NCBI GenBank assembly: GCA_964448705.1
Contig: CAYUZS010000001.1
Location: 45,601-109,600, forward strand
Source: an uncultured Gammaproteobacteria bacterium
GTDB lineage: Bacteria; Patescibacteriota; Microgenomatia; UBA12405
Direction of reading: 5' to 3'
Length of the DNA: 64,000 bases
Shown: in pieces, positions 1 through 64,000 of the stretch
How the letters are laid out: every line of letters starts with the position of its first letter
Position numbering within the stretch: the first letter of the stretch is position 1
The notes under the pieces: generated by a model
Seen by the model: only the letters and a program-made list of their open reading frames with translations
Database searches by the model: none
Told to the model about the DNA's origin: nothing
Made by a program: the position numbers and the translations under genes

Positions 1-393
1 GATTACAGCTTTTTTCAAAGTCAGCTTTTCATCTTTTTTGGGCAGATATTTAGAAACAAAAAGGTAAACCGTGGTCAACAAAAAGAAGTACGGCAAAAGG
101 TTGATGCTGCCAAAAATCATTTCTACTTGATCTTTTAGGAGAATCCCAACCAAAGCAGCGGGAAGAGAACCAATGAGAATGTAAATCAGGTTATCAAAAA
201 AGTATTTGAGTTGTTTACGAAAAAAGAAAAATACAGAAAAAAGAGTGGCAGTGTTGAGAAAAATATCGAAAGTTAATGACGGCTGAAAACCTAAAAAATG
301 TTGGGCTAAATTTAAGTGACCGGAAGATGAGATCGGCAAGAATTCAGTGACACCCTGAATAACAGCCAAAATTAAGGAGTGAAATAATGACAT
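1..393 (-). CDS. uppP: Undecaprenyl-diphosphatase UppP/BacA. The gene is partial: the start is at 393 and the 3' end runs off the left edge.
   Basis: Hand translation of the minus strand gives MSLFHSLILAVIQGVTEFLPISSSGHLNLAQHF... This contains the canonical UppP N-terminal motif GxTEFLPxSSxGHL followed by hydrophobic TM stretches. The frame stays open to position 1. It is absent from the ORF track because no stop codon lies inside the window. Confidence 0.75.
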   Translation of the reverse strand, partial: MSLFHSLILAVIQGVTEFLPISSSGHLNLAQHFLGFQPSLTFDIFLNTATLFSVFFFFRKQLKYFFDNLIYILIGSLPAALVGILLKDQVEMIFGSINLLPYFFLLTTVYLFVSKYLPKKDEKLTLKKAVI

Positions 394-438
394 GAGAAAA
401 TAGTAACATACAACTCCGTGGAAACGTAATCAAAAAGA

Positions 439-849
439 TTAACGCTTTGGAGATTGTTTTTGACGTCGGGCTTTACCACCGGTACCAACCATCCGTCTTT
501 CCCGAACCCGGGAATCAACTGTCAACAAACCAGCTGCTCTGAGAGCGGAGGTGTGTGTTTCATCAATTTTCTTAAGACAACGGGAAAGAGAAAGAACCAG
601 AGCATCCATTTGACCGGATTTTCCACCACCAATGATTTTAGCCTGAAAATAGTATTTACCTTCAGTTTCGGTGACGGCAAAAGGACGAAGATAAATTTTT
701 TCGTCATGCTGTCCCGGAAAATATTTGGAAACTTCCATTCCATTTACATGTGATTCAGATTTCCCGGTATACAGTTTAGCTGATGATACGGCAGATTTAC
801 GTCTTCCGATAGCTGCAATATAAGTGTTTTTGTTATTTGATTTTGTCAT
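439..849 (-). CDS. rpsI: 30S ribosomal protein S9
   Basis: The conserved S9 C-terminus (GGGKSGQ...ARRQKQSPKR) is present. The start was chosen at MTKSNN (cat at 847-849), which gives a typical ~136 aa length. It follows rplM, as in many bacteria. Confidence 0.9.
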   Translation of the reverse strand: MTKSNNKNTYIAAIGRRKSAVSSAKLYTGKSESHVNGMEVSKYFPGQHDEKIYLRPFAVTETEGKYYFQAKIIGGGKSGQMDALVLSLSRCLKKIDETHTSALRAAGLLTVDSRVRERRMVGTGGKARRQKQSPKR

Positions 850-1252
850 TGTAAGGATGTTCTGAACCAACAAATATTTTTAATCTAGTCATCCGGTCAT
901 GTCGGAGTTTGTTTTTAGGAAGCATTCCCAGAACACCATGATGAATCACCTTTCGGGGATCGCTTTTCATAAGCTGTCCGAGGGTGAATTCCTTAAGATG
1001 ACCAGCATAACCAGTATGATGATAGTAGATCTTTTCAGTTAATTTTTTACCGGTAACCTGGATGTTTTTAGCATTTATAGCCACAACATAATCCCCAGCG
1101 TCGCGATTAGGAGAATAATCAACTTTATTTTTTCCCTGAAGAAGGGTAGCAATTTTGACAGAGATACGACCAAGAGTCTGACCGTTTAGGTCGACTAAAT
1201 GCCATTGTCTATCAATATTGTTGCCTTTGGTGACTGTGGTTTTAGATTTCAT
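833..1252 (-). CDS. rplM: 50S ribosomal protein L13
   Basis: The protein is 139 aa and shares the L13 profile with E. coli L13 (WHLVDLNGQTLGRIS..AINA.....TGKK). Gene order is rplM-rpsI. Confidence 0.9.
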   Translation of the reverse strand: MKSKTTVTKGNNIDRQWHLVDLNGQTLGRISVKIATLLQGKNKVDYSPNRDAGDYVVAINAKNIQVTGKKLTEKIYYHHTGYAGHLKEFTLGQLMKSDPRKVIHHGVLGMLPKNKLRHDRMTRLKIFVGSEHPYNDKIK

Positions 1253-1719
1253 GATTTCTTAACAGCTTTTTTAACAACCGATTTTTTGGGAGCCGGTTTG
1301 GATTTGGAAATTGCTTTTTTATCTTTAACTTCCTCTTTAACCTCAGCTTTTTTCAAAGTATAAGGTTTAACAAAAGAAAGTTTAACAATTAAAGCATCAT
1401 CACCACGGCGAATTTTGACATTCCACATTTTAGTAAAATTAGAAGTCTGGCCGTTGAATACCTCTAAGAATGAGCGGTAGACATCGCTGACAAAATTACG
1501 ATCCTGAAAATATTTTGATAATTCCCGTTGGGCATTAACAATATCTTTAGTGGTGATGGAATGAGCCAGCTTTTCAACTGTAGGAACAACAGCTTTAGCT
1601 TTAGCCTGAGTAGTTTCGATGGCACCATAGGTGAACATTGATTTGGCTAAAGATTTGAACAAAGCCTGTCGTTCATGATGATTGCGGCCGAGTTTTTTTC
1701 CAAAAATACGATGATTCAT
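1249..1719 (-). CDS. rplQ: 50S ribosomal protein L17
   Basis: The N-terminus MNHR.FGKKLGRN.. matches the L17 signature. It sits downstream of rpoA, as in the alpha operon. There is a Lys-rich C-terminal tail. Confidence 0.9.
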   Translation of the reverse strand: MNHRIFGKKLGRNHHERQALFKSLAKSMFTYGAIETTQAKAKAVVPTVEKLAHSITTKDIVNAQRELSKYFQDRNFVSDVYRSFLEVFNGQTSNFTKMWNVKIRRGDDALIVKLSFVKPYTLKKAEVKEEVKDKKAISKSKPAPKKSVVKKAVKKS

Positions 1720-1722
1720 AGT

Positions 1723-2640
1723 TTATTTCCAAGAAAAATTCTTTTCCTTCAACCAATTATCAATAACTTTTAATGATTTTTCACCGACGTTTTTAGCTTT
1801 GCTTACTTCCTGACGACCACCTTTGATAAGGTTTTCGATAGTGATGTAACCGGCTTTTTTAAGAGCATTGGTAACCCGAAGCGGTAATTCAATTTCTTCA
1901 ATCGACATATCCAATCCGGAAACTGAAGGGTTGGAAGCTAAAGTGACTACTTCCTCATCAAATTCTTTGGGATCAACGATTTGAGACAAAGAATTAATCA
2001 TGTCTTTAGCGGCAAATTTAAGGGCAGTTAAAGGATTAATGGAACCATCGGTCCAAATTTCCATGGTTAATTTGTCGTAATTACTCTTTTTACCTAAACG
2101 GGTTGGCTCAACTTCATAATTAGCTTTGAGAACAGGAGTGAAGGTGGAATCTAAAATAATTTCACCGACGACATCTGTTTTTTGTTCTTTAGCTAAGGTG
2201 TAACCAACTCCCCTCTCAATAGTTAAGGAAATATTGAGAACAGTTTTTGAATCGGTAATAGTGGCAATATATTGATCAGGATTGGAAACATGACAAAGAT
2301 CGTTGCCAATAATATCCTTGGCGGTAACAATACCGGCACCTTTTTTAGTTAATTCCAGAACAATCGGTTCTTCTTTGGAATAAGTAAACTTAACTTTTTT
2401 GAGGTTGAGGGAAATATCGACCAAATCTTCTTTAATGCCCGGAAGAGTGGTGAAAAGATGATTGGCACCATCGACTCTGATTCTGGTGATAGCAGCACCG
2501 GGGATAGTGATTAACAGAATTCGTCTTAAACTGTTGCCGAGAGTGTGACCGAAACCGCCAATTAAAGGTGATAACTCATATTTGCCATAAGTGGCAGAGT
2601 CTTTAATGGCTTTAATATGAAACTTGCTGGTGTCTATCAT
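1723..2640 (-). CDS. rpoA: DNA-directed RNA polymerase alpha subunit
   Basis: The protein is 305 aa with a conserved alpha NTD (GxGxTLGNSLRRILL) and a CTD. It occupies the alpha-operon position. Confidence 0.95.
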   Translation of the reverse strand: MIDTSKFHIKAIKDSATYGKYELSPLIGGFGHTLGNSLRRILLITIPGAAITRIRVDGANHLFTTLPGIKEDLVDISLNLKKVKFTYSKEEPIVLELTKKGAGIVTAKDIIGNDLCHVSNPDQYIATITDSKTVLNISLTIERGVGYTLAKEQKTDVVGEIILDSTFTPVLKANYEVEPTRLGKKSNYDKLTMEIWTDGSINPLTALKFAAKDMINSLSQIVDPKEFDEEVVTLASNPSVSGLDMSIEEIELPLRVTNALKKAGYITIENLIKGGRQEVSKAKNVGEKSLKVIDNWLKEKNFSWK

Positions 2641-2651
2641 ATATTTCTCCT

Positions 2652-3284
2652 TTATCGGGAATAGTATTCAATTATTAAATTAATATCGATTCCTTGGTTG
2701 AGATCCTCAGATGAAGGATCAGAGACGACAGAAACCGTGTATTTGGATTTATTTAGGTCGAGCCATTGAGGCGTTTTAAAATCTTTATCGGCCATACGGA
2801 TAGTATCACCGAATTTTGAAATTGCAACTTTATCTAAGGAGACAATTTCTCCATTTTTTAGATGATGAGAAGCAACATTAAGAGGTTTTCCGTCAACCAG
2901 AACATGTTTATGACTAATCAATTGTTTAGCGTGGGAACGGGAAAGTGAAAGTCCGGATTCAAAAATAACGTTATCGAGTCTTCTGCTTAAGAGAATCATT
3001 AAATTATCACCGACCAAACCTTTTAAGTTTTTGGCTTTAAGATAATAGTTTTTAAATTGAGTTTCCTGAACACCATAAATACGTTTTGCTTTTTGTTTGG
3101 CACGAAGCTGAATACCATAATCAGTCGGTTTTTTAGCTCTTTTTATACCATGCATACCAGGAGCAACAGCGCCTTTCTTTTCGATAGGACATTTAGATGA
3201 AAGACATCTGGCACCTTTAAGATAAAGTTTGGTACCGGCAGCCCGACATAATCGGCATTTGGAATCTAAGGTAATTCTTGACAT
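2652..3284 (-). CDS. rpsD: 30S ribosomal protein S4
   Basis: The protein is 210 aa with the S4 N-terminal Zn-ribbon-like CRLCRAAG..KGARC..KC region and an S4 domain. Confidence 0.95.
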   Translation of the reverse strand: MSRITLDSKCRLCRAAGTKLYLKGARCLSSKCPIEKKGAVAPGMHGIKRAKKPTDYGIQLRAKQKAKRIYGVQETQFKNYYLKAKNLKGLVGDNLMILLSRRLDNVIFESGLSLSRSHAKQLISHKHVLVDGKPLNVASHHLKNGEIVSLDKVAISKFGDTIRMADKDFKTPQWLDLNKSKYTVSVVSDPSSEDLNQGIDINLIIEYYSR

Positions 3285-3288
3285 AAAT

Positions 3289-3708
3289 TTATACTCTTCT
3301 AGCTTTAGGCGGTCTGGGACCGTTGTGAGGAATCGGGGTGATGTCGGAAATCATTTCAACGTCAAAATCTCTTTTGGTACGTAGAAAACGAAGAGTGGCA
3401 TCGCGACCAACTCCGGGACCTTTTAAATAAACTTCTAATTTTTTAATACCATATTTTTTAGCAGATTCGAGTGTTCTCTCGATGGCAGTAGTAGCGGCAA
3501 AAGGAGTAGATTTTTTAGCACCTTTAAAACCACAGTGACCGGATGAAGACCAAGCAAGAGTATTACCTTTACCGTCGGTAACGGAAACGATAGTGTTATT
3601 GAAAGAGGATTTAACGTAAAGTCTGCCCTCGGCAATATTTTTATAGACCTTCTTTTTGGAAGAAGTGACTTTTTTAGAGGTAGAATTTTTGGTTTTAGTT
3701 TCTGGCAT
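3289..3708 (-). CDS. rpsK: 30S ribosomal protein S11
   Basis: The protein is 139 aa with conserved S11 core motifs (...SSSGHCGFKGAKKSTPFAA.....PGVGRD...). Confidence 0.95.
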   Translation of the reverse strand: MPETKTKNSTSKKVTSSKKKVYKNIAEGRLYVKSSFNNTIVSVTDGKGNTLAWSSSGHCGFKGAKKSTPFAATTAIERTLESAKKYGIKKLEVYLKGPGVGRDATLRFLRTKRDFDVEMISDITPIPHNGPRPPKARRV

Positions 3709-3711
3709 AGT

Positions 3712-4131
3712 TTATTTATTGCTGGCAACTGAAGCAGCTTTTTGCTGAGTTTCAATTTTTGCCCAAGCTTCTTTAGTAAGTGAACCGACAGTTTTCTTTT
3801 TACCTTTACGGGTACGAGAATTGGATTTAGTTCGTTGACCACGAGCAGGAAGGCTGACAATATGTCGAATACCGCGATAGCATTTAATGGCTTTTAAACG
3901 ATCAATGTTTTCGCGAACTTCTTTCTTTAAATCTCCCTCGACTACAAAACTTTCCAAAGCTTTCATCAAATTACTGATGTCATCACGGGAAAAATCTTTG
4001 ATACGGGTATTAAGATCAATGTTGGCTAATTTGGCTAATTTAATGACATTAACGGGGCCGATACCATAAAAACGAGTTAAGCCTACTTGTGCTCTTTCGT
4101 TGTCAGGAATTTCTATACCAGATATTCTCAT
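3712..4131 (-). CDS. rpsM: 30S ribosomal protein S13, with a C-terminal basic extension
   Basis: The N-terminus MRISGIEIPDNERAQVGLTRFYGIG is a typical S13 start. At 139 aa it is about 20 aa longer than usual because of a basic tail. Confidence 0.95.
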   Translation of the reverse strand: MRISGIEIPDNERAQVGLTRFYGIGPVNVIKLAKLANIDLNTRIKDFSRDDISNLMKALESFVVEGDLKKEVRENIDRLKAIKCYRGIRHIVSLPARGQRTKSNSRTRKGKKKTVGSLTKEAWAKIETQQKAASVASNK

Positions 4132-4140
4132 ATATTTAAT

Positions 4141-4254
4141 TTAGCCCTGTTTTTGGGTATGTCTTTTAGTGGAACAAATAACCCGCCGAACACCCCTGCG
4201 GATAACAATTTTGCAGTTTTTGCAACGACGTTTTATGCTTGATTTGACTTTCAT
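4141..4254 (-). CDS. rpmJ: 50S ribosomal protein L36
   Basis: Hand translation gives [37 protein letters not shown] (37 aa). This is a near-perfect L36 consensus, including the C..C...C....H zinc ribbon. It sits between infA and rpsM as expected, and was too short for the ORF track. Confidence 0.88.
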
Positions 4255-4269
4255 ACTTGAGACTTGGAT

Positions 4270-4298
4270 ATTGTAACCTAAAACAGCGCCAATATCAA
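4270..4298 (-). promoter_or_regulatory. Candidate sigma70-type promoter for the rpmJ-rpsM-rpsK-rpsD-rpoA-rplQ operon
   Basis: On the minus strand, TTGATA is followed by a 17 nt spacer and TACAAT, about 15 nt upstream of the rpmJ ATG. The match is by eye to the -35/-10 consensus only. Confidence 0.35.
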
Positions 4299-4381
4299 AG
4301 AGTAAATTGCATTTTAACCGTGTTTAAGAAGAATACGGTTTTTAGTAATTATTTTATGTAACTATTAAGTATATAAAACAC

Positions 4382-4585
4382 TTAGCCGCGATAAACAATA
4401 CGGCCTTTTTCACCTTCCGGTGAGAGAACAAGTGAAACTGAGTCTCCTGCTAAACATCGGATATGATTCATCCTTAGTTTACCAGCCAGATGACAAATAA
4501 TTTCCTTATCGGTCTCGAGTTTAACCCGAAATAACTGATTAGGCAAGACTTCAGTGACAATACCACGAACAGTAGGTTCTTTCAT
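4382..4585 (-). CDS. infA: Translation initiation factor IF-1
   Basis: The protein is 67 aa with an S1-like fold sequence (RGIVTEVLPNQLFRVKLE.......GKLR.....L.GD.V) matching IF-1. Confidence 0.95.
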   Translation of the reverse strand: MKEPTVRGIVTEVLPNQLFRVKLETDKEIICHLAGKLRMNHIRCLAGDSVSLVLSPEGEKGRIVYRG

Positions 4586-4591
4586 GAAAGT

Positions 4592-5176
4592 TTAATTAAT
4601 AATTTGATCAATTTTTTTAACAATATCGGCAAAAATAGGCTCGACAGGACGATTGCCGTCGACGTCGAACAATAAATTTTTAGAACGGAAATATTCTTTA
4701 ATCGGATCAATAGTTTCATTATAAGTTTTTTGACGGGTAGCAACGGCTTGGGGAGTATTGTCGGAGCGGGAGGAATCCTGAAATTCGGTTCCCATTTTTT
4801 CTCTTCTGGCGGCAATTTCGTCGAAGGTAAGATTGAGGTGAATTAACAAAGAAAACGGCAAATTTTTCTTTTTAAGAAAAAGTTCAATGATTCTTCCCTG
4901 ATTTAAAACTCGGGGAAAACCATCAATAATAAAGTTCTGATAGTCAATTTGAGATAAGCGGTTGACCAAAATATCAAAAACCAGATCGTCGGGAGCCCAC
5001 GTGCCGGCATCGACATAAGATTTGGCTTCAAGACCGAAGCCGCTGCCGGAAGCAATTTCTTCCCGAAGAATTTCTCCGGTCGAGAGATGTTTTAAATTAT
5101 ATTTTTCGGCGATTAACTTGGCTTGGGTAGATTTACCGCAGCCGCTGGGACCGATGATGAATAAATTTAAAGGCAT
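4592..5176 (-). CDS. adk: Adenylate kinase
   Basis: It has a P-loop IIGPSGCGKSTQ, a LID region and NMP-binding motifs. It lies in the secY-adk-infA arrangement. Confidence 0.9.
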   Translation of the reverse strand: MPLNLFIIGPSGCGKSTQAKLIAEKYNLKHLSTGEILREEIASGSGFGLEAKSYVDAGTWAPDDLVFDILVNRLSQIDYQNFIIDGFPRVLNQGRIIELFLKKKNLPFSLLIHLNLTFDEIAARREKMGTEFQDSSRSDNTPQAVATRQKTYNETIDPIKEYFRSKNLLFDVDGNRPVEPIFADIVKKIDQIIN

Positions 5177-6456
5177 TAGTAAGTTAGTTTATCGTAATTA
5201 TAAGTTTGCACAACATTTTCGATTTTGCGGGTAAGTTCGATGACGACCGAAACCACGATCAGAACAGAGGTACCGCCGATAGTTAAAGCAGTGATGCCAC
5301 TGAATTTCGAGACTAAAGAAGGAGTGACAGCAATCAAACCCAAGAAAACAGCCCCGATAGCAATAACCCGATTAGTTAAATATTTTAATCTTTTTTCAGT
5401 CGCTATTCCCGGACGAATACCCGGTAAGAAACCTCCGGATTTTCTCAACTCTTCAGCAATATCTTTTGGTTTAAAGACAACTGAAGTGTAGAAAAAAGTA
5501 AAACCAATAACCAGCAAAAAGTAAAAAAGAATATAAATGTAACCATTAGTATTAAAGATACGGGAAATAGTAGTAGCAGCGGAAGCAATGGCCTGATTTG
5601 GAACACGACTTAAATATTGACCGGCCAAAGAAGGTACAGTTGCTAAAGAGACGGCAAAAATTATCGGCATAACGCCGGCGGTATCAACTTTTATCGGCAA
5701 ATATGTGGTTTGGGCACGTTTGGCATAATGAATCGGAATCCGGAGAACTGCTTCTTCAACCATAACTATGGCAAAAACCATAACTATAGCCAAAGCTAAA
5801 AAGATGATCATATTGAGGGTGTTTTGGGGATTAGAAAAATCGGTGATGCTGATAGCCTGCATGGCACTGACAGGAAAACGGGAAACGATACCAGCAAAAA
5901 TTATCATAGAAATACCATTGCCAACTCCAAACTGATTGATGAGTTGGCCTAAAAATATCATAATCATAGTTCCGGCCAACATACTGAGAACCAAAGCAAT
6001 CAGAGTAAAGGGATCAAGAGTACCGATGATATTTTGAGAATGAAGAATTCCATACATACCTAAAGCCTGAACGATAGCCAAAGGAATAGTGGCAATCCGG
6101 GTATATTGATTTATTTTAGCCCGACCATACTCCCCTTCTTTACTTAATTCTTCCAGTTTAGGGCTGACCAATTGGAGAAGTTGAAGCATAACTGAGGCAT
6201 TAATATATGGATTAAGACCAAGAGCGACTATGGAAAAATTGGCTAAAGTACCACCGGAAAAGATATCCAAAAGGGATAACAATTGATTTTGAGAGAAGAA
6301 ACTTTTAAGCAAAGCTAAATTGACACCGGGAACAGGAATATGAGCAACAAATCTAAAAAATACCAACACTGCTAAAGTTATTCCTATTTTTTGCCGTAGA
6401 AGTGGGGTTTTTAGACCTTCGATGTATAAAGAGAGAGATTTTACAATCTGATTCAT
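5176..6456 (-). CDS. secY: Preprotein translocase subunit SecY
   Basis: The protein is 426 aa and polytopic (10 TM). Its position after rplO is conserved. Confidence 0.95.
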
Positions 6457-6905
6457 TATTCTATCTTACCACCAGCAGTGATAATCAGGTTTCGAGCATT
6501 TTGAGAAAAGCCAATGCCTTTGAAGACTAAAGCTTTAGTCAGACTACCATTGGATAGAATCTTAACTTTACCGGTAAGAGTTTTTTCGGATATTTTTGTA
6601 ATCTTGGAAATAGCTTTAATGTCGACGACATCATTAGCAGAAAACATTTTTTCGAGATCGTTAAGATTAAAAACAAAAAGTTTTTTCTGGGCAAGAACGC
6701 GGTGTTTACCCCGAAGAAAAGGAGTTCTTTTGATCCAACCTTTTTTGATTTTGGTACCGTCAAAAGTAATTTTAGTTTTTCCACGAACTTTATCACCTTT
6801 AGCTCCACGACCGGTAGTGTGACCACCGACACCGGAACCGTAACCACGGCCGACACGTTTTTGTTGTTTTTTAGTTGATTTTGGAAGTTGAGTTAAGATC
6901 TCCAT
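6456..6905 (-). CDS. rplO: 50S ribosomal protein L15
   Basis: The start was chosen at [13 protein letters not shown].. (cat at 6903-6905). [19 protein letters not shown] is the L15 glycine-rich signature. The ATG lies only 2 nt from the rpsE stop, so there is no room for rpmD. Confidence 0.9.
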
Positions 6906-6907
6906 AG

Positions 6908-7381
6908 TTATTTTTTGAGCAGATCCAAAGCCTGCATAGTAGCCCAAACATTAATTGATTTTGTTTTAGAACCAACGATTTTACTGACCACATCTTTGAT
7001 ACCAGCCAGTTCGATAACTGATCTTACAGGGCCGCCGGCAATTAAACCTGAACCTTCTTTTCCGGGACGAATAATGACAATTGCACCTTTGAATTTAAGT
7101 TTGATTTCATCGGTTATAGTGCCATTGACGATGTTAACTTCAATCATACTTTTTCTGGCTTTTTGAATGGCTTTTTGAATGGCATCGGCCACACTTTTAG
7201 CCCGGGCATGACCAACACCGACACGGGATTTTTTGTCGCCGCTGGCAACCAAAGCAGTAAAAGAAATTTGGTTTCCACCTTTAGTTTTCTTACTGACTCT
7301 TTTTATTTCGATAACCTTATCGGTAAATTCCGATTCCGGTTTATCCATATTTCTGATTTGTTTATTTTCGAAATCTGACAT
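6908..7381 (-). CDS. rpsE: 30S ribosomal protein S5
   Basis: The protein is 157 aa with an S5 dsRBD-like N domain and a C domain (VVGDG.G.VG.G.AK). Confidence 0.95.
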   Translation of the reverse strand: MSDFENKQIRNMDKPESEFTDKVIEIKRVSKKTKGGNQISFTALVASGDKKSRVGVGHARAKSVADAIQKAIQKARKSMIEVNIVNGTITDEIKLKFKGAIVIIRPGKEGSGLIAGGPVRSVIELAGIKDVVSKIVGSKTKSINVWATMQALDLLKK

Positions 7382-7384
7382 AAT

Positions 7385-7723
7385 TTAAAATTTTAGACCT
7401 TTAGCCCGTGCAGCATCGGCCAAAGCTTTAACCCGACCGTGGTATTTGTATAGACCGCGATCAAAACGAATATTGATAATATTTTTTTTAACAGCAATTT
7501 TGGCAATTTCTTCGCCGACCTTAGCAGCGATTTCTGTTTTGGTGCCTTTAACTTTAACCGCTTTTGAGGAAAAAGCAGCCAAAGTTTTTCCATGTTTGTC
7601 GTCTATAATTTGAGCCGAAGTGTAGCGATTGCTGCGAAAAACTGACAGACGGGGAATACCCAAGTTTTTAGCAATTTTGTTTCGGACACGATTTAATCGA
7701 CGTTGTTTTTGATCAGTAATCAT
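7385..7723 (-). CDS. rplR: 50S ribosomal protein L18
   Basis: The protein is 112 aa with the L18 signature (R..RLSV.RSN....Q.ID) and sits in the spc operon position. Confidence 0.93.
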
Positions 7724-7729
7724 AATTTT

Positions 7730-8269
7730 TTAGGCTTTAGCGGTTTTACCGGCTTTGAGCTTGATAAATTCATTAAGATAACGGATACCTTTACCTTTAT
7801 AAGGTTCAGGAGTTCTTATTTTACGAATATTGCTGGCTGTTTGTCCAACAGTTATTTTATCAATTCCGGAAACAGTTAACTTGGTATCTTCATCCAATTG
7901 AAAAAATACACCTTCTGGGGCGACAACTTCAACAGGATTAATGTAACCGGCAGTAACGGTGAGTTTATTGCCGTTGACGGCAAATTTGTAACCGGTTCCC
8001 CGGATTTCTAATTGTTTAATCCAAGGAGTGACCATTCCGGTAACCATATTGTTAAGACGGGCCCGAATAGTACCATGATTGGATTTTACTTTTTTGTCTT
8101 CCGATAAACGGGTAACAATTATTTGATTGTCTTTAATTTCGACATTAATTTTAAGAGGGATAGCCAAAGTTAAAACACCTTTAGAACCGGTGACAGTTAC
8201 CAGGCGGTTGTCCAAAGAGACAGTAACATTTTCGGGGATAGTGATGGGAAGATTTCCAATTCTTGACAT
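7730..8269 (-). CDS. rplF: 50S ribosomal protein L6
   Basis: The protein is 179 aa. The N-terminus MSRIGNLPITIPENVTVSL is a typical L6 start. Confidence 0.95.
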   Translation of the reverse strand: MSRIGNLPITIPENVTVSLDNRLVTVTGSKGVLTLAIPLKINVEIKDNQIIVTRLSEDKKVKSNHGTIRARLNNMVTGMVTPWIKQLEIRGTGYKFAVNGNKLTVTAGYINPVEVVAPEGVFFQLDEDTKLTVSGIDKITVGQTASNIRKIRTPEPYKGKGIRYLNEFIKLKAGKTAKA

Positions 8270-8275
8270 ATTTGA

Positions 8276-8665
8276 TTACCAAATTTCGGCGATTATTTCT
8301 CCACCAAGATTTTTGGCTTTAGCCTCTTTTTGAGACATAACACCGGATGAAGTGGAGACAACAATTAATGAGTTTTTGGTTTTTCCCCAAGGTAAGGCAT
8401 GCTTTTTTTCATAAACCCGACGACCGGGTTTAGAAAAAAGATGAATGTCGTAAATTTTGGGTTCTAAACCATTGTAAGCAAGAGTGACAGTGATTTCTTT
8501 CTTTAAATCATCAGCAACAGAATAATCGGAAATGTAGCCGTATTTTTTCATTACAGCAGCAATAGAAGTGCTGAATTTGGAACCAGGAGCAGTGATAGTC
8601 TTACGACCGGCACGGGATCCATTTTTTATTCTGATTAAGAAATCGTTAGAAAGTGAAAATATCAT
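8276..8665 (-). CDS. rpsH: 30S ribosomal protein S8
   Basis: The protein is 129 aa. The N-terminus DFLIRIKNGSRAG and the C-terminal GGEII.EIW are S8 signatures. Confidence 0.95.
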   Translation of the reverse strand: MIFSLSNDFLIRIKNGSRAGRKTITAPGSKFSTSIAAVMKKYGYISDYSVADDLKKEITVTLAYNGLEPKIYDIHLFSKPGRRVYEKKHALPWGKTKNSLIVVSTSSGVMSQKEAKAKNLGGEIIAEIW

Positions 8666-8671
8666 AATTGA

Positions 8672-8857
8672 TTACCAGCTTGCTTTTTTAACACCCGGTA
8701 GGGCACCGGTATTGGCCAATTTGCGAAAACACAAACGGCAGATACCGAATAAACGAATATAGGCATGTGGACGACCACAAATTTGACAACGATTATGATG
8801 TCTGACAGAGTATTTTAGTTTTTTTGATTCTCTTACTATTTTTGCAGTGGTAGCCAT
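8672..8857 (-). CDS. rpsZ: 30S ribosomal protein S14 type Z (zinc-binding)
   Basis: The protein is 61 aa with a [22 protein letters not shown] zinc ribbon. It lies between rplE and rpsH. Confidence 0.93.
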
Positions 8858-8861
8858 ATGT

Positions 8862-9398
8862 TTAATTTTTCTCGAATGGAAAGCCTAGGGCGGATAATAA
8901 CATTTTTGCTTCAGGTTGAGAAGTAGCAGAAATGTTGAGAGTGATCTGAACACTTCTGATTTTATTTATTTTATCAAGATTTATCTCGGGAAAATAAGTT
9001 TGATCTTTGATAGTGAGGTTGTAGTTACCATCCTTATCAAAAGACTGGAGAGACATACCTTTGAAGTCACGAAGACGGGGAAGAACGATGTTAAATAGTT
9101 TTTCAATGAAATGGTACATTCTTAAACCACGAAGAGTAACTTTGAAAGCCAAAGGCTCGCCTTCACGAAGTTTAAATGTAGAAATAGATTTTTTGGAACG
9201 ACAAAGTTTTGGTTTTTGACCGGTGATAGAGGTGATTTCCACCTCGGCGGCGTTCAAATTTTCCTGGCTGTCGCGGCCATCAGAGACACGATAATTAATG
9301 ACCACTTTCTTGAGTTTAGGAAGAGAGTTGAGATTTCTTTTCGGGAATTCGGCAACTAATTTCTCGGCAACGTTGATTTCAAATTTATTTTTAGCCAT
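8862..9398 (-). CDS. rplE: 50S ribosomal protein L5
   Basis: The protein is 178 aa with an L5 profile, in the spc operon position. Confidence 0.93.
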
Positions 9399-9402
9399 AG
9401 TT

Positions 9403-9726
9403 TTATTTAGTAGTTTTACCGGATAACAAGGATTGACATTTTTTGCAGATCCGATATTTGGTTCCGGATTTGTCGATTTGATAGGCTACCCGAGTAGTTT
9501 TTTGACAGCTGGGGCAAACCAGGATAACTTTGGAAACTAATAGAGGACGTTCTTTCTCGATGATACCGCCTTTTTGATTTTGTTTACCTTTAAGATGTTT
9601 CTTGAAAAGATTCATGCCTTTGACGACAACTTTGCTGGTTTTAGGAAAAACACGGACAACTTCGCCGATACGGCCCTTATCTTTGCCAATCAAGACTTTA
9701 ACTTTATCAGATTTAATAATTTTCAT
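9403..9726 (-). CDS. rplX: 50S ribosomal protein L24, with an unusual C-terminal CxxC...CxxC motif
   Basis: The N-terminus has the KOW motif (KVLIGKDKGRIGEVVRV). The C-terminus reads CPSCQKTTRVAYQIDKSGTKYRICKKCQ. Confidence 0.9.
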   Translation of the reverse strand: MKIIKSDKVKVLIGKDKGRIGEVVRVFPKTSKVVVKGMNLFKKHLKGKQNQKGGIIEKERPLLVSKVILVCPSCQKTTRVAYQIDKSGTKYRICKKCQSLLSGKTTK

Positions 9727-9728
9727 AA

Positions 9729-10097
9729 TTAGTAGACCTCTTTGGCCATGGAAGCTATCTTATTGAAGCCTAAATCTTTAACTTCACGGGCAATCGGCCC
9801 AAAAATTCTGGTGCCGCGAGGATTGTTTTGAGAATCAATAATTACGCCGGCGTTATCGGAAAAGCGAATAAAGGAACCGTCTTTACGACCAATTTCCTTT
9901 CGGGTACGGACAATAATCATTTTTACTTTATCTTTTTTCTTGACTACACCGGAGGGAATAGCATCCTTAACAACGGCCATAACAATATCACCGATTCCGG
10001 CTTGTTTATGAGAGCTACCTTTGTAGATGTGCATAACCATGACGGACTTTGCACCACAATTGTCAGCTGGTTTGATAATGGAACGTAATTGCAACAT
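9729..10097 (-). CDS. rplN: 50S ribosomal protein L14
   Basis: The protein is 122 aa with an L14 profile (DNCGAK......IKG.....A.IGDI). Confidence 0.95.
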   Translation of the reverse strand: MLQLRSIIKPADNCGAKSVMVMHIYKGSSHKQAGIGDIVMAVVKDAIPSGVVKKKDKVKMIIVRTRKEIGRKDGSFIRFSDNAGVIIDSQNNPRGTRIFGPIAREVKDLGFNKIASMAKEVY

Positions 10098-10099
10098 AA

Positions 10100-10348
10100 T
10101 TAGTTTTTCTTAACGATTTCAACAGTAGTAAATCTTTTTAACTTGCTAAGAGGTCGGGTTTCCCGAACTTTAACAGTGTCACCAACTTTAGCAGAAAGGT
10201 TGTTTTCTGAGTATATTTTTTTGTTTTTCTTGACAATTTTTTTATAAAGAGGGTGACGACTAGTGTAGCTAAGAGAAATGACCAAAGTGTTTGTCATTTT
10301 GTCAGAGACGACGATACCGGTAAATGTTTTTCCTGTTTTATTGATCAT
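10100..10348 (-). CDS. rpsQ: 30S ribosomal protein S17
   Basis: The protein is 82 aa with an OB-fold S17 sequence (GIVVSDKM.....V......HP.Y.K). Confidence 0.93.
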   Translation of the reverse strand: MINKTGKTFTGIVVSDKMTNTLVISLSYTSRHPLYKKIVKKNKKIYSENNLSAKVGDTVKVRETRPLSKLKRFTTVEIVKKN

Positions 10349-10535
10349 TTTCGTTTAACAAAGTCGAGATGAAGGAAATCTCGTAACTAATTTTTTTAAA
10401 GACGGAAGTGTCTTTTTGATTGCCAGTAAGGTATTTGGCTTTAGATTCAACCAATTTCTTTTTTAGATCAATCAAAAGTTTTTGGAGCTCCTCTCGGGAC
10501 TTTTGTCTGTAGGAGATTTTATCAGTTTTTTTCAT
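10338..10535 (-). CDS. rpmC: 50S ribosomal protein L29
   Basis: The protein is 65 aa and helical. It sits between rplP and rpsQ. Confidence 0.85.
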   Translation of the reverse strand: MKKTDKISYRQKSREELQKLLIDLKKKLVESKAKYLTGNQKDTSVFKKISYEISFISTLLNENDQ

Positions 10536-10550
10536 AAATTCCAGCTTTAA

Positions 10551-10955
10551 TTAAGCTCTTTTTACAATTTTAGTAACTACCGGTAGTTTAGCAGAGGCTA
10601 AAGTTAAAGCCCGATGAGCTTCGACTTCAGGAACACCGGCAACTTCGAACATAATTCTTCCGGGACGAACTACGCAAACATAGCCCTTAACATCACCTTT
10701 TCCGGCACCTAAAGGAGCGCCGGCACCTTTTTCAGTAAAAGGTTTGTCGGGGAAAACACGAAGCCAGGTGCGACCATTTCTTTTAGTAGCATGAGCGATT
10801 GCCCGACGGGCGGCTTCGATTTGATTGGCGGTTAACCAACCACATTCCATAGCTTTTAATCCATAATCTCCAAATTCAACCATATAACCTTGGGAAAGAC
10901 CATGCATTCGACCACGAAATTGTTTTCTGTATTTTGTACGGCTGGGTTGCAACAT
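10551..10955 (-). CDS. rplP: 50S ribosomal protein L16
   Basis: The protein is 134 aa. The N-terminus MLQPSRTKYRKQFRGRM is a typical L16 start. Confidence 0.95.
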   Translation of the reverse strand: MLQPSRTKYRKQFRGRMHGLSQGYMVEFGDYGLKAMECGWLTANQIEAARRAIAHATKRNGRTWLRVFPDKPFTEKGAGAPLGAGKGDVKGYVCVVRPGRIMFEVAGVPEVEAHRALTLASAKLPVVTKIVKRA

Positions 10956-10959
10956 AATT

Positions 10960-11601
10960 TTAAGCTAAACAAAGGTAAACTTTAACACCGATATAACCTG
11001 ATCTGGTAAGAGAAGGACATTCGGCATAATCGATTTTTGATTTTATAGTGGAAAGAGGAACTTTACCCTGAGAAAATTTTTCCCGACGGCTGATTTCAGC
11101 ACCGTTGATACGTCCGGAAAGAATAATCTTGATGCCTTTGGCACCGGCAGCCATTGATTTTTCCATAGAGGAAAGAACTACCCGACGATAGGGCATTCTT
11201 TTAGTAAGTTGGAAAGCAATTTTTTCAGCAATTAATTTAGCAGAAAGATCAAAATGTTTAAATTCTTCAACCTGAATATCGATATTTTGTTTACCGCTTT
11301 CTTTGGAAATCAGTTTTAAAACATCTTTTTTAATGGCTTCTAATTCTTTACCACCGCGACCGATTACTAAACCAGGACGGGAAACGACTAACGTTAATTT
11401 AATCTTTTTGACAGATCTCTCGATGTGAACAGAAACGATTCCGGCAGCGTTTAATTTTTTTTGCAAAAAATCACGAATTTTCTTGTCTTCCATCAGGAAG
11501 ATGGCATACTTTTTCTTTTCAGCATACCAGGAAGAAAGCCATTCCGGGCTGTTCTTGACGGTTTCGAGTCTGAATGAGATTGGATTAACTTTTTGACCCA
11601 T
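10960..11601 (-). CDS. rpsC: 30S ribosomal protein S3
   Basis: The protein is 213 aa. The N-terminus MGQKVNPISFRL and the KH domain are S3 features. Confidence 0.95.
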   Translation of the reverse strand: MGQKVNPISFRLETVKNSPEWLSSWYAEKKKYAIFLMEDKKIRDFLQKKLNAAGIVSVHIERSVKKIKLTLVVSRPGLVIGRGGKELEAIKKDVLKLISKESGKQNIDIQVEEFKHFDLSAKLIAEKIAFQLTKRMPYRRVVLSSMEKSMAAGAKGIKIILSGRINGAEISRREKFSQGKVPLSTIKSKIDYAECPSLTRSGYIGVKVYLCLA

Positions 11602-11638
11602 AATAATATGATTTTAATTTCAAATTTAAAATTTTAAA

Positions 11639-12142
11639 TTAACTTTGTATTGTACCAGATAAAACAATAACCAGACGACTATGACGTTTCTGAATAATTC
11701 CCCTGGCAAACCGGGAACCATGAGATTTGTCCATTCTTTTGATTTTCATGCCTTCATCAACCCGGAATTCACCGAATTTTAGTGATTGAGGCAATAATTT
11801 GTAGTTATGAACAGCTGAAGCAATAGCGTCTTCGACACATTTGGCAAGAATTCTGGCGGCATTGGAGTTGGTGAATTTTAGACGAACCACAACTTCGGAA
11901 GGATTCATTTTTTTAATTTCGCTAACAACCAAACGTAGTTTGCGGGGAGATACTTTCAAATTTTTATTGATATATCGGGCCGAACCAAGACTGGTTGCCG
12001 GCATTTCTGTCTTTTTTTCGACAGCAGTTTTAACTTTTGTTGTTTTAACTTTAGTTGTTTTAGCATCCAGTTTAACCACCGGGGCTTTTTTAGCCAGAGT
12101 GACCTTAGCGGGAGTAGTTTTTTTAGTTTCAATTTTGGCCAT
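11639..12142 (-). CDS. rplV: 50S ribosomal protein L22, with a ~45 aa Lys/Thr/Ala-rich N-terminal extension
   Basis: The L22 core starts at MPATSLGSARY... The long form starts only 5 nt after the rpsS stop, which is operon-like spacing and favours the extended start. The extension is repetitive and basic (TTKVKTTKVKT). Confidence 0.85.
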   Translation of the reverse strand: MAKIETKKTTPAKVTLAKKAPVVKLDAKTTKVKTTKVKTAVEKKTEMPATSLGSARYINKNLKVSPRKLRLVVSEIKKMNPSEVVVRLKFTNSNAARILAKCVEDAIASAVHNYKLLPQSLKFGEFRVDEGMKIKRMDKSHGSRFARGIIQKRHSRLVIVLSGTIQS

Positions 12143-12147
12143 ATTAA

Positions 12148-12423
12148 TTAGGTTTTCTCTATAACTCTCTTAACAACACGTCCATGACCTTTGAAAGTCC
12201 TGGTGGCGGCAAATTCACCAAAATAGTGACCGACCATATCTTCGGTGACATAAACATTGATAAATTTGTGACCATTGTGAACGGAAAAATTACGACCGAC
12301 AAATTCCGGAGCGATTTGGCTTTTTCGGGCATATGTCTTGATAGCATCGGTGCCGGTGGTTTTAGAAACCTTCTTTTGGAGATTGGCGTCGATGTATGGA
12401 CCTTTTTTTGAACTTCTTGACAT
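12148..12423 (-). CDS. rpsS: 30S ribosomal protein S19
   Basis: The protein is 91 aa. [12 protein letters not shown] and GHKF..V.VTE...GH..GEF are S19 signatures. Confidence 0.95.
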
Positions 12424-12443
12424 AAGTTTCTAGTTAGAAAAAA

Positions 12444-13190
12444 TTATTTTTTTCTCCGTTGAACTATTAAACGATTGGAAGCTTTTTTACGGGAACGGGT
12501 GCGTTTACCCATAGCCGGTTTACCCCAAGGTGTCTTAGGATTCATACCAATTGATGATTTACCTTCTCCACCTCCGTGCGGATGAGAGTAAGGATTCTGA
12601 GCCACTCCGCGAACACCCGGTCTGAATCCCCGATGACGGGAATCTCCGGCTTTAACTAATTTTTCGTTGGAATGTTCAATATTACTGACCTGGCCGATAG
12701 TGGCAAAGGCAGTTCCCGGGAAAATTCTTAATTCTCCGGAGGGAAGTTTGATGGTAACTTTATTGTTATCTATGCTTTGAATATAGGCGGATGATCCGGC
12801 ACTTTTTACCATCTGAGCACCTTTTCCGGGTTGAAATTCCAAAGCGTGAATCGGGACACCGACAGGAATATTTTTAAGAGGCAAACGATTGCCATCTTTA
12901 ATCGGAGCGGATTCGGAGGTAATAATAATATCGTTTACTTTTAAGTTGGAAGTAGCCAAAATATAGGTTTTAGTACCATCCTCGTAGACAACAAGGGCTA
13001 ATTGAGCAGTGCGACCGGGGTCGTACTCAATAGAGGTAACTTTAGCTTTGATATCGAGTTTATTTCTTTTCCAGTCTACCAAACGAAGAAAACGCTTTTG
13101 TTCTCCACCGCGATGACGGACAGAAATATGCCCCTGGGAATCACGACCGGAGCGTTTCTTTTTGATAGTTAATAAATGTCTGTTTTTCAT
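12444..13190 (-). CDS. rplB: 50S ribosomal protein L2
   Basis: The protein is 248 aa with an L2 C-terminal signature (GVAQNPYSHPHGGGEGK). Confidence 0.95.
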   Translation of the reverse strand: MKNRHLLTIKKKRSGRDSQGHISVRHRGGEQKRFLRLVDWKRNKLDIKAKVTSIEYDPGRTAQLALVVYEDGTKTYILATSNLKVNDIIITSESAPIKDGNRLPLKNIPVGVPIHALEFQPGKGAQMVKSAGSSAYIQSIDNNKVTIKLPSGELRIFPGTAFATIGQVSNIEHSNEKLVKAGDSRHRGFRPGVRGVAQNPYSHPHGGGEGKSSIGMNPKTPWGKPAMGKRTRSRKKASNRLIVQRRKK

Positions 13191-13492
13191 TTTTGTTTTA
13201 GATGTAATATATCAAGTTTTTGATCCTTATCAAGAACAACAATGGCTTTTTTACGGTCAGATTTTTGAATCGGCATTCTTTTTTTCCAGTCGGTCTTAAT
13301 TTTTCCCCACTGTTTTGTAGTACGGACAGCTTTTGGTTTGACGGAAAAAACAGATTCAACTGCCTGAGCGATTTGATTTTTATTGGCTGAAAGTTTTACC
13401 CAAAAAGTATAGATACCTTTTGATTGAGCGAGAATTGATTTCTCGGTGACAATCGGGCCGATAATAATTTTTTCAGGATGAATATTGGTCAT
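13187..13492 (-). CDS. rplW: 50S ribosomal protein L23
   Basis: The protein is 101 aa and sits between rplD and rplB. Its profile is L23-like. Confidence 0.9.
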   Translation of the reverse strand: MTNIHPEKIIIGPIVTEKSILAQSKGIYTFWVKLSANKNQIAQAVESVFSVKPKAVRTTKQWGKIKTDWKKRMPIQKSDRKKAIVVLDKDQKLDILHLKQK

Positions 13493-13493
13493 A

Positions 13494-14129
13494 TTATTTT
13501 AATGATTCAATTGCTTTTTGAGAAAATATCAAAAAGTTTTGATTAGATAAATCAATGGTATTTAGAGATTTAGTAGACAGTAAGGTGAATCCGGCGATAT
13601 TACGAAAGCCCCGAATAACATTGTCACTGGCAACGTCGGTAATGATACCAATTTTTTTGCTTTTAGCCAGAGTCTGATTGTCTTTTTCGAGCAAATCAAT
13701 AAAATTCCAAGCCTGTTTGGTTTTAGGTTCTAAATCTTTGAAATCTTCGATTACTAAAAGAGACTTTTCTTCTGCAAAGTGAGAAAGCAGGGAATTTAAG
13801 GCTAATCTTTTGGTCTTTTTATTTAGTTCAAGAGAGAAATTTTGATTCCCCTGAGGACCATGGACACTACCTCCGCCGACAAAGATACCGACTTTAGCGG
13901 TACTATGTCTGGCACGACCGGTACCTTTTTGAGCCCACATTTTTTTGGTGGTGCCGGCAACCTCGCCGCGATCTTTGACTTTAGCAGCGGCGGATCGACG
14001 ATTGGCCAAATAAACACGAATTGACTGAGCAATTAATTTAGGAGAATATTTGACTTCAAAAACACTCTTAGAGAGTGTGATCTCTTTAATTTTTTCACCT
14101 TTCAAATTGTAAAGTGGTGCTTTAATCAT
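13494..14129 (-). CDS. rplD: 50S ribosomal protein L4
   Basis: The protein is 211 aa with L4 motifs (KKMW.QKGTGRAR). Confidence 0.93.
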   Translation of the reverse strand: MIKAPLYNLKGEKIKEITLSKSVFEVKYSPKLIAQSIRVYLANRRSAAAKVKDRGEVAGTTKKMWAQKGTGRARHSTAKVGIFVGGGSVHGPQGNQNFSLELNKKTKRLALNSLLSHFAEEKSLLVIEDFKDLEPKTKQAWNFIDLLEKDNQTLAKSKKIGIITDVASDNVIRGFRNIAGFTLLSTKSLNTIDLSNQNFLIFSQKAIESLK

Positions 14130-14134
14130 AATTT

Positions 14135-14755
14135 TTAAGATTTCTTAATAGTTATCCAGGAATTTAAGTGTCCAGGAACTGAACCGGTAACAAAAATTTC
14201 GTTGTTTTCCGGATTAACGGAGTAAACTTTGAGTCCGGAAACATTGGCGGTAGCATTACCGTAGTGTCCAGGCATCTTTTTACCTTTAATGACTTTACCG
14301 GGTGTTTGAGCACCGATAGCTCCGGGAGCACGAACACGATCGGATTGACCGCCGGATACAGGCTGTCTTTGAAAACCGTATCTTTTAATAACTCCGGCAA
14401 AACCGCGACCCTTAGAAGTACCAACGACATCAATTTGATCACCGGCAGTAAAAACATCTTCAATTTTGATAGCAGTACCAATTTCGGGAAGAGTTTCAGT
14501 GGTAGGAGCAAATTCAGCAAAATATTGTGGTTTAATGTCCAATTTCAATTTAGAAATCTTTTTGGAAGTAGACTGATCTAAATTTTTCTTGGTACCATAG
14601 GCAATTTGTATGGCTTGATAGCCATCTTTGTCGATGGTTTTAATCTGAGTAACAATCAGGGGTTTAACCACACATTTGGTAACAGAAATTCTTTTACCTT
14701 CTGGGGTGTAGAGACTGGTCATTTGACCTTTTTTAGCGATAAATCCGGAAATCAT
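14135..14755 (-). CDS. rplC: 50S ribosomal protein L3
   Basis: The protein is 206 aa with L3 motifs (GRGFAGVIKR..F...P..GG). Confidence 0.93.
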   Translation of the reverse strand: MISGFIAKKGQMTSLYTPEGKRISVTKCVVKPLIVTQIKTIDKDGYQAIQIAYGTKKNLDQSTSKKISKLKLDIKPQYFAEFAPTTETLPEIGTAIKIEDVFTAGDQIDVVGTSKGRGFAGVIKRYGFQRQPVSGGQSDRVRAPGAIGAQTPGKVIKGKKMPGHYGNATANVSGLKVYSVNPENNEIFVTGSVPGHLNSWITIKKS

Positions 14756-14757
14756 AA

Positions 14758-15069
14758 TTACATCTTAACTTCTATTTCGACACCAGAGGGAAGATCCAAA
14801 TGTTGGAGGCTATCTACGGTACGAAGACTAGTATCAGAAATATCGATTAAACGCTTGTGGGTGAGAACTTGGTAGTGGTCACGAGCGTTCTTGTCGGTAT
14901 GAGGACTAGTTAAAACAGTAATAATTTTGCGATCAGTAGGCAAAGGGATAGGTCCTTGAACAGTGGCACCGGCAGTAACAGCAGCGTCAACAATTTTGTT
15001 GGCGGCTTGGTCGATGATTCGATGATCAAACGACTTAAGTCTGATTCTAATTCGATTACCCTTAGCCAT
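14758..15069 (-). CDS. rpsJ: 30S ribosomal protein S10
   Basis: The protein is 103 aa and is the first gene of the S10 operon. RIRIRLKSFDHRIID is the S10 signature. Confidence 0.95.
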   Translation of the reverse strand: MAKGNRIRIRLKSFDHRIIDQAANKIVDAAVTAGATVQGPIPLPTDRKIITVLTSPHTDKNARDHYQVLTHKRLIDISDTSLRTVDSLQHLDLPSGVEIEVKM

Positions 15070-15120
15070 ATTTTTAATTTTTAATTTAAATTTTAATTTT
15101 TAAAATTATTCTTAACAGAA

Positions 15121-15142
15121 CCCTCCGATATGCATCGGAGGG
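15121..15142 (-). terminator. GC-rich hairpin between tuf and rpsJ: candidate tuf terminator or S10-operon leader attenuator
   Basis: CCCTCCGAT-atgc-ATCGGAGGG is a perfect 9 bp stem with a 4 nt loop. It lies 15 nt downstream of the tuf stop. On the minus strand it is followed by TTCTGTT, which is only moderately U-rich. Confidence 0.45.
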
Positions 15143-15157
15143 CTACATAAAAACAAT

Positions 15158-16330
15158 TTATTTTATGATTTCTGTAATAGCTCCAGCACCGACGGTTAAA
15201 CCGCCTTCACGAATAGCGAAACGGAAACCTTTTTCCATGGCTACTGGTTTAATTAATTTGATGATAACATCGGCATTATCTCCTGGCATGACCATTTCCA
15301 TACCTTCAGGAAGAGTGACATCTCCGGTAACATCAGTAGTTCTGATGAAGACCTGAGGTCGGTATCCGGTAAAGATAGGAGTGTGGCGACCACCTTCTTC
15401 TTTTTTAAGAAGAAGTACCTGAGCTTTGAACTCGGTATGAGGAGTAATGGTTCCCGGTTTGGACAAAACTTGGCCCCTTTCAATATCGTCTTTTTCGATA
15501 CCGCGAAGAAGAATACCAACATTGTCGCCAGCTTGACCTTGATCAAGTTGTTTGTGGAACATTTCAACACCGGTAACAACAGCTTTTTTAGTATCTCTAA
15601 GTCCGACGATTTCGACTTCATCGTTAATCTTAACGATTCCCCTTTCAATTCTACCGGTAGCAACTGTGCCACGGCCTTTGATAGAGAAGACATCCTCGAT
15701 CGGCATTAAGAAAGGCTGATCAAGTTCACGCTTAGGTTCAGGAATATAAGAATCCAAAGCTTCCATCAATTTCTTGATAGATTCAACACCTTCGGCTTCG
15801 TCATTAAGAGCTTTAAGAGCGGAACCGCGGATGATAGGAACTTCATCACCGGGATAACCGTATTTGGTAAGAAGATCACGAACTTCCATTTCGACCAGGT
15901 CGAGGAATTCAGGATCGGTAACCAAATCACATTTGTTTAAGAAAACAACCAAAGCCGGAACGTTAACCTGTTTGGCCAAAAGAACGTGTTCTCTGGTTTG
16001 AGGCATCGGACCATCTGGAGCCGAAACAACCAAAATAGCACCATCCATCTGAGCAGCACCGGTGATCATGTTTTTAACATAATCTGCATGTCCCGGACAG
16101 TCGATGTGGGCATAATGACGTTTCTCAGTTTCGTATTCGATATGAGAAATAGCGATAGTGACGATTTTAGAAGCATCACGAACGGTACCGCCCTTAGCGA
16201 TATCGGCATATGATTTAGGATTTCCCTGAACTTTAGCAATAGCAGCAGTAAGTGTAGTTTTTCCATGATCAACGTGACCAATAGTACCGACGTTAACATG
16301 GGGTTTATTTCTTTGATAAGAATCAGCCAT
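15158..16330 (-). CDS. tuf: Elongation factor Tu
   Basis: The start is at [27 protein letters not shown] (cat at 16328-16330). The protein is 390 aa with the full EF-Tu G domain and domains II and III. Confidence 0.97.
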
Positions 16331-16422
16331 TTTTTCTCCTTTTTTTATTTGTCTTTTAGACAGGTTCTCCCGCATTCGCGGGAAAAAAATTTAACAATTA
16401 ATTATAGCTAAAACGCTTTAAG

Positions 16423-16451
16423 ATTGTATCAGTAAGATATTGGCTTTGCAA
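16423..16451 (-). promoter_or_regulatory. Candidate promoter upstream of tuf (TTGCAA-N17-TACAAT, with TGn extended -10)
   Basis: The minus strand reads TTGCAAagccaatatcttacTGaTACAAT. It lies about 95 nt upstream of the tuf ATG, inside the fusA-tuf intergenic region. Confidence 0.4.
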
Positions 16452-16507
16452 GGCGGAAAATAAGCAAATTTTGCCATATCCCACTGAAGGGTGTCGATAA
16501 GTATTGG

Positions 16508-18616
16508 TTATTCCTTACCGGCAGTCTTAATAGTTAGTTTTTCTTGGATTTCACGAGGAACCGGATCGTAGTGTGACGGTTCAATGTAAAATGATCCACG
16601 ACCTTGAGTTAAACTACGAATGACAGTGGCATAACCCCTGACAGCATCCAACGGCACAAAGGCGAGGATGGTAGTAAAACCAAAAGCATCAGTTGTACCA
16701 TTGATTTGTCCACGACGTCCGGACAAATCTCCGATAACAGTACCCAAAAATTCTGAAGGTGTGGCCACCTCCATTTTCATGATAGGTTCCAAGACCAAAG
16801 GTCGGGCGGCCTCAACGGCATTCCTAATGGCATAAGCACCAGCTAATTTAAAGGCAGCTTCGGAAGAATCGACTTCATGATAGGAACCATCATAAACAGT
16901 AACTTTAAGGTCGGTACATGGATATCCGGCAATAATGCCTTTCAAAAGTGTTTCTTTGACTCCTTTTTCAATAGCGGGAACAAAGTTGGCAGGAATTACT
17001 CCTCCCTTAATACCATTCACAAATTCGACGCCTTCACCTCTGTTTTTAGGTTCAATTTTGATTTTACAATGTCCGTATTGACCATGACCTCCTGACTGGT
17101 GAATATATTTACCCTCACCTTCGGCATTTTGCGAAATAGTTTCCCGATAGGCAACCTGAGGAGCGCCGGTTTTAACACCGACATTAAATTCACGGCGAAG
17201 ACGATCCACAATAATATCGAGATATAGTTCACCCATACCGGCAATAATAGTCTGTCCGGTTTCCTGATTGTAGGTAACTTGAAAAGTTGGATCTTCAATG
17301 GCTAAACGGTTAAGGGCTGAACCCATTTTTTCCTGATCATCTGAGGTTTCAGGTTCAATCGAGAGTGAAATAACCGGATCAGCAAATTGAATCGGAGACA
17401 ATGAAATTTGAGAATTTCGATCACAAAGAGTATCGCCGGTTGTTGATTCTTTCAAACCGATACAGGCAATAATTTCTCCGGCAAAACCTTCTTCAATTCC
17501 TTCACGCTTGTCGGCATGCATTAAGAGCAAACGACCAATACGTTCAGTTTTTTGTTTGGTGGCATTGTAGACTTCTGAACCGGCTTTAATAGTACCGGAG
17601 TAAACGCGGATATAAGAGAGAGTGCCAACGTGAGCATCTGATTGAACTTTAAATAGCAAAGCTGAAAGAGGTTCATTTTTTAATGGTTTTCTGGTTATTT
17701 TTTCCTGAGTGTTGATATCAAAACCTTCAACCGGAGGCAAGTCTAAAGGTGAAGGCAGATAATCGACAATGGCATCCAAAATCGGATGAATACCTTTATT
17801 TCTCCAAGCAGCACCGCAAAAAACAGGGAAAAGACGACGATCAATGGTGGCCTGACGGAGAACAGCCTTTAATTCGGGAACAGATATTTCCTCATCATTA
17901 AGGAATTTTTCCATTAGTTTTTCATCTTCACCGGCGATTTTTTCGACCATTGAAGCTCTGGCTTTGGCGACAGCATCCTGATATTCCGGAGATACTTCTT
18001 TAATAGTGAACTCCATACCTTCTTCGTCTTTGTCATAAACAATCATTTTCTGGGCCATCAGATCGATGACTCCCATGAAATCATGTTCTTCACCAATAGG
18101 CAGAACCATAGGAATGATAGGAGCATGAAGTTTTTGAGTGATGGAATCGAGGGTGCTTTGAAAAGAAGCACCGATTTTATCCATTTTATTTACAAAGGCG
18201 ATTCGGGGAACACCATACTTATCAGCCTGACGCCAAACAGTTTCGGATTGAGCCTGAACACCGGCGTTGCCGTCAAAAATCATGATGGCACCATCAAGAA
18301 CGCGGAGTGATCTTTCGACTTCGGCAGTAAAATCAACGTGTCCCGGAGTGTCGATAATATTGACACGATAATCATGCCAAAAAGTAGTGACACATGCAGA
18401 CTGGATGGTAATACCCCGCTCACGTTCCTGAACCATAGTGTCAGTAGTAGTGGTGCCGGCATCGACAGAACCAATTTTATGGATGTTTCCGGTATAAAAA
18501 AGAAGACGTTCAGTGGTGGTGGTTTTTCCTCCGTCAATGTGAGCAATAATTCCTATATTTCGGACTTTTTCCATAGGAACATCACGGTTTTTGGTAAGTT
18601 TAATAGCGTCAGCCAT
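16508..18616 (-). CDS. fusA: Elongation factor G
   Basis: The protein is 702 aa with G domain motifs AHIDGGKTT and DTPGHVDF, and domains II to V. Confidence 0.97.
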   Translation of the reverse strand: MADAIKLTKNRDVPMEKVRNIGIIAHIDGGKTTTTERLLFYTGNIHKIGSVDAGTTTTDTMVQERERGITIQSACVTTFWHDYRVNIIDTPGHVDFTAEVERSLRVLDGAIMIFDGNAGVQAQSETVWRQADKYGVPRIAFVNKMDKIGASFQSTLDSITQKLHAPIIPMVLPIGEEHDFMGVIDLMAQKMIVYDKDEEGMEFTIKEVSPEYQDAVAKARASMVEKIAGEDEKLMEKFLNDEEISVPELKAVLRQATIDRRLFPVFCGAAWRNKGIHPILDAIVDYLPSPLDLPPVEGFDINTQEKITRKPLKNEPLSALLFKVQSDAHVGTLSYIRVYSGTIKAGSEVYNATKQKTERIGRLLLMHADKREGIEEGFAGEIIACIGLKESTTGDTLCDRNSQISLSPIQFADPVISLSIEPETSDDQEKMGSALNRLAIEDPTFQVTYNQETGQTIIAGMGELYLDIIVDRLRREFNVGVKTGAPQVAYRETISQNAEGEGKYIHQSGGHGQYGHCKIKIEPKNRGEGVEFVNGIKGGVIPANFVPAIEKGVKETLLKGIIAGYPCTDLKVTVYDGSYHEVDSSEAAFKLAGAYAIRNAVEAARPLVLEPIMKMEVATPSEFLGTVIGDLSGRRGQINGTTDAFGFTTILAFVPLDAVRGYATVIRSLTQGRGSFYIEPSHYDPVPREIQEKLTIKTAGKE

Positions 18617-18717
18617 ATTGTTTAAATCTTCCCTGCATCCCTTCTTACAAAATCAGTTTTCCGATTTTGAACAGAGAAAAAAGCAATTTAGATGTTTAAA
18701 TATAATTTATAAATTAA

Positions 18718-18743
18718 AAAACGGGCATAAATATCCCCGTTTT
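18718..18743 (-). terminator. Hairpin upstream of fusA: possible minus-strand terminator or insulator
   Basis: AAAACGGG-(10 nt loop)-CCCGTTTT is an 8 bp stem. On the minus strand it is followed by TTAATTTATAAATT. It lies about 100 nt upstream of the fusA ATG, at the boundary of the inserted rfb block. Confidence 0.35.
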
Positions 18744-18825
18744 CGGATGGATTTATGATATCACAGCTAAATAAAATTAGGAAGAGAATTCAATAGACAA
18801 AACTTTGAACAGTTATAATAGTAAT

Positions 18826-20019
18826 ATGAAAAATAAAAATGTAGTCATTATCGGGGCGGGAATGACCGGGCTGGTGACAGGATATGAATTAAGCAAAGAG
18901 GGATATAAAGTTAATCTCTACGAGAAATCGGATAATATCGGCGGATTAATGGGTGGTTTTAAGATTAATGAAACTTCTTTAGAGAAGGCTTATCATCACA
19001 TTTTTAAAACCGACAGCGAAATAATCGGCTTAATTAAGGAATTAGGTCTGGAAGACAAACTAAAGTGGCACGAAGAAAAAACAGGGCTGTATTTTGATAA
19101 AAAGATTTATCCTTTTATGGGAGCAGTCGACTTGCTGAAATTTAAGCCATTGGACTTGATATCCAAAATCAGATTGGGATTAGTTAAGATTTGGCTGGAA
19201 AACGATAATAACTGGGAAAAATATCACCAGGTTACAGCCAGTAATTGGATGAAAAAGTGGTGTGGAGAGAAGGCTTACCGAGTTATTTGGGAGCCGTTGT
19301 TAAAAGGTAAATTTCATGAACACTACGATAAAGTTTCGATGGCCTGGCTGTGGGCGAGAATTCATACCAGAGCAAATTCGGATGGAACTTTAGGATATAT
19401 GGATGGAGGTTTTCAACAAATTGCCGATGAATTGGCAAAAAGAATAAAAAACAACGGCGGGAATATTAATTTAGCGACCGAATACAAACCTGATTCTGAT
19501 AAAGAGGTAGTGATTTACACCGGTTCACTGAATGAAATTAAATATTTAGGGGCAGTCTGTTTAATTTTTACCAGTAAACAATCTTTGTCATCATTCTATT
19601 GGCATAATATTAATGACGAGAAGTCCCCTTTTCTGGCTTTTATCCAACACACAAATTTGGTCGATAAACAACAATACGGAGGAAAGGAAGTATATTATCT
19701 TGGCACTTACGTTCCCAATGAACACCGTTATTTTAGAGAAAATGAGGGGAATATCGCAAAAGAATTTTTTGATTATCTTAAAAAGATAGTGCCCGATTTT
19801 GAGCAAAATAAGATTCAGGACAAATGGCTGTTCAGATTTAAAAATGCCCAGCATATAGTGACGACCGATTACAAAGTTCCGGAGTATAAAGTCGGGAAAA
19901 ATCTCTATCGGGCTAACTTTGCACAGATATTCCCCGAAGACAGAGGAACAAATTTCTCGGTGAGAGAAGGCAGAAAAGTTGCCAAAATGGTGAAAAAAGA
20001 TTTTAAGCTTTCTTCTTAG
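18826..20019 (+). CDS. FAD/NAD(P)-dependent oxidoreductase of the amine oxidase / protoporphyrinogen oxidase-like superfamily. It could be a nucleotide-sugar-modifying flavoenzyme such as a UDP-galactopyranose mutase-like protein.
   Basis: The N-terminal Rossmann motif is VVIIGAGMTGLVTGYEL..GY.V.LYEKSD.IGG. The start was taken at ATG 18826; the ORF track used an upstream TTG. Its 3' end overlaps rfbA convergently by 17 nt. Confidence 0.6.
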   Translation: MKNKNVVIIGAGMTGLVTGYELSKEGYKVNLYEKSDNIGGLMGGFKINETSLEKAYHHIFKTDSEIIGLIKELGLEDKLKWHEEKTGLYFDKKIYPFMGAVDLLKFKPLDLISKIRLGLVKIWLENDNNWEKYHQVTASNWMKKWCGEKAYRVIWEPLLKGKFHEHYDKVSMAWLWARIHTRANSDGTLGYMDGGFQQIADELAKRIKNNGGNINLATEYKPDSDKEVVIYTGSLNEIKYLGAVCLIFTSKQSLSSFYWHNINDEKSPFLAFIQHTNLVDKQQYGGKEVYYLGTYVPNEHRYFRENEGNIAKEFFDYLKKIVPDFEQNKIQDKWLFRFKNAQHIVTTDYKVPEYKVGKNLYRANFAQIFPEDRGTNFSVREGRKVAKMVKKDFKLSS

Positions 20020-20713
20020 CCATATAGTTTGAAACTTCAAGTAGACTGTCGAAAGTACCCGCATCTTCCCAAAGTCCATTGAAAGTGTTGACTTTAAGAT
20101 TACCTGCCTGAAGATAAACATTGATTAAATCGGTAATTTCGAGTTCTCCCCTGGCTGAAGGTTTTAAATTTGAAGCATATTCAACCACTTTATTATCACA
20201 AACATAGAAACCGACTACGGCATAATTACTTTTGGGTTGAGTAGGTTTTTCTTCCAGAGAAACAACCTTTCGGTTAGCATCGAATTCAACCACGCCAAAG
20301 CGTTGGGGATCAGCAACTTCCTTGGCAAAAACCATGGCTCCGGATTCAAAATTACTGATTTCGGTGGAAAAATCCTGGTCAAAAATATTGTCCCCTAAAA
20401 TCATAGCCACAGAATCGGTGCCGATGAAATTTTTTCCAACAATAAAGGCATCCGGGAGACCTTTTGGTTCTTTCTGAACGGCATAACTGAAATGAGCATT
20501 AAAATCGGAACCATCACCTAAAAGATTTAGAAATTGTCCGGAATAATCGGGAGCAATGATAATTAAGATGTCTTTTATCCCGGCCTTGAGCAGGGTTTGG
20601 ATAGGATAATAGATCATCGGTTGATCGTAAATCGGCAGCAGTTGTTTACTGGTAACTAAGGTCAGAGGTCGAAGACGGGTGGCCCGGCCACCGGCAAGAA
20701 TAATTCCTTTCAT
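20003..20713 (-). CDS. rfbA: Glucose-1-phosphate thymidylyltransferase
   Basis: The N-terminus MKGIILAGGRATRLRPLT is the RmlA signature. The protein is 236 aa. The start has an ATGA overlap with rfbD. Confidence 0.9.
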   Translation of the reverse strand: MKGIILAGGRATRLRPLTLVTSKQLLPIYDQPMIYYPIQTLLKAGIKDILIIIAPDYSGQFLNLLGDGSDFNAHFSYAVQKEPKGLPDAFIVGKNFIGTDSVAMILGDNIFDQDFSTEISNFESGAMVFAKEVADPQRFGVVEFDANRKVVSLEEKPTQPKSNYAVVGFYVCDNKVVEYASNLKPSARGELEITDLINVYLQAGNLKVNTFNGLWEDAGTFDSLLEVSNYMAKKKA

Positions 20714-21585
20714 AATGATTGTTTAATAAATTGTAAACCTTCTTTTAGAGTTTTCGGACGAATACCAAATTCCGAAATCACTTTTTCATTAGACAGAGCT
20801 AAGTTGGGAGCGTACGGCCGAGCTTCAGGAGTCTTTAGATATTCAGCCAAAGATGAGGGTTGAACCAGGTCACTATTTAAATCAAAAACTTCAGCGATGG
20901 TTTTAGCCATATCGTAAGCAGACTGCGAAGATGAGCCAACCAAATGATAAATACCGGATTTTTCTTTACTGATCATCGTGCCAAGAACCAGGGCAATATC
21001 GTCAATGAAGGTCGGAGTGGTGAACTGATCATTAAACATGGTAACGGTTTGGTTATCAGCAAGTTTGGATATAATTTTGCGGACTATATCAATTTTGGCA
21101 GGAAAGTTTTGACGGTAAGGAAAAGCGATTCTGACAATAGCGGCATTTACGGAGGCAGCAATTTTTTCGGCTTCGAATTTAGTCTGACCATACCAATCCA
21201 AAGGATGGGGAGAATCCGTCTCGACATAACTACCCGTCTTTTGGCCGTCAAGAACAGAATCGGTGGAAATATGGATTAGATGTTTATCATGTTTTTGGCA
21301 AAGATCAGCAATATTTTTAGTACCAACAACATTGAGTTGATAACACAAGCCGGTTTTGTCGCCCCGTTGAGCCCAAGCGGCATTAGTATCGGTAAAAGCG
21401 GCAAAATGGATAACAACTTTGGCGGGACTGTTTTTAAAGATACTATCTAAAGAATCGGGCTTTAAAATGTCATAACCAGTATCAAGGGAAAGATCGGTGA
21501 ATTGATATTGAGGATTCAGTTCGACAACCCGGGAACCAACCAAGCCGGAAAGACCAGTGCCAATGATTTCTTTGGAAGAACTCAT
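20710..21585 (-). CDS. rfbD: dTDP-4-dehydrorhamnose reductase
   Basis: It has an SDR-like glycine motif GTGLSGLVGSRV and an RmlD-like length. The start ATG at 21585 forms an ATGA overlap with the rfbC stop; the ORF-track start was a TTG. Confidence 0.8.
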   Translation of the reverse strand: MSSSKEIIGTGLSGLVGSRVVELNPQYQFTDLSLDTGYDILKPDSLDSIFKNSPAKVVIHFAAFTDTNAAWAQRGDKTGLCYQLNVVGTKNIADLCQKHDKHLIHISTDSVLDGQKTGSYVETDSPHPLDWYGQTKFEAEKIAASVNAAIVRIAFPYRQNFPAKIDIVRKIISKLADNQTVTMFNDQFTTPTFIDDIALVLGTMISKEKSGIYHLVGSSSQSAYDMAKTIAEVFDLNSDLVQPSSLAEYLKTPEARPYAPNLALSNEKVISEFGIRPKTLKEGLQFIKQSL

Positions 21586-22214
21586 AATTTTTGATTCCAA
21601 TCAATTTTTTCCAGGTCAGAGCGAATTGATGAAAAAATAGGTAAAGCCAAATCTTTTTCTGACAATTCCAACGTTTGGTGAATATCCAAATTCCAATCAA
21701 TATTTAATTCCGGATCATTCCAGAAAATTCCTTTTGAAGCCGGCCCATTGTATAAGTTGTCGCATTTATAGGCAAAGATGGCTTTATCGGAAAGCACCTT
21801 AAAACCGTGGGCAAATCCGGAGGGAATGAAAAACTGATTGTTTTTTTCAGCAGTTAAAATTTCTTTTTCATATTTACCAAAAGTCGGAGAATCAGGACGA
21901 ATATCCAAGGCAACATCGAGAACTTCTCCGGAAATAACCCGGACCAATTTGGCTTGAGCATACGGAGGCAGTTGAAAATGTAAACCTCTGACTACATTTC
22001 CGGTGGAATAAGATTGATTATCTTGAACAAATTTATTGGTTATACCCGCTTTTTCAAAGATTTCCTGACTGTAGGATTCGAAAAAATATCCCCGATTATC
22101 TCCCCAAATTTTGGGTTGAATTCTATAGATTCCCCGTATTAAAGGCGATTCTACAAATTGAACATTGTTAACGGTTATCTCGACCGGAGTATATGCCGAA
22201 TCTTCTTTGTTCAT
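21582..22214 (-). CDS. rfbC: dTDP-4-dehydrorhamnose 3,5-epimerase
   Basis: It has a cupin fold with RmlC motifs (RGLHFQ....QAKLVRV..G...DV.VD.R..SPTFGK). Confidence 0.9.
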   Translation of the reverse strand: MNKEDSAYTPVEITVNNVQFVESPLIRGIYRIQPKIWGDNRGYFFESYSQEIFEKAGITNKFVQDNQSYSTGNVVRGLHFQLPPYAQAKLVRVISGEVLDVALDIRPDSPTFGKYEKEILTAEKNNQFFIPSGFAHGFKVLSDKAIFAYKCDNLYNGPASKGIFWNDPELNIDWNLDIHQTLELSEKDLALPIFSSIRSDLEKIDWNQKL

Positions 22215-23230
22215 GATTTTATATTTTGATAATTGTTAAGTTTTTTATAAAATTCTTCGGCTTCTACTTTTGACTGCCGCCACCAGGATTCACGGCTTAA
22301 ATACCATTCGATTGTTTTTTTAAGTCCGGATTCCAAAGTTTCTTTCGGCTCCCAACCAAGTTCGGTATGAATTTTATTCCAACTGACAGCATAATTATCG
22401 TGTGCCGGCCGGTCAACAACATACTCGATCATGTCCTCCGATTTACCCATGAAAGAAATAACTTTTTTGATGATATCAACGTTTCGACAAGTTTCCTTTA
22501 GTCCGCCGACACAATAGGTTTCACCTAATTTGCCTTTATTTATGACAGTTTCGATGGCAGAACAATGATCGTCGACATACAGCCAATCGCGAAAATTTTC
22601 ACCCTTGCCATAAACGGGAATTTTTTTACCATCAATCAGATTAGTTATCATTCTGGGAATTAATTTCTCCGGATGTTGGAAGGGACCGTAATTATTGGAA
22701 CAGTTAGTGATGGTAACCGGGAGTCCGTATGTTTTACCAAAAGAACGGACAAAATGATCTGATGAGGCTTTTGAGGAAGCATAGGGTGAAGAAGGATCGT
22801 AAGGAGTGGATTCGGAAAATTCAGCTGATGAACCGAAAGGGATAGAACCAAAAACCTCGTCGGTAGAAATGTGATGAAAGCGGATGTTTCCATTTCTTTT
22901 TGCAGCCGATAAAAGAGTGTAAGTACCTAAAACATTGGTCTTAACGAACAATAAAGGATCATCGATGGAGCGATCGACATGAGATTCTGCGGCAAAATGA
23001 ACGATTAAATCAGTTCCGGGGATAATTTTATCGAGCAATTCGGAATTTAAAATGTCGCCTTCGACAAAGGTATAACGGGAATCATCTTTAAAATCGAGGA
23101 GATTTGACTGATTGGCAGCATAGGTGAGTTTATCCAAATTGGTGATTTGGTCGTCCGGATGATGCTGAAACCAAAAACGGATAAAATTTGAACCGATAAA
23201 ACCTGAGCCACCGGTGATCAGTATTTTCAT
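22211..23230 (-). CDS. rfbB: dTDP-glucose 4,6-dehydratase
   Basis: The N-terminus MKILITGGSGFIGSNF and the catalytic YxxxK (YASSKAS) identify it as an RmlB-type extended SDR. Confidence 0.92.
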   Translation of the reverse strand: MKILITGGSGFIGSNFIRFWFQHHPDDQITNLDKLTYAANQSNLLDFKDDSRYTFVEGDILNSELLDKIIPGTDLIVHFAAESHVDRSIDDPLLFVKTNVLGTYTLLSAAKRNGNIRFHHISTDEVFGSIPFGSSAEFSESTPYDPSSPYASSKASSDHFVRSFGKTYGLPVTITNCSNNYGPFQHPEKLIPRMITNLIDGKKIPVYGKGENFRDWLYVDDHCSAIETVINKGKLGETYCVGGLKETCRNVDIIKKVISFMGKSEDMIEYVVDRPAHDNYAVSWNKIHTELGWEPKETLESGLKKTIEWYLSRESWWRQSKVEAEEFYKKLNNYQNIKS

Positions 23231-23236
23231 TTTTAT

Positions 23237-24589
23237 TTATTTTGTTGGGGTAGGGATTTTTTCGGTACTTAATTCAGCACCAATTATAAAGACGACATCA
23301 TATGTGGCACTGTCTTTAAGATCGGCAGTAATTTCAGCATTGGAAAAATCTAATATTTTGTCTTTAAAATAGGCAGATTCAGAACTAAGGCTGGCCTTGG
23401 TTTGAATCGAATTGGCAGTAGCAGATTCTTTGCTGTTGCCGACAGCGACACTGGTGAAACCTAAAGCGGTAAGTTTTTCTTTAAGAACAGCCGCTTGTCC
23501 ATTAATATCGGTACCATTTAGAACCTGAATCTTTAGTTTTTTGCTAATTTCAGCGACAGTCGGAACAGGGGTATTGGTGGGCATTTCGACAATGGAGGTG
23601 GGAGAGACAGAGTCACTTACCGGGGTTTCAATATTGGTATTAGTAGAATCTTTGGTAAGGACATACCAAATAATTCCTGAAGCGATCAAAGCAGTGACCA
23701 CAAAGACAATGATAAAGGGCAGTATATTATGACTTTTTTCCATTTTTCTAGTTGATGAATTGCTATCTACAGACTGGCTTATTATAGCAGGTACAGCGTT
23801 TGAGGAAATAATCAAACCTATAACCGGAAGAGGCAAATTAGCAGCTTTTTTAAATTCCTGAGCGATTAAGGCCGGAGAATACGGAGTTTTATCCAGAGAA
23901 CTGGTGGCATTAATTTCTAAATCATGTTCGGCGGGGATATAGAACTTGGTAGTTAGAGTGGGAAAATATAAGTTTGAGTAGTTAACTATTTTTTGGACAT
24001 CCAGCTCGGAACCTTTTAAATTAGCAGTTAAATAAACCGAATCTTTTTTGGATAAGGAAAGAGTATATTCCCCTTTGGCCAAAGGATAGATTAAAAAGTA
24101 TTCTCCATCAAAACGAAGAGAAATAACTTTAGAGATGGCCTGAGAAACCGATTCAAAAGCGAAAGATTTAAGTTTTAAGAGATCAAGATTGGCCTTAAGA
24201 GCCTCAATTTTTGACTTGTCAAAAAGGTGAGAAAGAATTATGGTTTTGCCGGAAGTAGGGATAAGTTTGAAGTCCATAAAATCCGGGTGGATTTTAAAAT
24301 GGACAGCACTCTGGGCCAAACCGATAACTTCGGCTTTTTCAATAGAAGTAATTTCGGAATCGTAGATAAATGATTTGGTGATGACAACATCATCCGGGAT
24401 GAGGATGGTGCATTCGTCAACTTTATTTTGACTAAGAAGAAGAACCAGAGATTGAATTTCGACATCTGAACAAGGTTTCCAAAGATTTATATCAACGGAA
24501 AAGGTATTGTTCTCCGTTTTGTCCAGATAGAGGTCGGTGACATCTGATTTCGGCCACAAAACGGCTTTTGGTTTGGAAAAGAGTGACAT
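23237..24589 (-). CDS. Membrane protein with an N-terminal cytoplasmic domain (PilM/FtsA-like is a tentative assignment), one TM helix and a C-terminal LytR_C (LytR cell-envelope-related attenuator) domain
   Basis: The TM helix is ILPFIIVFVVTALIASGIIWYVL. The C-terminus KIQVLNGTDINGQAAVLKEKLTALGFTSV.VGN.......SIQTK........D.....VVFIIGAE fits the LytR_C pattern. The start is at MSLFSK (cat at 24587-24589). It is tightly packed between rpsG (12 nt gap) and rfbB (6 nt gap). Confidence 0.55.
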   Translation of the reverse strand: MSLFSKPKAVLWPKSDVTDLYLDKTENNTFSVDINLWKPCSDVEIQSLVLLLSQNKVDECTILIPDDVVITKSFIYDSEITSIEKAEVIGLAQSAVHFKIHPDFMDFKLIPTSGKTIILSHLFDKSKIEALKANLDLLKLKSFAFESVSQAISKVISLRFDGEYFLIYPLAKGEYTLSLSKKDSVYLTANLKGSELDVQKIVNYSNLYFPTLTTKFYIPAEHDLEINATSSLDKTPYSPALIAQEFKKAANLPLPVIGLIISSNAVPAIISQSVDSNSSTRKMEKSHNILPFIIVFVVTALIASGIIWYVLTKDSTNTNIETPVSDSVSPTSIVEMPTNTPVPTVAEISKKLKIQVLNGTDINGQAAVLKEKLTALGFTSVAVGNSKESATANSIQTKASLSSESAYFKDKILDFSNAEITADLKDSATYDVVFIIGAELSTEKIPTPTK

Positions 24590-24619
24590 TGAATAATGGT
24601 AGCACAAAAGGTTTTATGA

Positions 24620-25102
24620 TTACCAGCGCAAGTGAGCGAAAGCTTTGTTGGCCTCGGCCATTCTTTCAATTTCCTGACGTTTAGAGACAGAAGCACCTTC
24701 ATTTTTGAGAGCTGAAAGCAATTCAGCGGACAATTTGCTGCCAAAAGAATGATGTTGTTTACTGGAGAGGGAACGGGAACTATTGACCAACCAGCGAATA
24801 GCCAAAGATTGTTGACGATTTCCACGAACCGGAGTCGGAACCTGATAAACAGCACCACCAATACGGCGGGGACGAACTTCAATTTTTGGTTTAATACTGT
24901 CGAGGGCCTGTTCCAGAACCGTAACCACATCATCGGTTTTAGTTTCTTTTTTTAGGATTTCTAAAGCAGCATAGACTTCCTTTTGAGCAGGAAGTTTTTT
25001 ACCGTCTTTCTGGCAATAATTTATTATCTTACTGACAGTGACACTGTTGTAAAGAGTATCGGGAGCGATGTCTCTAATTTTTGATTGACCTTTTCTGGAC
25101 AT
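24620..25102 (-). CDS. rpsG: 30S ribosomal protein S7
   Basis: The protein is 160 aa with the S7 profile (...RPRRIGGAVYQVP..V...R....A.RW). Confidence 0.95.
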   Translation of the reverse strand: MSRKGQSKIRDIAPDTLYNSVTVSKIINYCQKDGKKLPAQKEVYAALEILKKETKTDDVVTVLEQALDSIKPKIEVRPRRIGGAVYQVPTPVRGNRQQSLAIRWLVNSSRSLSSKQHHSFGSKLSAELLSALKNEGASVSKRQEIERMAEANKAFAHLRW

Positions 25103-25126
25103 AAGTTTTTATATTAATTTAGAATT

Positions 25127-25549
25127 TTAAGCGGCAGTCTTGGTGGGGCGTTTAGCTCCATATTTACTGCGGGATTGCAGACGTCCGGCAACAGCTCCGG
25201 CGTCATATTTTCCACGGATAACATGATAACGAATACCCGGTAAATCCCGAACACGACCACCACGAATAGAGACGATACCGTGTTCAGCCAAGTTGTGACC
25301 GATTCCGGGAATGTAAGCAGTGACTGAGCTTCGGTTGCTAAGTTTAATCCTAGCCACTTTCCGCAAAGCGGAATGTGGCTTTTTAGGAGTCATAGTTTTG
25401 ACAACGGTAACCACTCCCCTCTTAATAGGATTAAAAGTGTTAACCGTACGATTTTTAATGCTGTTAAAGTTGTTGCGTAAAGCACCAGCCTTAACTTTAA
25501 AAATACGAACTTTGCGGCCTTTTTTGATTAGTTGGTTAAATGTTGGCAT
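25127..25549 (-). CDS. rpsL: 30S ribosomal protein S12
   Basis: The protein is 140 aa. [12 protein letters not shown] and PKKPNSALRKV are S12 signatures. It starts 6 nt after the rpoC stop. Confidence 0.96.
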
Positions 25550-25555
25550 GATTTT

Positions 25556-28500
25556 TTATTTTGTGATTTGTTCCCGATTAACAGGAATAAGACGTCCGAT
25601 AATAACATTTTCCTTAAGACCAATCAAGTTGTCGACTTCGGCCAGAAGTGAAGCTTCGGTCAAAACCGATGTGGTTTGCTGGAATGAAGCGGCTGATAAC
25701 CAACCACCAGCAGACAAGGCGGTTTGAATAAGTCCAAGTAGAATTTTCTTGCCTTTTGCCGGTTTACCGTTATTGGCCTTGGCTTTATCGTTCTCAGCAT
25801 TGTATACAGCCTTGGTGACGGTTTGACCATACAAGAAATTTGTATCTCCGGGATCTTCAATCTTGATTTTGTCACTCATTTCTTTAACCATGACCTCAAT
25901 GTGCTTATCATGGATGGAAATTCCCTGAGATTCATAAACTGATTGAATACTGGCGATTAGATATTTCTGAGCAGCTTCGATGCCCTTAATATCCATGATT
26001 TCCCGAACATCCAGAGAACCGGAACTGAGCTGTGTTCCCTGAGCGACTAAGTCACCATCAGAAACCATGATATTAACATTGCTGGGAAGCAAATAAGTGA
26101 CGGTTTTATTGGCATTATTTTTATCTTTGCCGGTAAGTTTAATTTCAAAACCATCAATATTTTCTTTAACTCTAATTTTGCCATCAAATTCGGCCAAAGG
26201 TGAAGGAAGTTTAGGAGTTCTGACTTCAAAAAGTTCCTGAATACGGGGTAAACCTTGAGTCACGTCGACACCGACAACTCCTCCGGTATGCTTGGTACGA
26301 AGAGTTAACTGTGTACCAGGTTCTCCGATGGATTGAGCAGCAATAACACCAACCGGAACTCCGAGTCTGACCAGTTTTCGGGTGGAAAGATCCCAGCCGT
26401 AACATTTGCGGCAGACACCAATGGTAGCCTTACAGGTTAATGGTGAACGAACATCAACAGATTCGATATTGCCGGATTCCAAAATCGCGACATGATCGTT
26501 GTCGATAAGAGTGCCCTTAGCCAAAATAACTTTATTGGTTTTGGTATCTATAGCGTCATTAGCTAAAACTCTGCCTAAAATACGACGACCAAAATAGCGT
26601 TCGCGGCCTTTTTCATTTTTGTCGACAGTGACGAATTTACTGGTGCCACAGTCATCTTCTCTGGTGATACAGACATGAGCGGCATCAACTAAACGACGGG
26701 TTAAGTAACCGGCGTCGGCAGTTCTTAAAGCGGTGTCGGCTAAACCTTTACGGGTTCCTCTGGCTCCGGTAATGTATTCGAAGACAGATAAGCCTTCACG
26801 GAAGTTGCTCTTTGTAGGCAAAGGTACGATGTGACCAGTAGGATCAACCATCAATCCCCGCATACCTGAAAGCTGTTTAATCTGATCTTTTGAAGCCCGC
26901 TTGATACCGGCGGCAGCCACAATTTTGATCGGAGAATCGCTATTAAGAGTTTCCCAAGTTTTCTCGGCAATCTCTTCAGTGATTTCCATCCACAAACTTT
27001 GACTAAGCCGTTTCTTTTCTTCATTACTGATTAAACCCATTTTGAAATTGTCTTCAATTTCGGAAATGCGTTGATTAGCAGAATGAATAATGTCTTCTTT
27101 ACCGGCAAGATAGCCGCAATCGGACATAGAAAGTGACAAACCGGAAAGGGTGAAACCTTCAAAACCAATATCTTTCAAATCGTCAATCAATTTGACGGCT
27201 CTCATCCGACCAACTTGTTCCATAGTCCGGATTACCAAGTCAGAAACTGACTTTTTACCGGCCATAGGTTCGTTGAGGAAACCAAATTCCTTAGGAACAA
27301 TCTGATTGAACCAAATACGACCGTAAGTAGTTTTTATTAATTTACCGTCGATCCGAACACCAATAAGTTGACGTAATTGTATTTTACCCAATTGATAGGC
27401 CAAAATTACTTCTTCTTTGTCAGAGAACAAAGGTAAGTTTTCAAAACTATCCGCTTGTTCCATAGAAAGGTCTGACTCCTGAACGGAAGTTACATAGTAA
27501 CAACCGACAGCCATTTCCTGTCCGGGAATAGAGATCGGGTTGCCATCAGATGGTTTTAATAAATTGTGTGAAGGCAGCATTAAGTTTCTGGCTTCTTTAA
27601 GAGACTCTTTGGACAAGGGTAAATGAACACCCATTTGATCTCCATCGAAATCAGCGTTAAAACCGGCACACATACACGGATGAAGCCTTATGGCCAATCC
27701 GTCAGTGAGAATAGGTTTGAATGCCTGAATCGACAGTTTATGCAAAGTCGGAGCGCGATTTAGAAGAACATAACTATCCTTAGTAATTTTTTCCAAAATG
27801 TCGTAGACCTCACTAACCCGATGGTCAATAAGATTCTTAGCACTTTTAATGTTGGCAGCTAAACCGCAGGAAATTAGTTCTCTTAATACAAAAGGACGAT
27901 AAATTTCCAAAGCAATTTCTTTAGGAAGACCGACTTGATTCAATTTCAAATCCGGGCCGACAACGATAACTGAACGACCGGAATAATCTACCCGCTTACC
28001 TAAAAGGTTGCGACGGAAACGTCCTTTTTTACCGCGAAGCAAATCAGACAGAGCACGCGGAGTACGTTTACTTGATTTACGTTTATTCTTGGAGCTTTTA
28101 GCAGCATCGATTAAAGTGTCGACAGATTCCTGAAGCATTCTTTTTTCGTTACGAAGAATGATTTCCGGGGCGCCAAGTTTCAAAAGTTTTTTGAGACGGT
28201 TATTTCGATTAATTAAACGACGATAAAGATCGTTCAAATCGCTGGTAGCAAAACGACCGCCGGTTAATTGAACCATAGGACGAAGATCCGGTGGAATAAC
28301 CGGAATTTGGGTAAGAATTGTCCATTCAGCGCGGATACTATTTTCAATCATGCCGTTCAAGATTCGGATCTTGTACATGATTTTCTTTTTCTTGAGTTTA
28401 GAACTGGTTTTAACCAATTCTTTCTTCAAGTTTTTGACAGTGGCGGGAAGATCTAATTTCTTAAGAACATCATAGATAGCCTCGGCGCCCATGCTGGCTT

Positions 28501-29290
28501 TATAGAAAATATCGGCTTTGAATTGGGAAAGATAAAAACTTTCTTCATCGCTAAGAGTGGATAAGACTTCAATAGAATTAATCTTGTCTTCCAAGAATTT
28601 CATTAAACTTTCGATTCGGTTCTTTTCACTTAAAGCCCGATTTTCCAGTTTTTGGATTTCCTGCTTAAGACGAACATCTCTCTCTTCAGTCGCGATTAAC
28701 AGCTGGTCTTTATTTTTAATTTTAGTCTTAAGAACCTTCTTTTCTTCCTCTGTTTGTTTGGTTTTATCGACAATTAATTTTTTAGTATCAACATCGATTT
28801 GAGAAAGACGGGATTTGGCATTGGAGTTAAGATTGTTCAAAGCTTCTTTTCGCTTATCACTGTCGACTGAAACTATCAGATATTTAGTGAAATAAACAAC
28901 TGATTCAAGTTCTTTTTGAGGAACATCCAGAATCGTGCTTAAAGGTGAAGGAGTGTTGCGAAGGTACCATAAATGGGTTACCGGAGCAGCCAAAGTGATG
29001 TGTCCCATGCGTTCACGTCGAACTTTGGAAGTGGTAACTTCCACACCGCACTTGTCACAAATAATCCCCTTGAATCGGATCTTTTTGTACTTTCCGCAAT
29101 AACATTCGTAATCGTGGCTGGGCCCAAAGATCTTTTCACAGAAAAGACCATCTTTTTCCGGACGCCAACTTCGATAATTAATTGTTTCCGGCTTAAGAAC
29201 TTCTCCATGTGACCAGGAAAGAATTTCGTCAGGCGAGGCCAGTTTGATTTTAAGACCACTAAAATCGATCATGCTTTTAAATTTAAACAT
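25556..29290 (-). CDS. rpoC: DNA-directed RNA polymerase beta' subunit
   Basis: The start was taken at MFKFKSMIDF..IKLASPDEILSWSHGEV (cat at 29288-29290), abutting the rpoB stop. The NADFDGD catalytic motif is present. Confidence 0.95.
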   Translation of the reverse strand: MFKFKSMIDFSGLKIKLASPDEILSWSHGEVLKPETINYRSWRPEKDGLFCEKIFGPSHDYECYCGKYKKIRFKGIICDKCGVEVTTSKVRRERMGHITLAAPVTHLWYLRNTPSPLSTILDVPQKELESVVYFTKYLIVSVDSDKRKEALNNLNSNAKSRLSQIDVDTKKLIVDKTKQTEEEKKVLKTKIKNKDQLLIATEERDVRLKQEIQKLENRALSEKNRIESLMKFLEDKINSIEVLSTLSDEESFYLSQFKADIFYKASMGAEAIYDVLKKLDLPATVKNLKKELVKTSSKLKKKKIMYKIRILNGMIENSIRAEWTILTQIPVIPPDLRPMVQLTGGRFATSDLNDLYRRLINRNNRLKKLLKLGAPEIILRNEKRMLQESVDTLIDAAKSSKNKRKSSKRTPRALSDLLRGKKGRFRRNLLGKRVDYSGRSVIVVGPDLKLNQVGLPKEIALEIYRPFVLRELISCGLAANIKSAKNLIDHRVSEVYDILEKITKDSYVLLNRAPTLHKLSIQAFKPILTDGLAIRLHPCMCAGFNADFDGDQMGVHLPLSKESLKEARNLMLPSHNLLKPSDGNPISIPGQEMAVGCYYVTSVQESDLSMEQADSFENLPLFSDKEEVILAYQLGKIQLRQLIGVRIDGKLIKTTYGRIWFNQIVPKEFGFLNEPMAGKKSVSDLVIRTMEQVGRMRAVKLIDDLKDIGFEGFTLSGLSLSMSDCGYLAGKEDIIHSANQRISEIEDNFKMGLISNEEKKRLSQSLWMEITEEIAEKTWETLNSDSPIKIVAAAGIKRASKDQIKQLSGMRGLMVDPTGHIVPLPTKSNFREGLSVFEYITGARGTRKGLADTALRTADAGYLTRRLVDAAHVCITREDDCGTSKFVTVDKNEKGRERYFGRRILGRVLANDAIDTKTNKVILAKGTLIDNDHVAILESGNIESVDVRSPLTCKATIGVCRKCYGWDLSTRKLVRLGVPVGVIAAQSIGEPGTQLTLRTKHTGGVVGVDVTQGLPRIQELFEVRTPKLPSPLAEFDGKIRVKENIDGFEIKLTGKDKNNANKTVTYLLPSNVNIMVSDGDLVAQGTQLSSGSLDVREIMDIKGIEAAQKYLIASIQSVYESQGISIHDKHIEVMVKEMSDKIKIEDPGDTNFLYGQTVTKAVYNAENDKAKANNGKPAKGKKILLGLIQTALSAGGWLSAASFQQTTSVLTEASLLAEVDNLIGLKENVIIGRLIPVNREQITK

Positions 29291-29291
29291 A

Positions 29292-32200
29292 TTAGTTTTC
29301 CTCCTCCACTGGAGTATTTGTAACTGCGGAAGCGTCAATTTCAGTTTTTTCTTCATCGACAACTTCTTTGACACCTGTAGGACTGATGTCGATAGCTAAA
29401 CCGGCAAGTTCTTTGGTAAGAACTTTGAATGATTCAGGGATTGCCGGTTCGGGAATGGGCTGACCTTTGATAATAGCTTGGAAAGCGTGTGTCCGCCCTT
29501 CAATATCATCGGATTTAATAGTCAACATTTCCTGAAGAGTATGGGCAGCGCGATGTGCTTCCAAAGCCCAGACTTCCATTTCTCCAAGTCTTTGTCCACC
29601 CATACGGGCTTTTCCACCCAAAGGTTGTTGAGTGACCAAGGAATAAGGTCCGGTAGAACGGGCATGAACTTTGTCGTCAACCATGTGAACCAGTTTGACG
29701 ATATAACCAATACCGACAACAGCTTTCTGATCGTAGGCGTCACCGGTTCGGCCATCATAAAGTTGGGTTTTTCCGCTAATATCCAAACCAGCTTGTTTTA
29801 ATTCATCAGCAATTTGGGATTCGGAATATTTCTCGAAAACAGGAACGGCATATTTTTTGCCAAGTTTCCAACCGGCGTAGCCTAGGGTAACTTCCAAAAT
29901 CTGTCCCAAATTCATACGGGCGATAACTGACAAAGGCGACATGACCATATCCACCGGAGTACCATCAGCCAAACGAGGCATATCATATTCCGGCATAATA
30001 CGGCAGATAACACCTTTGTTTCCATGACGTCCGGCAATTTTGTCTCCTTCCTGAATACGGCGGATTTGGGCAACATAAACTTTGACAACTTTATTGACTC
30101 CGGGATCAAGTTCATCACCTTTTTCTTTATCCAAAATATCGACTTTGATGACAACTCCACCTTCACCATTGGCAACTCTTAAGGAAGTGTCTTTAACTTC
30201 ACGAGCTTTTTCACCGAAAATAGCACGTAAAAGACGTTCCTCAGCCGTCAACTCTTTTTCACCGCGGGGTTCTACTTTACCAACAAGAATATCGTTGGGT
30301 CCAACAGTGGCACCAATCATCACAATACCGTCCTCAGTTAATTTAGCCAATTCGGCTTCGGAAACATTGGGGATATCTTTGGTTAATTCTTCACTGCCTA
30401 ATTTAGTTTCGACAACCTGAGCAACATTTTCATAAATTTGAATGTTGGTTAAAACATCTTCTTTAATCAAACGATCGGAAACTAAGAATGAATCTTCGTA
30501 GGAAAGACCGTCAATAGAAGCATAAGCGACTAAAAGATTACGGCCAATTGACAATTCACCATTATCAGTGGAAGGACCGTCAATAAGTACATCTCCTTTT
30601 TTAACTGTATCACCCAAGTTAACTAATACTTTTTGGTTGTAACAGGTACCGTAAGGTGAAGTGCGTTCAAATTTGGAGGTGTAATAGGTTTCAGTTTTAC
30701 CATCAGAAGAAATTTCGCTGTGCTTACCAACCTCTTCTTTAACGAGTTTGGAATCTAAGGTAACAACGACTTTTTCACCGTCAATATAGGTTACTTTTCC
30801 CGGATGATTGGCCACAATTGACCTGTTCATCGAGGTGGCGATTACTCCTTCCATCCCGGTACCGATGATAGGAGATTCAGGACTGACCAGAGGGACAGCC
30901 TGAGTCTGCATGTGAGAACCCATAAGGGCACGGGTAGCATCATCATGATCAACAAAAGGAATCAAAGAAGCAGAGGCACCAACAATTTCGTTGGGAACTA
31001 AGTCAATATAAGAAACACCTTCGACAGGACCTTCGATAAATTCGCCCTGATAACGAATTGGCAACCATTCTTGTTTAATGTTGTTATTTTCGTCAATTTT
31101 TACACCAAGATGGGTTATATTTGCATTATACTCATCATCGGCATCCAAATAGACAACATCATCATCTATATGGTATTGACTGCCTTTCTTAATAACCTTT
31201 CGGAAAGGAGCTTTAACAAAACCATATTTATCGACATCGGCATAGAGAGCCAAGTAGGTAACTAAACCAATGTTCGGACCTTCAGGAGAACGGACAGTAC
31301 AAATACGGCCATACTGACTGGAATGAACGTCACGAATAGAGAAAGCAGCTCTTTCCCGAGTTAAACCACCGACACCGACAACGGTAACACGGCGGAGAAG
31401 GTCAATTTCCGAAAGAGGATTGGTTTGATCCAAAATAGCGGAAAGTTGGTTGCTTCTAAAGAAAGTATTGAGTGAAGAAATAAGAGGTTGAGGATTGATC
31501 ATCTGGCTCGGGAGCGGTTTTTCTTTGGTGGAAATAAGCGACATTCTTTCTTTAACCATTCTTTCGAAACGGGCTAAAGCAGGACGGATGGCGACTTGGG
31601 AGACGATTTCGCCACAACGTCGGAGACGGCGGTTGGCCAAAGAATCGATGTCATCCAGACGGGTAACTTCTCTTTTTTGAAGTTGGATTAGGTATTTAAT
31701 AGTGGCAATTAAATCTTCTTTACGAATTACCCAATTTTCCTGATCATCATCGTCAAATTTGAAACCAAATTTTTTATTGACTTTGTAGCGGCCGACATTT
31801 CCCAATTCATAGGTCCTTAAATCAAAAAATCTTTCGGTAAAAAATTTCTGGGCATTTTCCAAAACCACCGGCTCTCCCGGTCGAAGTTTTCGATAGAATT
31901 CCAAAACAGCCTCTTCAGAAGTTTTGGTAGGATCAGCTTGAATAGTAGCATTTATAAAATCTGAAAACTCGCCAACTAATTGTTTGTCTCCCATCTGGCA
32001 GGCAGCACGAAGAAGAATAGTAGCGGGAAATTTCTTTTTGCGGTCGATTCTGGCAAAAATAACATCTTTTTTACCAATGAAAAACTCCAGCCAAGAACCT
32101 CGGACAGGACGAATTTCAGCATTAAAAAGTGTTTTACCGGTTGAAGGATCGGATTCTCCGGTGAAATAAACACCAGGAGAACGAACGAGTTGATTAATGA

Positions 32201-32579
32201 TTCCCCTTTCAATACCGTTGACAATATAAGTACCCTCTTCGGTCATGGTGGGAAGATTAAGGAAGAAAACATTTTCTTCTCTAACATCGCCGGTACGTTT
32301 GTTGGTTAATTTAGCTTTTATTTTGACAGGAATGGTGTAATTAAGACCTTTTCTTTTAGCAATTTCGGGAGATAAAGAGATCGGATCGAAGGCTAGTTCA
32401 CCTAATTGAAGTTCCCAGTTGTTTCCGGTGTAGTCTGAAATCGGAGAGATGGTCTGAATGGTTTTAGAAAGTTCTTGGTTTAAAAATTCTTTCCAGGATT
32501 CTTTTTGGATTCTTAACAAATCTAACTTAGGAAGATTGGGATATTTTTTACCCCAGTTGGTTCTTTTTGCGGATGGCAT
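29292..32579 (-). CDS. rpoB: DNA-directed RNA polymerase beta subunit
   Basis: The protein is 1095 aa with conserved beta motifs (e.g. GGQRLGEMEVWALEAH). Confidence 0.97.
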   Translation of the reverse strand: MPSAKRTNWGKKYPNLPKLDLLRIQKESWKEFLNQELSKTIQTISPISDYTGNNWELQLGELAFDPISLSPEIAKRKGLNYTIPVKIKAKLTNKRTGDVREENVFFLNLPTMTEEGTYIVNGIERGIINQLVRSPGVYFTGESDPSTGKTLFNAEIRPVRGSWLEFFIGKKDVIFARIDRKKKFPATILLRAACQMGDKQLVGEFSDFINATIQADPTKTSEEAVLEFYRKLRPGEPVVLENAQKFFTERFFDLRTYELGNVGRYKVNKKFGFKFDDDDQENWVIRKEDLIATIKYLIQLQKREVTRLDDIDSLANRRLRRCGEIVSQVAIRPALARFERMVKERMSLISTKEKPLPSQMINPQPLISSLNTFFRSNQLSAILDQTNPLSEIDLLRRVTVVGVGGLTRERAAFSIRDVHSSQYGRICTVRSPEGPNIGLVTYLALYADVDKYGFVKAPFRKVIKKGSQYHIDDDVVYLDADDEYNANITHLGVKIDENNNIKQEWLPIRYQGEFIEGPVEGVSYIDLVPNEIVGASASLIPFVDHDDATRALMGSHMQTQAVPLVSPESPIIGTGMEGVIATSMNRSIVANHPGKVTYIDGEKVVVTLDSKLVKEEVGKHSEISSDGKTETYYTSKFERTSPYGTCYNQKVLVNLGDTVKKGDVLIDGPSTDNGELSIGRNLLVAYASIDGLSYEDSFLVSDRLIKEDVLTNIQIYENVAQVVETKLGSEELTKDIPNVSEAELAKLTEDGIVMIGATVGPNDILVGKVEPRGEKELTAEERLLRAIFGEKAREVKDTSLRVANGEGGVVIKVDILDKEKGDELDPGVNKVVKVYVAQIRRIQEGDKIAGRHGNKGVICRIMPEYDMPRLADGTPVDMVMSPLSVIARMNLGQILEVTLGYAGWKLGKKYAVPVFEKYSESQIADELKQAGLDISGKTQLYDGRTGDAYDQKAVVGIGYIVKLVHMVDDKVHARSTGPYSLVTQQPLGGKARMGGQRLGEMEVWALEAHRAAHTLQEMLTIKSDDIEGRTHAFQAIIKGQPIPEPAIPESFKVLTKELAGLAIDISPTGVKEVVDEEKTEIDASAVTNTPVEEEN

Positions 32580-32599
32580 CGATGATAGGTATAACTACT

Positions 32600-32626
32600 A
32601 AAAGAAAGACCCCCGTGGTGACGGGA
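32600..32626 (-). terminator. Hairpin plus U-run between the upstream secreted-protein gene and rpoB: candidate terminator or attenuator in the rpoB leader
   Basis: The minus strand reads tCCCGTcaccACGGGg followed by GTCTTTCTTTT. It lies about 75 nt downstream of the 32702 gene stop and about 20 nt upstream of the rpoB ATG. Confidence 0.4.
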
Positions 32627-32664
32627 AAAGCGAGTTATGTTCCAACCGCTCGCCGAATGCGGAG

Positions 32665-32693
32665 ATTATATACTTAATTTATGCGTAGAGCAA
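32665..32693 (-). promoter_or_regulatory. Candidate promoter for rpoB-rpoC (TTGCTC-N17-TATAAT)
   Basis: The minus strand reads TTGCTCtacgcataaattaagtaTATAAT, beginning 9 nt after the upstream gene's stop. It was identified by consensus only. Confidence 0.3.
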
Positions 32694-32701
32694 GAGGGAG
32701 A

Positions 32702-33286
32702 TTATTGAGTAAATTTGAAGGTGGAGAGAATTTGCTTAAATTCAGCTAGTTGTTTTCCATCACAGCCAGTGTCGCTATTACATGTCATCTCGAAACATGC
32801 TCCTTTATTAAAAAATATAGCTGATTTGTAATTTGGCCCTTCGTAACCGTTAATGGCATAAACTGTGTAATTTGGGGCACTATACATAATTTGTCCGTCG
32901 CCGACAATGTCTGAAGGTTCACAGACGATATTTAGGCCAAAATTGTAAAAAGATCCGGTATATTTATCCCCAAAATCATTTGATACCAGTTTATAATCAG
33001 AACCTTTGAGAACGACAAAAAGATCGCGTGAAATATCCTTATTGTCGGCAAAATAGGTAGATGGATAGTTGAAGGTGAAACCTTCCTGAGTGTCCGCATA
33101 GGTATTCCAAACAAGGAGAGGATCAACAGAGGGAACTACCGTCTCAACAGGAATTACTACCGGAGCAGAATTTGAGGTCGATGGCCGTTGGCTAAAAAAA
33201 TAAAGATAGATCAAAGAGACGTTAAAAATAAATAGAACGGCGATGATAAACAAATAAAATACTTGAGAAAATCCAGATTTTTTCAT
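32702..33286 (-). CDS. Type-II membrane / secreted protein, paralog family member 1. It has an N-terminal signal anchor and a conserved C-terminal domain ending QILSTFKFTQ.
   Basis: The N-terminal TM helix is FYLFIIAVLFIFNVSLIYLYFF. The motif WNTY....GFTFNYPS and the C-terminal KQILSTFKFTQ are shared with ORFs 33290-34444 and 50785-51270. Confidence 0.6.
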   Translation of the reverse strand: MKKSGFSQVFYLFIIAVLFIFNVSLIYLYFFSQRPSTSNSAPVVIPVETVVPSVDPLLVWNTYADTQEGFTFNYPSTYFADNKDISRDLFVVLKGSDYKLVSNDFGDKYTGSFYNFGLNIVCEPSDIVGDGQIMYSAPNYTVYAINGYEGPNYKSAIFFNKGACFEMTCNSDTGCDGKQLAEFKQILSTFKFTQ

Positions 33287-33289
33287 AAT

Positions 33290-34444
33290 TTAGAGAATTT
33301 TGAAGGTGGAAAGAATTTGCTGAAGTTTTTCTTCTTCAGAGGTAGGATACGTGATTGAATACAAGATTGAATTTTTTTCGTTTTGTAAACCTATATATTT
33401 ATTTGGCAACTGAAATAGAGACCAGGATATGCCATTAATGTTTTTCTTTCCAGTTGAAACCGTGTCGTTCATATATTTTGGTTGATTAATAGGATAATTG
33501 GATGAAGCACTTATATCAAAAGCAGCGTTTGATGTTTTGTTAAAAATTAACTGAACATAATTAGCGGTATCAACATTGTTTATTTCCATACTTAGGTCCG
33601 ATGGATATTGAACGGAAAATTTATATTCATCACTGGTATATGTTTTCAAATCTTTTAGACTGGCGGAGGAAGAAGAAGTGGATTCACAGGCTTTTTCGGT
33701 ACAAGAAATAGTTAAGTCGGGAGTGCAGGTGCAGGTATTACAGCCATCAGCGGCAGCAAAAGCCTCATTGACCTGATATGTTTGGTCGTTTAGCTGACAG
33801 ACATTTCCCGGAGCAGCTGTTGGTGAGGTATCGGAAACTTTAGGAACAGAAGTTGAAGGATTAGAAGTGCCGCCTGGATTACTAAGAAAAACAGTATAGA
33901 CAATGGCACCGCAAACAGTGAGGAAAATAAATAAAGCGACAAAAAATAAATATTTAAAAATATTACTTTGGCGAGGAACCTCCTGTTGAGAATCAAAAAC
34001 AGGGGCGGGAGGAAGATTACTGTTTTCCGGTTGAGGAGTTGGAGGGAGATCATCATTTTCCGGTTGTGGAGTTAACGGAAGATCGTTGGTTTTCGGTTGA
34101 GGAATGGGAGGGAGTTCGTAGCTTTCTGCCTGAGGAACGGAAGAAAGAGGCTCTTCAGAAACCGGTTCCGGTGGATTTGGAACTTCGGTTAAAGCAATAT
34201 CGTCAGGAACAGAGGTCATTAAAGTATCTTCGGTTTCAGCGGCAGGAATAACAGCCGGATCTTCAGGAGCATCGATAGGTTTTGGGGATGAATTGTCAAC
34301 AGATTCAGGAGGCACCTGTGGAGTTTTAGAGGCTAGTTCTTGTGAATAATGATCTAATATATCCTGATATTGTTTGGCTAAATCTACATCCTGAGAAGGC
34401 TGAGTAGAATTTTGATCTTTAACATCCATATATAAATATCGCAT
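33290..34444 (-). CDS. Type-II membrane protein, paralog family member 2. It has an acidic/Pro-rich cytoplasmic N-terminal region with LPxTPQPEN repeats, a TM helix, a Cys-rich module and a conserved C-terminal domain ending QILSTFKIL.
   Basis: The TM helix is IFKYLFFVALFIFLTVCGAIVYTVFL. The Cys cluster is CQLND....CNTCTCTPDLTISCTEKAC. The C-terminus KTYTSDEYKFSVQYPS...LQQILSTFKIL aligns with the other two paralogs. An alternative start at MDVKDQ (34429) is possible. Confidence 0.6.
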   Translation of the reverse strand: MRYLYMDVKDQNSTQPSQDVDLAKQYQDILDHYSQELASKTPQVPPESVDNSSPKPIDAPEDPAVIPAAETEDTLMTSVPDDIALTEVPNPPEPVSEEPLSSVPQAESYELPPIPQPKTNDLPLTPQPENDDLPPTPQPENSNLPPAPVFDSQQEVPRQSNIFKYLFFVALFIFLTVCGAIVYTVFLSNPGGTSNPSTSVPKVSDTSPTAAPGNVCQLNDQTYQVNEAFAAADGCNTCTCTPDLTISCTEKACESTSSSSASLKDLKTYTSDEYKFSVQYPSDLSMEINNVDTANYVQLIFNKTSNAAFDISASSNYPINQPKYMNDTVSTGKKNINGISWSLFQLPNKYIGLQNEKNSILYSITYPTSEEEKLQQILSTFKIL

Positions 34445-34470
34445 TTAGAGAATATGGAGTCAATGGTAAA

Positions 34471-35538
34471 ATGATTAACCATAAAATGAAAACTAAAAAA
34501 GTCTATATTAAAACTTTCGGCTGTGCCCAAAATACGGCTGATTCCGAGAGGATCAAAGCTTACTACTGGGAAAAAGGAGCGGATTTTGTCGATAATTGGA
34601 AAAAAGCTGATGAAGTAGTAATTAACAGCTGTGTAATCAGAGAATCGGCAGAAAATCGGGTATATGGATTGATTAACAATATTAAGACTTTAAGACCAAA
34701 AACAAAAGTGGTTTTAACCGGATGTTTGGCGGGAATAGCAAAAAAGAAAATTGACGGAGTGGATGAACAAAAAAATATCAATGATTTTTTAACCTGGGAA
34801 CCGATTCGAAACAAGAAAGGAGCGGCGTTGGTATCGATCAGCACCGGCTGTAATAATATGTGTTCATTCTGTATCGTCCCCTTTTCCAGAGGCAGAGAAA
34901 TTTCCCGACCAATGGAAAAAATATTAGAAGAAGTTGATAAAGCCATTAAAATCGGTTTCAAAGATGTGGTATTAATAGGACAAAACGTGAATAGCTACGG
35001 CAGTGATTTTGGCGGCGAGTCGTGGGTACATTTGGGTAAAAAGAGAATCAAAAGCCAATTTCCAAAACTACTGGAAGAAGTAGCTAAAAGGGAATTGAAG
35101 GATATTTCTTTTGTTTCCAGTAACCCATGGGATTTCTCCGATGAACTAATTGAAGTGATTGCCAAATATAAAAATATCAACCGACTGCTGCATCTTCCGT
35201 TTCAGTCTGGAGATGATGAAGTGTTGAAAAGAATGAACCGCAGTTATACCCAACAAGAATATCTGGATTTGGTTAATAAAATCAAAAATGAAGTTGAAGG
35301 AGTCAGATTTTCAACAGATATTATTATTGGTTTTCCGGGAGAAAACGAAAAGGCTTTTGAAAACACAGTCGATGTTTGCAAAAAAGTAGGTTTTGAAATT
35401 GCTTATATTAATAAATATTCACCCAGAAGAGGAACGGTGTCGGCCAAGATTTTTGAAAACGATATTCCACAAAGTGAAAAGAAAAGAAGATGGAAAATTC
35501 TGGATGAACTGGTAAACCACAAATTAGCTGCGAATTAA
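34471..35538 (+). CDS. Radical SAM methylthiotransferase of the MiaB/RimO family (tRNA or ribosomal protein S12 methylthiolation), with a short C-terminus
   Basis: It has an MTTase N domain (VYIKTFGCAQN..DSE) and a radical SAM CNNMCSFC (CxxxCxxC) motif. At 355 aa it is shorter than canonical MiaB, so the TRAM domain is reduced. GGAG lies 11 nt upstream of ATG 34471. Confidence 0.75.
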   Translation: MINHKMKTKKVYIKTFGCAQNTADSERIKAYYWEKGADFVDNWKKADEVVINSCVIRESAENRVYGLINNIKTLRPKTKVVLTGCLAGIAKKKIDGVDEQKNINDFLTWEPIRNKKGAALVSISTGCNNMCSFCIVPFSRGREISRPMEKILEEVDKAIKIGFKDVVLIGQNVNSYGSDFGGESWVHLGKKRIKSQFPKLLEEVAKRELKDISFVSSNPWDFSDELIEVIAKYKNINRLLHLPFQSGDDEVLKRMNRSYTQQEYLDLVNKIKNEVEGVRFSTDIIIGFPGENEKAFENTVDVCKKVGFEIAYINKYSPRRGTVSAKIFENDIPQSEKKRRWKILDELVNHKLAAN

Positions 35539-35605
35539 GGTCGACAGCTGTAACTGAAATAACACTTTTTTATGGGGTCTGGAAAAATAGAGTATAATAC
35601 AGTAG

Positions 35606-36034
35606 ATGGAAAAAGAAATTTCTTCGCAAAGACAAGGCAGAATTTTAGTTTTGGGGACAAATAATGAAGATCAAGTAGCAATGGTGTACGGGAGATTAAG
35701 AGAGTTTTTGGATAATCATAATTTACCGAAAGTGCGGGTTGAGGTTGTGAGAGATGGAGTCTTCTTTGCAACTGCCATCAAAATGAATAAGGAAGGTGAA
35801 CAAATACCGGCAAATATAGTATTAGTAGGAACCAAGGCCAGAATCTACAACGGATTCAATTGCATTACAGAAGATATGGATAATCATATCGAGACAGTTT
35901 CGAAAACTTGTGAGGAAGTAGGGGCAAAAATGGTTAGGTTTAGGGTTAACTCCGAGACTAATTTGCCGGAAATTGATGGAAAAATAGAAGATATTTGTCG
36001 ACGTTTGAACGAAGTGAACGGGATAAATCAGTAA
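35606..36034 (+). CDS. Hypothetical protein, 142 aa
   Basis: It is a complete ORF. The -10-like TATAAT lies 7 nt upstream of the ATG and there is no SD. I recognise no family. Confidence 0.45.
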   Translation: MEKEISSQRQGRILVLGTNNEDQVAMVYGRLREFLDNHNLPKVRVEVVRDGVFFATAIKMNKEGEQIPANIVLVGTKARIYNGFNCITEDMDNHIETVSKTCEEVGAKMVRFRVNSETNLPEIDGKIEDICRRLNEVNGINQ

Positions 36035-36390
36035 ATTGTAAATCAATCGCGGACTGAAAATGATTTTTGCGGTATAATACGAATAATATGGAATAACAAT
36101 GGTATCGTTTACAAGTAGAAAGCGGTCATGTCGGGACAGGCAAAAGGGAAAAACATTTCGATTATGTCCTGGCACAAGATGCAGGTGAGGCTTACACTAT
36201 AGGTTCAAAAAACCCAGGAAAAGGCAGGATATTAAGAGTTGATCTACTGGATGAAGAACAATCAAAAAGTTTAGAAGCAGCGATAATTGAAATTGGAAAA
36301 AGGGAGGGATGAGTTGATTTCCTGGACAGTGTTAAAAACAGTCAAACATTTTTTGGCAGAAGAAAGAGCGGGGATAGAGTAGAAATTTAG

Positions 36391-37311
36391 TTATCTTAAA
36401 TACTTGGCAATATTGGCATTGTGCCCATCAAGAGTGGAGGAATAATACATTTTTCCGTCATTACCCGTAATATAGTAGAGATAATCGTTGTCAGCGGGAT
36501 GATAGGCAGCATAAAGGGAATCGTATCCGGGATTGCAGATAGGACCGGGAGGAAGGCCGGGGTGAAGATAAGTATTATACAGAGAATTTATGGAAAGATC
36601 GGGTTTACTTAATGGTGTCCAAAATTCTTTAGTGGATAATTTGCTGTCCCGGGCATACTGAACAGTGGCATCGATTTGCAGAGCCATATCAATAGAAAGA
36701 CGATTCAAGATAATACCGGCAATTTGCTGCTTTGACTGCAAACTCCGACCTTCACGCTCTAAAAGAGAAGCTAAAGTAACAATTTCTTTTAACGACAGCT
36801 GATTGTTAGTAGGATTAATTTGGGCGGCTGCAAGCTGGTTGTCGAAATTCTTTTTAATTATTTCTGAATAAATACGCTCCGGCTGATAATCGGCAGGCAC
36901 CAGATAGCTATCGGGGAAAACATAACCTTCAAGTGCTTCGTCAAATTTAACGGTTAGCTCGTCTAAACGCTGACCTTCAATAATTTTTAACCAATAATCA
37001 TTGTTGCCCTTAGAGATAAGTTTGGAAATAATTTCCGGAGTGGTGAGAGAAGGTTTTAGTTCAAAAGTACCCGCCTGAAGCCGACCGTTCAGACCGGAAA
37101 AATAAAGGTAAGTCAAAAAGACATATCGATTTCGAATAAGACCATTGTTTTCCAGTTGACGGGAAATAATTTTAGAACTGTCGCCCTGGTTAACAACAAA
37201 CACTTTAGTGGATGTATCCGAAGAAAACGCACTAAGTTCGTAAATATAAAATACAAAAGAAACTAAAATTAAAACAAACGGAATAAGAAGAAATAAAAAC
37301 AGTTTTCTCAT
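36391..37311 (-). CDS. mltG: Endolytic murein transglycosylase MltG (YceG family)
   Basis: It has an N-terminal TM anchor, the YceG-like motif NTYLHPGLPPGPICNPG, and a conserved catalytic Glu region (LASLLEREG). Confidence 0.88.
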   Translation of the reverse strand: MRKLFLFLLIPFVLILVSFVFYIYELSAFSSDTSTKVFVVNQGDSSKIISRQLENNGLIRNRYVFLTYLYFSGLNGRLQAGTFELKPSLTTPEIISKLISKGNNDYWLKIIEGQRLDELTVKFDEALEGYVFPDSYLVPADYQPERIYSEIIKKNFDNQLAAAQINPTNNQLSLKEIVTLASLLEREGRSLQSKQQIAGIILNRLSIDMALQIDATVQYARDSKLSTKEFWTPLSKPDLSINSLYNTYLHPGLPPGPICNPGYDSLYAAYHPADNDYLYYITGNDGKMYYSSTLDGHNANIAKYLR

Positions 37312-37508
37312 TAGATTTCATCAAACAGAGCGCGGCGATAAGAGTTTTTCTTTGTATCATGAACAAATATCCGACCGCAGCGGCAAGTTACCAAATCCAA
37401 ACCTTTGTTTTGACTTTTTTTACCATGTGTAAGGGAATCTCCGCAACCGACGCAACGCTCCTGAGACAACAACCACGATTGAATTGGAGAAATTAAATTT
37501 TTGAACAT
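37311..37508 (-). CDS. Small zinc-ribbon protein (CxxC ... CxC), 65 aa
   Basis: The sequence reads CVGCGDSLTHG....LVTCRCGRIF. It sits between ruvX and mltG, with a 1 nt overlap with the mltG start. Confidence 0.4.
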   Translation of the reverse strand: MFKNLISPIQSWLLSQERCVGCGDSLTHGKKSQNKGLDLVTCRCGRIFVHDTKKNSYRRALFDEI

Positions 37509-37518
37509 TTTTTTCTTT

Positions 37519-37902
37519 TTAATAATTAGTAACCCGCCGAAGGATAACAGCAGCGGAAACAGAATCTACCATTTTTTTATAATCTTTTTTCTTACCCTGA
37601 TTTTGTTGGTAGATTTCGGTAGCTTCAATGGTGGAGACAGCCTCTTCAACGGTCTCAACAGGTAATTTTATCATGTTCTGAAGACCAGCCACAAACTTTA
37701 GAGTTTGAAGTGCAAAATCACCTTCGGATAGACCAACGTATATTTTGGATATTGAATATTGCGTAATAATCCGAGAAAGATTGTCGATTAAGCGGTCGTC
37801 ATTTTTGAGAGCCGGCAAGGTAGAAATTACACCGGATACTGAATAAGCCAAACCGACATTTTTAGTGCCGTAATCAATGGCTAAAAGATTTAAATTATTC
37901 AT
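37519..37902 (-). CDS. ruvX: Putative pre-16S rRNA nuclease / Holliday junction resolvase-like YqgF/RuvX
   Basis: LLAIDYGTKNVGLAYS is the RNase H-like YqgF N-terminal motif. The protein is 127 aa. Confidence 0.85.
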   Translation of the reverse strand: MNNLNLLAIDYGTKNVGLAYSVSGVISTLPALKNDDRLIDNLSRIITQYSISKIYVGLSEGDFALQTLKFVAGLQNMIKLPVETVEEAVSTIEATEIYQQNQGKKKDYKKMVDSVSAAVILRRVTNY

Positions 37903-38632
37903 TAATATCAGCGATACGACTTTTAATTACTAAACGACGAAGAAAGGTTCCGGGAGGACTGCAGGTGATCAAACTAAAATAACGTCCATCATAACGCTGC
38001 TCCAGAACTGAGAGGTCGGTTGGCTGGACCTCGAACATTTCTTCGACTAAATATTTATAGCGAATATTATCATAATCAATATAAATCTCATCACCGGTTT
38101 TTAAACGGTAAAGAGTGGAAAAAATTGTTAAGTAAGATTTGGGATTATAAAACTGGGGCAAAACCGAATGTCCAAAAACAATACCGTTACCGGGTTGGCC
38201 GGGAAGAGCAGTATTGGGATATTGAATTAAACTTTTTTTAAGATCCATGCTGCCAACTTCAACGACGGCATCTTCAATTTTCAAAACCGGAATAGAAAGA
38301 CGATAAGAGGAGGTCGGATTGTTGGAAAGAACGGAGGCAGCCGAAGAATCCGAGTGGTTATCGGCTACAAACCAGTTATTTAATTGAGTATAGTCAGTGG
38401 AAGATAAATCACCCAAAATACTACCGGTGTGATTATAAAATTTTGAAGATAATGGGTTTAATATTTGACCAAACTTAGTTGAATATTCCAACTGAAACTG
38501 GACAATAGGTAAAAGGGCTGAAGAAATAAAGAACAAACTTACGGCAAAAAGAGCACCGGCTAAAATTTTCTTGCGACGAGGTGACGGCTTTTTGGGAGCA
38601 GTCTTGATTTCTTTTATGTAGATATAACCCAC
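37895..38632 (-). CDS. Sortase family transpeptidase (class E-like)
   Basis: It has an N-terminal TM anchor. The catalytic triad context is present: His (IVFGHS), the TLxTC motif (SLITCSPPG) and Arg (RRLVIKS). Confidence 0.8.
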   Translation of the reverse strand: MGYIYIKEIKTAPKKPSPRRKKILAGALFAVSLFFISSALLPIVQFQLEYSTKFGQILNPLSSKFYNHTGSILGDLSSTDYTQLNNWFVADNHSDSSAASVLSNNPTSSYRLSIPVLKIEDAVVEVGSMDLKKSLIQYPNTALPGQPGNGIVFGHSVLPQFYNPKSYLTIFSTLYRLKTGDEIYIDYDNIRYKYLVEEMFEVQPTDLSVLEQRYDGRYFSLITCSPPGTFLRRLVIKSRIADINE

Positions 38633-40759
38633 TTATTTAACCTCAACAGTAATATTGGAATGTAAAAAAGGCAGAGGATTTACTGCCCGGAGAAAACGAA
38701 AATTAGTTTCGATTTCAAAATTATATACCCTGGGATAATTTGTTTTAATAAGATTCTGAGCAGTTTTAATATTTTTCCCGGAAAGAAGTTTAACCACATC
38801 CGACTGGTCGAATTTGGGCAACGAAGTACCTTTAATCGATAAGGTTCCGGAAACTATCCCGGAGGACTGAGTGACTGAAGAAAGTGAAAGCTCAAAGTTG
38901 TCGGGGTTTAAAATTATTTCATTGAAACCCGGTTCCGACGAGAGCAAGGCGGTTAACATTTGACTTTTTTGATCGTGATTAAGGTAATAAACAGTAACAG
39001 TGCTGGTGGCGGTAGCCGAGAGTTGATCGGCTTCTTCCCCTACCTCACGACTATAAGTTAGACGACTTTTTTTGACCTGGGTTGAATTTTTTATTAAGCC
39101 GTTGACACTGTTGGCCTGGGAAAGTTTGTCATTAACTGCCTGATCGATAGCCATAGTCATTTGAGATTCCAAAGCAGTTTTATCGGCACTGCTGACAGCT
39201 TTAATTTGGCTTTTACTACCACCACTGATGGCACCACTGACTTTAGCTACCAAAATCGTTTCGGCAAAATCTTTAAAATGCAATTGAGTGTCGGCCGGTA
39301 AATTATATTCGGGACCAATGTCGGTGGCAGAGACAATGACTTTGGTCTGACCTAAAGTAATGACTCCGGCCTGTAAATCGGAACTGCTGGAGGCAATTTG
39401 GACCGAAGAACCGAGTTCGTATTTATTACCTTTACTGTCGATTAAAATAGTACCTGAGGAGAGATTTTGAACTTTATCCTGTTTATTAAAAATCACCACT
39501 TCACCTTTTGATTTATCACCGACAGTTTTTTCACCGGTAGTTGGCACAAAAGCACTGGTGCCGATATCAAAAGTCTGCTGACTAACAGGAATTACTTTTT
39601 TAGCCGGGTCATAAGCGGAGGCCGACGGATCTAAAGTTACAGAAATTTGTTTATCGAAATTATAGGGGGTAAAAGATAAAGTAACCTTGGCTTTTGACAA
39701 GAAAAAGGGAATTAAAATCAATAAAGGCAGAACTACCAGCGGGGCAATTAAAATATTAAAGGCCGGCAGGCGGAGAACAGGTAATTTAAATTTAAATTTA
39801 TTTTTTTTGGCAGACGGTGGCGGTGAAGCAACCGGCGGTTCAAAATCTGCAACCAGCTCTGCCGGAGGCGGAATCAACGGATCAAAAGAGGAAAAAACAA
39901 AATTATCGGTGTCAACTATTTCTGTGGTTTCGGGAACAGAAAAACCCAATTCGGAGGCAGAAACTTCATCCAAATTTGATTCAACCATTTCTGATTCTGT
40001 CGGCACCACCTCCTGACTCAAAACAGGATTTGCTGTCTGCGGGGAAAACTGCGAGGTGATCGCCCGGGTATAAATTTGGGCGACTTCCAAAGGAGAATAA
40101 GTTTTAATATCCGGAAAATGGAGAAAAGTTTCGACATCTTTTTTACCTATCCATGGGTAATTTTTTATCGAATCAACAACATTTTCGCCGACGTCGCCAA
40201 AAATAATAATCTGAGGAGGCAATGTTGATTCGGTGTGAAATTCAGTTAAAACATTTTCGAGCATGATCGGCTCGAAGGGAATATTCAGAGGCTTTAAAAG
40301 CCGTTCGGTAACTTTGCCGAGATAAATCAAAGAGACAGACATTTCGGATAAGGTAAGATTCACCAAGACAAAACTGACAGGAAAACCTTCGGCATGGTTA
40401 AAGTCTTCAACAACAGCTTCATCGTTGGTGATGAAACCCATAGGTTTTAGACCTAAGTCGTGGCAAAGAAATTCCACCAGTTTTAAATATTCACCGGAAA
40501 TTTTTCCATCAGAACCGATCCATAAAGGAGGTAAAATCAGAGCCGCAGAATCCGGTTCCTGATCTTCCGGCAGACTGATGGATTCGGCGGCAAAATTCAA
40601 AGATTTATCGGCGGCGGTATTTAGAGATTCTCTTTCGACGACAAAATCCTCCCTGGAACCGACAGCAGAAACAACATAAGACTCGTCAACATAATTGACC
40701 AGGGAAACCGTCACTGTTGAAGGGTGAAGATCAACCAGCCAAAATGATTTGTTATCCAT
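38633..40759 (-). CDS. Large membrane protein of 708 aa. It has an N-terminal cytoplasmic domain (PilM/FtsA actin-like fold is a tentative assignment), a Pro-rich linker, one TM helix and a ~370 aa extracellular Ser/Thr-rich domain.
   Basis: The N-terminus MDNKSFWLVDLHPSTVTVSLV..... resembles the start of PilM/FtsA-like proteins. The TM helix is LIAPLVVLPLLILIPFFL. Its architecture parallels the 456 aa LytR_C protein at 23237-24589. It lies directly upstream of the sortase. Confidence 0.5.
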   Translation of the reverse strand: MDNKSFWLVDLHPSTVTVSLVNYVDESYVVSAVGSREDFVVERESLNTAADKSLNFAAESISLPEDQEPDSAALILPPLWIGSDGKISGEYLKLVEFLCHDLGLKPMGFITNDEAVVEDFNHAEGFPVSFVLVNLTLSEMSVSLIYLGKVTERLLKPLNIPFEPIMLENVLTEFHTESTLPPQIIIFGDVGENVVDSIKNYPWIGKKDVETFLHFPDIKTYSPLEVAQIYTRAITSQFSPQTANPVLSQEVVPTESEMVESNLDEVSASELGFSVPETTEIVDTDNFVFSSFDPLIPPPAELVADFEPPVASPPPSAKKNKFKFKLPVLRLPAFNILIAPLVVLPLLILIPFFLSKAKVTLSFTPYNFDKQISVTLDPSASAYDPAKKVIPVSQQTFDIGTSAFVPTTGEKTVGDKSKGEVVIFNKQDKVQNLSSGTILIDSKGNKYELGSSVQIASSSSDLQAGVITLGQTKVIVSATDIGPEYNLPADTQLHFKDFAETILVAKVSGAISGGSKSQIKAVSSADKTALESQMTMAIDQAVNDKLSQANSVNGLIKNSTQVKKSRLTYSREVGEEADQLSATATSTVTVYYLNHDQKSQMLTALLSSEPGFNEIILNPDNFELSLSSVTQSSGIVSGTLSIKGTSLPKFDQSDVVKLLSGKNIKTAQNLIKTNYPRVYNFEIETNFRFLRAVNPLPFLHSNITVEVK

Positions 40760-40966
40760 TATTAATAAGGATACAACATCAAAAGGCAGGATTCTAATTT
40801 ATTTGGAAAGCAAATGAGAGATATTGTTATGGTCTGATAGATTATGATTTAAGAGATGAAGATATAAGTTATACAAAGCTGACCCTGACTATAATAACGC
40901 GGTAGTTTTGAAGAAAATTTTTACAAATTAAGAAAGGGTGGAGACGTAAAAAAGTTGGTCTAAAAA

Positions 40967-42733
40967 TTAAGACAAGCCGGCGTAGATACGACGTTTGCCC
41001 GAACCGGCAGACTCTTCTTTGGTAATTTTGAAATTTCCTAAAACTCCGGTATTTTTAACATGAGGGCCGGTGCAGACTTCACGGGAAAAATAGTTTTTAT
41101 CGTCGCCGACAGTGTACATCGTCACTACTTTAGGATATTTGGCGCCAAAAAAAGCCAAGGCACCGGAATTTACAGCTTCTTCAAAAGGAAGTGTCTTCAC
41201 CGAAACCGGCAAGTTTAACTTTATTTGTTGATTTACCAAATCTTGAACTTGCTGCAACTGACTATCGGTTAATTTGTCGGGAAACGAGAAATCAAAACGA
41301 AGACGTTCTGAAGTAATGTTGGAACCCGACTGCTGGACATTGGGACCAAGAATTTTTCGCAGAGAAGCATGAAGCAGATGAGTGGCAGTGTGATATTTGG
41401 TGATAATTTCGGAATGGTCGGCAAGACCGGATTTAAATTTACCGGCGGAAAGGGTTTGTGATTGTTGTTGATGCTCTGATTTGTATTTATTAAATTCATC
41501 GACATCCAGCGATAGATTATTTTTCCGTAATTCTTCCTCGACCATTTCAACCGGAAAACCAAAACTTTGATAAAGATCAAAAGCCTCTTTACCGGAAACG
41601 GATTTTTGCCGGTCAATTAATTTTTGGATTTCTCTTAATCCATTGTTTAACGTTTTGCGGAATTTTATTTCTTCAAGATCAATAATTTCAATGATTTTAT
41701 CTTTATTCTGACTTAACTCGGGATAAACACCGCCATAATTTTCCTGATTACCAATAACTGATAAAGCAACTTCTTTAGTAAAGTTGTTTTCCAAACCGAG
41801 CAGTTTACCCTGACGAATCGAGCGACGGATAAGACGACGAAGAACATAACCGGCTTCTTTATTTGACGGCTCAATTCCGTCTGCAATCATGAAAACTGCG
41901 GCTTTAATATGGTCGGCGATAATCCGAAAAGGTTTCGGACTATCCATGTATTTTTTACCCGATATTTCCTCGATTTTTTGGATAATTGGCTGCCAGATAT
42001 CGGTTAGATAATTATCCGATAAACCGGATAAAACAGCAGTGGTCCGTTCAACTCCCATACCGGTGTCGACATTCATTTGAACTAAGGGTTCATATTTTCC
42101 GTCAGCGGTTTTGTTGTACTGCATAAAAACGTCATTCCATATTTCCAACCAACGATTATCATCCGGATCAAATTTAAGAGGAGCATCGCCCTCTTCTTTC
42201 CAAAAAAACATTTCGGTATCAGGACCACAAGGACCGACGGTTCCAGCCGGACCCCACCAGTTGTTTTTCTTTGGAAGATAGGCAATTCTATCGGGAGAAA
42301 TCCCCTGAGACTGCCAAAACTCAGCACTTTCTTTGTCTCTGGGAGCATCACTGTCCCCTTCAAAACAAGTAACAGCTAATTTGTCTTTTGGCAATTTTAA
42401 AACCTTAGTGAGAAACTCAAAAGAAAATGAGATCATCTCTTTTTTAAAATAATCACCCAAAGACCAGTTGCCAAGCATTTCAAAAAAGGTGTGATGATAA
42501 GTGTCCCCGACTTCATCAATATCTCCGGTGCGGATGCATTTTTGAACGTCAGTAAGCCGTTTACCAAGAGGATGGGGTTGACCTAAAAGAAAAGGCACCA
42601 GAGGATGCATACCGGCAGAAATAAAAAGAGTCGTCGGATCATTTTCGGGAACGATTGAAGCACTGGGAATTTCGACATGACCTTTAGAGACAAAAAACTC
42701 AACATATTTATTTTTTAGTTCTCTGGCATTCAT
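40967..42733 (-). CDS. alaS: Alanine--tRNA ligase, compact form of 589 aa
   Basis: The start is at MNARELKNKYVEFFVSKGH (cat at 42731-42733). It has class II motifs, an editing domain HxxxH (HTATHLLH) and a C-terminal Cys/His (CTGPHV). It is much shorter than the 875 aa E. coli enzyme. Confidence 0.9.
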   Translation of the reverse strand: MNARELKNKYVEFFVSKGHVEIPSASIVPENDPTTLFISAGMHPLVPFLLGQPHPLGKRLTDVQKCIRTGDIDEVGDTYHHTFFEMLGNWSLGDYFKKEMISFSFEFLTKVLKLPKDKLAVTCFEGDSDAPRDKESAEFWQSQGISPDRIAYLPKKNNWWGPAGTVGPCGPDTEMFFWKEEGDAPLKFDPDDNRWLEIWNDVFMQYNKTADGKYEPLVQMNVDTGMGVERTTAVLSGLSDNYLTDIWQPIIQKIEEISGKKYMDSPKPFRIIADHIKAAVFMIADGIEPSNKEAGYVLRRLIRRSIRQGKLLGLENNFTKEVALSVIGNQENYGGVYPELSQNKDKIIEIIDLEEIKFRKTLNNGLREIQKLIDRQKSVSGKEAFDLYQSFGFPVEMVEEELRKNNLSLDVDEFNKYKSEHQQQSQTLSAGKFKSGLADHSEIITKYHTATHLLHASLRKILGPNVQQSGSNITSERLRFDFSFPDKLTDSQLQQVQDLVNQQIKLNLPVSVKTLPFEEAVNSGALAFFGAKYPKVVTMYTVGDDKNYFSREVCTGPHVKNTGVLGNFKITKEESAGSGKRRIYAGLS

Positions 42734-42934
42734 AGAGGAAATTATATCAAAAATAAGATAAAATACCCGGCAATGACTGAAAATTATTGTCAGGAACATG
42801 AATGCAGCGAATGCTGTATCGGTATGATTCATAGAAGAATCAAAGTGTCTGAGGCCAGCCATTTGGCGGGTGAAGAACCGCGGGTATATTTTTCAAAACG
42901 TAATCAATTCGAACAATCAACCAATGGAGTAATA

Positions 42935-43156
42935 ATGTCCACTTTTGGCAATGAAAAAAATGATTTAATACGTATTTTTCGTCAAAACGGCAGTGGGGCG
43001 AATAAAAAAATCGATTTGTATCATCCGGAGGAATGCCGACATCTGAACGGACAAGGTTTATGCGGAGACCACCCAAATAGGGCTAGCTCGTGTAAGCAAT
43101 TAATACCCGGCGGAAATGAATGTTTAAAAATAAGAAGGGAAAGAGGAAAAGAATAA
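42935..43156 (+). CDS. Hypothetical small Cys-rich protein, 73 aa
   Basis: The start was taken at MSTFGNEK, where GGAG lies 6 nt upstream; the longer ORF-track form overlaps the alaS start. The sequence reads YHPEECRHLNGQGLCGDHP...SCKQL..GNEC. Confidence 0.4.
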   Translation: MSTFGNEKNDLIRIFRQNGSGANKKIDLYHPEECRHLNGQGLCGDHPNRASSCKQLIPGGNECLKIRRERGKE

Positions 43157-43157
43157 C

Positions 43158-43469
43158 TTATTTTTTGGGTTTAATGAATTTTCGCGGTCGGTTCATCGAT
43201 CTGACAGGAACAGTTTCAACAGAAGAGACAGGATGCGGCAAAACAACCGCTACTTTTGGCGACTTTGTTTTGACTTCTGAAGTATCACCGGTAAATTTAG
43301 AGAAATATTTTTCCAAGTTTTCTTTGAGATCAGCAAAGACTTCCGATTTATTATTTTTGTAAATTAAAACAGCAATAACAGCACCGATAATTGCCCCAAT
43401 TAATATGCCAAAGATAAAACCGCTGCTGTCGGAACCGGAATCTTGTTGACAATTTTTGAAGTCGCACAT
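43158..43469 (-). CDS. YtxH-like membrane protein
   Basis: GFIFGILIGAIIGAVIAVLIY followed by an amphipathic region fits the YtxH pattern (GxxxGxxxGAxxG). Confidence 0.5.
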   Translation of the reverse strand: MCDFKNCQQDSGSDSSGFIFGILIGAIIGAVIAVLIYKNNKSEVFADLKENLEKYFSKFTGDTSEVKTKSPKVAVVLPHPVSSVETVPVRSMNRPRKFIKPKK

Positions 43470-43514
43470 ATTAGTTCGTCAAGTTATAAAGTAAAAAGTT
43501 TATAAAGTTTTAAA

Positions 43515-43766
43515 TTAATCTTCTTTCTTAAAGAAGGAATTAAAGAGATGAAAACCATTTTTAAAACCCATTAAAAAATCAGAAAAAGAAGTAACCGGTT
43601 TGGCGACAGAAGCCGTGATTTGATGAGCATCATCGAGAATAGAAGTAGCAGAAATTACGGCGTTTTTTAGCTCTTTAATCAGAGAAATTAAATAAACAGT
43701 ACAGGTGACGATTGCGGCGGCAATAGCAACTAAACTAACGGCAATTAGAATTTGGGTTAGATCCAT
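43515..43766 (-). CDS. DUF948-like small membrane protein
   Basis: It has an N-terminal TM helix (ILIAVSLVAIAAAIVTCTVYLISLI) followed by a helical region typical of DUF948/YtxG-like proteins. Confidence 0.4.
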   Translation of the reverse strand: MDLTQILIAVSLVAIAAAIVTCTVYLISLIKELKNAVISATSILDDAHQITASVAKPVTSFSDFLMGFKNGFHLFNSFFKKED

Positions 43767-43780
43767 ATAAAAATTATAAA

Positions 43781-44407
43781 CTAATTTTCTGAATTTTCAT
43801 TCAAGAGGTAAGTTCTTTGTTCAGTTTTTACTTTACCACTGGGAGATTTTGATTCAACTACAATAGTAGAAGAACCGGAACCAGGAAGAGTTATTTTTTT
43901 TTCAAAGGAACCGTCGGCATTAACAATAATCAAATCACTGTTGATACGAATTGTTGAGTCGGGATCGGTGATACCAGTTAAATCAAAAGTAGGCTGAACA
44001 AGAGTTTCCGTTGTCGGCCAGTTAACTTTAAGGTCGGGAGGGTGATTAAACTTGACGTATTCCATGACTAAATATGAAGCAAAGACTATTATGGAAAAAA
44101 AGACAGCGATCTTGAAGGTAAACTGAGGGGTAAAAAACCACCTTTTAGAATCTGAAGTTTTACTTTTAGTGACATTGGCAAAATCACGACGAAACAGAGA
44201 AAGGACATCATCACTATTTAAACCCAAAAAATTGGCATAATCTTTGATTATTAACGAACAATAGGGTTCTTCCGGAAATTGGGATCTATTTTCCGACTCG
44301 ATAGCTTCGATATATTTGGCAGATATCTTGAGTTTTTTACAAACCTCATTGATTTCCAAATCCCGATCTTCACGGGCATTTTTAAGTATAACGGAGGCTC
44401 TGAACAT
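43781..44407 (-). CDS. rodZ: RodZ-like cytoskeleton-associated protein (N-terminal HTH, TM helix, extracellular domain)
   Basis: It has an XRE-type HTH (LKNAREDRDLEINEVCKKLKISAKYIEAIE), then a TM helix (IAVFFSIIVFASYLV) and a C-terminal periplasmic domain. It lies directly downstream of ftsK. Confidence 0.6.
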   Translation of the reverse strand: MFRASVILKNAREDRDLEINEVCKKLKISAKYIEAIESENRSQFPEEPYCSLIIKDYANFLGLNSDDVLSLFRRDFANVTKSKTSDSKRWFFTPQFTFKIAVFFSIIVFASYLVMEYVKFNHPPDLKVNWPTTETLVQPTFDLTGITDPDSTIRINSDLIIVNADGSFEKKITLPGSGSSTIVVESKSPSGKVKTEQRTYLLNENSEN

Positions 44408-44415
44408 AATGATAA

Positions 44416-46536
44416 TTACTCGGTATTATTAGAATTGCGATGAGGAATAAGAATATTCCTCGGCTTCGCACCATTAACCGGGCCAACAATATTTGCCTGT
44501 TCCAGTTCATCCAATAACCTGGCAGCCCGAGCATAACCAATTTTAAAATGCCGTTGAAGATAGGTGGCAGAGGCCTTACCGGTATCCTGAATAAAGGCAA
44601 TGGCGTCGTTGAACATAGTATCGTGTTCTTCACCGGAAACAGAAACCACATTCGGATTCTTAGAACCGGGAATAGCCACCGGCTGAGCGACAATGTCGTT
44701 GTTATATTCTGTGGGTTTTTGCTGTTTAAGAAATTCAATTAAGTTATTGATGTCTTTATCGGAAACGAAACAACCCTGAACACGAACCGGCTTAGCCAAT
44801 TCAGGAGGAATATAGAGCATGTCTCCCTTGCCTAATAATTTTTCTGCTCCCGGAGAATCTAAAATTACCCGAGAGTCGGTCATAGAAGAAACGGCAAAAG
44901 CAATTCTAGTAGGAATATTGGCTTTAATCAAACCGGTAATAACGTTTACCGAAGGTCTTTGAGTGGCTAATACCAAATGTATACCGACAGCTCTGGCCAT
45001 TTGGGCAATGCGGCAAATATTATCTTCAACCTCTGATGGAGAAAACAACATAATTTCTGCTAACTCATCGATAACAATGACGATATAAGGCATGGATTGG
45101 AAACCGGCCATATTGTTATAAGTTTCAATATTCTTAGCTCCAACTTCAGTGAAAGTTTTATAGCGACGCTCCATCTCCGAAACTGCCCATTTTAAGGCAG
45201 AAACGACTTTCTCCGGTTCAACAATAACCGGGGTTAATAAATGAGGAATACCATTATAAGGTGTCAACTCCACCCGTTTTGGATCGACCATAATCAAACG
45301 AACCTCTTCAGGAGAGGCACGAAATAAAAGTGTGGAAATCCATGAATTGATACATACAGATTTTCCGGAACCGGTTTGACCGGCAATTAAAACGTGGGGC
45401 ATCTTGGTGATATCGGCCACTTTTGGATTGCCGGCAACGTCCAGACCTAAAGGTACGGCAATCTTTGATTTATGGTCTTTCATGACTGATGATTCCAAAA
45501 TGGAACGAAGAGGAACAACTTCCAGTGAACGATTGGGGACCTCGATACCAACCAAAGAACGTCCGGGGATCGGAGCTTCGACTCTGATTTGTCCACCGGG
45601 GGCGGCCAAAGCCATTGCTAAATCATTGCTTAAACTGACGATCTTGGCTAACTTAGTTCCCAAGGCCACCTCCAGAGCATATTGAGTAACTGAAGGACTA
45701 TCGTTAACCTCGGCAACTCTGGCAGTAATTCCAAAGGAATCAAGGGTGTCTTCAATAACCTGAGCATTTTTGTGAACATCTCCCCTATCAGCTTTTGCTC
45801 CGGGAGTACCGTCAAAAATGGAAAGAGGCGGATACTGCCAAATCTGATTCTTCGGTGATTTAATTGAAGAACCTGATAAATCAATTTGTTCGGGAGTATT
45901 TTTCAAGACCGGAGGGATATTGACGACACCTAAATCGTCCTTGTCTTTTGATAAATTTTTAGATTGATTTTCGTTATGGGAAATATAAACAGTATCTTCG
46001 TTTTTAGACTTGGCTGCCTTTGTTTTTGAAGCAGCCACACCAAGCGTATATTTTTTGACGATTTCAAAAACTTTAATTAGGAATTTGACAACAGTCATAA
46101 CGTCGGTGTCAAAAAGAACGACAAAACCGACGATAAAAGCAAAAATAAAAATAATAAAAGCGGCGACCTGACCAAAAAGAGATAAAATTTGATCCCAGAA
46201 AAAACGACCGACAACTCCCTGACGGAAGAGACTGACCAGAGAAATAAACATGACAATTGAACCGAGAGAAATATTTGGTTCTTTTAAAGGGATTTTAAAC
46301 TTGGAAAAAGTGAGAGCAATAAGTAACAATAAAAAAGGAATAAAAATAGAAGTGATACCGAAATATTTGTCTAAAAACAGGTTATATTGAGTGGGAATCG
46401 GACCGGCTTGTAAAAAAGAGACAACCGACAGAGCCGACATAATAGAAAAGAAGACAAAAAAAATTGTCTGAACAGTTGAAGGTTTTAGTTTTAGAGACGG
46501 CAAAAGATGCCTTTTTTTACGACCACGCTTGGACAT
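44416..46536 (-). CDS. ftsK: DNA translocase FtsK/SpoIIIE
   Basis: It has N-terminal TM helices, a RecA-like motor with Walker A (GQTGSGKS) and a C-terminal gamma winged helix. Confidence 0.93.
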   Translation of the reverse strand: MSKRGRKKRHLLPSLKLKPSTVQTIFFVFFSIMSALSVVSFLQAGPIPTQYNLFLDKYFGITSIFIPFLLLLIALTFSKFKIPLKEPNISLGSIVMFISLVSLFRQGVVGRFFWDQILSLFGQVAAFIIFIFAFIVGFVVLFDTDVMTVVKFLIKVFEIVKKYTLGVAASKTKAAKSKNEDTVYISHNENQSKNLSKDKDDLGVVNIPPVLKNTPEQIDLSGSSIKSPKNQIWQYPPLSIFDGTPGAKADRGDVHKNAQVIEDTLDSFGITARVAEVNDSPSVTQYALEVALGTKLAKIVSLSNDLAMALAAPGGQIRVEAPIPGRSLVGIEVPNRSLEVVPLRSILESSVMKDHKSKIAVPLGLDVAGNPKVADITKMPHVLIAGQTGSGKSVCINSWISTLLFRASPEEVRLIMVDPKRVELTPYNGIPHLLTPVIVEPEKVVSALKWAVSEMERRYKTFTEVGAKNIETYNNMAGFQSMPYIVIVIDELAEIMLFSPSEVEDNICRIAQMARAVGIHLVLATQRPSVNVITGLIKANIPTRIAFAVSSMTDSRVILDSPGAEKLLGKGDMLYIPPELAKPVRVQGCFVSDKDINNLIEFLKQQKPTEYNNDIVAQPVAIPGSKNPNVVSVSGEEHDTMFNDAIAFIQDTGKASATYLQRHFKIGYARAARLLDELEQANIVGPVNGAKPRNILIPHRNSNNTE

Positions 46537-46573
46537 ATAGACAGTATAAAGTAAAAATTCAGAAAATTAAAAT

Positions 46574-47995
46574 CTAATAAGAAAGACCAAATAACCAACG
46601 GTGATGAGATGGCTGGCCACAGTGGACACATTTTCCCACCTCTTCCTTGGCATCAAGAGGCAAACAACGAGTAGTGGCTTTAGTTTCGGTTTTTATTTCT
46701 GCCTCACATTCCGGATTTTCACACCAATGAGCAGAGATGAAACCACGGGTAGTACTCATTATTTTTTTAAATTCTTCATAAGAATCAACTTTAAAAGTGT
46801 GCTCTTGAGTAAATTTTTTATGGCGGTCATAAAGTTGCTGTTGAATATCCACCAACAACTTATCCAGAGTTTCAGACAATTTATCCAATGAGACGGTTTG
46901 TTTCTCGCCGGTATCACGACGATAGACAATCACTGTATTAGCCGAGACGTCGCGATCCCCCAGTTCGATTCTTAGAGGAACACCTTTTAATTCCCATTTA
47001 TTAAACTTATAGCCGGCAGTTTCACTCTCGGCATTATCTAATTTTGTTCTGTATTTACTATTAATCTCTGTGTAAATTTCCAAAGATTTTTTCGCGGCCT
47101 GTTCATGATTGGGAATGGGTACGATCACAATTTGGATAGGAGCAATTTGAGGAGGCAAGACTAAACCGTTTTCATCCCCATGAGCCAGAATTAATCCGCC
47201 AATAGATCTGGTGGAAAAACCCCATGAATTTTGCCAGGGATAAACTTTTTGGCCATCTTTGTCCTGAACGGTCCAGTCAAGAGAATGGGAAAAGTTTTGG
47301 CCGAGATCATGTGAAGTGCAGGCCTGGAGAGATTTACCGTTGGGCATCAAAGATTCAAAAGTGTAGGTATCACCGGCACCAGGGAATTTTTCTGATTGGC
47401 TCTTGCGGCCCTTTATCCCGTACATGGACATCAAATCTTTATAAGTGGATTCGTACATATTGAGAGCCCATAGGACTTCATCCATACTCTCCTGGTGAGT
47501 CAAATGAGCACAGTGACCTTCCTGCCATAAAAATTCAGAGGTCCGCAAAAAAATATAGGTACGCTTTTCCCAACGAACAATGTTGCACCACTGATTCATA
47601 CGGACCGGCAAATCACGCCAAGAACTGGTCCACTTTTTATACATATCGTACATCACCATTTCAGAAGTGGGACGGACAGCTAATTTTTCTGACAATTCTT
47701 TACCTCCGCCGATAGTTACAACAGCTAATTGGGGAGAAAAACCTTCAACATGCTCTTTTTCCTTCTGAAGATAATTCATGGGAATAAAAAGGGGGAAATA
47801 AGCATTAGAGACTCCCCTTTCTTTGATCAAAGGATCCATAAATTTTTGAATGTTTTCCCAAAGAGCATAACCATAAGGACGGATAATCATACACCCCTTT
47901 ACAGGAGCATAATCTGCAAGTTCTGCCTTCAAAACAATGTCATTGTACCAATCCGAAAGATCGGATTTAATATCTTTAAGCTGCGACTTAGTCAT
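46574..47995 (-). CDS. proS: Proline--tRNA ligase, archaeal/eukaryotic-type (no INS editing domain; C-terminal zinc-binding domain)
   Basis: The protein is 473 aa with class II motifs and a C-terminal CLPLD...CVHCGQ Cys motif typical of archaeal-type ProRS. Confidence 0.9.
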   Translation of the reverse strand: MTKSQLKDIKSDLSDWYNDIVLKAELADYAPVKGCMIIRPYGYALWENIQKFMDPLIKERGVSNAYFPLFIPMNYLQKEKEHVEGFSPQLAVVTIGGGKELSEKLAVRPTSEMVMYDMYKKWTSSWRDLPVRMNQWCNIVRWEKRTYIFLRTSEFLWQEGHCAHLTHQESMDEVLWALNMYESTYKDLMSMYGIKGRKSQSEKFPGAGDTYTFESLMPNGKSLQACTSHDLGQNFSHSLDWTVQDKDGQKVYPWQNSWGFSTRSIGGLILAHGDENGLVLPPQIAPIQIVIVPIPNHEQAAKKSLEIYTEINSKYRTKLDNAESETAGYKFNKWELKGVPLRIELGDRDVSANTVIVYRRDTGEKQTVSLDKLSETLDKLLVDIQQQLYDRHKKFTQEHTFKVDSYEEFKKIMSTTRGFISAHWCENPECEAEIKTETKATTRCLPLDAKEEVGKCVHCGQPSHHRWLFGLSY

Positions 47996-48051
47996 GCCAT
48001 ATTTTAACGGAAAAATTTAATTTTATATAAACTTGTTGATAAAATCATCAA

Positions 48052-48285
48052 ATGAAAAATGAATTGTGCCACCACTGCCAAAGAGAAGGACAAAAGATTT
48101 GTCCTTTTGAAAGAAGAATGGGAGATCTCCAAAGAAGAGTGAACCATGTTGACAAAAATGATTTAGAGGCTTTAGCCAAACTGGTAAATAATGAAAAAGA
48201 AATTCATGCTGAAGCGAGAAAGTGGGAATGCACCAAACACAACGAGTTTACTTTAAATATTCCAAAAATAAGCCCGTCCTGTTAA
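48052..48285 (+). CDS. Hypothetical small Cys/His-containing protein, 77 aa
   Basis: It starts MKNELCHHCQREGQKICPF... TGaTAAAAT lies 6 nt upstream of the ATG and there is no SD. Confidence 0.35.
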   Translation: MKNELCHHCQREGQKICPFERRMGDLQRRVNHVDKNDLEALAKLVNNEKEIHAEARKWECTKHNEFTLNIPKISPSC

Positions 48286-48339
48286 AAATAAATTTTTAAC
48301 AAAGGCGGGCAAGAGACAAAACTATAAAAAATAGTTTGG
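48273..48339. terminator. Two adjacent inverted repeats between the convergent genes 48052-48285 (+) and rnj (-): candidate bidirectional terminator region
   Basis: Hairpin 1 is cccgtcctgttaaaaat/atttttaacaaaggcggg (GC-clamped, AT-rich interior, overlaps the plus-strand stop) and on the minus strand it is followed by CTTATTTTT. Hairpin 2 is CAAAACTAT-aaaaa-ATAGTTTGG. Confidence 0.4.
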
Positions 48340-48359
48340 TCTAGAAAAATTTTAGCAAA

Positions 48360-50138
48360 TTAATCCTCGATAATTAATGGCAGAACCATGGGCTGACGGC
48401 CGGTTTTATCCAGAATTATCTGTTCAATATGAGCCTGGATTTGAGTACGTAAATACTCAAAATTAGCCGGTGTGCTGGTAGTTTCGTTGAATTTTCTAAT
48501 TACTTCCTGCTTTAGAAATTCTAAAAGATCACTATTTTCTTTGACAAAAACAAACCCACGACTAAGAATTACCGGATCTTTAGTCATTTCTCCACTGTTC
48601 TTATTGACGAGAACGACCACTGAAAACATTCCGTCTTCAGCTAATAGTTTTCGGTCACGAAGAACGGTAGCGCCAACATCGCCAATACCCAAACCGTCGA
48701 TCAACACCTTACGGAGAGGAATATGGGTTTTAGTATCGAAAGTGCCATTACCATAAAAAGTGACGGCGGAATCGATATCGGGGTTAACAAAACTGTTTTC
48801 GGTATAACCAATTTTTTTAGCGATAGATTGATAACTTTTTATATGACGGTAATTTCCGCCAATAGGAAGCAAGAATTTCGGCTTAACCAGGTCGATAAGC
48901 AAAGCGTGTTCTTTTTGATAACCATGGCCGGAAACATGCAGCTCCTCTTTTTCACCATAAACAACACTGGCTCCCATTTTAGAAAGAGTGTCGATTAAGC
49001 TATAAATATTGCTGGTAGTTCCGGGAATATAATCCGGTGAAGAAAATATGACCTTATCTCCGGATTTAATTTTTATACGATGTTTTCCCATAACCATTTT
49101 GGAAAGAGCAGAATCCGGCTGAGCAGCGAACCCGGCAACCAAGAAAATCAATTTATTGTCGGCAAAGTTTTTAATCCTTTCGGGGGCGACGATATCCGTA
49201 TCGGTGAGATTAATGTAACCTAACTCTTTGGCAATCTTAATGGCTTTATCAACGGAGTATCCGACGATAACCACCTTTCGACCGGAGCGTTTACCGTACT
49301 CGATAGCCTGACTCCAGCGGATAATATTACTACTGATAGAGGTAACAAAAACCCGTCCGGCTGCGTTTTTAATTTCGTATTCGAAATTTTCAGCAATGGA
49401 GCTTTCAGAAGGAGAAAATCCTTCGTGATCGGCACCAAGACAGTCTGACATCAGAGCAATAACTTTCTTTTCACCAACACGGGCAATATGACTGAAATCC
49501 GGAGATTTACCGTCCAGAGGGAACATATCGAATTTAAAGTCTGAGCCGTGATAGAAAATGCCAATCGGGGTGGTGATGGCAAAATGATTAGTATCCGGAA
49601 TTGAGTGTGTAACCCGAATTGAATCAACAGTAAACGGACCTTTGACGATAACATCGCCGGATTCGTAAACGTTAATTTTGGCCCGAACATTATCTTCTAC
49701 CAAACGGGATTCGATGAAAGCAGCGGCCAATTTTGGAGCATAGATAGGAATATCCGTACCTAAGATAGGCAGGATAAAACGAATAGCACCAATGTGATCT
49801 TCGTGGCCGTGAGTAATAAAGATACCTAAGATACGGTCTTTTTTATCCTGTAAATAATGAGTGTCGGGGATTTGAAGATCGACACCAAAGGCATCTTCCT
49901 CTGGGAAACCAACACCGCAGTCAACAATAATAATCTGGCTTTTAGTTTCGTCACCATTAGGAATATATTCGTAAACGAACATATTTTGAGTAACATCACC
50001 AAAACCGCCCAGAGAAATTACTCTGACAGCATCATGGGGACTGTTAAACTGTCTAACCTGATTTGTAATTCCGGAAAAAGCGGCTTGTGGCCTAGCAACC
50101 GGAGTGCTTTTGTTTGAAAAATTTTTGTTATTTATCAT
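48360..50138 (-). CDS. rnj: Ribonuclease J (metallo-beta-lactamase / beta-CASP)
   Basis: It has the HGHEDHIGA motif, beta-CASP motifs and an RNase J C-terminal domain. The protein is 592 aa. Confidence 0.9.
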   Translation of the reverse strand: MINNKNFSNKSTPVARPQAAFSGITNQVRQFNSPHDAVRVISLGGFGDVTQNMFVYEYIPNGDETKSQIIIVDCGVGFPEEDAFGVDLQIPDTHYLQDKKDRILGIFITHGHEDHIGAIRFILPILGTDIPIYAPKLAAAFIESRLVEDNVRAKINVYESGDVIVKGPFTVDSIRVTHSIPDTNHFAITTPIGIFYHGSDFKFDMFPLDGKSPDFSHIARVGEKKVIALMSDCLGADHEGFSPSESSIAENFEYEIKNAAGRVFVTSISSNIIRWSQAIEYGKRSGRKVVIVGYSVDKAIKIAKELGYINLTDTDIVAPERIKNFADNKLIFLVAGFAAQPDSALSKMVMGKHRIKIKSGDKVIFSSPDYIPGTTSNIYSLIDTLSKMGASVVYGEKEELHVSGHGYQKEHALLIDLVKPKFLLPIGGNYRHIKSYQSIAKKIGYTENSFVNPDIDSAVTFYGNGTFDTKTHIPLRKVLIDGLGIGDVGATVLRDRKLLAEDGMFSVVVLVNKNSGEMTKDPVILSRGFVFVKENSDLLEFLKQEVIRKFNETTSTPANFEYLRTQIQAHIEQIILDKTGRQPMVLPLIIED

Positions 50139-50143
50139 AATTT

Positions 50144-50785
50144 TTAAAATAATTTTAAGTTTTTTGCTTCCGAATTTGAATTTTGTTTTACTAACGGCTC
50201 GGAGGCAGGAATACCGTTTTGTAAATAGTCACCGATTCTTAGAAAATCCATTTCAAGAGCGGTTAACATGGCGCCATTTCGCAAACCAGCTGACGGGTGG
50301 TAAACCGGAATAATTGTTAAATCTAAATTACGCCAATTAAGCTGTCTGATTTGCCCGTGAACACGGGAAATAGATTCTTCCGGAAAAAAATAGTTCATAG
50401 CGAACCGACCTAAGGTAATAACTACCTTGGGTTGAATAATTTCCAATTGAGCTTTTAAGTAAGGAGTGCATACTATTATTTCTTCAGGGAGAGGATCGCG
50501 GTTTTCGGGTGGACGGTGTTTTAAAATGTTGGCGATATAAACGTCTTGCCGATCGACTTGAATCGTATTCAGAAGCTTGTTTAACAGTTTACCAGAGTTA
50601 CCGACAAAGGGCAAGCCCTGTTCATCTTCCTGAGCTCCCGGAGCTTCGCCGATAAAAACAATCTGAGCGTCGGGATTGCCGTCGCCGGGAACGGGATTAT
50701 GTGCAGTTTTATAGAGCGGACATTTTTGACATCCGGCAACCAAACCAGAGATGTATTTTAACTTTTGTTCCTTAGTTGCGGACAT
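50144..50785 (-). CDS. udg: Uracil-DNA glycosylase family 4 (Fe-S cluster type)
   Basis: It has GEAPGAQEDEQGLPFVGNSGKLL and the N-terminal CQKCPL Fe-S ligands. Confidence 0.88.
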   Translation of the reverse strand: MSATKEQKLKYISGLVAGCQKCPLYKTAHNPVPGDGNPDAQIVFIGEAPGAQEDEQGLPFVGNSGKLLNKLLNTIQVDRQDVYIANILKHRPPENRDPLPEEIIVCTPYLKAQLEIIQPKVVITLGRFAMNYFFPEESISRVHGQIRQLNWRNLDLTIIPVYHPSAGLRNGAMLTALEMDFLRIGDYLQNGIPASEPLVKQNSNSEAKNLKLF

Positions 50786-51270
50786 TATTGAGTAAATTTA
50801 AATGAGGAGAGAATTTGATCAGAAATTTTGGTATCTAAAAGTTCATCCACATTAAAACTGAATTTAAAATGATTTTTATCAGTATAGTATTTATAAATTT
50901 TTTCTGAACTTTGAATCTGATAAAAACGGTTGGAACCAAAATTCTCTTCTTTAAGAAGAGTGCAAGTTTCTTTTGGACAGGAAAATTTGTTTAGATAATC
51001 GACCGTAAAGACATCTGTACCATTTTTATCTGAAAGATAAATAGAAAAAGAAGAATCACTCTGGGTTTGCGACCAAAGAGTAAGATTGGAGGGATATTGA
51101 AATTCAAAACCGTATTCTTCATTGCGGTAGGTCTGCCAGGCGGAGGTGTTGTGCGAACCAGAGGGAGGGTTAATAATATTTTTTGTACTTAAGGGAGAAA
51201 AAATAATAATGAAACAGGAGAAAAAGATAACTGCCAGTGATAAGGGCCAAAGAAAAATTTTATTTTTCAT
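50785..51270 (-). CDS. Type-II membrane / secreted protein, paralog family member 3 (conserved C-terminal domain ending QILSSFKFTQ)
   Basis: It has an N-terminal TM helix. WQTYRNEEYGFEFQYPS and the C-terminal DQILSSFKFTQ align with the 32702 and 33290 proteins. Confidence 0.6.
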   Translation of the reverse strand: MKNKIFLWPLSLAVIFFSCFIIIFSPLSTKNIINPPSGSHNTSAWQTYRNEEYGFEFQYPSNLTLWSQTQSDSSFSIYLSDKNGTDVFTVDYLNKFSCPKETCTLLKEENFGSNRFYQIQSSEKIYKYYTDKNHFKFSFNVDELLDTKISDQILSSFKFTQ

Positions 51271-51273
51271 AGT

Positions 51274-51558
51274 TTAGAGGGCGGCACCCTGAAAGTCCGG
51301 ACAATTGTTTTTGGCCCAGTCAAGATATCCGGGTTGACACTGAGCTTTGGTGGGACCGGGACCGGGCATACAATCAACCCATTCACTTTTTGGGCAAGTG
51401 TATTTAAAAATATTAACGGTCGGAACCGGGATAGGCCGGGTGACGGCCGGAGGAGATACTTGGTAATACGGATAGAGAGTTAATAACAAAACCACAAAAG
51501 CAGTGGCTAACATAATCAAAGGAAGAATTAGATTTGAAAAAGTTTTTTCGGATTTCAT
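51274..51558 (-). CDS. Small membrane-anchored Cys-containing (4 Cys) secreted protein, 94 aa
   Basis: It has an N-terminal TM helix (ILPLIMLATAFVVLLLTL) and four Cys in the ectodomain. Confidence 0.45.
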   Translation of the reverse strand: MKSEKTFSNLILPLIMLATAFVVLLLTLYPYYQVSPPAVTRPIPVPTVNIFKYTCPKSEWVDCMPGPGPTKAQCQPGYLDWAKNNCPDFQGAAL

Positions 51559-52028
51559 AGGGCAACTAATTTTCCATTACTATTGATACATTCCGAAACC
51601 ATGGATTTGGGAAAATCATAAGGGCTAATGGTTTTACAGGGAATACTTTCGTTACCATCAAAAACAACCAGCCAATTATTGGTGTCTTTGACTGCCAAAA
51701 ATAAACCGCCTTTCATGGCTAATTTAAAAGTGACTGTGCCCTTTAGATAAGGGGTTTCTTTTTGATCGATATCAATTTGAATATCAGAAATGTTTTTGTT
51801 ATATTTTTCGGCAAAAAATTTCTTTAAAGACTCCGGATCGAGATTATCGCTGACCACAGTCGGTGCAACGGTAATAGAAGGATAGATCGATACATTAGGG
51901 TTAATAGTAGGTGTAACCACCGCCGGCTGGTTAGCACTAAGTAGAGGGAGTTTGTTTTGAAAATGAAAGTAATATCCCCAGACGCCAATAAACAAAAAAA
52001 CTATTAACCAAATGGGGAAATTTTTCAT
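51555..52028 (-). CDS. Membrane-anchored hypothetical protein, ~157 aa
   Basis: The start was taken at MKNFPIWLIVFLF (52028), which avoids overlap with the Lon-like gene. It has one TM helix and a beta-rich ectodomain. Confidence 0.45.
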   Translation of the reverse strand: MKNFPIWLIVFLFIGVWGYYFHFQNKLPLLSANQPAVVTPTINPNVSIYPSITVAPTVVSDNLDPESLKKFFAEKYNKNISDIQIDIDQKETPYLKGTVTFKLAMKGGLFLAVKDTNNWLVVFDGNESIPCKTISPYDFPKSMVSECINSNGKLVAL

Positions 52029-52032
52029 AAAA

Positions 52033-53094
52033 TTACCACTGAGGAATAAAATTTTTAACATTGGTATCGTCGATCACCACCTGTTTTTGTCTTTCCGAAA
52101 GAATAATCATGGCTACCTTACGGCACAGACCTTCAATATTTCTTTTTAAGGTACGGACACCGGCATCAAAGCCGAGAGGACGAACAATATTTGTCCACAC
52201 TTCCGGTTTAATTACTAAGTCCTGAGGAGTTAAACCCGATTCTTTTAGGGCTTGCGGCAATAAATAATCACGACCGATAGTTATTTTTTCCTCATCGTTA
52301 TAAGACGGCATTTGAATTACTTCCAAACGATCCATAACAGCAGTCGCGATTCGGGAAGTGTTGTTACAAGTGGCACAGAAAAAAACCTGAGAAAGATCGA
52401 AGGGATAGTCTATATAGTGGTCAGTGAAACGATTGTTTTGTTCCGGATCAAGCAGCTCAACCAAAACACCCATAATAGTGTTCAGTGCATCATCGGCAAC
52501 CCGGTCGATTTCGTCAAGAAGAATAACCGGATTTCTAGTTTTGCACTGAGCCAGACCGCGAATAATAGCACCGGGTTCGGATTCCGGATGCTGACGGGAT
52601 TGGCCGCGAAGATAAAGAGGATCACCTAAACCACCAAAAGGAATACGAATAATTTCCCGTCCAAGAACGGTGGCAATGGATTTGGCCATTGTTGTTTTAC
52701 CGGTGCCGACCAGTCCGACAAAAAGCATCACCGGAGCCCGAAGTTTTTGATCGGGCTGACGATTTTTTTGAAGGGTGAGGACGGAAATATATTCCAAAAT
52801 TCTTTCTTTGACACTATCCAAACCATAGTGTCCCTCGTTTAGTTTTTCGTGGGCAAACTGAAGATCGAGAATGTCCTGTGATTCTTTTTCCCAAGGTAAG
52901 GAAATAATCCAATCTATATATTTAGAAATTGACTGATAATTAGCCCAAAAAGTTTCCTCTGAACGGGCATTAATCTGAAGTTGGGAGAACATGTCTGCCA
53001 ACTTTTCTTTAAGTCCGTCAGGAAGGACAATATTTTTGCTTTTTTCAACCAGTTTATTAATCGCCTCTTCTGTCGAGAGCTGCGGAGTATCCAT
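52033..53094 (-). CDS. Lon-type AAA+ ATPase module, lacking both the N-terminal LAN domain and the C-terminal S16 peptidase domain
   Basis: HYGLDSVKERILEYISV..., Walker A GLVGTGKTT, Walker B ILLDEIDR and LLDPEQNNRFTDHY..PFDLSQVFF are Lon-specific motifs. The ORF ends where the Lon protease domain would begin, and a different gene starts 4 nt later. Confidence 0.75.
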   Translation of the reverse strand: MDTPQLSTEEAINKLVEKSKNIVLPDGLKEKLADMFSQLQINARSEETFWANYQSISKYIDWIISLPWEKESQDILDLQFAHEKLNEGHYGLDSVKERILEYISVLTLQKNRQPDQKLRAPVMLFVGLVGTGKTTMAKSIATVLGREIIRIPFGGLGDPLYLRGQSRQHPESEPGAIIRGLAQCKTRNPVILLDEIDRVADDALNTIMGVLVELLDPEQNNRFTDHYIDYPFDLSQVFFCATCNNTSRIATAVMDRLEVIQMPSYNDEEKITIGRDYLLPQALKESGLTPQDLVIKPEVWTNIVRPLGFDAGVRTLKRNIEGLCRKVAMIILSERQKQVVIDDTNVKNFIPQW

Positions 53095-53108
53095 TAGAAA
53101 AGTATACC

Positions 53109-55301
53109 TTATCTTCGAGGCCTCTGGGGGGCAGAACGGAAATTACTGAAACTACGATTACGATCAAAGTTTGGTCGATCAGGCTGACCTTCCGGCCGTG
53201 GTTGGCCAGGGTGAGCTAATTTGAATTCAGGAGAGCTCAACTTTATTTGATGATTATCGTTGAAACCGGCAATCTTAACTTTAAGTTTGTCGCCTATCTT
53301 GATGATTGAAGAAGGATCGGATAAGAAACCGCCGCTCATTTCGGAAACGTGAAGCAAGGCTTCCCGTCCCGGAAGAAATTCAACAAAAGCGCCATAGGCT
53401 TCAACCCGGGTAACAACGCCATCGTATTCTTCACCAATCTGAACTTCCTTAATCATAGATTCTATTTCAAAAGCGCAGGCATCTATTTTATCGGAATCGA
53501 CGGCAGAGATTGAAGCCCGGCCATCATCATCAATATCAATTTGAACACCGTATTTTTCCATCAAAGCCTTGATGGTTTTACCACCAGAGCCAATAACTTC
53601 ACCAATTTTGTCTTCAGGTAAAGTGACCAGTTTAATTTTCGGAGCATAGGATGACAATTGAGGACGCGGAGCAGATAAAACTGAATCCATAACATCCAAT
53701 ATTTGCATTCGAGCCTTAGTGGAAGCAGCAAAAGTGTCAGTGATCATCTGCAGAGAAAGTCCCATTCTTTTAATATCCAACTGGATGGCAGTGATACCAT
53801 TTCTGGTTCCGGTAATTTTGAAGTCCATATCACCACAGTGATCTTCGATACCGGCAATGTCGGTTAAAAGAACGTATTTTCCATTATTATCAGAAACCAT
53901 TCCTACAGAAATACCGGCCACTTTGTCTTTAATAGGCACACCGGCATCCATCAGAGACATGGTAGAACCGCAAGTGGAAGCCATGGAAGATGAACCGTTT
54001 TGAGACATGACTTCAGAAGTTAAGACGATAGTGTAAGGAAAATCTTCAATAGAAGGAATCACCGGAACTAACGCCTTTTCTGCTAATGCTCCATGACCAA
54101 TTTCCCGACGTCCGGGACGACCGACACGACCGGTTTGACCGGTAGAAAAGGGAGCGGCAGAATAATAATGAATATAACGTTTGGCAACTTCACCATTACT
54201 ATCCTGAAGATATTGCTGTTCGGCCAGAGAACCGAGAGTGGTGATAGTTAAAGCCTGAGTTAAACCTCTTTGAAAAAGGGCGGAACCATGAGTACATGGC
54301 AGAACTCCGGCTTCAATATGGAGAGGACGAATTTCATCAAAGGCCCGCTTGTCATAACGATGACCATTTAAAGTGGCTTCGCGTAGATATTTACGGACTA
54401 AAATGTCGACTCCTTCCATTAATTGACTCTCTTCAACTACTTCCTGATCGATCTTTTCCTGATAAAGTTCTTTTATTTTTTCTTTAAGAAGATCTTCTCC
54501 GGCAATATGAGCGCCATCAACTCCATCGGTAAGGAATTTTTCCAAATCCGTTTTTAGTTGTGCTTCAATTTCGGCCAATAAATCGGCTGAGAGAGATAAA
54601 TTTTCGTATAATATCTTTTTCTTGCCAACTTTGGCGGTGAAGTCGGTAATTTGTTGATTGATTTCCTGTCCGGCCTTATCAGCGGTAGACATAGCGGAAA
54701 GAACGAGATCATTACTAACGATGTTGGCGTTAGCTTCGATCATATTGATACCTTCGGCATCACGGCAAATAAGCAAGTCGAGTTGAGATTTCACCTGATC
54801 TTCAAGATTCGGGAAAAGAACAATCTGATTGTCGATTAAACCGGCACGCACCGCGGAAACAGGTCCATTAAAAGGAATATCAGAAATATTCAGAGCTGTG
54901 GAAGCGGCTAAAAATGCAGGAATAACCACATCGTTAACTTTATCGTTGCTGAGAACAGTAACCATTAATTGAACTTCGTTTTTGAAGCCTTCGGGGAAAA
55001 GCGGACGAACTGAACGGTCGATAATACGGCCAAAAAGAATGGCTGTATCAGAAGGATTACCTTCGCGTTTAATCCATTTACCGCCTTTAATTAAGCCGCC
55101 GGCATAAAGTTTGTCCACAAATTCCACTGAAAGCGGAAAATAATCTTTAGTTTTATCAAGTTTACCGAGAACAACGGTAGCTAAAACAATAGTATTGCCT
55201 GATTGGGCAAGAACAGCAGCATTAGCTTGAGGTGCTAATTGACCAGTAGTTAAGGTGATTTTTTTGTCGCCAGTGACAACATCAAAGGAAATTTTTTCCA
55301 T
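53109..55301 (-). CDS. pnp: Polyribonucleotide nucleotidyltransferase (PNPase) with an Arg/Pro-rich C-terminal tail
   Basis: The protein is 730 aa with two RNase PH domains, a KH domain and an S1 domain. It sits downstream of rpsO. Confidence 0.95.
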   Translation of the reverse strand: MEKISFDVVTGDKKITLTTGQLAPQANAAVLAQSGNTIVLATVVLGKLDKTKDYFPLSVEFVDKLYAGGLIKGGKWIKREGNPSDTAILFGRIIDRSVRPLFPEGFKNEVQLMVTVLSNDKVNDVVIPAFLAASTALNISDIPFNGPVSAVRAGLIDNQIVLFPNLEDQVKSQLDLLICRDAEGINMIEANANIVSNDLVLSAMSTADKAGQEINQQITDFTAKVGKKKILYENLSLSADLLAEIEAQLKTDLEKFLTDGVDGAHIAGEDLLKEKIKELYQEKIDQEVVEESQLMEGVDILVRKYLREATLNGHRYDKRAFDEIRPLHIEAGVLPCTHGSALFQRGLTQALTITTLGSLAEQQYLQDSNGEVAKRYIHYYSAAPFSTGQTGRVGRPGRREIGHGALAEKALVPVIPSIEDFPYTIVLTSEVMSQNGSSSMASTCGSTMSLMDAGVPIKDKVAGISVGMVSDNNGKYVLLTDIAGIEDHCGDMDFKITGTRNGITAIQLDIKRMGLSLQMITDTFAASTKARMQILDVMDSVLSAPRPQLSSYAPKIKLVTLPEDKIGEVIGSGGKTIKALMEKYGVQIDIDDDGRASISAVDSDKIDACAFEIESMIKEVQIGEEYDGVVTRVEAYGAFVEFLPGREALLHVSEMSGGFLSDPSSIIKIGDKLKVKIAGFNDNHQIKLSSPEFKLAHPGQPRPEGQPDRPNFDRNRSFSNFRSAPQRPRR

Positions 55302-55336
55302 GTAAATAAAAATAAAATAATATGACTAATTGTACC

Positions 55337-55606
55337 TTACTTCTTCATACCCAGTTCCTTGATGATCTTGGTGTATCGGTCAAGATTGTGACTTTGAAGG
55401 TAGCGCAAAAGACGACGACGTTTAGCAATTTTGCTTAAAAGACCTCTTTTTGCAGGAGAATCGTGCTTGTTATCGCCTAAATGAGATTGTAGTTTTTCCA
55501 ATTCTTTAGTTAGAATCGCAACTTGGATTTCGGGAGAACCGGTGTCGCCTTTAGCTTGAGAATACTTGGTAATAATTTCGTTTTTTTCTTCTTTGGTTAA
55601 TGCCAT
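55337..55606 (-). CDS. rpsO: 30S ribosomal protein S15
   Basis: The protein is 89 aa with the S15 signature (...HL..N.HD..S.RGLL..I..RR.LL.YL). Confidence 0.95.
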   Translation of the reverse strand: MALTKEEKNEIITKYSQAKGDTGSPEIQVAILTKELEKLQSHLGDNKHDSPAKRGLLSKIAKRRRLLRYLQSHNLDRYTKIIKELGMKK

Positions 55607-55690
55607 AGATTATTCGGCTATTTGTCGGTTAAATATTAATGTATTGGAATGGCTACCAACGCACCGATGTAATAGTCAGGTAGGATTATA

Positions 55691-55930
55691 TCACGGTATC
55701 AATTTAATAGTGTAGTTTTCTTTAACTCTTTTTTCTTCGGGAACCCAACAAAGATTTCTAACCTGAATACCGGTAATTTCTGGTTGACCAGATTTAGTAG
55801 TGACTTCAACAAAACAACCGCCGCATTTATCTTTGAGAAAAGAAGTGCGTTTTTTGTCGGGATGAACATATTGTCTATCAGCTGCATTGCATGGATCAGG
55901 TGCTATCACGTCATAAAATTCTGCTGTCAT
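55691..55930 (-). CDS. Hypothetical small Cys-containing protein, 79 aa
   Basis: It has four Cys including CGGC. It lies between a DHH-like gene and rpsO, where rbfA/truB are often found, but it matches neither by eye. Confidence 0.35.
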   Translation of the reverse strand: MTAEFYDVIAPDPCNAADRQYVHPDKKRTSFLKDKCGGCFVEVTTKSGQPEITGIQVRNLCWVPEEKRVKENYTIKLIP

Positions 55931-55954
55931 AAGTTTATCTATTTTAATTATAAA

Positions 55955-56749
55955 TTAAACAGTTGTATTTGGGTTGGGCTGATTAGTGCCGGCGGATAAG
56001 TTTCCACTTTTTTCAACCGATTCTATGGGCATTTGGTTAAGTGTCGGATCTTCGACTGGCTGAGTAGCTCTGAGACAAATTGCTCCGGCTTCGAAAGTTT
56101 CCGGAGAAACGTTAACAGAGAAAGACTGGGTAGCCACCCGAAGACCGATTAACAGATCTTTGGCGGAATCCATATCCAATTGCAAACCAAGCATCGGCAA
56201 AAAGAAGGTAAAAATTTCAGAAAAAGGAGCATCGGGATCAATTAAAGAGGCTTTAGCCCAAGCTTTGGAAACGTTAGTTGGGGAAATAAATACCCAATTA
56301 CCTTTAGCAGTTAAAGAAGCATTGGCACCTAAAGCTGTTTCTTCACCAAGCATGAAACAAAGATCGGCAGCAGCGGTATCGTTGTTGACGATGATCTTGT
56401 CATTACCAATTTTAGGAAAATCAGGTTTAGTGGTGACAACTAAGTTTAGACGTCCACCATCGTCGTTATAGGAAACATTTTCAATCTGATCAACTGGATA
56501 ATCAAAAGAGATTACCAAATCATTTTTAATAAGATTATCGGTTAACAATTCCAAACCACTAAGCTTGGAATAATTTTGATCCGGTTTTTGGGGACAAAAA
56601 ACTTTAACGTCTTTACCGGATTTTTTAAGTGAAAGCGCCAAAGCCAAACCGGCACCAACGCTGTCAACATTCATCTGAGGAATAACAACCAAAGCAGTTT
56701 TGGCGTTGTCAACTAAAACTTTGATATCAGAAACGTTGTAATTTTTCAT
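55955..56749 (-). CDS. DHH-family-like protein (NrnA-like position downstream of infB); apparently degenerate, with no DHH motif
   Basis: The N-terminus ALVVIPQMNVDSVGAGLALALSLKKSGKDVKV resembles the NrnA motif I/II region (h.H..PDGDA.GS.LAL...L...GK.V). However, the metal-binding His/Asp residues and the DHH and GGGH motifs are absent. Confidence 0.35.
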   Translation of the reverse strand: MKNYNVSDIKVLVDNAKTALVVIPQMNVDSVGAGLALALSLKKSGKDVKVFCPQKPDQNYSKLSGLELLTDNLIKNDLVISFDYPVDQIENVSYNDDGGRLNLVVTTKPDFPKIGNDKIIVNNDTAAADLCFMLGEETALGANASLTAKGNWVFISPTNVSKAWAKASLIDPDAPFSEIFTFFLPMLGLQLDMDSAKDLLIGLRVATQSFSVNVSPETFEAGAICLRATQPVEDPTLNQMPIESVEKSGNLSAGTNQPNPNTTV

Positions 56750-56764
56750 AATTTATGTTGTTTT

Positions 56765-58204
56765 CTATTTCTTATAGGCTATTATATCATCGTTTATTTT
56801 AAAGTCAACATAGGGCTTAAAGGTCATACCACAGTCGTTTCCGGACTTGATTTTTTCGATAATGTTTTTACCCTGACGGATACCTTCAACTTTAGTGTCC
56901 TTGATAATGTCTGTATCACGCTTAAGGTGAATAGCATCATTCTTGCTGATTTCACCCTTGGTTATCTTAATACCGGCAATGCGGACCTTATCGATCTTAA
57001 ATTCAGCAATAATTTTTCCTTCACCTATAATTGTTTCTTCAATGGTAGGATCGAGCATTTTTAATACCTGAGCCTGGATATTGTCGATAATTTCGTAAAT
57101 AATTTTAGACTGATGGATAACAACTTTTTCGTTGTCAGCTAAATTTTTGATGAATTTGGGAATAGAAACATTAAAGGCAAAAATTTGGCTCTTGGCAGCC
57201 GAAGCGACAAAAACATCATGGTCGGTAACAGGGCCAACTCCGGCATAAATAACTTCTACGTCATCAGAAAAACTATTCTTTAGAGCTTCAAGAGTGCCCT
57301 CAACATCGGCTTTTATGACTACCGGTAAACGGGAAATATTCTGATCTGAAGAAGTTTCATGATCTTTTTTAGCTTCTTCTACCAGTAATTCCTGTTTGAC
57401 CGAAGTAATTAAACAACCGGTTGAAGGAGTTTTTTCAAATCCAAGTATTTCTACCGGAGTTGAAGGCGGAGCAACGGTGAGTGAATGACCATTGGAATCC
57501 AAGAGAGCTTTAACTTTTCCCGATATCTCTTGAGCATAGATATAATCACCCAAACGGAGAGTGCCTCTTTTAATAATGACTGAAGCGACCGGCCCACAGT
57601 TTTTATCAAGCCGGGATTCGACCACAAAAGCTTCTAAAGGAGCATCGGCTTCGTTTTTCAACTCCATAACATCAGCATGTAAAAGAATTAAATCCAACAG
57701 TTCCTCGATCCCCTGTCCGGTTTTAGCGGAAACAGGAACGATAGGCACCTGGCCGCCATATTCTTCTGGAACCAAATCCTGTTCAACAAGCTGGCCTTTG
57801 ATTTTTTCCGGATTAGCATCAGCTAAATCCATTTTGTTTAAGGCAATAATTACCGGTAGATTGGCTTTTTTAATCTGAACAATGCTTTCCTTGGTCTGAG
57901 CCATAACGCCATCGGTAGCCGAGATCACTAGAACTACTAGGTCAGTGATATGAGCACCTCTGATGCGCATGTTATTGAAGGCGGCATGACCGGGAGTATC
58001 AATAAAAGTAATAAGGCTCTTTTTGCCGTTTTTTAGGGTAACTTCAGTTTGATATGAAGAAATATGCTGGGTAATTCCGCCGGCCTCTTTTTTGGCAATG
58101 TTAGCAGAGCGAATACGATCTAAAAGTGTTGTTTTACCATGATCAATATGACCCATGACAGCAACGATAGGCGGGCGAAAATTAGTGTCATTATTTACGG
58201 TCAT
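56765..58204 (-). CDS. infB: Translation initiation factor IF-2, minimal form of 479 aa (G domain plus C-terminal domains only)
   Basis: It starts directly at the G domain (PPIVAVMGHIDHGKTTLLD). It lies downstream of nusA. Confidence 0.92.
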   Translation of the reverse strand: MTVNNDTNFRPPIVAVMGHIDHGKTTLLDRIRSANIAKKEAGGITQHISSYQTEVTLKNGKKSLITFIDTPGHAAFNNMRIRGAHITDLVVLVISATDGVMAQTKESIVQIKKANLPVIIALNKMDLADANPEKIKGQLVEQDLVPEEYGGQVPIVPVSAKTGQGIEELLDLILLHADVMELKNEADAPLEAFVVESRLDKNCGPVASVIIKRGTLRLGDYIYAQEISGKVKALLDSNGHSLTVAPPSTPVEILGFEKTPSTGCLITSVKQELLVEEAKKDHETSSDQNISRLPVVIKADVEGTLEALKNSFSDDVEVIYAGVGPVTDHDVFVASAAKSQIFAFNVSIPKFIKNLADNEKVVIHQSKIIYEIIDNIQAQVLKMLDPTIEETIIGEGKIIAEFKIDKVRIAGIKITKGEISKNDAIHLKRDTDIIKDTKVEGIRQGKNIIEKIKSGNDCGMTFKPYVDFKINDDIIAYKK

Positions 58205-58225
58205 ATTTAGTTTTAAACTACTATT

Positions 58226-59221
58226 TTATTTTCTGGCAGTGGTCGAACCGCTGACCTTTATTTCCAGGCCAGTCAAAATACCTGCCAAGCGAACGTTTTC
58301 CCCACCAGCACCGATGGCTAGAGCCAAATCGGTTTCAGGAACCTCAACGGTAGCTAAACCGTTGGCAACAGAACTGACCGTAACATTTTGTGCCGGAGAC
58401 AAAGCATTAGCAATAAATTGATTGATATTTTTGGAAAAAGCGATAACGTCCACTTTTTCGTCCGAAGGTAACTCATTTAAAACTGCCTGAATACGGGAAC
58501 CTTTTTGGCCGATACAGGAACCGACAGGATCGACTCCGGGTTGGGTGCTGCTGACGGCAATTTTGGTTCTTTCACCGGATGATCGGGCAATTCTTTCGAT
58601 AGTAACAATCCGATTTCCAACTTCGGGAACTTCCCGAATAAAAAGTTGTTTAATAAATTCAGGATCGCGGCGGGAAAGAATAATGTCTTTACGACCGGTA
58701 TCATCTTCAATTATTGATTTTAAAAGAAAGAGTTTTTTTGAACCCAAGATAAGCTCCTCATTTCGAATTTGTTCATCTTTAGGGCAAATAGCTTCTGTTT
58801 TGCCGATACCGACTGTCATTTTGTAAGGATCAATGCGTAAAACAACTCCCGGAATCAAAACACCGATTTTATTGGAATATTCAGCCACAACAGTATCTCT
58901 TTCCGCTTCACGAATTTTTTGATCGATAACCTGTTTGGCGGTTTGGGCGGCAATACGGCCAAAACCCGGAGGAGTGACATCCGTACGTTGATCACCGACA
59001 ACTTTAAAAATTGAAAATGATCCTGAAGCAGGCACAATTTCAACTTCAAAAATATCCTCGTCGGGGACAATAATACCGTGTTCTTTTTGATCCCTTTTAT
59101 AGGCAGAAACTAAACCAAGTTCGATGGAATCCAGAATATCCTGAACGTCAATATTACGCTCGCCGGCGATTTGAGCGACAGCGGCAGCAAATTCGGTTTT
59201 AGGCAGTCTTTTAATATCCAT
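58226..59221 (-). CDS. nusA: Transcription termination/antitermination factor NusA
   Basis: The start was taken at MDIKRLPKTEF (cat at 59219-59221), because the longer ORF would include the upstream terminator hairpin. It has an S1 domain and two KH domains. Confidence 0.9.
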   Translation of the reverse strand: MDIKRLPKTEFAAAVAQIAGERNIDVQDILDSIELGLVSAYKRDQKEHGIIVPDEDIFEVEIVPASGSFSIFKVVGDQRTDVTPPGFGRIAAQTAKQVIDQKIREAERDTVVAEYSNKIGVLIPGVVLRIDPYKMTVGIGKTEAICPKDEQIRNEELILGSKKLFLLKSIIEDDTGRKDIILSRRDPEFIKQLFIREVPEVGNRIVTIERIARSSGERTKIAVSSTQPGVDPVGSCIGQKGSRIQAVLNELPSDEKVDVIAFSKNINQFIANALSPAQNVTVSSVANGLATVEVPETDLALAIGAGGENVRLAGILTGLEIKVSGSTTARK

Positions 59222-59249
59222 TTTGTTTCCTTTTAGTAAGGGAACTACT

Positions 59250-59273
59250 AAAAAAGGGGACACAAACGTCCCC
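59250..59273 (-). terminator. Intrinsic terminator or attenuator immediately upstream of nusA
   Basis: The minus strand reads GGGGAC-gtttgt-GTCCCC followed by TTTTTT. It lies 40 nt downstream of the 59314 gene stop and 29 nt upstream of the nusA ATG. Confidence 0.6.
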
Positions 59274-59313
59274 CATTCCACTTACTACATTTAACTGTGG
59301 GTATTATAGCAGA

Positions 59314-59808
59314 TTATTCAGTAAAGAATTCAATCACGGCCAAGGCAGCAGACAGCGGCAGACCGGCAATTTTATTTTTGAATTTCGGATCGATACTTTT
59401 TCGAAAACGACGGTTGATCTTGTCACAAAATTCTTCGGGGGTGATAACTTCGACAGCAACCGCTACCAAGTCGGCGGCCAATTGACGGGCGCCCCGGGTT
59501 TTATCCCCGGCGATACTGCGGGGGTAGTCAGCACATTCTTTCCGAATCATTGTTTTAAACTCTGATAATCGATCACCTAAAACAGCTTTCATGGCAATAC
59601 CCCGGCCAGACTGATAGTTGCGAAATTTAGATATTTCCAAAGAAGCAAGTTGAGATTCATCAAGTTCAAGATTAAAACCATTTTCTATTATTTTTTGTCT
59701 TATATCTGGGATATTCAGCATGTCCGGAGAAAAAGGAGGCATGATATTACGGTTGAAAATATCCTTGAGCGGGGATGAGGGCAAAGGAGAAAGTTTTTCG
59801 GTTGACAT
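59314..59808 (-). CDS. Hypothetical protein, 164 aa (no recognisable family; it occupies the position where rimP is usually found upstream of nusA)
   Basis: It is a complete ORF with SD-compatible spacing after dnaJ. It is not RimP-like by eye. Confidence 0.4.
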   Translation of the reverse strand: MSTEKLSPLPSSPLKDIFNRNIMPPFSPDMLNIPDIRQKIIENGFNLELDESQLASLEISKFRNYQSGRGIAMKAVLGDRLSEFKTMIRKECADYPRSIAGDKTRGARQLAADLVAVAVEVITPEEFCDKINRRFRKSIDPKFKNKIAGLPLSAALAVIEFFTE

Positions 59809-59814
59809 AACTAA

Positions 59815-60678
59815 TTATAAACCAAGCTCGCGGAGAAGATCTTTTTGTTTAGCAGAAAGACGGGTGGGGACAACAACAGAAACACGAATGTAGAGATCAC
59901 CTACTCCAAAACCGTTGACGTCACGAATTCCCTGGCCGCGTAGGCGAACGAGAGTGTTTGGCTGGGTACCGGCTTTGATACGAATTTTAAGCTGGCCGTC
60001 CAGAGTAGGAACTTCTATTTCTGTACCCAAGGCAGCCTGAGAAAAAGAAATTTCCGACTGAACATAGACATCGTTGCCATCACGCTTAAATACTTTATCG
60101 GGAAGAACATCGATATAGAGGACAAATTCGCTAAAACGTATTTGCTGACCATCGTCGACACCAGCAGGGATTTTAATGGTTTTTCTTTTTCCTTCGATGT
60201 TTAGAGATTTTTCGCAACCTTTGGCGGCTTCGAGAAAAGTTAGTTGGATTTTAAAAGTCGACAAACGACGGGAGCGATTTTGCTGACTGCTGAATCCCCC
60301 GCCAAAAAATTGTTCAAAAATGTCGAAAGGATTGGAGAAACCACCAAAATCAAAATCGGTGCCGCCGAAGGGATTTTGACCGCCGCCGCTTTGCCAGGTG
60401 TACGTGAAAGGCCCATTTTGCTGAGTATGGGTTTGGCCGCCAAAACCGCCTGAAGACGGGTCAAAAGCAGCGTGCCCGAACTGGTCGTAGGCACTTTTTT
60501 TCTGATCATTACTGAGAACTTCATAAGCCTCGTTGATTTCTTTAAATTTTTCCTCGGCATCGGGTTCTTTGTTGCGGTCGGGATGATATTTCAAGGCCAT
60601 TTTACGATAGGCGCTTTTAATCTCGTCTTTCGATGAAGATTTAGGGACGCCAAGAATATCGTAAAAATCACGTTTCAT
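59815..60678 (-). CDS. dnaJ: DnaJ-class chaperone lacking the zinc-finger domain (CbpA-like / type II J-protein)
   Basis: It has a J domain with HPD (YHPDRN), a G/F-rich region and C-terminal substrate-binding domains. There are no CxxCxGxG repeats. Confidence 0.85.
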
Positions 60679-61085
60679 AAGCTAAGAGAAGGAAACTGTT
60701 TACCCGGAGTTAAAACTGACAGAACAGAATTAGCTCTCTTAATTGATTGATTAAGAATATCTTTATACTCTTGGTGATTGCCTCTTGGACAAGCGAAACA
60801 AAAATGGCTTTCTCCTGAGGTGTCTGTAAACGTAACAGTACAATTATTAAATTTGGTTAACTGTCCACTTTTGAACATAGTATCTAAAATATAGGTGCCT
60901 AATATATCAGCAAATGCTTTAACCTCTTCCTCAGTTGATTTTGGAAACGAAAATACTTCCGGAATACAAGATAAACCTTTTTCAAGTTTTTTATCCAGAA
61001 AATTGATACTATCTTTGTCTAAATCCTGGAGAATGCAAAACTGGTTATCCAAATGGATATCTTTCTTATTTTCAACTTCAGACAT
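60675..61085 (-). CDS. Hypothetical protein, 136 aa, encoded between dnaK and dnaJ
   Basis: It is a complete ORF with an ATGA-type overlap with the dnaJ start. It contains [25 protein letters not shown]. Confidence 0.4.
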
Positions 61086-61100
61086 TTTTTAACTTAAAGA

Positions 61101-61361
61101 TTATTTTTCCAATTCTTTGATTTTTTTAAGTCTTTTGGTGTTGCCGATAAGAGTATAAATAGCGTAACCGATGGCATAAACAAAAATAGCAATGTTTATG
61201 TAGAAAAGATAGATTTCCGGGACGGCGCCAAAACTGGCCACCAAGCTGATTAATGATGAAGCCACCAAGGACATAATGCCGATAGCAACGGTTTCGGTAG
61301 CATAAATAAGTTTATCCTGTCGAAGACGGGAAATTTCCAATTCAGTGTTTTTGATTTTCAT
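61101..61361 (-). CDS. Small two-TM membrane protein, 86 aa
   Basis: There are two hydrophobic helices (IGIMSLVASSLISLVASFG; IAIFVYAIGYAIYTLIG). It lies downstream of dnaK. Confidence 0.4.
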   Translation of the reverse strand: MKIKNTELEISRLRQDKLIYATETVAIGIMSLVASSLISLVASFGAVPEIYLFYINIAIFVYAIGYAIYTLIGNTKRLKKIKELEK

Positions 61362-61385
61362 TTTGTTTAAATTTTTAATCTAATA

Positions 61386-61414
61386 AAGGGCATCCCGATT
61401 CCCGGGATGCCCTT
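61386..61414 (-). terminator. Strong GC-rich hairpin immediately downstream of dnaK: candidate terminator or attenuator
   Basis: AAGGGCATCCCG-attcc-CGGGATGCCCTT is a perfect 12 bp stem. On the minus strand it is followed by TATTAGATT, which is a weak U tract. It lies 12 nt after the dnaK stop. Confidence 0.5.
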
Positions 61415-61426
61415 ACTTTACCATGT

Positions 61427-63331
61427 TTATTTAACAATTTCTCCTTCTTCAGCCTCTTTGGCATCAGATTTTGGTTCAGAAGACGAATCCGGTTGTTGAG
61501 GATTACCCTGAGCACCGTCGGCCTGGTTTGGTTGACCATATACTGCCTGGCCAATAACCTGAAGAATCTGGCTTAGTTCTTCATTTGCCTTATCGTATTC
61601 ATCTTTTTTAGCATCGGTTTTAAGGAGAAGCTCTTTACCGGATTTAATCATATCCTCTATTTTGGTTTTATCTTCCGGTTTAACTTTGTCAGTAAAATCT
61701 TTCAAAGTTTTCTCGGCGCTAAAAACAGTGGCATCAAAACGATTTCGGGATTCGGCCAGGGCATGCTTGTCCTCGTCTTCACGGGCATGCATCTCGGCAT
61801 CTTTTTTCATCTGCTCGATCTCGTCTTCTTTGAGATTGGTAGCATTCTGAATAGTTATCTTTTGTTCTTTATTAGTCCCTTTGTCTTTAGCAGAGACGGA
61901 AAGAATACCGTTACTGTCGATATCAAAAGTAACTTCTATCTGAGGAATACCCCGGGGAGAAGGAGCGATACCGTCGAGAATAAAACGACCGAGCGATTTA
62001 TTGTCGGATGCCATAGGACGTTCACCCTGAAGAACATTAATCTCTACCTGCGGCTGGTTGTCGGCGTAAGTAGTAAATATTTGTGATTTTTTGGTAGGTA
62101 CGGTAGTATTTCTATCTATCAAAGGAGTACGAACTCCACCGGCAGTTTCGATACCAAGAGTTAAAGGTGTAACGTCCAGGAGAACAACATCTTTAACTTC
62201 TCCGGTAAGAACAGCTCCCTGAACAGCGGCACCGACAGCGACGACTTCGTCGGGATTAACGGTGGTATCCAAATCTTTACCAAAAAAGTTTTTGACTACT
62301 TCAACCACTTTAGGCATTCTGGTCATACCGCCGACCATAACAATATCAGTGATATCGTTTTTGGAAACACCGGCATCTTTCAAACATTTTTCGACCGGAG
62401 TAATTGTTTTTTGGATTAATTCATCAACCAAATTTTCCAACTGTGCCCGGGTTAACTTGGTAGTTAAATGAAGCGGTTGACCATCTTTTTGAGTGATAAA
62501 CGGAAGATTAATTTCCGTTTCGATGGTAGTGGAGAGCTCGATCTTGGCTTTTTCGGCAGCCTCACGAAGACGTTGAAGAGCCTGAGGATCTTTGGTTAAA
62601 TCGACACCGTTTTCTTTTTGGAAATTTTCCAAAAGCCAGTGGAGAATTTTTTGATCAAAGTCATCTCCGCCAAGGAAGGTGTCACCATTTGTGGCTTTAA
62701 CTTCAAAGACACCATCACCGATTTCCAGAACAGAAATATCAAATGTGCCTCCTCCCAAATCATAAACAGCCACAATCCCCTTTTTCTTTTTATCCAAACC
62801 ATAGGCTAAAGCTGAAGCTGTCGGTTCATTAACAATTCTTTTAACATCCAAACCAGCAATTTCTCCGGCCTGTTTAGTGGCCTGACGCTGGGAATCATCA
62901 AAATAAGCCGGAACAGTGATGACAGCCTCGGTAACTTTTTCGCCCAAATATTTCTCGGCATCAGCTTTGGCTTTTTGCAAAATCATAGCGGAGATTTCCT
63001 GTGGAGTATAAACCTTGCCTTCCACTTCAACACAAGCCATTTTGTCTTTTCCGGCGACAATTTTATAAGGAGCAATCTGAATCGTCTTGACCACTTCAGG
63101 ATCATCAATCCGACGGCCCATTAGACGCTTAACGCTGAAAATAGTATTTTTAGAATTAAGGACCATTTGGCGTTTAGCCAAATCACCAACTAATTTTTTA
63201 ACCGGCTCAACGATTGAAGGGATAGTATTGCGGCCTTCAGAAGTAAAGATAACTTTTGGGGTACCCCCCTCCATAACGGCAACGCAGGAGTTGGTTGTAC
63301 CTAAATCGATTCCAATGATTTTGTTTGACAT
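61427..63331 (-). CDS. dnaK: Chaperone DnaK (Hsp70)
   Basis: The protein is 634 aa with the Hsp70 signatures [18 protein letters not shown] and VGGMTRMP. Confidence 0.97.
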
Positions 63332-63358
63332 ATTTTTTATAATTTTTAACCTTATAAT

Positions 63359-63796
63359 TTATAATTTTTTGCCCACAACAACCTGGGCTGGACGAATAAC
63401 CTGAGAATTGAGGGTATAACCTCTTTTTCTGACAGAAATAACTTTGTTTTCATCACCGTCAACAACATCGACACATTCCATAGTGTTGGGATCAAAATCG
63501 AGATTTTCGACTTTTATTTCCTCGAGACCTTCTGACTTTAAAACATTAATAAATTTGTCGATGGTAATTTTTAAACCCTGATCCTGAAGATTGTCCTGAG
63601 CCAATTGAAGATCATCCAGAACATCGATCATTTTAGAAATGATAGAGACAGTGGCTAAGGTAACAAACATCTGCCGCTGGCTATCAATTCTTTTTTCTAA
63701 ATTGGCATAATCGGCTAAGGACCGATCAAGTTTTTCCTGTAGCTGAGCCAGTTGCGGCTGCAGGTTAACAGAAGGAGTACTCTTTTTTTTCTTCAT
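63359..63796 (-). CDS. grpE: Nucleotide exchange factor GrpE
   Basis: The protein is 145 aa with a coiled-coil N-terminal half and a C-terminal beta domain. It lies upstream of dnaK and has an ATGA-like compact junction with hrcA. Confidence 0.85.
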   Translation of the reverse strand: MKKKKSTPSVNLQPQLAQLQEKLDRSLADYANLEKRIDSQRQMFVTLATVSIISKMIDVLDDLQLAQDNLQDQGLKITIDKFINVLKSEGLEEIKVENLDFDPNTMECVDVVDGDENKVISVRKRGYTLNSQVIRPAQVVVGKKL

Positions 63797-63803
63797 AATA
63801 AGA

Positions 63804-64000
63804 TTAGCGAGTAATGGATGTTAACAAACCGGCAAAGTAATCAACCACCGGAATTAAAGTTTGATATTGACAGCGGGCTGGGCCGACAATACCTAAAATT
63901 CCACGGTGAGGACCGGCTTCGTATGTTTGATAAATAAAACCGCAGGGCTCGAGATGCTCTAAACCAAGATCTTCGCCGATTAAAAGATGAATTACTTCCT
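63804..64000 (-). CDS. hrcA: Heat-inducible transcription repressor HrcA (partial; only the C-terminal ~65 aa are in the window)
   Basis: Hand translation gives ...GILGIVGPARCQYQTLIPVVDYFAGLLTSITR*, which matches the conserved HrcA C-terminus (G.IGPTRM.Y...IP.VDY.A..L). Its stop lies 7 nt before the grpE ATG. It is absent from the ORF track because it is edge-truncated. Confidence 0.7.
   Translation of the reverse strand, partial: EVIHLLIGEDLGLEHLEPCGFIYQTYEAGPHRGILGIVGPARCQYQTLIPVVDYFAGLLTSITR

Follow-up and report, generated by a model that had tools for sequence, protein, structure and literature searches.

The str operon of a Candidatus Shapirobacteria genome is split between rpsG and fusA by a LytR_C membrane protein gene and rfbBCDA

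The canonical str operon (rpsL-rpsG-fusA-tuf) is part of the rpoBC-str-S10-spc supercluster, in which operon concatenation and small multigene insertions were described for Gammaproteobacteria (Brandis et al., 2019; PMC6735719). The DNA analysed here (the window, 64,000 nt) is, to judge by the organisms named for its homologues and matching loci, from a Candidatus Shapirobacteria genome (Microgenomates, CPR/Patescibacteria). The genes of the canonical operon were found in the same order and orientation, with rpoBC directly upstream, a promoter-like site before rpsL, and rpsJ and the S10 operon directly downstream of tuf. However, rpsG and fusA are 6.0 kb apart (2.7-11.7 kb in relatives), one gene of the insert is encoded on the opposite strand, and fusA and tuf are each preceded by a conserved promoter-like box of their own. 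The minus-strand order is rpoB-rpoC-rpsL-rpsG-LytR_C gene-rfbB-C-D-A, then a convergent flavoprotein gene, then fusA-tuf-S10. As in the supercluster described by Brandis et al. (2019), highly expressed translation operons stand end to end without terminators, predicted promoters lie inside the preceding gene, and small insertions of several non-mobile genes are tolerated. The insertions described in Gammaproteobacteria lie between operons; this one interrupts the str operon itself and is fixed throughout a candidate phylum-level lineage.

All genes from rpoB to rfbA, and fusA and tuf, are on the minus strand. rpoB (29292..32579, 1095 aa) was taken from the open reading frame list and keeps its position in all relatives; rpoC (25556..29290) starts at ATG 29290 or 29272, 1-19 nt past the rpoB stop. 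rpsL (25127..25549; S12, 140 aa), rpsG (24620..25102; S7, 160 aa) and fusA (16508..18616; EF-G, 702 aa) matched TIGR00981, TIGR01029 and TIGR00484 with 177, 168 and 983 bits, respectively. tuf (15158..16375; EF-Tu) has its likely true start, MADSYQ, at ~16330. An earlier note on this DNA had placed the rfb and LytR_C genes inside the str operon, with rpsG and fusA about 6 kb apart, gaps of 6 nt (rpoC-rpsL), 24 nt (rpsL-rpsG) and 6 nt (LytR_C gene-rfbB), and a convergent FAD-oxidoreductase gene at the end of the insert, and all of this was borne out. Its premise that rpsG and fusA are contiguous in almost all bacteria was too strong: in the S7-anchored metagenome sample, several other lineages were without fusA after rpsG.

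Synteny was compared across ~130 public Shapirobacteria loci in all, comprising 76 GTDB species loci and S7-anchored metagenome loci (S7 identity ≥57%). Synteny and motif counts from these loci are not independent events, because the loci share descent. rpsG was followed by the LytR_C gene, adjoining or within a few kb, in every locus with enough sequence past rpsG; in L090, one possible exception, the available 1.86 kb after rpsG contained three reverse-strand ORFs and gave no match to LytR_C. The convergent flavoprotein gene preceded fusA in every locus extending to fusA. Between the LytR_C and flavoprotein genes, 64 complete loci contained rfbBCD (~41), nothing (13) or rfbB alone (~6). Additional genes found in this interval were of mixed kinds (NUDIX, 8 ORFs; MFS, 3; an ATP synthase operon in L025). 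This interval acts as a variable cargo slot, usually with rfbB-C-D. In outgroups (S7 identity ≤53%), rpsG mostly adjoined fusA (L141, L145, L147-150, L155). The insertion is thus lineage-wide and not strain-specific, which settles the comparison of related genomes that had been proposed, and the ancestral rpsL-rpsG-fusA-tuf operon would have been split long ago within Shapirobacteria.

In other bacteria, rfb clusters are frequently mobile. This mobility, the differing slot content among relatives and the presence of rfbA at the slot in this genome only would fit a recent horizontal acquisition, a strain-specific island or an assembly chimera of two contigs. Such an origin is highly improbable. 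The frame of rpsG, LytR_C gene, flavoprotein gene and fusA recurs in ~130 loci from many studies, with LytR_C identity as low as 32%. Composition had been suggested as a check for recent acquisition and gave no such sign: GC, GC3 (0.32-0.39 in inserted genes, 0.32-0.37 in flanking genes) and tetranucleotide composition (z-scores within ~2) of the insert are like those of the flanks. An assembly join of two contigs is excluded because identical junctions were present in independent assemblies (L001, L002, L159) of two sequencing runs. The insert as a whole was therefore rejected as a recent event or artefact on the grounds of the frame, the composition and the assemblies. A recent local event is conceivable only for the position of rfbA.

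The ability to make dTDP-L-rhamnose is widely conserved among CPR classes, Microgenomatia included (PMC9166423). The cluster in the window resembles rmlBCDA (rfbBCDA) dTDP-L-rhamnose operons in having the four enzymes with overlapping stop and start codons, and in RmlB and RmlC exceeding the NCBIfam equivalog cut-offs. rfbB/rmlB (22211..23230; dTDP-glucose 4,6-dehydratase) scored 459.6 bits with TIGR01181 (cut-off 365.1) and rfbC/rmlC (21582..22214; 3,5-epimerase) 218 bits with TIGR01221 (cut-off 155.75). RmlD and RmlA, in contrast to those of such operons, are under the cut-offs. rfbD/rmlD (20710..21585; reductase, 291 aa from ATG 21585) matched Pfam RmlD_sub_bind with 177.9 bits and TIGR01214 with 166.8 (cut-off 224). 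rfbA/rmlA (20003..20713; glucose-1-phosphate thymidylyltransferase, 236 aa) matched Pfam NTP_transferase with 212 bits and TIGR01207 with 311 (cut-off 361), and is a short form without ~50 C-terminal model residues, ending at model position 237 of 286. The 4-nt overlaps claimed for the rfbB/C/D/A junctions were confirmed for rfbB/C and rfbD/A; that at rfbC/D holds only given the rfbD start at ATG 21585, which is the gene call on an identical Logan contig (L001). Also unlike rmlBCDA operons, the cluster has no adjacent glycosyltransferase or flippase genes, and it is headed by a LytR_C membrane protein gene within a ribosomal gene array. Among the 64 complete loci, rfbA directly after rfbD at the slot, and the complete series rfbB-C-D-A, occurred in this genome only.

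The LytR_C gene (23237..24589) encodes a lineage-specific bitopic membrane protein of 450 aa. A TTG start at 24607 had given 456 aa and a 12-nt gap after rpsG; the start was moved to ATG 24589, with a gap of 30 nt, because an MSLFSKPK-type N-terminus is conserved in all 22 aligned homologues (M1, F4 and S5 invariant). Residues 1-265 form a predicted cytoplasmic PilM/GspL/FtsA-like actin-fold domain, followed by a transmembrane helix (290-312), a Pro/Thr linker and a C-terminal extracellular LytR_C domain (352-437; Pfam LytR_C, 33.9 bits, cut-off 22.2). LytR_C-only proteins take part in remodelling the cell wall, and LCP ligases are bound via the LytR_C domain (PMC11832169). The mycobacterial LytR_C-only proteins VirR and Cei/Rv2700 differ from this protein, which has an extra 265-residue cytoplasmic actin-fold domain and scored 30.9 bits with the NCBIfam Cei model (cut-off 150). 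It also differs from the PilM-PilN and GspL assembly platforms of type IV pili and type II secretion, as its outer domain is LytR_C and not PilN or GspL periplasmic. Pfam PilM and GspL models gave no sequence-level match to the protein even at E up to 1, and no pilus or secretion genes adjoin its gene. As far as sequence comparison goes, the family is restricted to Shapirobacteria.

Promoters and terminators were called from consensus or conservation using an E. coli-type model, which may not be that of the CPR host; promoter activity and transcript ends are inferred from these calls. Generic promoter and terminator scans of the window were at chance level, and TGNTATNAT was not enriched over the whole window (12 matches, 9.2 expected). 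The earlier note had predicted a 9-gene operon from rpoB to rfbA. The nine genes are indeed co-directional and tightly packed (gaps of 6, 24, 30 and 6 nt, and the 4-nt overlaps). If one promoter upstream of rpoB served all nine, envelope rhamnose synthesis would be co-expressed with transcription and translation genes at a fixed proportion. The 122-nt rpoB leader has a TATAAT box and a terminator-like hairpin at 32627-32610; no terminator-like hairpin was found in the intergenic gaps from rpoB to rfbA in this genome, and 0/82 relatives had a terminator at the rpoC-rpsL junction. One transcription unit from rpoB is nevertheless unlikely, in view of conserved promoter-like boxes before rpsL and the LytR_C gene and of terminators in relatives.

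A predicted rpsL promoter lies inside the rpoC 3' end (25599..25627, minus strand; scan match with TG). It consists of a -35 box TTGATT, a 17-nt spacer and the extended -10 box TGTTATTAT (25607-25599), ~50 nt ahead of the rpsL ATG. In 94/94 relatives the extended -10 motif precedes rpsL, and 18 nt at the box (GAAAATGTTATTATCGGA) are identical, synonymous sites included, in 95/95 distinct lineage sequences; outgroups differ at the synonymous sites. Because the box lies within the conserved protein motif ENVIIG, its conservation is in part a matter of coding. Before the LytR_C gene, a predicted leaderless-type promoter (24596..24604, minus strand) has the box TGCTACCAT (TG-C-TACCAT), separated from ATG 24589 by the 6-nt spacer TATTCA. 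In 93/98 distinct relatives, a -10-like box ends 5-10 nt (most often 6 nt) before the LytR_C ATG, compared with ≤7% at the same distance in control genes (rpsG, 1/100; rfbB, 5/71). Within the window, 12/34 occurrences of the box-plus-ATG layout were at gene starts, against a background of 6.3%. An extended -10 motif was not recognisable as conserved upstream of rpoB (0/53), and its absence before rfbB, rfbC and rfbD is therefore no proof that these genes are without promoters.

Canonical intrinsic terminators were found in the rpsG-LytR_C spacer of 32/47 relatives with longer spacers (40-160 nt), compared with 3/235 shuffles; none followed rpsG in the window or in its closest relatives. A promoter and terminator separating rpsG from the LytR_C gene had been named as evidence against the 9-gene operon: a -10 box is present in the window, and a terminator is found there in relatives but not here. 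The distance from the LytR_C gene to rfbB exceeds 400 nt in 36/75 relatives, often with inserted reverse-strand ORFs, and terminators followed the LytR_C gene in 8/39 loci with rfbB within 400 nt, both of which also argue against a single operon. The most likely layout, from motif and terminator conservation, is one of concatenated units, rpoBC / rpsL-rpsG / LytR_C-rfbBCDA, between which read-through may occur in this genome.

The box before the LytR_C ATG could instead be an RNA signal, for (re-)initiation without a Shine-Dalgarno sequence or as an S7 autoregulation site, with LytR_C-rfb only distal in an rpsL-rpsG transcript. E. coli S7 controls str mRNA at an intercistronic site, a precedent for this reading, and the box-to-start-codon distance is fixed, with no Shine-Dalgarno-like sequence at any junction. 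It is judged improbable: the unrelated box families TGnTAnnnT, CATACT and TAAACT all fit the -10 consensus (A at position 2, T at position 6) and share no other motif. The same box-plus-ATG also occurs at genes, among them the flavoprotein gene at 18826, that are preceded by divergent or non-coding DNA and so cannot be translated by re-initiation. The terminators of many relatives lie between rpsG and the box, so that a promoter downstream of the terminator is needed.

The flavoprotein gene (18814..20019 including its box, plus strand; ATG 18826, 397 aa; NF005560, 424 bits) has its own leaderless-type TATAAT box (18814-18819) 6 nt ahead of the ATG. Its 3' end and that of rfbA overlap convergently by 17 nt. 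The protein, by its AF2 model (pLDDT 90; best Foldseek matches 2ivd/5mog), is of the PPOX / phytoene-desaturase / amine-oxidase fold.

That fusA-tuf would have its own promoter was supported by conserved promoter-like motifs before both genes. The predicted fusA promoter has the extended -10 box TGATATCAT (18755..18763, minus strand), with invariant columns in the alignment; TGnTATCAT or TGnTATGAT was found upstream of fusA in 48/53 relatives. Upstream of tuf, where a candidate promoter had been noted, the promoter scan gave TTGCAA, 17 nt, TGaTACAAT (16423..16451, minus strand), and 37/41 relatives have an extended -10. The hairpin noted at the boundary (18743-18718) is likewise real; its recurrence in relatives marks it as a conserved terminator-like element that lies close to the promoter in the fusA leader. 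With its T-run it spans 18716..18743 (minus strand; AAAACGGGG / CCCGTTTT, 9-bp stem, ~-11.9 kcal/mol), starting 11 nt past the fusA -10 box and stopping ~100 nt short of the fusA ATG. A hairpin and T-run occupied the same place in 27/38 relatives and 0/190 shuffles, and the stems were of at least 7 unrelated sequences; no Rfam family was found for the hairpin.

Taken as a whole, the locus is probably best explained by an old lineage-wide insertion with a variable slot, concatenated units and an envelope module. rpoBC would be the first unit; rpsL-rpsG would be transcribed from the extended -10 promoter embedded in the rpoC 3' end, LytR_C-rfbBCDA from the leaderless-type promoter with its -10 box ending 6 nt ahead of the ATG, and fusA and tuf each from their own conserved extended -10 promoter. 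The junctions of 6 nt and -4 nt within LytR_C-rfbBCDA suggest translational coupling.

The glycopolymer that LCP enzymes join to peptidoglycan has rhamnose as its linker sugar (PMC7831098). LytR_C-rfbBCDA would be a cell-envelope module supplying dTDP-L-rhamnose for a wall glycopolymer, and we infer from the analogy to VirR and Cei that the LytR_C protein is a membrane scaffold in wall assembly. The slot in relatives also holds non-envelope genes, and the linkage may therefore be historical rather than functional. Without a terminator after rpsG in this genome, read-through from the ribosomal-protein promoter probably boosts expression of the envelope genes.

The str operon is among the most conserved gene arrays of bacteria. 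In the window, rpsL, rpsG, fusA and tuf were co-directional yet split, with 6.0 kb and six genes, one of them on the opposite strand, between the end of rpsG (24620) and the start of fusA (18616). Genes were identified by Pfam and NCBIfam scans, which confirmed the observation of an earlier note that the operon is interrupted by a LytR_C gene and rfb genes. The minus strand carried rpoB (29292-32579), rpoC (about 25556-29290), rpsL (25127-25549), rpsG (24620-25102), a gene for a membrane protein with a C-terminal LytR_C domain (ATG 24589 to 23237), rfbB (22211-23230), rfbC (21582-22214), rfbD (20710-21585) and rfbA (20003-20713). A flavoprotein gene on the plus strand (18826-20019; NF005560, 424 bits) shared 17 nt with the 3' end of rfbA. 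It was followed, again on the minus strand, by fusA (16508-18616), tuf (15158-16375 as listed) and rpsJ with the S10 operon.

ORF coordinates and sequence agreed with the gaps reported in that note for rpoC/rpsL (6 nt), rpsL/rpsG (24 nt) and LytR_C/rfbB (6 nt), and these together with the gene call reproduced the 4-nt overlaps within rfbBCDA. The start of the LytR_C gene was revised. The 456-aa ORF described at first starts at TTG; an MSLFSKPK-type N-terminus is common to 22 LytR_C homologues (M1, F4 and S5 invariant) and therefore places the start at ATG 24589, giving a 450-aa protein and a 30-nt spacer after rpsG. An exact-match look-up of the 456-aa ORF returned no match because the true start lies further downstream. 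The tuf ORF as listed carries a 15-codon N-terminal extension, and family models align from residue 18, so tuf probably starts at MADSYQ, at about 16330. A CCCGC-GAAT-GCGGG hairpin with a T-run before it (16368-16381) overlaps the listed tuf ATG (16375) and lies ~40 nt 5' of the probable start.

For comparison, 76 species-level genome loci were fetched with the LytR_C protein as query and 80 metagenome loci with ribosomal protein S7; retrieved loci are designated by L and a number. Thirteen window proteins were placed on all fetched loci by tblastn. This synteny check, proposed in the earlier note, showed the insertion to be lineage-wide. LytR_C homologues were annotated almost only as Candidatus Shapirobacteria, Microgenomates or Patescibacteria. 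The order rpoB-rpoC-rpsL-rpsG-LytR_C was present in every locus with S7 identity of at least 57% and enough downstream sequence, and every such locus reaching fusA had the flavoprotein gene on the opposite strand directly before fusA-tuf-rpsJ. In one possible exception (L090, S7 69% identical), the 1.86 kb available after rpsG contained three ORFs on the reverse strand and lacked a LytR_C match; this may be an insertion like those of L042 and L093. The rpsG-fusA distance ranged from 2.7 to 11.7 kb across complete loci (median 6.0 kb). LytR_C identity fell as low as 32% while RpoB kept 71-90%, so the arrangement is old.

Two other origins of the split were weighed. An erroneous assembly join, considered in the earlier note as grounds for dismissal, was rejected, as two sequencing runs, assembled independently, gave identical junctions (L001, L002, L159), and the same junctions recurred in about 130 related loci. 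Recent horizontal transfer of the insert was rejected on composition: GC and tetranucleotide profiles resembled the flanks, with GC3 of 0.32-0.39 in the inserted genes against 0.32-0.37 in the flanking genes and a tetranucleotide distance that departed from the window mean by no more than about 2 sd. In outgroup loci (S7 identity 53% or less), fusA mostly followed rpsG after 9-95 nt (L141, L145, L147-150, L155). Several other, more distant lineages of the S7-anchored sample also had no fusA directly after rpsG (L151/153/157, L156, L158, and L146 with a 1-kb insert bearing a reverse-strand ORF). The split is unusual, not unique. Named from N-terminal sequences only, ORFs 3.5-6 kb downstream of rpsG in L151 were hrcA-, grpE- and dnaK-like, the next ORFs in L156 looked like dnaJ and nusA, and one in L158 looked like psbD.

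The interval between the LytR_C gene and the convergent flavoprotein gene, here called the slot, was variable. Among 64 distinct complete loci it held rfbB-C-D in about 41, rfbB alone in about 6, and was empty in 13. Only 4 of the 64 had rfbA in the slot, at differing positions, and the rfbB-C-D-A order was unique to the window. Further slot ORFs in relatives encoded NUDIX, MFS, SIMPL, YecM and ATP synthase proteins, and were mostly without family; a reading of the slot as an envelope-specific island was accordingly unsupported. Between the rfb and flavoprotein genes of L025 (15628-21098) lay an F-type ATP synthase gene set (Pfam ATP-synt_ab, ATP-synt, ATP-synt_B), so the slot accepts large, unrelated insertions. 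On the other side of the LytR_C gene, a small ORF of 139-144 aa on the same strand separated rpsG from LytR_C in four loci (L004, L007, L067 and L073; about 9510-9990); that of L004 matched no Pfam family and was 18-32% identical to the other three.

Of the rhamnose enzymes in the window, RmlB and RmlC scored over the NCBIfam equivalog cut-offs (TIGR01181, 459.6 vs 365.1; TIGR01221, 218 vs 155.75). RmlA (TIGR01207, 310.7 vs 360.65) and RmlD (TIGR01214, 166.8 vs 224.05) fell below the curated threshold; both were above Pfam domain cut-offs, these equivalogs were their top-scoring families, and the two assignments are likely. RmlA (20003-20713) is C-terminally short: its 236 aa stop at position 237 of 286 in the TIGR01207 model, so the C-terminal region of canonical RmlA is absent. 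The rfbA copies of relatives match the window RmlA across 98-100% of its length. The flavoprotein was modelled with pLDDT 90 and shows the fold of protoporphyrinogen oxidase, phytoene desaturase and amine oxidases. A UDP-galactopyranose mutase, which it matches by sequence only in the N-terminal dinucleotide-binding motif, was rejected on this fold, and with it a combined rhamnose and galactofuranose wall module, which would have needed that enzyme.

The tight spacing had led to the proposal of a single nine-gene operon, rpoB-rpoC-rpsL-rpsG-LytR_C-rfbBCDA. Generic promoter and terminator scans of the window were at chance level, so the window alone cannot decide this question; relatives can. 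Distinct lineage sequences were searched for an extended -10 motif, TGnTA[TC]nAT, in the 150 nt 5' of each gene. The motif was found at rpsL in 94/94, fusA in 48/53 and tuf in 37/41 sequences. Counts elsewhere were 0/53 at rpoB, 0/78 at rpoC, 0/107 at rpsG, 2/73 at rfbB, 0/54 at both rfbC and rfbD, and 1/23 at rpsJ. The predicted rpsL box of the window (TGTTATTAT, 25607-25599, minus strand, with a TTGATT -35 at 17 nt) sits within the rpoC codons for ENVIIG. Eighteen nucleotides here (GAAAATGTTATTATCGGA) do not vary across 95/95 distinct lineage sequences, and true outgroups with the same peptide differ at synonymous sites, which points to constraint at the nucleotide level.

A second predicted box was found at the LytR_C gene. 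Sequence logos anchored on the start codon were uninformative here because spacing varies, and motifs were counted together with their distance to the ATG. A -10-type motif was present in 93 of 98 distinct sequences (TGnTAnnnT in 63, CATACT in 30), ending 5-10 nt before the ATG (mode 6); the same test gave 1/100 at rpsG, 2/88 at rpsL, 5/71 at rfbB and 0/51 at rpoB. In the window the box reads TG-C-TACCAT (24604-24596, minus strand), followed by TATTCA and the ATG. A -10 box directly before the ATG is a geometry typical of leaderless mRNAs. The combination of box and ATG occurred 34 times in the window and opened a long ORF in 12, against 6.3% of all ATGs. The flavoprotein gene has TATAAT, AGTAAT and ATG in sequence at 18826. 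Twelve gene starts had a -10 box 5-8 nt 5' of the ATG (for example 6456, 18826, 24589, 35606, 46536, 47995, 53094 and 59808), which suggests that leaderless transcripts are frequent. No Shine-Dalgarno-like sequence was visible at the window junctions examined. All 12 window matches to TGNTATNAT were on the minus strand, the coding strand of nearly all genes, and their total was not above chance.

Terminators were sought between the same genes. In favour of one operon, no intergenic terminator-like hairpin was found between rpoB and rfbA in the window. Against it stand the conserved boxes at rpsL and LytR_C and the terminators of relatives. Where the rpsG-LytR_C spacer was 40-160 nt, a canonical G+C-rich hairpin with a T-run was present in 32/47 relatives, compared with 3/235 shuffles. 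Loci with a terminator after rpsG included L009, L011, L021, L023, L025, L037, L097 and L104, with AAACGCCCC-loop-GGGGCGTTTTTGTTATA as one example. Spacers of 17-30 nt, free of a terminator, separate the two genes in the window and in L079, L080 and L003, its nearest relatives. The LytR_C-rfbB distance exceeded 400 nt in 36/75 loci of relatives, often with inserted ORFs, and a terminator followed LytR_C in 8/39 loci with rfbB inside 400 nt. The single-operon proposal thus has partial support. Our reading is that the stretch from rpoB to rfbA most likely comprises three concatenated units, rpoBC, rpsL-rpsG and LytR_C-rfbBCDA. The last, with junctions of 6 nt and -4 nt, is the best-supported predicted operon of the array. 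Read-through from the ribosomal promoter into the envelope genes is plausible in the window genome, since terminators are absent between its units, though it would not be a conserved design.

The conserved extended -10 5' of rpsL was accompanied by separate boxes 5' of fusA and tuf and by a terminator-like hairpin 5' of fusA. The expectation that fusA-tuf needs its own promoter was thus borne out at the level of motifs, fusA and tuf each having a predicted one. The fusA box (TGATATCAT, 18763-18755, minus strand) lies 11 nt upstream of a hairpin located previously at 18743-18718. This hairpin indeed folds, with a T-run directly after its 9-bp stem (-11.9 kcal/mol, TTTTTT tail), and has the G+C stem-loop and U-run of an intrinsic terminator. 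Most relatives share the module, TGnTATCAT, about 10 nt, hairpin and T-run, and its conservation argues for a promoter at fusA. Hairpin and T-run were found in 27/38 relatives, compared with 0/190 shuffles, with at least seven unrelated stem sequences; one subclade has TGCTATGATAC at fusA without a hairpin. The window hairpin is located downstream of rfbA, at a distance of 1.26 kb and beyond the antisense flavoprotein gene, at the extreme 5' end of the predicted fusA transcript, and stands in the path of any minus-strand read-through crossing the flavoprotein gene antisense. It may insulate fusA, attenuate or terminate transcription, or stabilise the mRNA. The element was rejected as a known RNA family: Rfam gave no gathering-score match, and matches at E up to 5 in 18560-18860 were at chance level. 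Nothing in the whole 64-kb window reached the Rfam gathering score, including any tRNA, riboswitch or ribosomal-protein leader.

Other leader features were recorded. A second hairpin in the fusA leader, AAAATCGG-AAAA-CTGATTTT (about 18637-18656, minus strand, about 20 nt 5' of the ATG), was predicted for the 209-nt intergenic region by MFE and centroid folding alike (z = -2.7). The fusA 5' UTRs of many relatives contain short tandem direct repeats of about 8-12 nt whose sequence differs from species to species, for example AATTCGTAATTCGTAATTCATAATTCGTAATT, seen in L006, L007, L009, L012, L024, L031, L040 and others. Exact periodic runs of at least 10 were found in 9/53 fusA leaders, compared with 2/530 shuffles. 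Comparable CTTGATAAA repeats occur 5' of LytR_C in some relatives. The rpoB gene of the window has no rplKAJL before it; the upstream gene encodes a 194-aa protein matching no Pfam family. The 122-nt leader of rpoB (32580-32701, minus strand) contains a TATAAT box and, just 5' of the rpoB ATG, a terminator-like hairpin (32627-32610) reminiscent of the E. coli rplL-rpoB attenuator.

AlphaFold modelled the LytR_C protein with pLDDT averaging 75 overall and about 90 over residues 10-260, and placed a single TM helix at residues 290-312. With this helix, a C-terminal LytR_C domain and no LCP domain, the protein has the features of LytR_C-only proteins. LytR_C (PF13399) was the only Pfam family matched by 22/22 family members, and the catalytic LCP domain was found in none of the 22 (E up to 1). 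An LCP (LytR-CpsA-Psr) glycopolymer ligase was rejected for lack of this domain. The score against the Cei equivalog NF035953 was 30.9 bits (cut-off 150), and the protein differs from Cei by an extra N-terminal domain of 265 aa. The predicted fold of the cytoplasmic part is actin-like (ASKHA), as in PilM and GspL. A type IV pilus or T2SS component, which this fold would fit, was rejected: the Pfam PilM and GspL models matched none of the 22 members (E up to 1), and no pilus genes (pilN/O, pilB/gspE and others) were seen among slot ORFs or neighbours across about 130 loci, where the neighbours were rpsG, rfb or flavoprotein genes. When the N-domain was searched exhaustively with phmmer against 1.84 billion representatives, no more than 37 cluster representatives were recovered, most of them similar in length to the query (about 440-490 aa). 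Given this count and the missing profile matches, the protein belongs to a lineage-restricted family, with GspL-like architecture and without pilus or secretion neighbours.

Mycobacterial LytR_C-only proteins take part in remodelling the wall and use the LytR_C domain to bind LCP ligases (PMC11832169). The polymer that LCP ligases attach has rhamnose as its linker sugar (PMC7831098), and dTDP-rhamnose synthesis is a conserved trait of CPR classes (PMC9166423). By analogy with these, an envelope role for LytR_C-rfbBCDA would be coherent. The closest known framework is operon concatenation in the rpoBC-str-S10 supercluster, with promoters inside preceding genes and small insertions of non-mobile genes between operons (PMC6735719). 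The present insertion, by contrast, interrupts the str operon itself and is fixed throughout a candidate phylum-level lineage. Literature searches found no paper describing this str-operon insertion, and none on Shapirobacteria with rhamnose or on Patescibacteria with leaderless and Shine-Dalgarno. What is new is the lineage-specific synteny feature, the domain architecture and the predicted promoter map.

A joint reading can be proposed, which we consider rather unlikely: the LytR_C protein would be a lineage-defining envelope scaffold whose expression is tied to ribosome synthesis, so that growth rate is coupled to wall glycopolymer. The LytR_C gene is linked to rpsG in every Shapirobacteria locus found, and on this reading the tie to ribosome synthesis would be deliberate, with the protein serving in envelope assembly. 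The gene would be expressed from its own leaderless promoter and by tunable read-through from the ribosomal-protein promoter. A terminator 3' of rpsG, found in most longer-spacer relatives but not in the window subclade, would set the level of read-through.

Mechanistic understanding is unchanged by these results, and their chief value lies in annotation and in concrete hypotheses for metatranscriptomics. The comparison yields a first map of promoters and terminators in a CPR lineage, open to experimental test, in which extended -10 boxes for translation genes, leaderless-type boxes for others and canonical intrinsic terminators are all predicted. The fixed, lineage-wide interruption of str is a useful synapomorphy for Shapirobacteria and a natural experiment on the insertion tolerance of ribosomal superclusters. 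The lineage-restricted membrane protein, with its PilM/GspL-like fold and LytR_C domain, may have a part in CPR envelope biology. If the joint reading were true, growth rate would be coupled to wall-glycopolymer (rhamnose) output in ultra-small, host-dependent cells.

What the first reader, a model, noticed from the sequence alone, without database searches (positions are those of the whole stretch)
32702..34444. Three-member family of type-II membrane/secreted proteins with a conserved ~110 aa C-terminal domain ending QILS[ST]FKF(TQ)
ORFs 32702-33286 (194 aa), 33290-34444 (384 aa) and 50785-51270 (161 aa) all have an N-terminal signal anchor followed by an alignable domain. The domain begins [WK]xTYxxxE[YG][FK]xFx[YF]PS and ends in the near-identical C-terminal peptides KQILSTFKFTQ, QQILSTFKIL and DQILSSFKFTQ. 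Two members sit in tandem directly upstream of rpoB, and the third sits next to a Lon-AAA/membrane-protein cluster. The middle member also carries a ~150 aa acidic, Pro-rich cytoplasmic region (LPxTPQPEN repeats) and a Cys-rich module (CNTCTCTPDLTISCTEKAC). I do not recognise this domain as a named family. The strictly conserved C-terminal peptide could be a sorting or processing signal, or a binding epitope.
Basis: seen in the sequence. Interest (0 to 1): 0.6.

Follow-up and report, generated by a model that had tools for sequence, protein, structure and literature searches.

The report
Membrane-anchored PsbP-like domain proteins in CPR
The three small membrane proteins really do share a domain, but it is a divergent copy of an already catalogued fold (PsbP-like, Pfam PF18933) that is hugely expanded in CPR bacteria, and the conserved "QILSTFKF" tail is the last helix of that fold, not a sorting signal.

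Summary
Observation confirmed. Three minus-strand ORFs (32702-33286, 33290-34444, 50785-51270) each have one hydrophobic anchor followed by a shared ~120-135 aa domain. An HMM built from 263 domains of other genomes finds exactly these three among 599 window ORFs (E 3e-12, 8e-12, 6e-18; next best 0.45).

The QILSTFKF peptide is the terminal helix plus short strand of this fold, and the Pfam model ends on it. It recurs internally at the end of every repeat in tandem-domain relatives (204 internal vs 130 terminal), so it is not a C-terminal sorting signal.

The family is very large (22,936 clusters at 50% identity), found almost only in CPR/Patescibacteria, and often arranged in tandem gene arrays. 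Its ends are conserved and its middle is hypervariable. The likely role is a membrane-tethered, cell-surface binding module; the ligand is unknown. Verdict: new member of a known kind, modest interest.

The parts
32702..33286 (-). M1: 194-aa single-pass membrane protein with one PsbP-like domain, 122 nt upstream of rpoB
   Evidence: ORF. Independent HMM E 2.8e-12. Pfam PsbP 0.007 and PsbP_2 0.02, both sub-threshold. Orthologue P0200 is 60% identical.
33194..33262 (-). M1 hydrophobic anchor (about aa 9-31)
   Evidence: Best KD-19 window scores 2.53 at aa 9-27.
32705..33112 (-). M1 PsbP-like domain (aa 59-194), from WNTYADTQEGFTFNYPS to KQILSTFKFTQ
   Evidence: HMM alignment covers model positions 3-103 of 103.
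33290..34444 (-). M2: 384-aa multi-module membrane protein. Order: cytoplasmic helix, Pro/acidic linker, TM helix, Cys module, PsbP-like domain.
   Evidence: ORF. HMM E 8.2e-12. Orthologues P0187-P0191 share the architecture.
33965..34444 (-). M2 cytoplasmic N-terminal region (aa 1-160). It holds the conserved QYQDILDHYSQELA helix (aa 20-39) and a Pro/acidic low-complexity stretch.
   Evidence: 19.4% Pro and 18.8% Asp+Glu. Helix 20-39 has pLDDT about 75. Y26, L30 and Y33 are invariant in A4.
34023..34114 (-). 33-nt x 2.8 tandem repeat encoding DLP(P/L)TPQPEN units
   Evidence: Tandem Repeats Finder, score 100, 71% matches.
33884..33961 (-). M2 transmembrane helix (aa 162-187)
   Evidence: AF2 helix 162-187 with pLDDT 87-92. 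Best KD-19 window scores 2.56.
33686..33799 (-). M2 six-Cys module (aa 216-253), pacifastin/VWC-like: C...CNTCTC...CTEKAC
   Evidence: Pfam Pacifastin_I 1.8e-5 (24.8 bits against a 27.9-bit cutoff) and VWC 1.4e-4. Relative P0197 passes the Pacifastin_I cutoff at 34.2 bits. All six Cys are invariant in A4. pLDDT 75-90.
33293..33658 (-). M2 PsbP-like domain (aa 263-384), from LKTYTSDEYKFSVQYPS to QQILSTFKIL
   Evidence: HMM E 8.2e-12. Pfam PsbP_2 0.0024. The model has low confidence here but shows the same order of elements.
50785..51270 (-). M3: 161-aa single-pass membrane protein with one PsbP-like domain
51199..51258 (-). M3 hydrophobic anchor (about aa 5-24)
   Evidence: Best KD-19 window scores 2.61 at aa 5-23. 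AF2 helix 8-24.
50788..51141 (-). M3 PsbP-like domain (aa 44-161)
   Evidence: HMM covers model positions 1-103 of 103. Strands 45-140 and helix 147-155. 113 residues superpose on 2xb3 at 2.5 A.
50788..50820 (-). DQILSSFKFTQ: the terminal helix (aa 147-155) and short strand (158-159) of the fold. The equivalent peptides are at 32705-32737 in M1 and 33293-33322 in M2.
   Evidence: DSSP on the model. I153, S155, F157 and F159 are at least 90% conserved.
51274..51558 (-). Neighbouring 94-aa anchored protein with a four-Cys module. It is not a family member, but the module is fused after a PsbP-like domain in relative P0002.
   Evidence: BLASTP 9e-20, 56% identity to P0002 residues 202-249.
51555..52061 (-). 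Neighbouring 168-aa anchored protein. Its C-terminal GG..W..two-Cys module is fused after the PsbP-like domain in M1's orthologue P0200.
   Evidence: BLASTP 1e-5 to P0200 residues 240-282. The same module in P0192 matches P0200 at 5e-18.

Best explanation
M1, M2 and M3 are single-pass, N-terminally anchored proteins. Each displays one PsbP-like domain (Mog1/PsbP fold, a divergent branch of Pfam PsbP_2, PF18933) on the outer face of the cytoplasmic membrane of a CPR (Microgenomates-like) bacterium.

The two conserved motifs are the N-terminal beta-hairpin (WxTYxNEEYGFEFxYP) and the C-terminal amphipathic helix plus short strand (DQILSTFKF). Together they close the fold. The hypervariable, length-variable middle supplies the rest of the sheet and its loops. 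The QILSTFKF peptide is therefore a structural element that marks the end of every domain, not a targeting signal.

The family works as a diversifiable extracytoplasmic binding module. It is duplicated in tandem gene arrays, repeated within proteins, and combined with other small extracellular modules: pacifastin/VWC-like Cys knots and other Cys-containing modules.

Shown: paralogy, family and fold assignment, internal recurrence of the peptide, distribution, tandem arrays and module shuffling. Inferred: N-in/C-out topology, the binding function, and exposure of the variable middle as the specificity surface. The ligand is unknown.
For: Paralogy: the independent HMM gives 6e-18, 3e-12 and 8e-12, with the next ORF at 0.45.

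Family:
- PsbP_2 is the top or only recurrent Pfam hit for all three proteins and for 16 of 25 homologues, with a best E of 1.6e-8.
- Long relatives score 75.9 and 62.4 bits against a 27-bit cutoff. P0101 residues 205-347 map to profile positions 42-184 of 184, and its ILSTFKF lies at 341-347.
- The only two PDB sequence hits of the family profile are both CyanoP.

Fold:
- The M3 model has pLDDT 79.
- The Foldseek top 8 are PsbP, CyanoP, PnsL and Apa, all at probability 1.00.

The peptide is structural:
- It forms helix 147-155 and strand 158-159 of the model.
- It occurs 204 times internally and 130 times terminally.
- It is internal in P0200.

Conserved ends, variable middle: 1.36 and 1.22 bits per position at the ends, against 0.25 in the middle.

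Extracytoplasmic location:
- There is a single hydrophobic anchor.
- Fusion partners are disulfide-rich or otherwise extracellular-type modules: pacifastin/VWC, Fib_succ_major and a fervidolysin prodomain-like domain.
- A CPR-enriched MdbA-like thiol-disulfide oxidoreductase has been reported (PMC6744442).

Expansion:
- 22,936 clusters at 50% identity have E <= 1e-3.
- 35 of 79 loci carry at least 2 family genes within 6 kb.
- The syntenic Shapirobacteria locus L041 has three family genes by the HMM, plus an M2-like TM/Cys region, between the miaB-like gene and rpoB, where the window has two.
Against: - M1, M2 and M3 each score below Pfam's own PsbP_2 cutoff (15.3, 18.4 and 21.1 bits against 27).
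- Only M3 has a confident model. The PsbP-like part of M2's model has pLDDT 30-56, and M1 was not modelled.
- No tool here predicts signal peptidase cleavage, so a cleaved signal peptide in M1 or M3 is not excluded. That would make them secreted rather than anchored.
- Conservation at the ends includes polar and charged residues (RNEE, DQ, ST, K) that a purely structural role does not obviously require.
- My domain set for the per-position conservation figure was picked with regexes for both motifs, which inflates the end values.
- There is no experimental or neighbourhood evidence for any ligand.
Confidence: 0.78

Rival explanations
1. The conserved C-terminal peptide is a sorting or processing signal, for example recognised by a sortase-like or exosortase-like enzyme or a protease.
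For: The peptide is strongly conserved and sits at the extreme C-terminus in all three window proteins. It is also terminal in most single-domain homologues.
Against: - The same peptide is internal 204 times against 130 terminal among fetched relatives. It always ends a repeat and is followed by a 6-10 aa linker and then the next domain.
- It is internal in M1's orthologue P0200.
- It is a helix packed in the modelled fold.
- The Pfam PsbP_2 profile ends on it.
- No hydrophobic segment or basic tail follows it, unlike LPXTG or PEP-CTERM signals (seen directly in the sequence).
- Cleavage between repeats in polyproteins is not formally excluded.
Confidence: 0.04
2. The two conserved ends form a shared docking or oligomerisation surface, not just scaffold. 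They might bind a common envelope partner, or the terminal strand of one domain might pair with the hairpin of the next. That would give head-to-tail arrays of tandem repeats and of separately anchored paralogues.
For: - Near-identical 16-mers and 9-mers, including polar residues, persist across CPR phyla while the rest of the domain is about 22% identical.
- Tandem repeats are joined by short, conserved linkers of the form FKFI(D/E)xx(D/E)TSxW.
- Paralogues are often adjacent genes.
Against: No complex was modelled or observed. In the PsbP fold these elements are core secondary structure, which by itself predicts above-average conservation.
Confidence: 0.15
3. The conserved ends serve as short homology arms for recombination or gene conversion among paralogues, so that variable middles are exchanged as cassettes to diversify surface proteins.
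For: - Within-locus paralogue pairs share synonymous codons at the ends more often than expected (observed/expected 1.40 for the N-motif and 1.75 for the C-motif) but not in the middle (1.03). Between-genome pairs give 1.14, 1.30 and 1.11.
- The excess lies in non-preferred codons: 4.0x for the C-motif and 2.8x for the N-motif.
- The longest exact nucleotide runs at the ends have medians of 13 vs 8 nt and 18 vs 11 nt (within vs between genomes), with maxima of 36-44 nt.
- M1 and M3 share 30 of 33 nt at the tail.
Against: - The tracts are short (44 nt at most).
- Genome-specific selection for particular codons at strongly conserved residues predicts the same pattern.
- The pairs are few (28-47), they are not independent, and the z values are naive.
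- No chimeric paralogues were demonstrated.
Confidence: 0.1
4. The resemblance is a low-complexity or compositional coincidence, and there is no shared domain.
For: Pairwise BLASTP aligns only 18-29 residues, with E values of 1e-2 to 7e-5.
Against: The independent profile gives E values of 1e-12 to 1e-18 over the full domain for exactly these three ORFs out of 599. The family has thousands of members.
Confidence: 0.01

Closest known systems
Pfam PF18933 PsbP_2 (PsbP-like protein), Mog1/PsbP superfamily
   Same: It is the top recurrent Pfam match for all three proteins and for 16 of 25 homologues. Multi-domain relatives pass the cutoff by a wide margin. The profile ends on the ILSTFKF peptide.
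   Different: The three window proteins individually fall below the 27-bit gathering score. Most CPR single-domain homologues carry no precomputed Pfam hit. No function is known for this family.
Cyanobacterial PsbP (CyanoP; PDB 2xb3, 2lnj) and plant PsbP / PnsL (PF01789)
   Different: Sequence identity is 10-17%. PsbP proteins are lumenal subunits or assembly factors of photosystem II or NDH in oxygenic phototrophs. CPR bacteria are non-photosynthetic (established knowledge), so the functional context cannot be the same. The PsbP C-terminus lacks the QILSTFKF signature.
Extracytoplasmic Mog1/PsbP-fold proteins of monoderm and diderm bacteria: M. tuberculosis MTC28, Apa and LpqN; DcrB; T6SS immunity proteins Tsi3 and TplEi
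   Different: No detectable sequence similarity. These proteins lack the conserved terminal motifs and do not form tandem-repeat architectures. None is from CPR.
Pacifastin (LCMII) / VWC small disulfide-rich domains (for the Cys module of M2 only)
   Same: It has the six-Cys pattern C...C-N-x-C-x-C...C-T-x3-C. Pacifastin_I scores 24.8 bits in M2 and 34.2 bits in relative P0197. One orthologue is annotated 'Kielin/chordin-like'.
   Different: M2 is below the cutoff. The first inter-Cys spacing (18 residues in M2) is longer than I recall for arthropod pacifastins (recollection, not checked here). No protease-inhibitor activity is known in bacteria.

Membership tests
Pfam PsbP_2 (PF18933) | Whole-protein score at or above the curated gathering cutoff (27 bits) | tested here: not met
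   M1 15.3, M2 18.4 and M3 21.1 bits.
Pfam PsbP_2 (PF18933) | Homology to bona fide members, shown by a profile link to proteins that pass the cutoff | tested here: met
   The profile containing M1-M3 retrieves P0062, P0101, P0047 and P0100 at E <= 1e-31. These score 49.5-75.9 bits on PF18933. An HMM of such domains returns M1-M3 at 1e-12 to 1e-18.
Pfam PsbP_2 (PF18933) | Mog1/PsbP-type fold: N-terminal hairpin, antiparallel sheet and C-terminal helix | tested here: met
PsbP proper (PF01789, photosystem II extrinsic subunit) | Score at or above 23.5 bits, and occurrence in an oxygenic phototroph with PSII or NDH | tested here: not met
   M1 scores 16.9 bits; M2 and M3 give no hit. The genomic context and relatives are CPR/Patescibacteria. 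That CPR bacteria lack photosystems is established knowledge and was not tested here.
C-terminal cell-surface sorting signals (LPXTG/sortase, PEP-CTERM/exosortase and similar) | Motif located only at the C-terminus, followed by a hydrophobic segment and a basic tail | tested here: not met
   The motif is internal 204 times and terminal 130 times. Only 0-3 residues follow it in M1-M3, with no hydrophobic tail.
Pacifastin_I (PF05375), for the M2 Cys module | Six-Cys pattern and a score at or above 27.9 bits | tested here: inconclusive
   The Cys pattern is present and invariant in orthologues. M2 scores 24.8 bits, while relative P0197 scores 34.2 bits. VWC also matches at a similar level.
Type II (N-in) signal-anchor membrane protein | A single uncleaved N-terminal or internal TM helix, with the C-terminal domain outside | tested here: inconclusive
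   There is one hydrophobic stretch of at least 19 residues with KD above 2.5, and helices in the models. The disulfide-rich downstream modules suggest an outside location. No signal-peptidase or topology predictor was available, and the charge bias across the anchor is weak.

The most novel reading that the evidence does not exclude
The near-invariant domain ends are used at the DNA level as short recombination arms, as well as being scaffold. Under this reading, CPR bacteria swap the hypervariable middles of PsbP-like surface domains between tandem paralogues and repeats. That would be a cassette-type surface-diversification system in organisms that depend on attachment to hosts. The supporting pattern is that within-genome synonymous-codon concordance and exact nucleotide tracts are confined to the two ends.
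Probability: 0.1. Interest if true: 0.7.

Novelty: new member of a known kind. Interest (0 to 1): 0.3.

Why it matters
This gives a name and a fold to a very large set of proteins that public records leave as 'hypothetical'. The family has at least 22,936 clusters at 50% identity, almost all from CPR/Patescibacteria. It corrects a tempting misreading, because a conserved C-terminal peptide looks like a sorting signal. It also flags the family as a plausible part of the variable, modular cell surface of CPR bacteria, whose host-attachment proteins are largely unknown. It is not a new kind of system. The fold and the Pfam family exist already, and no function can yet be assigned.

Tried and rejected
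- Pairwise BLASTP between the three proteins was too weak to decide, so I replaced it with an independent HMM.
- NCBIfam gave no match for any of the proteins.
- The PDB sequence search with the family profile gave only two non-significant hits, E 0.48 and 1.2, though both are CyanoP.
- The afdb50 fold library was unavailable.
- The M2 structure prediction had low confidence in the PsbP-like region, so I ran no fold search on it.
- Exact-sequence cluster look-ups returned no names and no organism.
- Literature searches for PsbP with CPR or Patescibacteria, for PF18933 and for the motif strings found nothing relevant. Meheust et al. 2019 does not mention PsbP in the text or the held supplements.
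- Linkage to rpoBC: only 3 of 79 loci have rpoB or rpoC nearby. My rough estimate is that this is about the chance level for a multi-copy family, so I do not claim functional linkage. The position is conserved only in the close relative L041.
- A terminator-like hairpin lies between M1 and rpoB, but the number of such sites in the region is not above the shuffled expectation.
- Lipoprotein reading of M3: the Cys at position 19 is not in a canonical lipobox and is not conserved in homologues, so I rejected it.
- Preferred-codon explanation of the codon concordance: motif codons use each locus's most frequent codon slightly less often than expected. This weakens the explanation, but selection for rarer 'optimal' C-ending codons is still possible.
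Full report
**1. The observation**

The three ORFs are present exactly as listed, and all are on the minus strand: M1 32702-33286 (194 aa), M2 33290-34444 (384 aa) and M3 50785-51270 (161 aa). rpoB is 29292-32579 on the same strand, so the order is M2, a 3-nt gap, M1, a 122-nt gap, then rpoB. M3 lies in a run of minus-strand genes whose relatives carry these Pfam assignments: PNPase, an AAA/Lon_lid protein, two small anchored proteins, M3, a UDG-family protein and RNase J.

Pairwise BLASTP aligns only the N-terminal motif (E 3e-4 and 7e-5) or the tail (0.076). That is suggestive but not decisive. For a formal test I built an HMM from 263 domains taken only from other genomes and searched all 599 six-frame ORFs of the window. 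M3, M1 and M2 scored 6.3e-18, 2.8e-12 and 8.2e-12, and the alignments shown (M3, M1) cover essentially the whole model. The next ORF scored 0.45. The family is real, and the window holds exactly three members.

**2. What the domain is**

Pfam gives sub-threshold PsbP_2 (PF18933) hits for all three proteins (E 0.02, 0.0024 and 0.00035), plus PsbP (PF01789) for M1.
- Of 25 homologues, 16 hit PsbP_2, with a best E of 1.6e-8.
- Long multi-domain relatives retrieved with the family profile pass the 27-bit cutoff by far. P0062 scores 75.9 bits and P0101 scores 62.4 bits.
- A profile search of PDB sequences returned only two chains, both cyanobacterial PsbP.

An AlphaFold model of M3 (pLDDT 79.2) shows a TM helix (8-24), a beta-hairpin (45-50 and 55-60), seven further strands, a helix at 147-155 and a two-residue strand at 158-159.
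- The Foldseek top eight are PsbP, CyanoP, PnsL and Apa, all at probability 1.00.

The domain is therefore a divergent member of the Mog1/PsbP fold and of the PsbP_2 sequence family. M2's model is confident only for a cytoplasmic helix (20-39), the TM helix (162-187) and the Cys module (215-250). Its PsbP-like part has low confidence, although its secondary-structure elements come in the same order. M2 and M1 therefore rest on the HMM evidence.

**3. The C-terminal peptide**

In the M3 model, DQILSSF is the terminal amphipathic helix and KF is a short final strand. In P0101 the Pfam alignment maps residues 205-347 to profile positions 42-184 of 184, and its ILSTFKF occupies residues 341-347. 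The curated model therefore ends on this peptide.

The profile search of 1.84 billion representatives found 22,936 proteins at E <= 1e-3 and 5,315 at E <= 1e-10. The top hits carry 2-6 tandem copies of the domain. In those proteins the peptide ends every repeat and is followed by a short linker and the next WxTYxNEEYGFEFKYP. Among the 178 fetched proteins it is internal 204 times and terminal 130 times. M1's only close orthologue, P0200, also continues past QILSTFKF into another module. A strictly C-terminal sorting signal is thus excluded. The peptide is a domain-end structural element.

**4. Family anatomy and distribution**

The two ends carry 1.36 and 1.22 bits per position, against 0.25 for the middle. 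Domain selection by motif regex inflates the ends, but the unselected hits show the same pattern. Domain length ranges from 115 to 195 aa.

The 79 loci kept are almost all from CPR/Patescibacteria lineages. A few MAGs are labelled Gammaproteobacteria, Bdellovibrionales, Lentisphaerae or Pacearchaeota. I did not verify those labels, and they may reflect mis-binning.

Thirty-five of the 79 loci have 2-5 family genes within 6 kb. Locus L041 is from a Candidatus Shapirobacteria genome (rpoB 79%, rpoC 77% and the miaB-like gene 72% identical). It has the same layout of miaB-like gene, family array, rpoB and rpoC. There the HMM finds three family genes, preceded by an M2-like TM/Cys region, where the window has two. 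The window therefore most likely comes from a Microgenomates-type CPR genome, and this slot gains and loses paralogues. L006 shares M3's neighbourhood. Across the 79 loci there is no general linkage to rpoBC (3 of 79).

**5. Modularity**

M2 belongs to a conserved Microgenomates subfamily with this order of parts:
- a cytoplasmic (D/Q)YQxILxxY helix;
- a Pro/acidic linker, which in M2 includes a 33-nt x 2.8 repeat;
- a TM helix;
- a six-Cys module;
- the PsbP-like domain.

The Cys module has the pacifastin/VWC cysteine pattern. It scores 24.8 bits in M2, just under the Pacifastin_I cutoff, and 34.2 bits in relative P0197. In P0186 the Cys module follows the PsbP-like domain.

The two small anchored ORFs upstream of M3 carry modules that are fused to PsbP-like domains elsewhere. 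ORF 51274-51558 matches the C-terminus of P0002 (9e-20), and ORF 51555-52061 matches the C-terminus of P0200 (1e-5). Other fusion partners are Fib_succ_major and a fervidolysin prodomain-like domain. All of this fits a mix-and-match repertoire of extracytoplasmic modules on single-pass anchors. Meheust et al. 2019 reported that most CPR-enriched families are membrane or extracellular proteins of unknown function. They also reported that an MdbA-like disulfide oxidoreductase is CPR-enriched (PMC6744442). They do not mention this family.

**6. Mechanism**

Shown: the three proteins are anchored PsbP-like domain proteins of a large CPR-centred family.

Inferred:
- the domain faces outward;
- the conserved hairpin and terminal helix form the invariant scaffold;
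- the variable middle forms the specificity surface;
- the role is binding of a protein, lipid or envelope component. This is by analogy with other extracytoplasmic Mog1/PsbP-fold proteins such as MTC28, Apa, LpqN, DcrB and Tsi3.

No ligand can be named.

**7. A side observation**

Paralogous copies within one locus share synonymous codons at the two conserved ends more often than local codon usage predicts (observed/expected 1.40 and 1.75). They do not in the middle (1.03). Between-genome pairs give 1.14, 1.30 and 1.11. The excess lies in non-preferred codons, and the ends share longer exact nucleotide runs within genomes than between genomes. Either short-tract gene conversion or genome-specific codon selection at conserved residues would explain this. 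I could not separate the two.

**8. Verdict**

This is a new, sub-threshold member of a known kind. The interest is modest and comes from the size and CPR restriction of the family and its unusual conservation pattern.

Noticed in passing
window 50788-50820, 32705-32737, 33293-33322; loci L003-L081: Paralogous domain copies in the same locus share synonymous codons at the two conserved terminal motifs more often than expected (observed/expected 1.40 for N and 1.75 for C), but not in the variable middle (1.03). The excess is in non-preferred codons, and exact nucleotide runs reach 36-44 nt. This could be short-tract gene conversion or site-specific codon selection.
   Followed up: partly
window 51199-51270 (M3 N-terminus); proteins P0002-P0009, P0011, P0015, P0019, P0026: The N-terminal anchor MKNKIFL(F/W)P(L/I)SLAVIFFAS(F/I)IIIFSP is nearly identical in proteins with unrelated ectodomains: PsbP-like domains in some, and Gmad2 Ig-like domains (PF10648) in others. 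A shared anchor cassette sits on different surface domains.
   Followed up: no
window 51274-51558 and 51555-52061 (minus strand): Two small anchored ORFs next to M3 carry Cys-containing modules with no Pfam or NCBIfam match. In relatives these modules are fused behind PsbP-like or pacifastin-like domains (P0002 at 9e-20, P0200 at 1e-5; P0192 vs P0200 at 5e-18).
   Followed up: partly
window 34327-34386 (M2 aa 20-39): A short cytoplasmic motif, (D/Q)YQxILxxY, is conserved in all M2-like proteins (Y26, L30 and Y33 are invariant) and is modelled as a helix with pLDDT about 75. The function is unknown. It could be a cytoplasmic docking peptide for a protein that spans the membrane.
   Followed up: no
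window 33686-33799 (M2 aa 216-253): This is a bacterial pacifastin/VWC-like six-Cys module. Pacifastin domains are known as arthropod serine-protease inhibitors. One CPR relative passes the Pfam cutoff, and one is annotated 'Kielin/chordin-like'.
   Followed up: partly
window 32580-34470; L041 1060-10017: The interval between a divergently transcribed miaB-like radical-SAM gene and rpoB is a conserved slot holding a variable number of PsbP-like genes. There are two in the window. In a Shapirobacteria relative the HMM finds three, plus an M2-like TM/Cys region. I did not check where rplJ and rplL, the usual upstream neighbours of rpoB, lie.
   Followed up: partly
window 32610-32627 (minus strand): A terminator-like hairpin with a T-run lies in the 122-nt gap between M1 and rpoB. 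This suggests that M2-M1 may be transcribed separately from rpoBC. The number of such sites in the region is not above the shuffled expectation.
   Followed up: no
loci L003, L011, L023, L032, L035, L047, L068: A few family members lie on MAG contigs labelled Gammaproteobacteria, Bdellovibrionales, Pacearchaeota, Lentisphaerae or Roseivirgaceae. These could be mis-binned CPR contigs or real occurrences outside CPR.
   Followed up: no

What the first reader, a model, noticed from the sequence alone, without database searches (positions are those of the whole stretch)
38633..40759. Two paralogous-architecture proteins (708 aa and 456 aa) share an N-terminal cytoplasmic PilM/FtsA-like domain, a TM helix and a different ectodomain; one is adjacent to a sortase
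The 708 aa protein (38633-40759) and the 456 aa protein (23237-24589) both begin with a ~270-290 aa soluble domain. Its start resembles actin-like PilM/FtsA N-termini (hydrophobic beta-strand, D/h-h-D, then VVS/VGS). Each then has one TM helix and a large extracellular part: Ser/Thr-rich in the 708 aa protein, LytR_C in the 456 aa one. A cytoplasmic actin-like module fused through a TM helix to a cell-surface domain is not a standard annotated architecture. It suggests a transmembrane coupling device linking a cytoplasmic ATPase or scaffold to envelope assembly; one partner would be sortase and cell-wall anchoring, the other rhamnose-polymer attachment. No pilin-like genes are nearby, so a classical PilMNO role is unlikely.
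Basis: inference. Interest (0 to 1): 0.65.

Follow-up and report, generated by a model that had tools for sequence, protein, structure and literature searches.

The report
Actin-fold membrane scaffolds; one sortase-coupled
Two housekeeping membrane proteins of a Microgenomates (CPR) bacterium each carry a degenerate PilM/FtsA-like actin-fold domain in the cytoplasm, joined by one membrane helix to an outside domain; one of them is an unannotated family always encoded directly in front of a sortase, which points to an undescribed envelope-assembly pair.

Summary
Both ORFs are real and lie on the minus strand: protein A is 708 aa, protein B is 450 aa from its conserved ATG. Each has a soluble N-domain, one TM helix and an ectodomain.

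The two N-domains share no significant sequence similarity, and neither keeps the nucleotide-binding Asp/Gly motifs. They are probably scaffolds, not ATPases.

B carries PilN-type ΦNLLP-like motifs before its TM, so it looks like a PilM-PilN fusion (GspL-like) ending in LytR_C.

A has no Pfam or NCBIfam family. Its ectodomain contains a ~105 aa baseplate-J/wedge-like module. A sortase gene follows it directly in 72 of 72 species loci with enough downstream sequence, inside a conserved alaS-A-sortase-ruvX-mltG cluster.

The bitopic actin-fold architecture is already known from GspL, PilMN and BfpC. The sortase coupling and the ectodomain appear new. Function is inferred, not shown.

The parts
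38633..40759 (-). Gene A: 708 aa bitopic membrane protein with no Pfam or NCBIfam family
   Evidence: ORF. No Pfam or NCBIfam hit. 161 close homologues, all unnamed or 'hypothetical protein', from Shapirobacteria and Microgenomates. The exhaustive profile search found 1642 representatives at E<=1e-30.
40040..40759 (-). A residues 1-240: minimal actin-like (ASKHA) domain, two beta-beta-beta-alpha-beta-alpha-beta-alpha halves, no 1C or 2B insert and no nucleotide motifs
39785..40039 (-). A residues 241-325: acidic, Pro-rich, length-variable linker ending in a basic juxtamembrane stretch
   Evidence: Indel-rich alignment columns. Composition 17.6% D+E and 14% P.
39941..39973 (-). A residues 263-273: conserved short motif L-x-E-V-x-x-x-(D/E)-L-G-F inside the linker
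   Evidence: In 115 sequences: L263 97, E265 108, G272 114, F273 115. G272 and F273 are still >=90% conserved in the 93-sequence alignment that reaches 22-30% identity.
39695..39763 (-). A residues ~333-355: single TM helix
   Evidence: Best 19-aa Kyte-Doolittle window scores 2.93 at residue 336. Four K/R and no D/E in the 15 residues before it.
38636..39694 (-). A residues 356-708: conserved ectodomain
   Evidence: Invariant G409, G414, G419, G482, N486, G514 and D526 across 93 diverse members.
39206..39526 (-). A residues ~412-518: baseplate-J / baseplate-wedge-like module
   Evidence: PF04865 hits in 11/30 members, best 4.1e-7 (30 bits against a cut-off of 21.1). They always match profile positions ~19-113 of 255. 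phrog_6 'baseplate wedge subunit' 5.7e-8 on the same stretch. PDB 8v3w_E 'TRI-2 (CD1371)' E 0.013. Mapping to the window protein. The window protein itself scores below reporting thresholds.
37895..38632 (-). Sortase gene abutting A, probably translationally coupled (inference)
   Evidence: PF04203 E 4.8e-20. TIGR01076 50.3 bits against a cut-off of 39.35, but below every class-specific cut-off. A's TAA is followed at once by GTG, with GAGG 8 nt upstream. The translation contains 'FGHS', 'LITC' and 'RRL', read here as the catalytic His, Cys and Arg.
23237..24589 (-). Gene B: 450 aa PilM/GspL-like bitopic protein ending in LytR_C
   Evidence: ORF. 277 homologues, named 'LytR C-terminal domain-containing protein' where named at all.
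23840..24589 (-). B residues 1-250: PilM/GspL-type actin-like domain with a 1C-like insert (~69-123)
23816..23839 (-). B residues 251-258: invariant N-L-P-L-P-V-L-G motif
   Evidence: N251 120/120, P253 120/120, P255 119/120. This stretch has pLDDT 96-97 in the model.
23717..23743 (-). B residues 283-291: M-E-N-K-K-N-I-L-P, a PilN-N-terminus-like ΦNLLP motif running into the TM
   Evidence: M283 117/120, N288 118/120, L290 116/120, P291 120/120. ΦNLLP is the conserved PilN peptide that binds PilM (bioRxiv 10.1101/2022.09.21.508927).
23657..23725 (-). B residues ~289-311: single TM helix
   Evidence: Kyte-Doolittle score 2.78 at residue 289.
23279..23536 (-). B residues 352-437: LytR_C domain, preceded by a Ser/Thr/Pro linker
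   Evidence: PF13399 E 6.2e-8. Linker is 34% S+T and 13% P.

Best explanation
A and B are two separate bitopic (N-in, C-out) envelope scaffold proteins of a Microgenomates (CPR) bacterium. They follow the GspL / PilM-PilN plan. A nucleotide-free, degenerate actin-fold domain sits in the cytoplasm and probably acts as a docking or oligomerisation surface. One TM helix joins it to an outside domain that acts on the wall side.

A is an unannotated, deeply conserved family. Its ectodomain contains a baseplate-wedge-like beta module. It is made together with a sortase, with stop and start codons abutting. The most likely role is to organise or position that housekeeping sortase, or its substrates, at sites of wall growth. 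Its gene sits in the ftsK - rodZ-like - alaS - A - sortase - ruvX - mltG cluster.

B is in effect a PilM-PilN fusion whose PilN-like outer part is a LytR_C domain. It is expressed from the rpsL-rpsG operon slot, often with the dTDP-rhamnose genes.

Shown here: the folds, the motifs, the topology signals and the synteny. Inferred: lack of ATP binding, physical or functional pairing of A with the sortase, and any role in surface-protein or polymer anchoring.
For: - Degenerate active site: no conserved Asp or Gly at the phosphate-1 or phosphate-2 hairpins, and a single conserved Gly at the adenosine site.
- Topology: one TM helix each, with basic residues on the N-terminal side.
- Precedent for the design: PilM resembles the cytoplasmic domains of GspL and BfpC, and PilM plus PilN is the equivalent of GspL (PMC4471445).
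- B carries ΦNLLP-like motifs.
- A-sortase coupling: 72/72 loci. TAA-GTG junction with an upstream GAGG. The same cluster appears in homologues at 27-45% identity.
[quoted passage not shown] That fits a lineage-wide pair.
- B synteny: rpsG adjacent in 60/66 loci, rml genes within 4 kb in 26/30.
Against: - No experimental data exist for either family.
- Gene adjacency does not prove that A and the sortase interact.
Its baseplate-J similarity covers only ~105 aa, and the window protein itself is below threshold.
- No sortase substrate was found in the 64 kb window.
- Loss of nucleotide binding is inferred from motif positions in a predicted model, not measured. PilM, the closest structural match, does bind ATP (PDB titles).
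Confidence: 0.5

Rival explanations
1. A is a lineage-specific divisome or elongasome anchor. On this view it is an FtsA-like membrane tether, TM-anchored instead of using an amphipathic helix, that links FtsZ, MreB or RodZ in the cytoplasm to wall remodelling outside. The sortase would simply be co-located at the septum.
Against: A lacks the 1C and 2B subdomains. From general knowledge, FtsA uses these to recruit partners and to bind FtsZ. No Pfam FtsA, SHS2_FTSA or MreB hit appears in 30 members. No ftsZ lies in the window or in the conserved neighbourhood. The invariant neighbour is the sortase (72/72), not a division gene.
Confidence: 0.2
2. A and/or B are extra assembly-platform subunits of a type IV pilus, competence or T2SS-like filament machine. 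Their actin-like domain would dock a PilB/GspE-type ATPase, as PilM and GspL do.
Against: No pilin, PilB, PilC or PilD genes were found in the window ORFs that were scanned or in the conserved neighbourhoods. In a closed Microgenomates genome the T4P genes, including PilM, sit together at a single locus (PMC7143001). No PilM_2, PilN or T2SSL Pfam hit was found. The outer domains (baseplate-J-like and LytR_C) are not PilN or GspL domains.
Confidence: 0.15
3. The N-domains are active actin-like ATPases, and ATP turnover drives a transmembrane conformational signal.
For: The ASKHA fold is confirmed. The closest structural relatives, PilM and FtsA, bind nucleotide (PDB titles).
Against: Position 10 in A is Y/S/D/N, with no Gly in the beta1-beta2 loop. 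The phosphate-2 hairpin reads S-F-I-L-x-x-L...L-S-L-V-Y, without Asp or Gly. B has W-P-K and F-L-I-Y-P-L at the equivalent hairpins.
Confidence: 0.07
4. A is a remnant or domesticated piece of a prophage or contractile-injection-system baseplate (Baseplate J).
For: Hits to PF04865, phrog_6 and PDB 8v3w TRI-2 on residues ~412-518.
Against: Only ~95 of the 255 profile positions match. No other phage genes lie nearby. The gene sits in a core housekeeping cluster conserved down to 25-30% identity. It is fused to a TM helix and a cytoplasmic actin fold.
Confidence: 0.03

Closest known systems
GspL (EpsL/PulL) of type II secretion, and its split equivalent PilM + PilN of type IVa pili (also BfpC)
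   Different: No sequence-level membership in PilM_2, PilN or T2SSL. No pilus or secretion genes nearby. The outer domains are LytR_C in B and a baseplate-J-like ectodomain in A, not the ferredoxin-like PilN/GspL domain. A lacks the 1C-like subdomain. The nucleotide motifs seen in ATP-binding PilM are absent.
FtsA (cell-division actin homologue)
   Different: A has no 1C or 2B subdomain and no Pfam FtsA hit. It has a true TM helix plus a 350 aa ectodomain rather than a C-terminal amphipathic helix (general knowledge of FtsA). It is not next to ftsZ.
Baseplate J / baseplate wedge 'triplex' proteins (PF04865, phrog_6; PDB 8v3w TRI-2, CD1371)
   Same: A ~105 aa module shares the motifs A-x-x-I-G-x-E-Y-N-L and F-x-G-G-(T/S).
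   Different: Only part of the profile is matched. The context is a TM-anchored extracellular domain of a housekeeping protein, not a phage or contractile-injection particle.
LytR_C-only envelope proteins such as mycobacterial Cei (NF035953)
   Same: B's TM plus LytR_C part gives a weak hit to Cei (31 bits) and a clear PF13399 hit.
   Different: The Cei score is far below the equivalog cut-off (31 against 150 bits). The Cei model is only 212 positions long and aligns solely to B's TM plus LytR_C part (residues 286-384), so it does not cover B's 260 aa PilM-like domain.

Membership tests
ASKHA (actin-like ATPase) fold superfamily | Two RNase-H-like subdomains, each beta-beta-beta-alpha-beta-alpha-beta-alpha | tested here: met
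ASKHA (actin-like ATPase) fold superfamily | Conserved phosphate-1, phosphate-2 and adenosine nucleotide-binding motifs (DxG..., DxGGG..., GG) | tested here: not met
   Column counts over 115 sequences (A) and 120 sequences (B) show no conserved Asp or Gly at the hairpins. Only G188 in A is invariant. Motif positions were assigned from the predicted strands.
PilM (PF11104) / FtsA (PF14450) / MreB Pfam families | Significant match to the family HMM | tested here: not met
   No such hit at E<=1 for A or B, nor in any of 30 A-family members. No PDB sequence hit for either N-domain profile.
PilM-PilN / GspL assembly-platform proteins | Actin-like cytoplasmic domain with a 1C-type insert, followed by a single TM | tested here: met
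PilM-PilN / GspL assembly-platform proteins | Conserved ΦNLLP peptide N-terminal to the PilN TM | tested here: met
   Met for B: N288-I-L-P291 (118-120 of 120) directly before the TM, plus N251-L-P-L-P; motif definition. A has no equivalent conserved Asn motif.
PilM-PilN / GspL assembly-platform proteins | Genomic association with pilin, PilB, PilC or GspE genes | tested here: not met
   None in the window ORFs scanned or in the conserved neighbourhoods.
PilM-PilN / GspL assembly-platform proteins | Ferredoxin-like PilN/GspL periplasmic domain | not tested
By sequence they are LytR_C (B) and baseplate-J-like (A), with no PilN or GspL_C Pfam hit.
FtsA | 1C and 2B subdomains, C-terminal amphipathic membrane helix, ftsZ neighbourhood | tested here: not met
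   A is a minimal two-lobe core. It has a TM helix and an ectodomain instead of a C-terminal amphipathic helix. No ftsZ in the window or in the syntenic loci.
Baseplate_J (PF04865) | Match to the family HMM above the gathering score | tested here: inconclusive
   The window protein gives no hit. Homologues P0113 (30 bits), P0361 (27.6 bits) and P0345 (21.9 bits) pass the 21.1-bit cut-off, but only over profile positions ~19-113 of 255.
LytR_C (PF13399) | Match above the gathering score | tested here: met
   B residues 352-437, 33.9 bits against 22.2. All 120 listed homologues carry PF13399.
LCP (LytR-CpsA-Psr) glycopolymer transferases | LytR_cpsA_psr catalytic domain | tested here: not met
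   B's only Pfam hit above the curated cut-off is LytR_C. B is therefore not an LCP enzyme.
Sortase (neighbour gene) | Sortase domain with catalytic His, Cys (TLxTC-like) and Arg | tested here: met
   PF04203 at 72 bits. TIGR01076 above its cut-off, while all class-specific models fall below theirs. 'FGHS', 'LITC' and 'RRL' are visible in the translation.

The most novel reading that the evidence does not exclude
A and its abutting, probably co-translated sortase form a previously undescribed, Microgenomates-wide envelope-assembly machine. In this reading a nucleotide-free actin-fold platform is held in place from the cytoplasm, perhaps through the conserved LGF linker motif and the W-x-G-K-K...E-T-F-L-H-F-P loop. 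It presents an oligomerising baseplate-wedge-like ectodomain that positions the sortase and its substrates. That would couple sortase-dependent surface or appendage assembly to cytoplasmic cues, much as GspL and PilMN couple an ATPase to pilus assembly.
Probability: 0.25. Interest if true: 0.75.

Novelty: new variant of a known kind. Interest (0 to 1): 0.5.

Why it matters
CPR/Patescibacteria make up a large share of bacterial diversity, and little about their cell envelope has been tested directly.

Méheust et al. reported that sortase is near-ubiquitous in Microgenomates. They also reported that many Microgenomates-enriched families are hypothetical, and that a good share of these are predicted membrane proteins (PMC6744442).

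This work gives one large unannotated family a fold, a topology and an invariant partner. The family has 1642 representatives at E<=1e-30.

If A does organise sortase activity, it would be the first case of a PilM/GspL-type actin-fold platform used for sortase-dependent surface assembly. It would also give a handle on how these small epibiotic or host-dependent cells build their surface.

B shows the same platform design reused with a LytR_C wall-side domain, in a ribosomal-protein operon slot.

Both proteins are also clear examples of actin-fold pseudo-enzymes.

Tried and rejected
- Pfam and NCBIfam on A: no hit.
- PDB sequence searches with the full-length profile and both N-domain profiles: nothing meaningful. 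Only the broader 93-sequence profile reached TRI-2, at E 0.013.
- Direct A-versus-B comparison. BLASTP found nothing. hhalign with shallow and then deeper profiles gave P 0.03 and 0.011, which is not significant. The aligned stretch (A 89-151, B 125-186) does cover the same helix-strand-helix-hairpin elements in both models.
- Single-member Pfam hits to POTRA_1 (E 0.076) and TubZ_C (E 3e-4) were treated as noise.
- The afdb50 fold library was unavailable.
- A scan of all window ORFs for C-terminal sorting signals found only one spurious ORF.
- A's conserved C-terminal 'NPLPF' is not followed by a hydrophobic tail, so A is not itself a classical sortase substrate.
- Literature searches for sortase + actin-like + CPR, baseplate J + Patescibacteria, and LytR_C + PilM returned nothing relevant.
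- The count of 7657 hits at E<=1e-3 was not used as the family size. Hits that match only the baseplate-J-like module may inflate it.
- Names for distant representatives: none available.
Full report
**What is in the sequence.** Both ORFs are present, on the minus strand.
- Protein A is encoded at 38633-40759 and is 708 aa.
- Protein B is encoded at 23237-24589 and is 450 aa from the ATG that aligns with every homologue ('MSLFSKPK').
- Where homologues carry a name, they place the window in Candidatus Shapirobacteria / Microgenomates (CPR).
- Each protein has one strongly hydrophobic segment: A about residues 333-355, B about 289-311. Basic residues lie on the N-terminal side. That fits a cytoplasmic N-domain and an external C-terminal part, by the positive-inside rule (inference).

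**Sequence-level annotation.**
- A hits nothing in Pfam or NCBIfam. Every named relative is a 'hypothetical protein'.
- B's only Pfam hit above the curated cut-off is LytR_C, at residues 352-437 (33.9 bits against 22.2). It has a sub-threshold NCBIfam hit to the mycobacterial envelope protein Cei over its TM plus LytR_C part.
- The gene after A is a sortase (PF04203, E 4.8e-20). It passes the generic TIGR01076 model but none of the class-specific models. His ('FGHS'), Cys ('LITC') and Arg ('RRL') are visible in its translation.
- A and B show no pairwise similarity by BLASTP.
- Profile-profile comparison of the two N-domains is not significant (P 0.03, and 0.011 with a deeper profile).
- The one stretch that aligns (A 89-151 with B 125-186) covers the same helix-strand-helix-hairpin elements in both predicted structures.

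**Fold of the N-domains.** I cropped both N-domains with 38 and 28 diverse homologues (alignments A5 and A6) and ran AlphaFold2.
- The A model (residues 1-245) has pLDDT 89.1 and pTM 0.86. Its element order is exactly two beta-beta-beta-alpha-beta-alpha-beta-alpha halves, the minimal actin-like (ASKHA) core without inserts.
  - Foldseek independently ranks PilM chains first (E 1.5e-10, TM about 0.63-0.66).
- The B model (residues 1-262) has pLDDT 92.2 and pTM 0.89. It has an extra beta-alpha-beta-beta insert at about 69-123.
- Both domains are therefore actin folds. B belongs specifically with the PilM/GspL/FtsA branch. A is a stripped-down version nearest to FtsA and PilM.

**They are probably not ATPases.** I mapped the canonical phosphate-1, phosphate-2 and adenosine positions onto the predicted strands and counted residues across 115 A-family and 120 B-family sequences.
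- In A, the beta1-beta2 hairpin reads F-W-L-(I/V/A)-(Y/S/D/N)-I-x-x-x.
- In A, the second hairpin reads S-F-I-L-x-(H/N/Y)-L...L-S-L-V-Y-L-G.
- In A, only G188 is invariant at the adenosine site.
- In B, the equivalent positions are W-P-K and F-L-I-Y-P-L...E-Y-T-L.
- No Asp or Gly is conserved where ASKHA enzymes bind phosphate and Mg.

Loss of nucleotide binding is an inference from these motifs. It was not measured.

**B looks like a PilM-PilN fusion.**
- B has an invariant N251-L-P-L-P-V-L-G just after the actin domain. This stretch has pLDDT 96-97 in the model.
- It also has M283-E-N-K-K-N288-I-L-P291 running straight into the TM helix.
- PilN proteins begin with a conserved ΦNLLP peptide that binds a groove in PilM, with the Asn being critical (bioRxiv 10.1101/2022.09.21.508927).
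- The PilM-PilN complex is regarded as the equivalent of GspL, whose cytoplasmic domain, like that of BfpC, has the PilM fold (PMC4471445).
- B is therefore best read as a GspL-like protein whose outer part is a Ser/Thr/Pro linker plus LytR_C, instead of the PilN/GspL ferredoxin-like domain.
- The 'M-E-N-K-K-N-I-L-P + TM' stretch may be the fossil start of a once-separate pilN-like gene. This is speculation.

**Anatomy of A beyond the N-domain.**
- Residues 241-325 form an acidic, Pro-rich linker full of indels.
- One short motif in the linker is conserved: L263-x-E265-V-x-x-x-(D/E)-L-G272-F273. In 115 sequences G is present in 114 and F in 115. Both are still >=90% conserved in a 93-sequence alignment that reaches 22-30% identity.
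- The ectodomain (356-708) is only 21% Ser+Thr. It has invariant Gly, Asn and Asp positions even in that deep alignment. It is a conserved domain rather than a low-complexity Ser/Thr region.
- Residues about 412-518 match the Baseplate_J Pfam model in 11 of 30 members (best 4.1e-7; three homologues pass the gathering score). The match always covers profile positions about 19-113 of 255.
- The same stretch hits phrog_6 'baseplate wedge subunit' (5.7e-8). The deep profile finds 'TRI-2 (CD1371)' (PDB 8v3w) at E 0.013, sharing A-x-x-I-G-x-E-Y-N-L and F-x-G-G-(T/S).
- Only one module is shared, so A is not a baseplate protein.

**Genomic context of A.**
- A's TAA is followed directly by the sortase GTG, with GAGG 8 nt upstream.
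- In 78 species-representative genome loci encoding an A relative, all 72 with at least 600 bp downstream have a same-strand sortase immediately after A. Most projected gaps are -3 to +7 nt.
- The wider order ftsK - RodZ-like HTH_25 protein - small genes (one YtxH-like) - alaS - A - sortase - ruvX - 65 aa - mltG recurs throughout.
- The same cluster is present in homologues only 27-30% identical to the P0339 branch.
- An exhaustive profile search found 1642 representatives (50%-identity clusters) at E<=1e-30. All of the top 150 that are full-length proteins match end to end.
- No pilus, secretion or phage genes were found in the window ORFs that were scanned. They are ribosomal, RNA polymerase, translation-factor, RNase, chaperone and similar genes.
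[quoted passage not shown] A closed Microgenomates genome encodes its type IV pilus genes, including PilM, at one separate locus (PMC7143001).

**Genomic context of B.**
- In the window the order is rpoB-rpoC-rpsL-rpsG-B-rmlB-rmlC-rmlD-rmlA. The same holds in two genomes checked individually.
- Across 80 metagenome loci, rpsG is directly upstream in 60 of 66 informative cases.
- rml genes lie within 4 kb downstream in 26 of 30 cases, but are adjacent in only 12. A few loci go straight on to fusA.
- B is thus fixed in the str-operon slot. The rhamnose link is frequent but looser.
- B has no LCP catalytic domain, so it cannot itself be the glycopolymer ligase.

**Interpretation.** The best-supported reading is that A and B are two independent uses of the GspL / PilM-PilN design. 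In this design a catalytically dead actin-fold platform in the cytoplasm is joined through one TM helix to a wall-side domain.
- For A, the invariant, abutting sortase gene and the wall-growth and division flavour of the cluster make a sortase-organising or sortase-positioning role most likely.
- This step is inference from synteny, which is why overall confidence is 0.5.
- Rivals are an FtsA-like divisome tether (0.2), a pilus-type platform docking a PilB-like ATPase (0.15), a genuine ATPase (0.07) and a phage baseplate remnant (0.03).

- The guess of a PilM/FtsA-like fold was right for both proteins, and the sortase link is much stronger than one adjacency suggested.
- The claim that the architecture is non-standard is overstated, because GspL, PilMN and BfpC share it.
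- The 'ATPase' option is disfavoured.
- 'Rhamnose-polymer attachment' rests only on partial synteny and a LytR_C domain of unknown function.
- 'Paralogous' cannot be shown from sequence.

**Novelty and limits.** I rate this a new variant of a known kind. The platform design is known. Its combination with a baseplate-wedge-like ectodomain and an obligate sortase partner, and with LytR_C in B, appears undescribed in the libraries and literature searched. The limits are:
- The ectodomain of A was not modelled.
- Whole-genome content (ftsA, pilM, sortase substrates) could not be checked.
- No experiment exists for either family.

Noticed in passing
window 37311-37508 (-): A 65 aa ORF with CxxC...CxC spacing (zinc-ribbon-like) lies between ruvX and mltG. 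An ORF of 65-67 aa occupies the same slot in most related loci examined (L001-L005, L087), but not in L086 or L088. It has no Pfam entry on record.
   Followed up: partly
window 43781-44407 (-): RodZ-like protein: HTH_25 domain (E 2.3e-16), a TM segment and a Glucodextran_B-like C-terminal domain. It is conserved directly after ftsK, upstream of alaS-A-sortase, in almost all related loci.
   Followed up: partly
window 33290-34444 (-): A 384 aa protein with weak Pacifastin_I and VWC-like cysteine-rich hits. It recurs between the radical-SAM (UPF0004) gene and rpoB in related genomes (L004, L005). Function unknown.
   Followed up: no
window 1-64000: Gene orientation is extremely one-sided. 46 of the 48 ORFs of at least 150 aa are on the minus strand; only 18805-20019 and 34471-35538 are on plus. 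A published Microgenomates genome was noted for strand composition disparity (PMC7143001).
   Followed up: no
window 18805-24607: The str operon (rpsL-rpsG ... fusA-tuf) is interrupted by B, rmlB/C/D/A and a divergently oriented amine-oxidase-like flavoprotein gene (18805-20019, +). The content of this insertion varies between genomes.
   Followed up: partly
loci L011-L013, L016, L017 and others: Many species-representative MAG records that carry the typical Microgenomates alaS-A-sortase-ruvX-mltG cluster are titled 'uncultured Gammaproteobacteria bacterium' (one 'Bdellovibrionales', two 'Parcubacteria'). The record titles look unreliable as taxonomy.
   Followed up: no
window 40967-42862 (-): The mechanical alaS ORF (631 aa) extends about 43 codons upstream of the 588 aa gene called on identical contigs (L002). 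The alaS here is also short for a bacterial AlaRS.
   Followed up: no
A residues 200-216 (window ~40112-40162, -): A highly conserved loop, N-Y-P-W-(I/V)-G-K-K-x-x-E-T-F-L-H-F-P, in the second lobe of A's actin fold. W203, E210, F212, L213, H214 and P216 are invariant across the close family. The model shows no regular secondary structure there and pLDDT is lower (65-79). It is a candidate partner-binding site.
   Followed up: no
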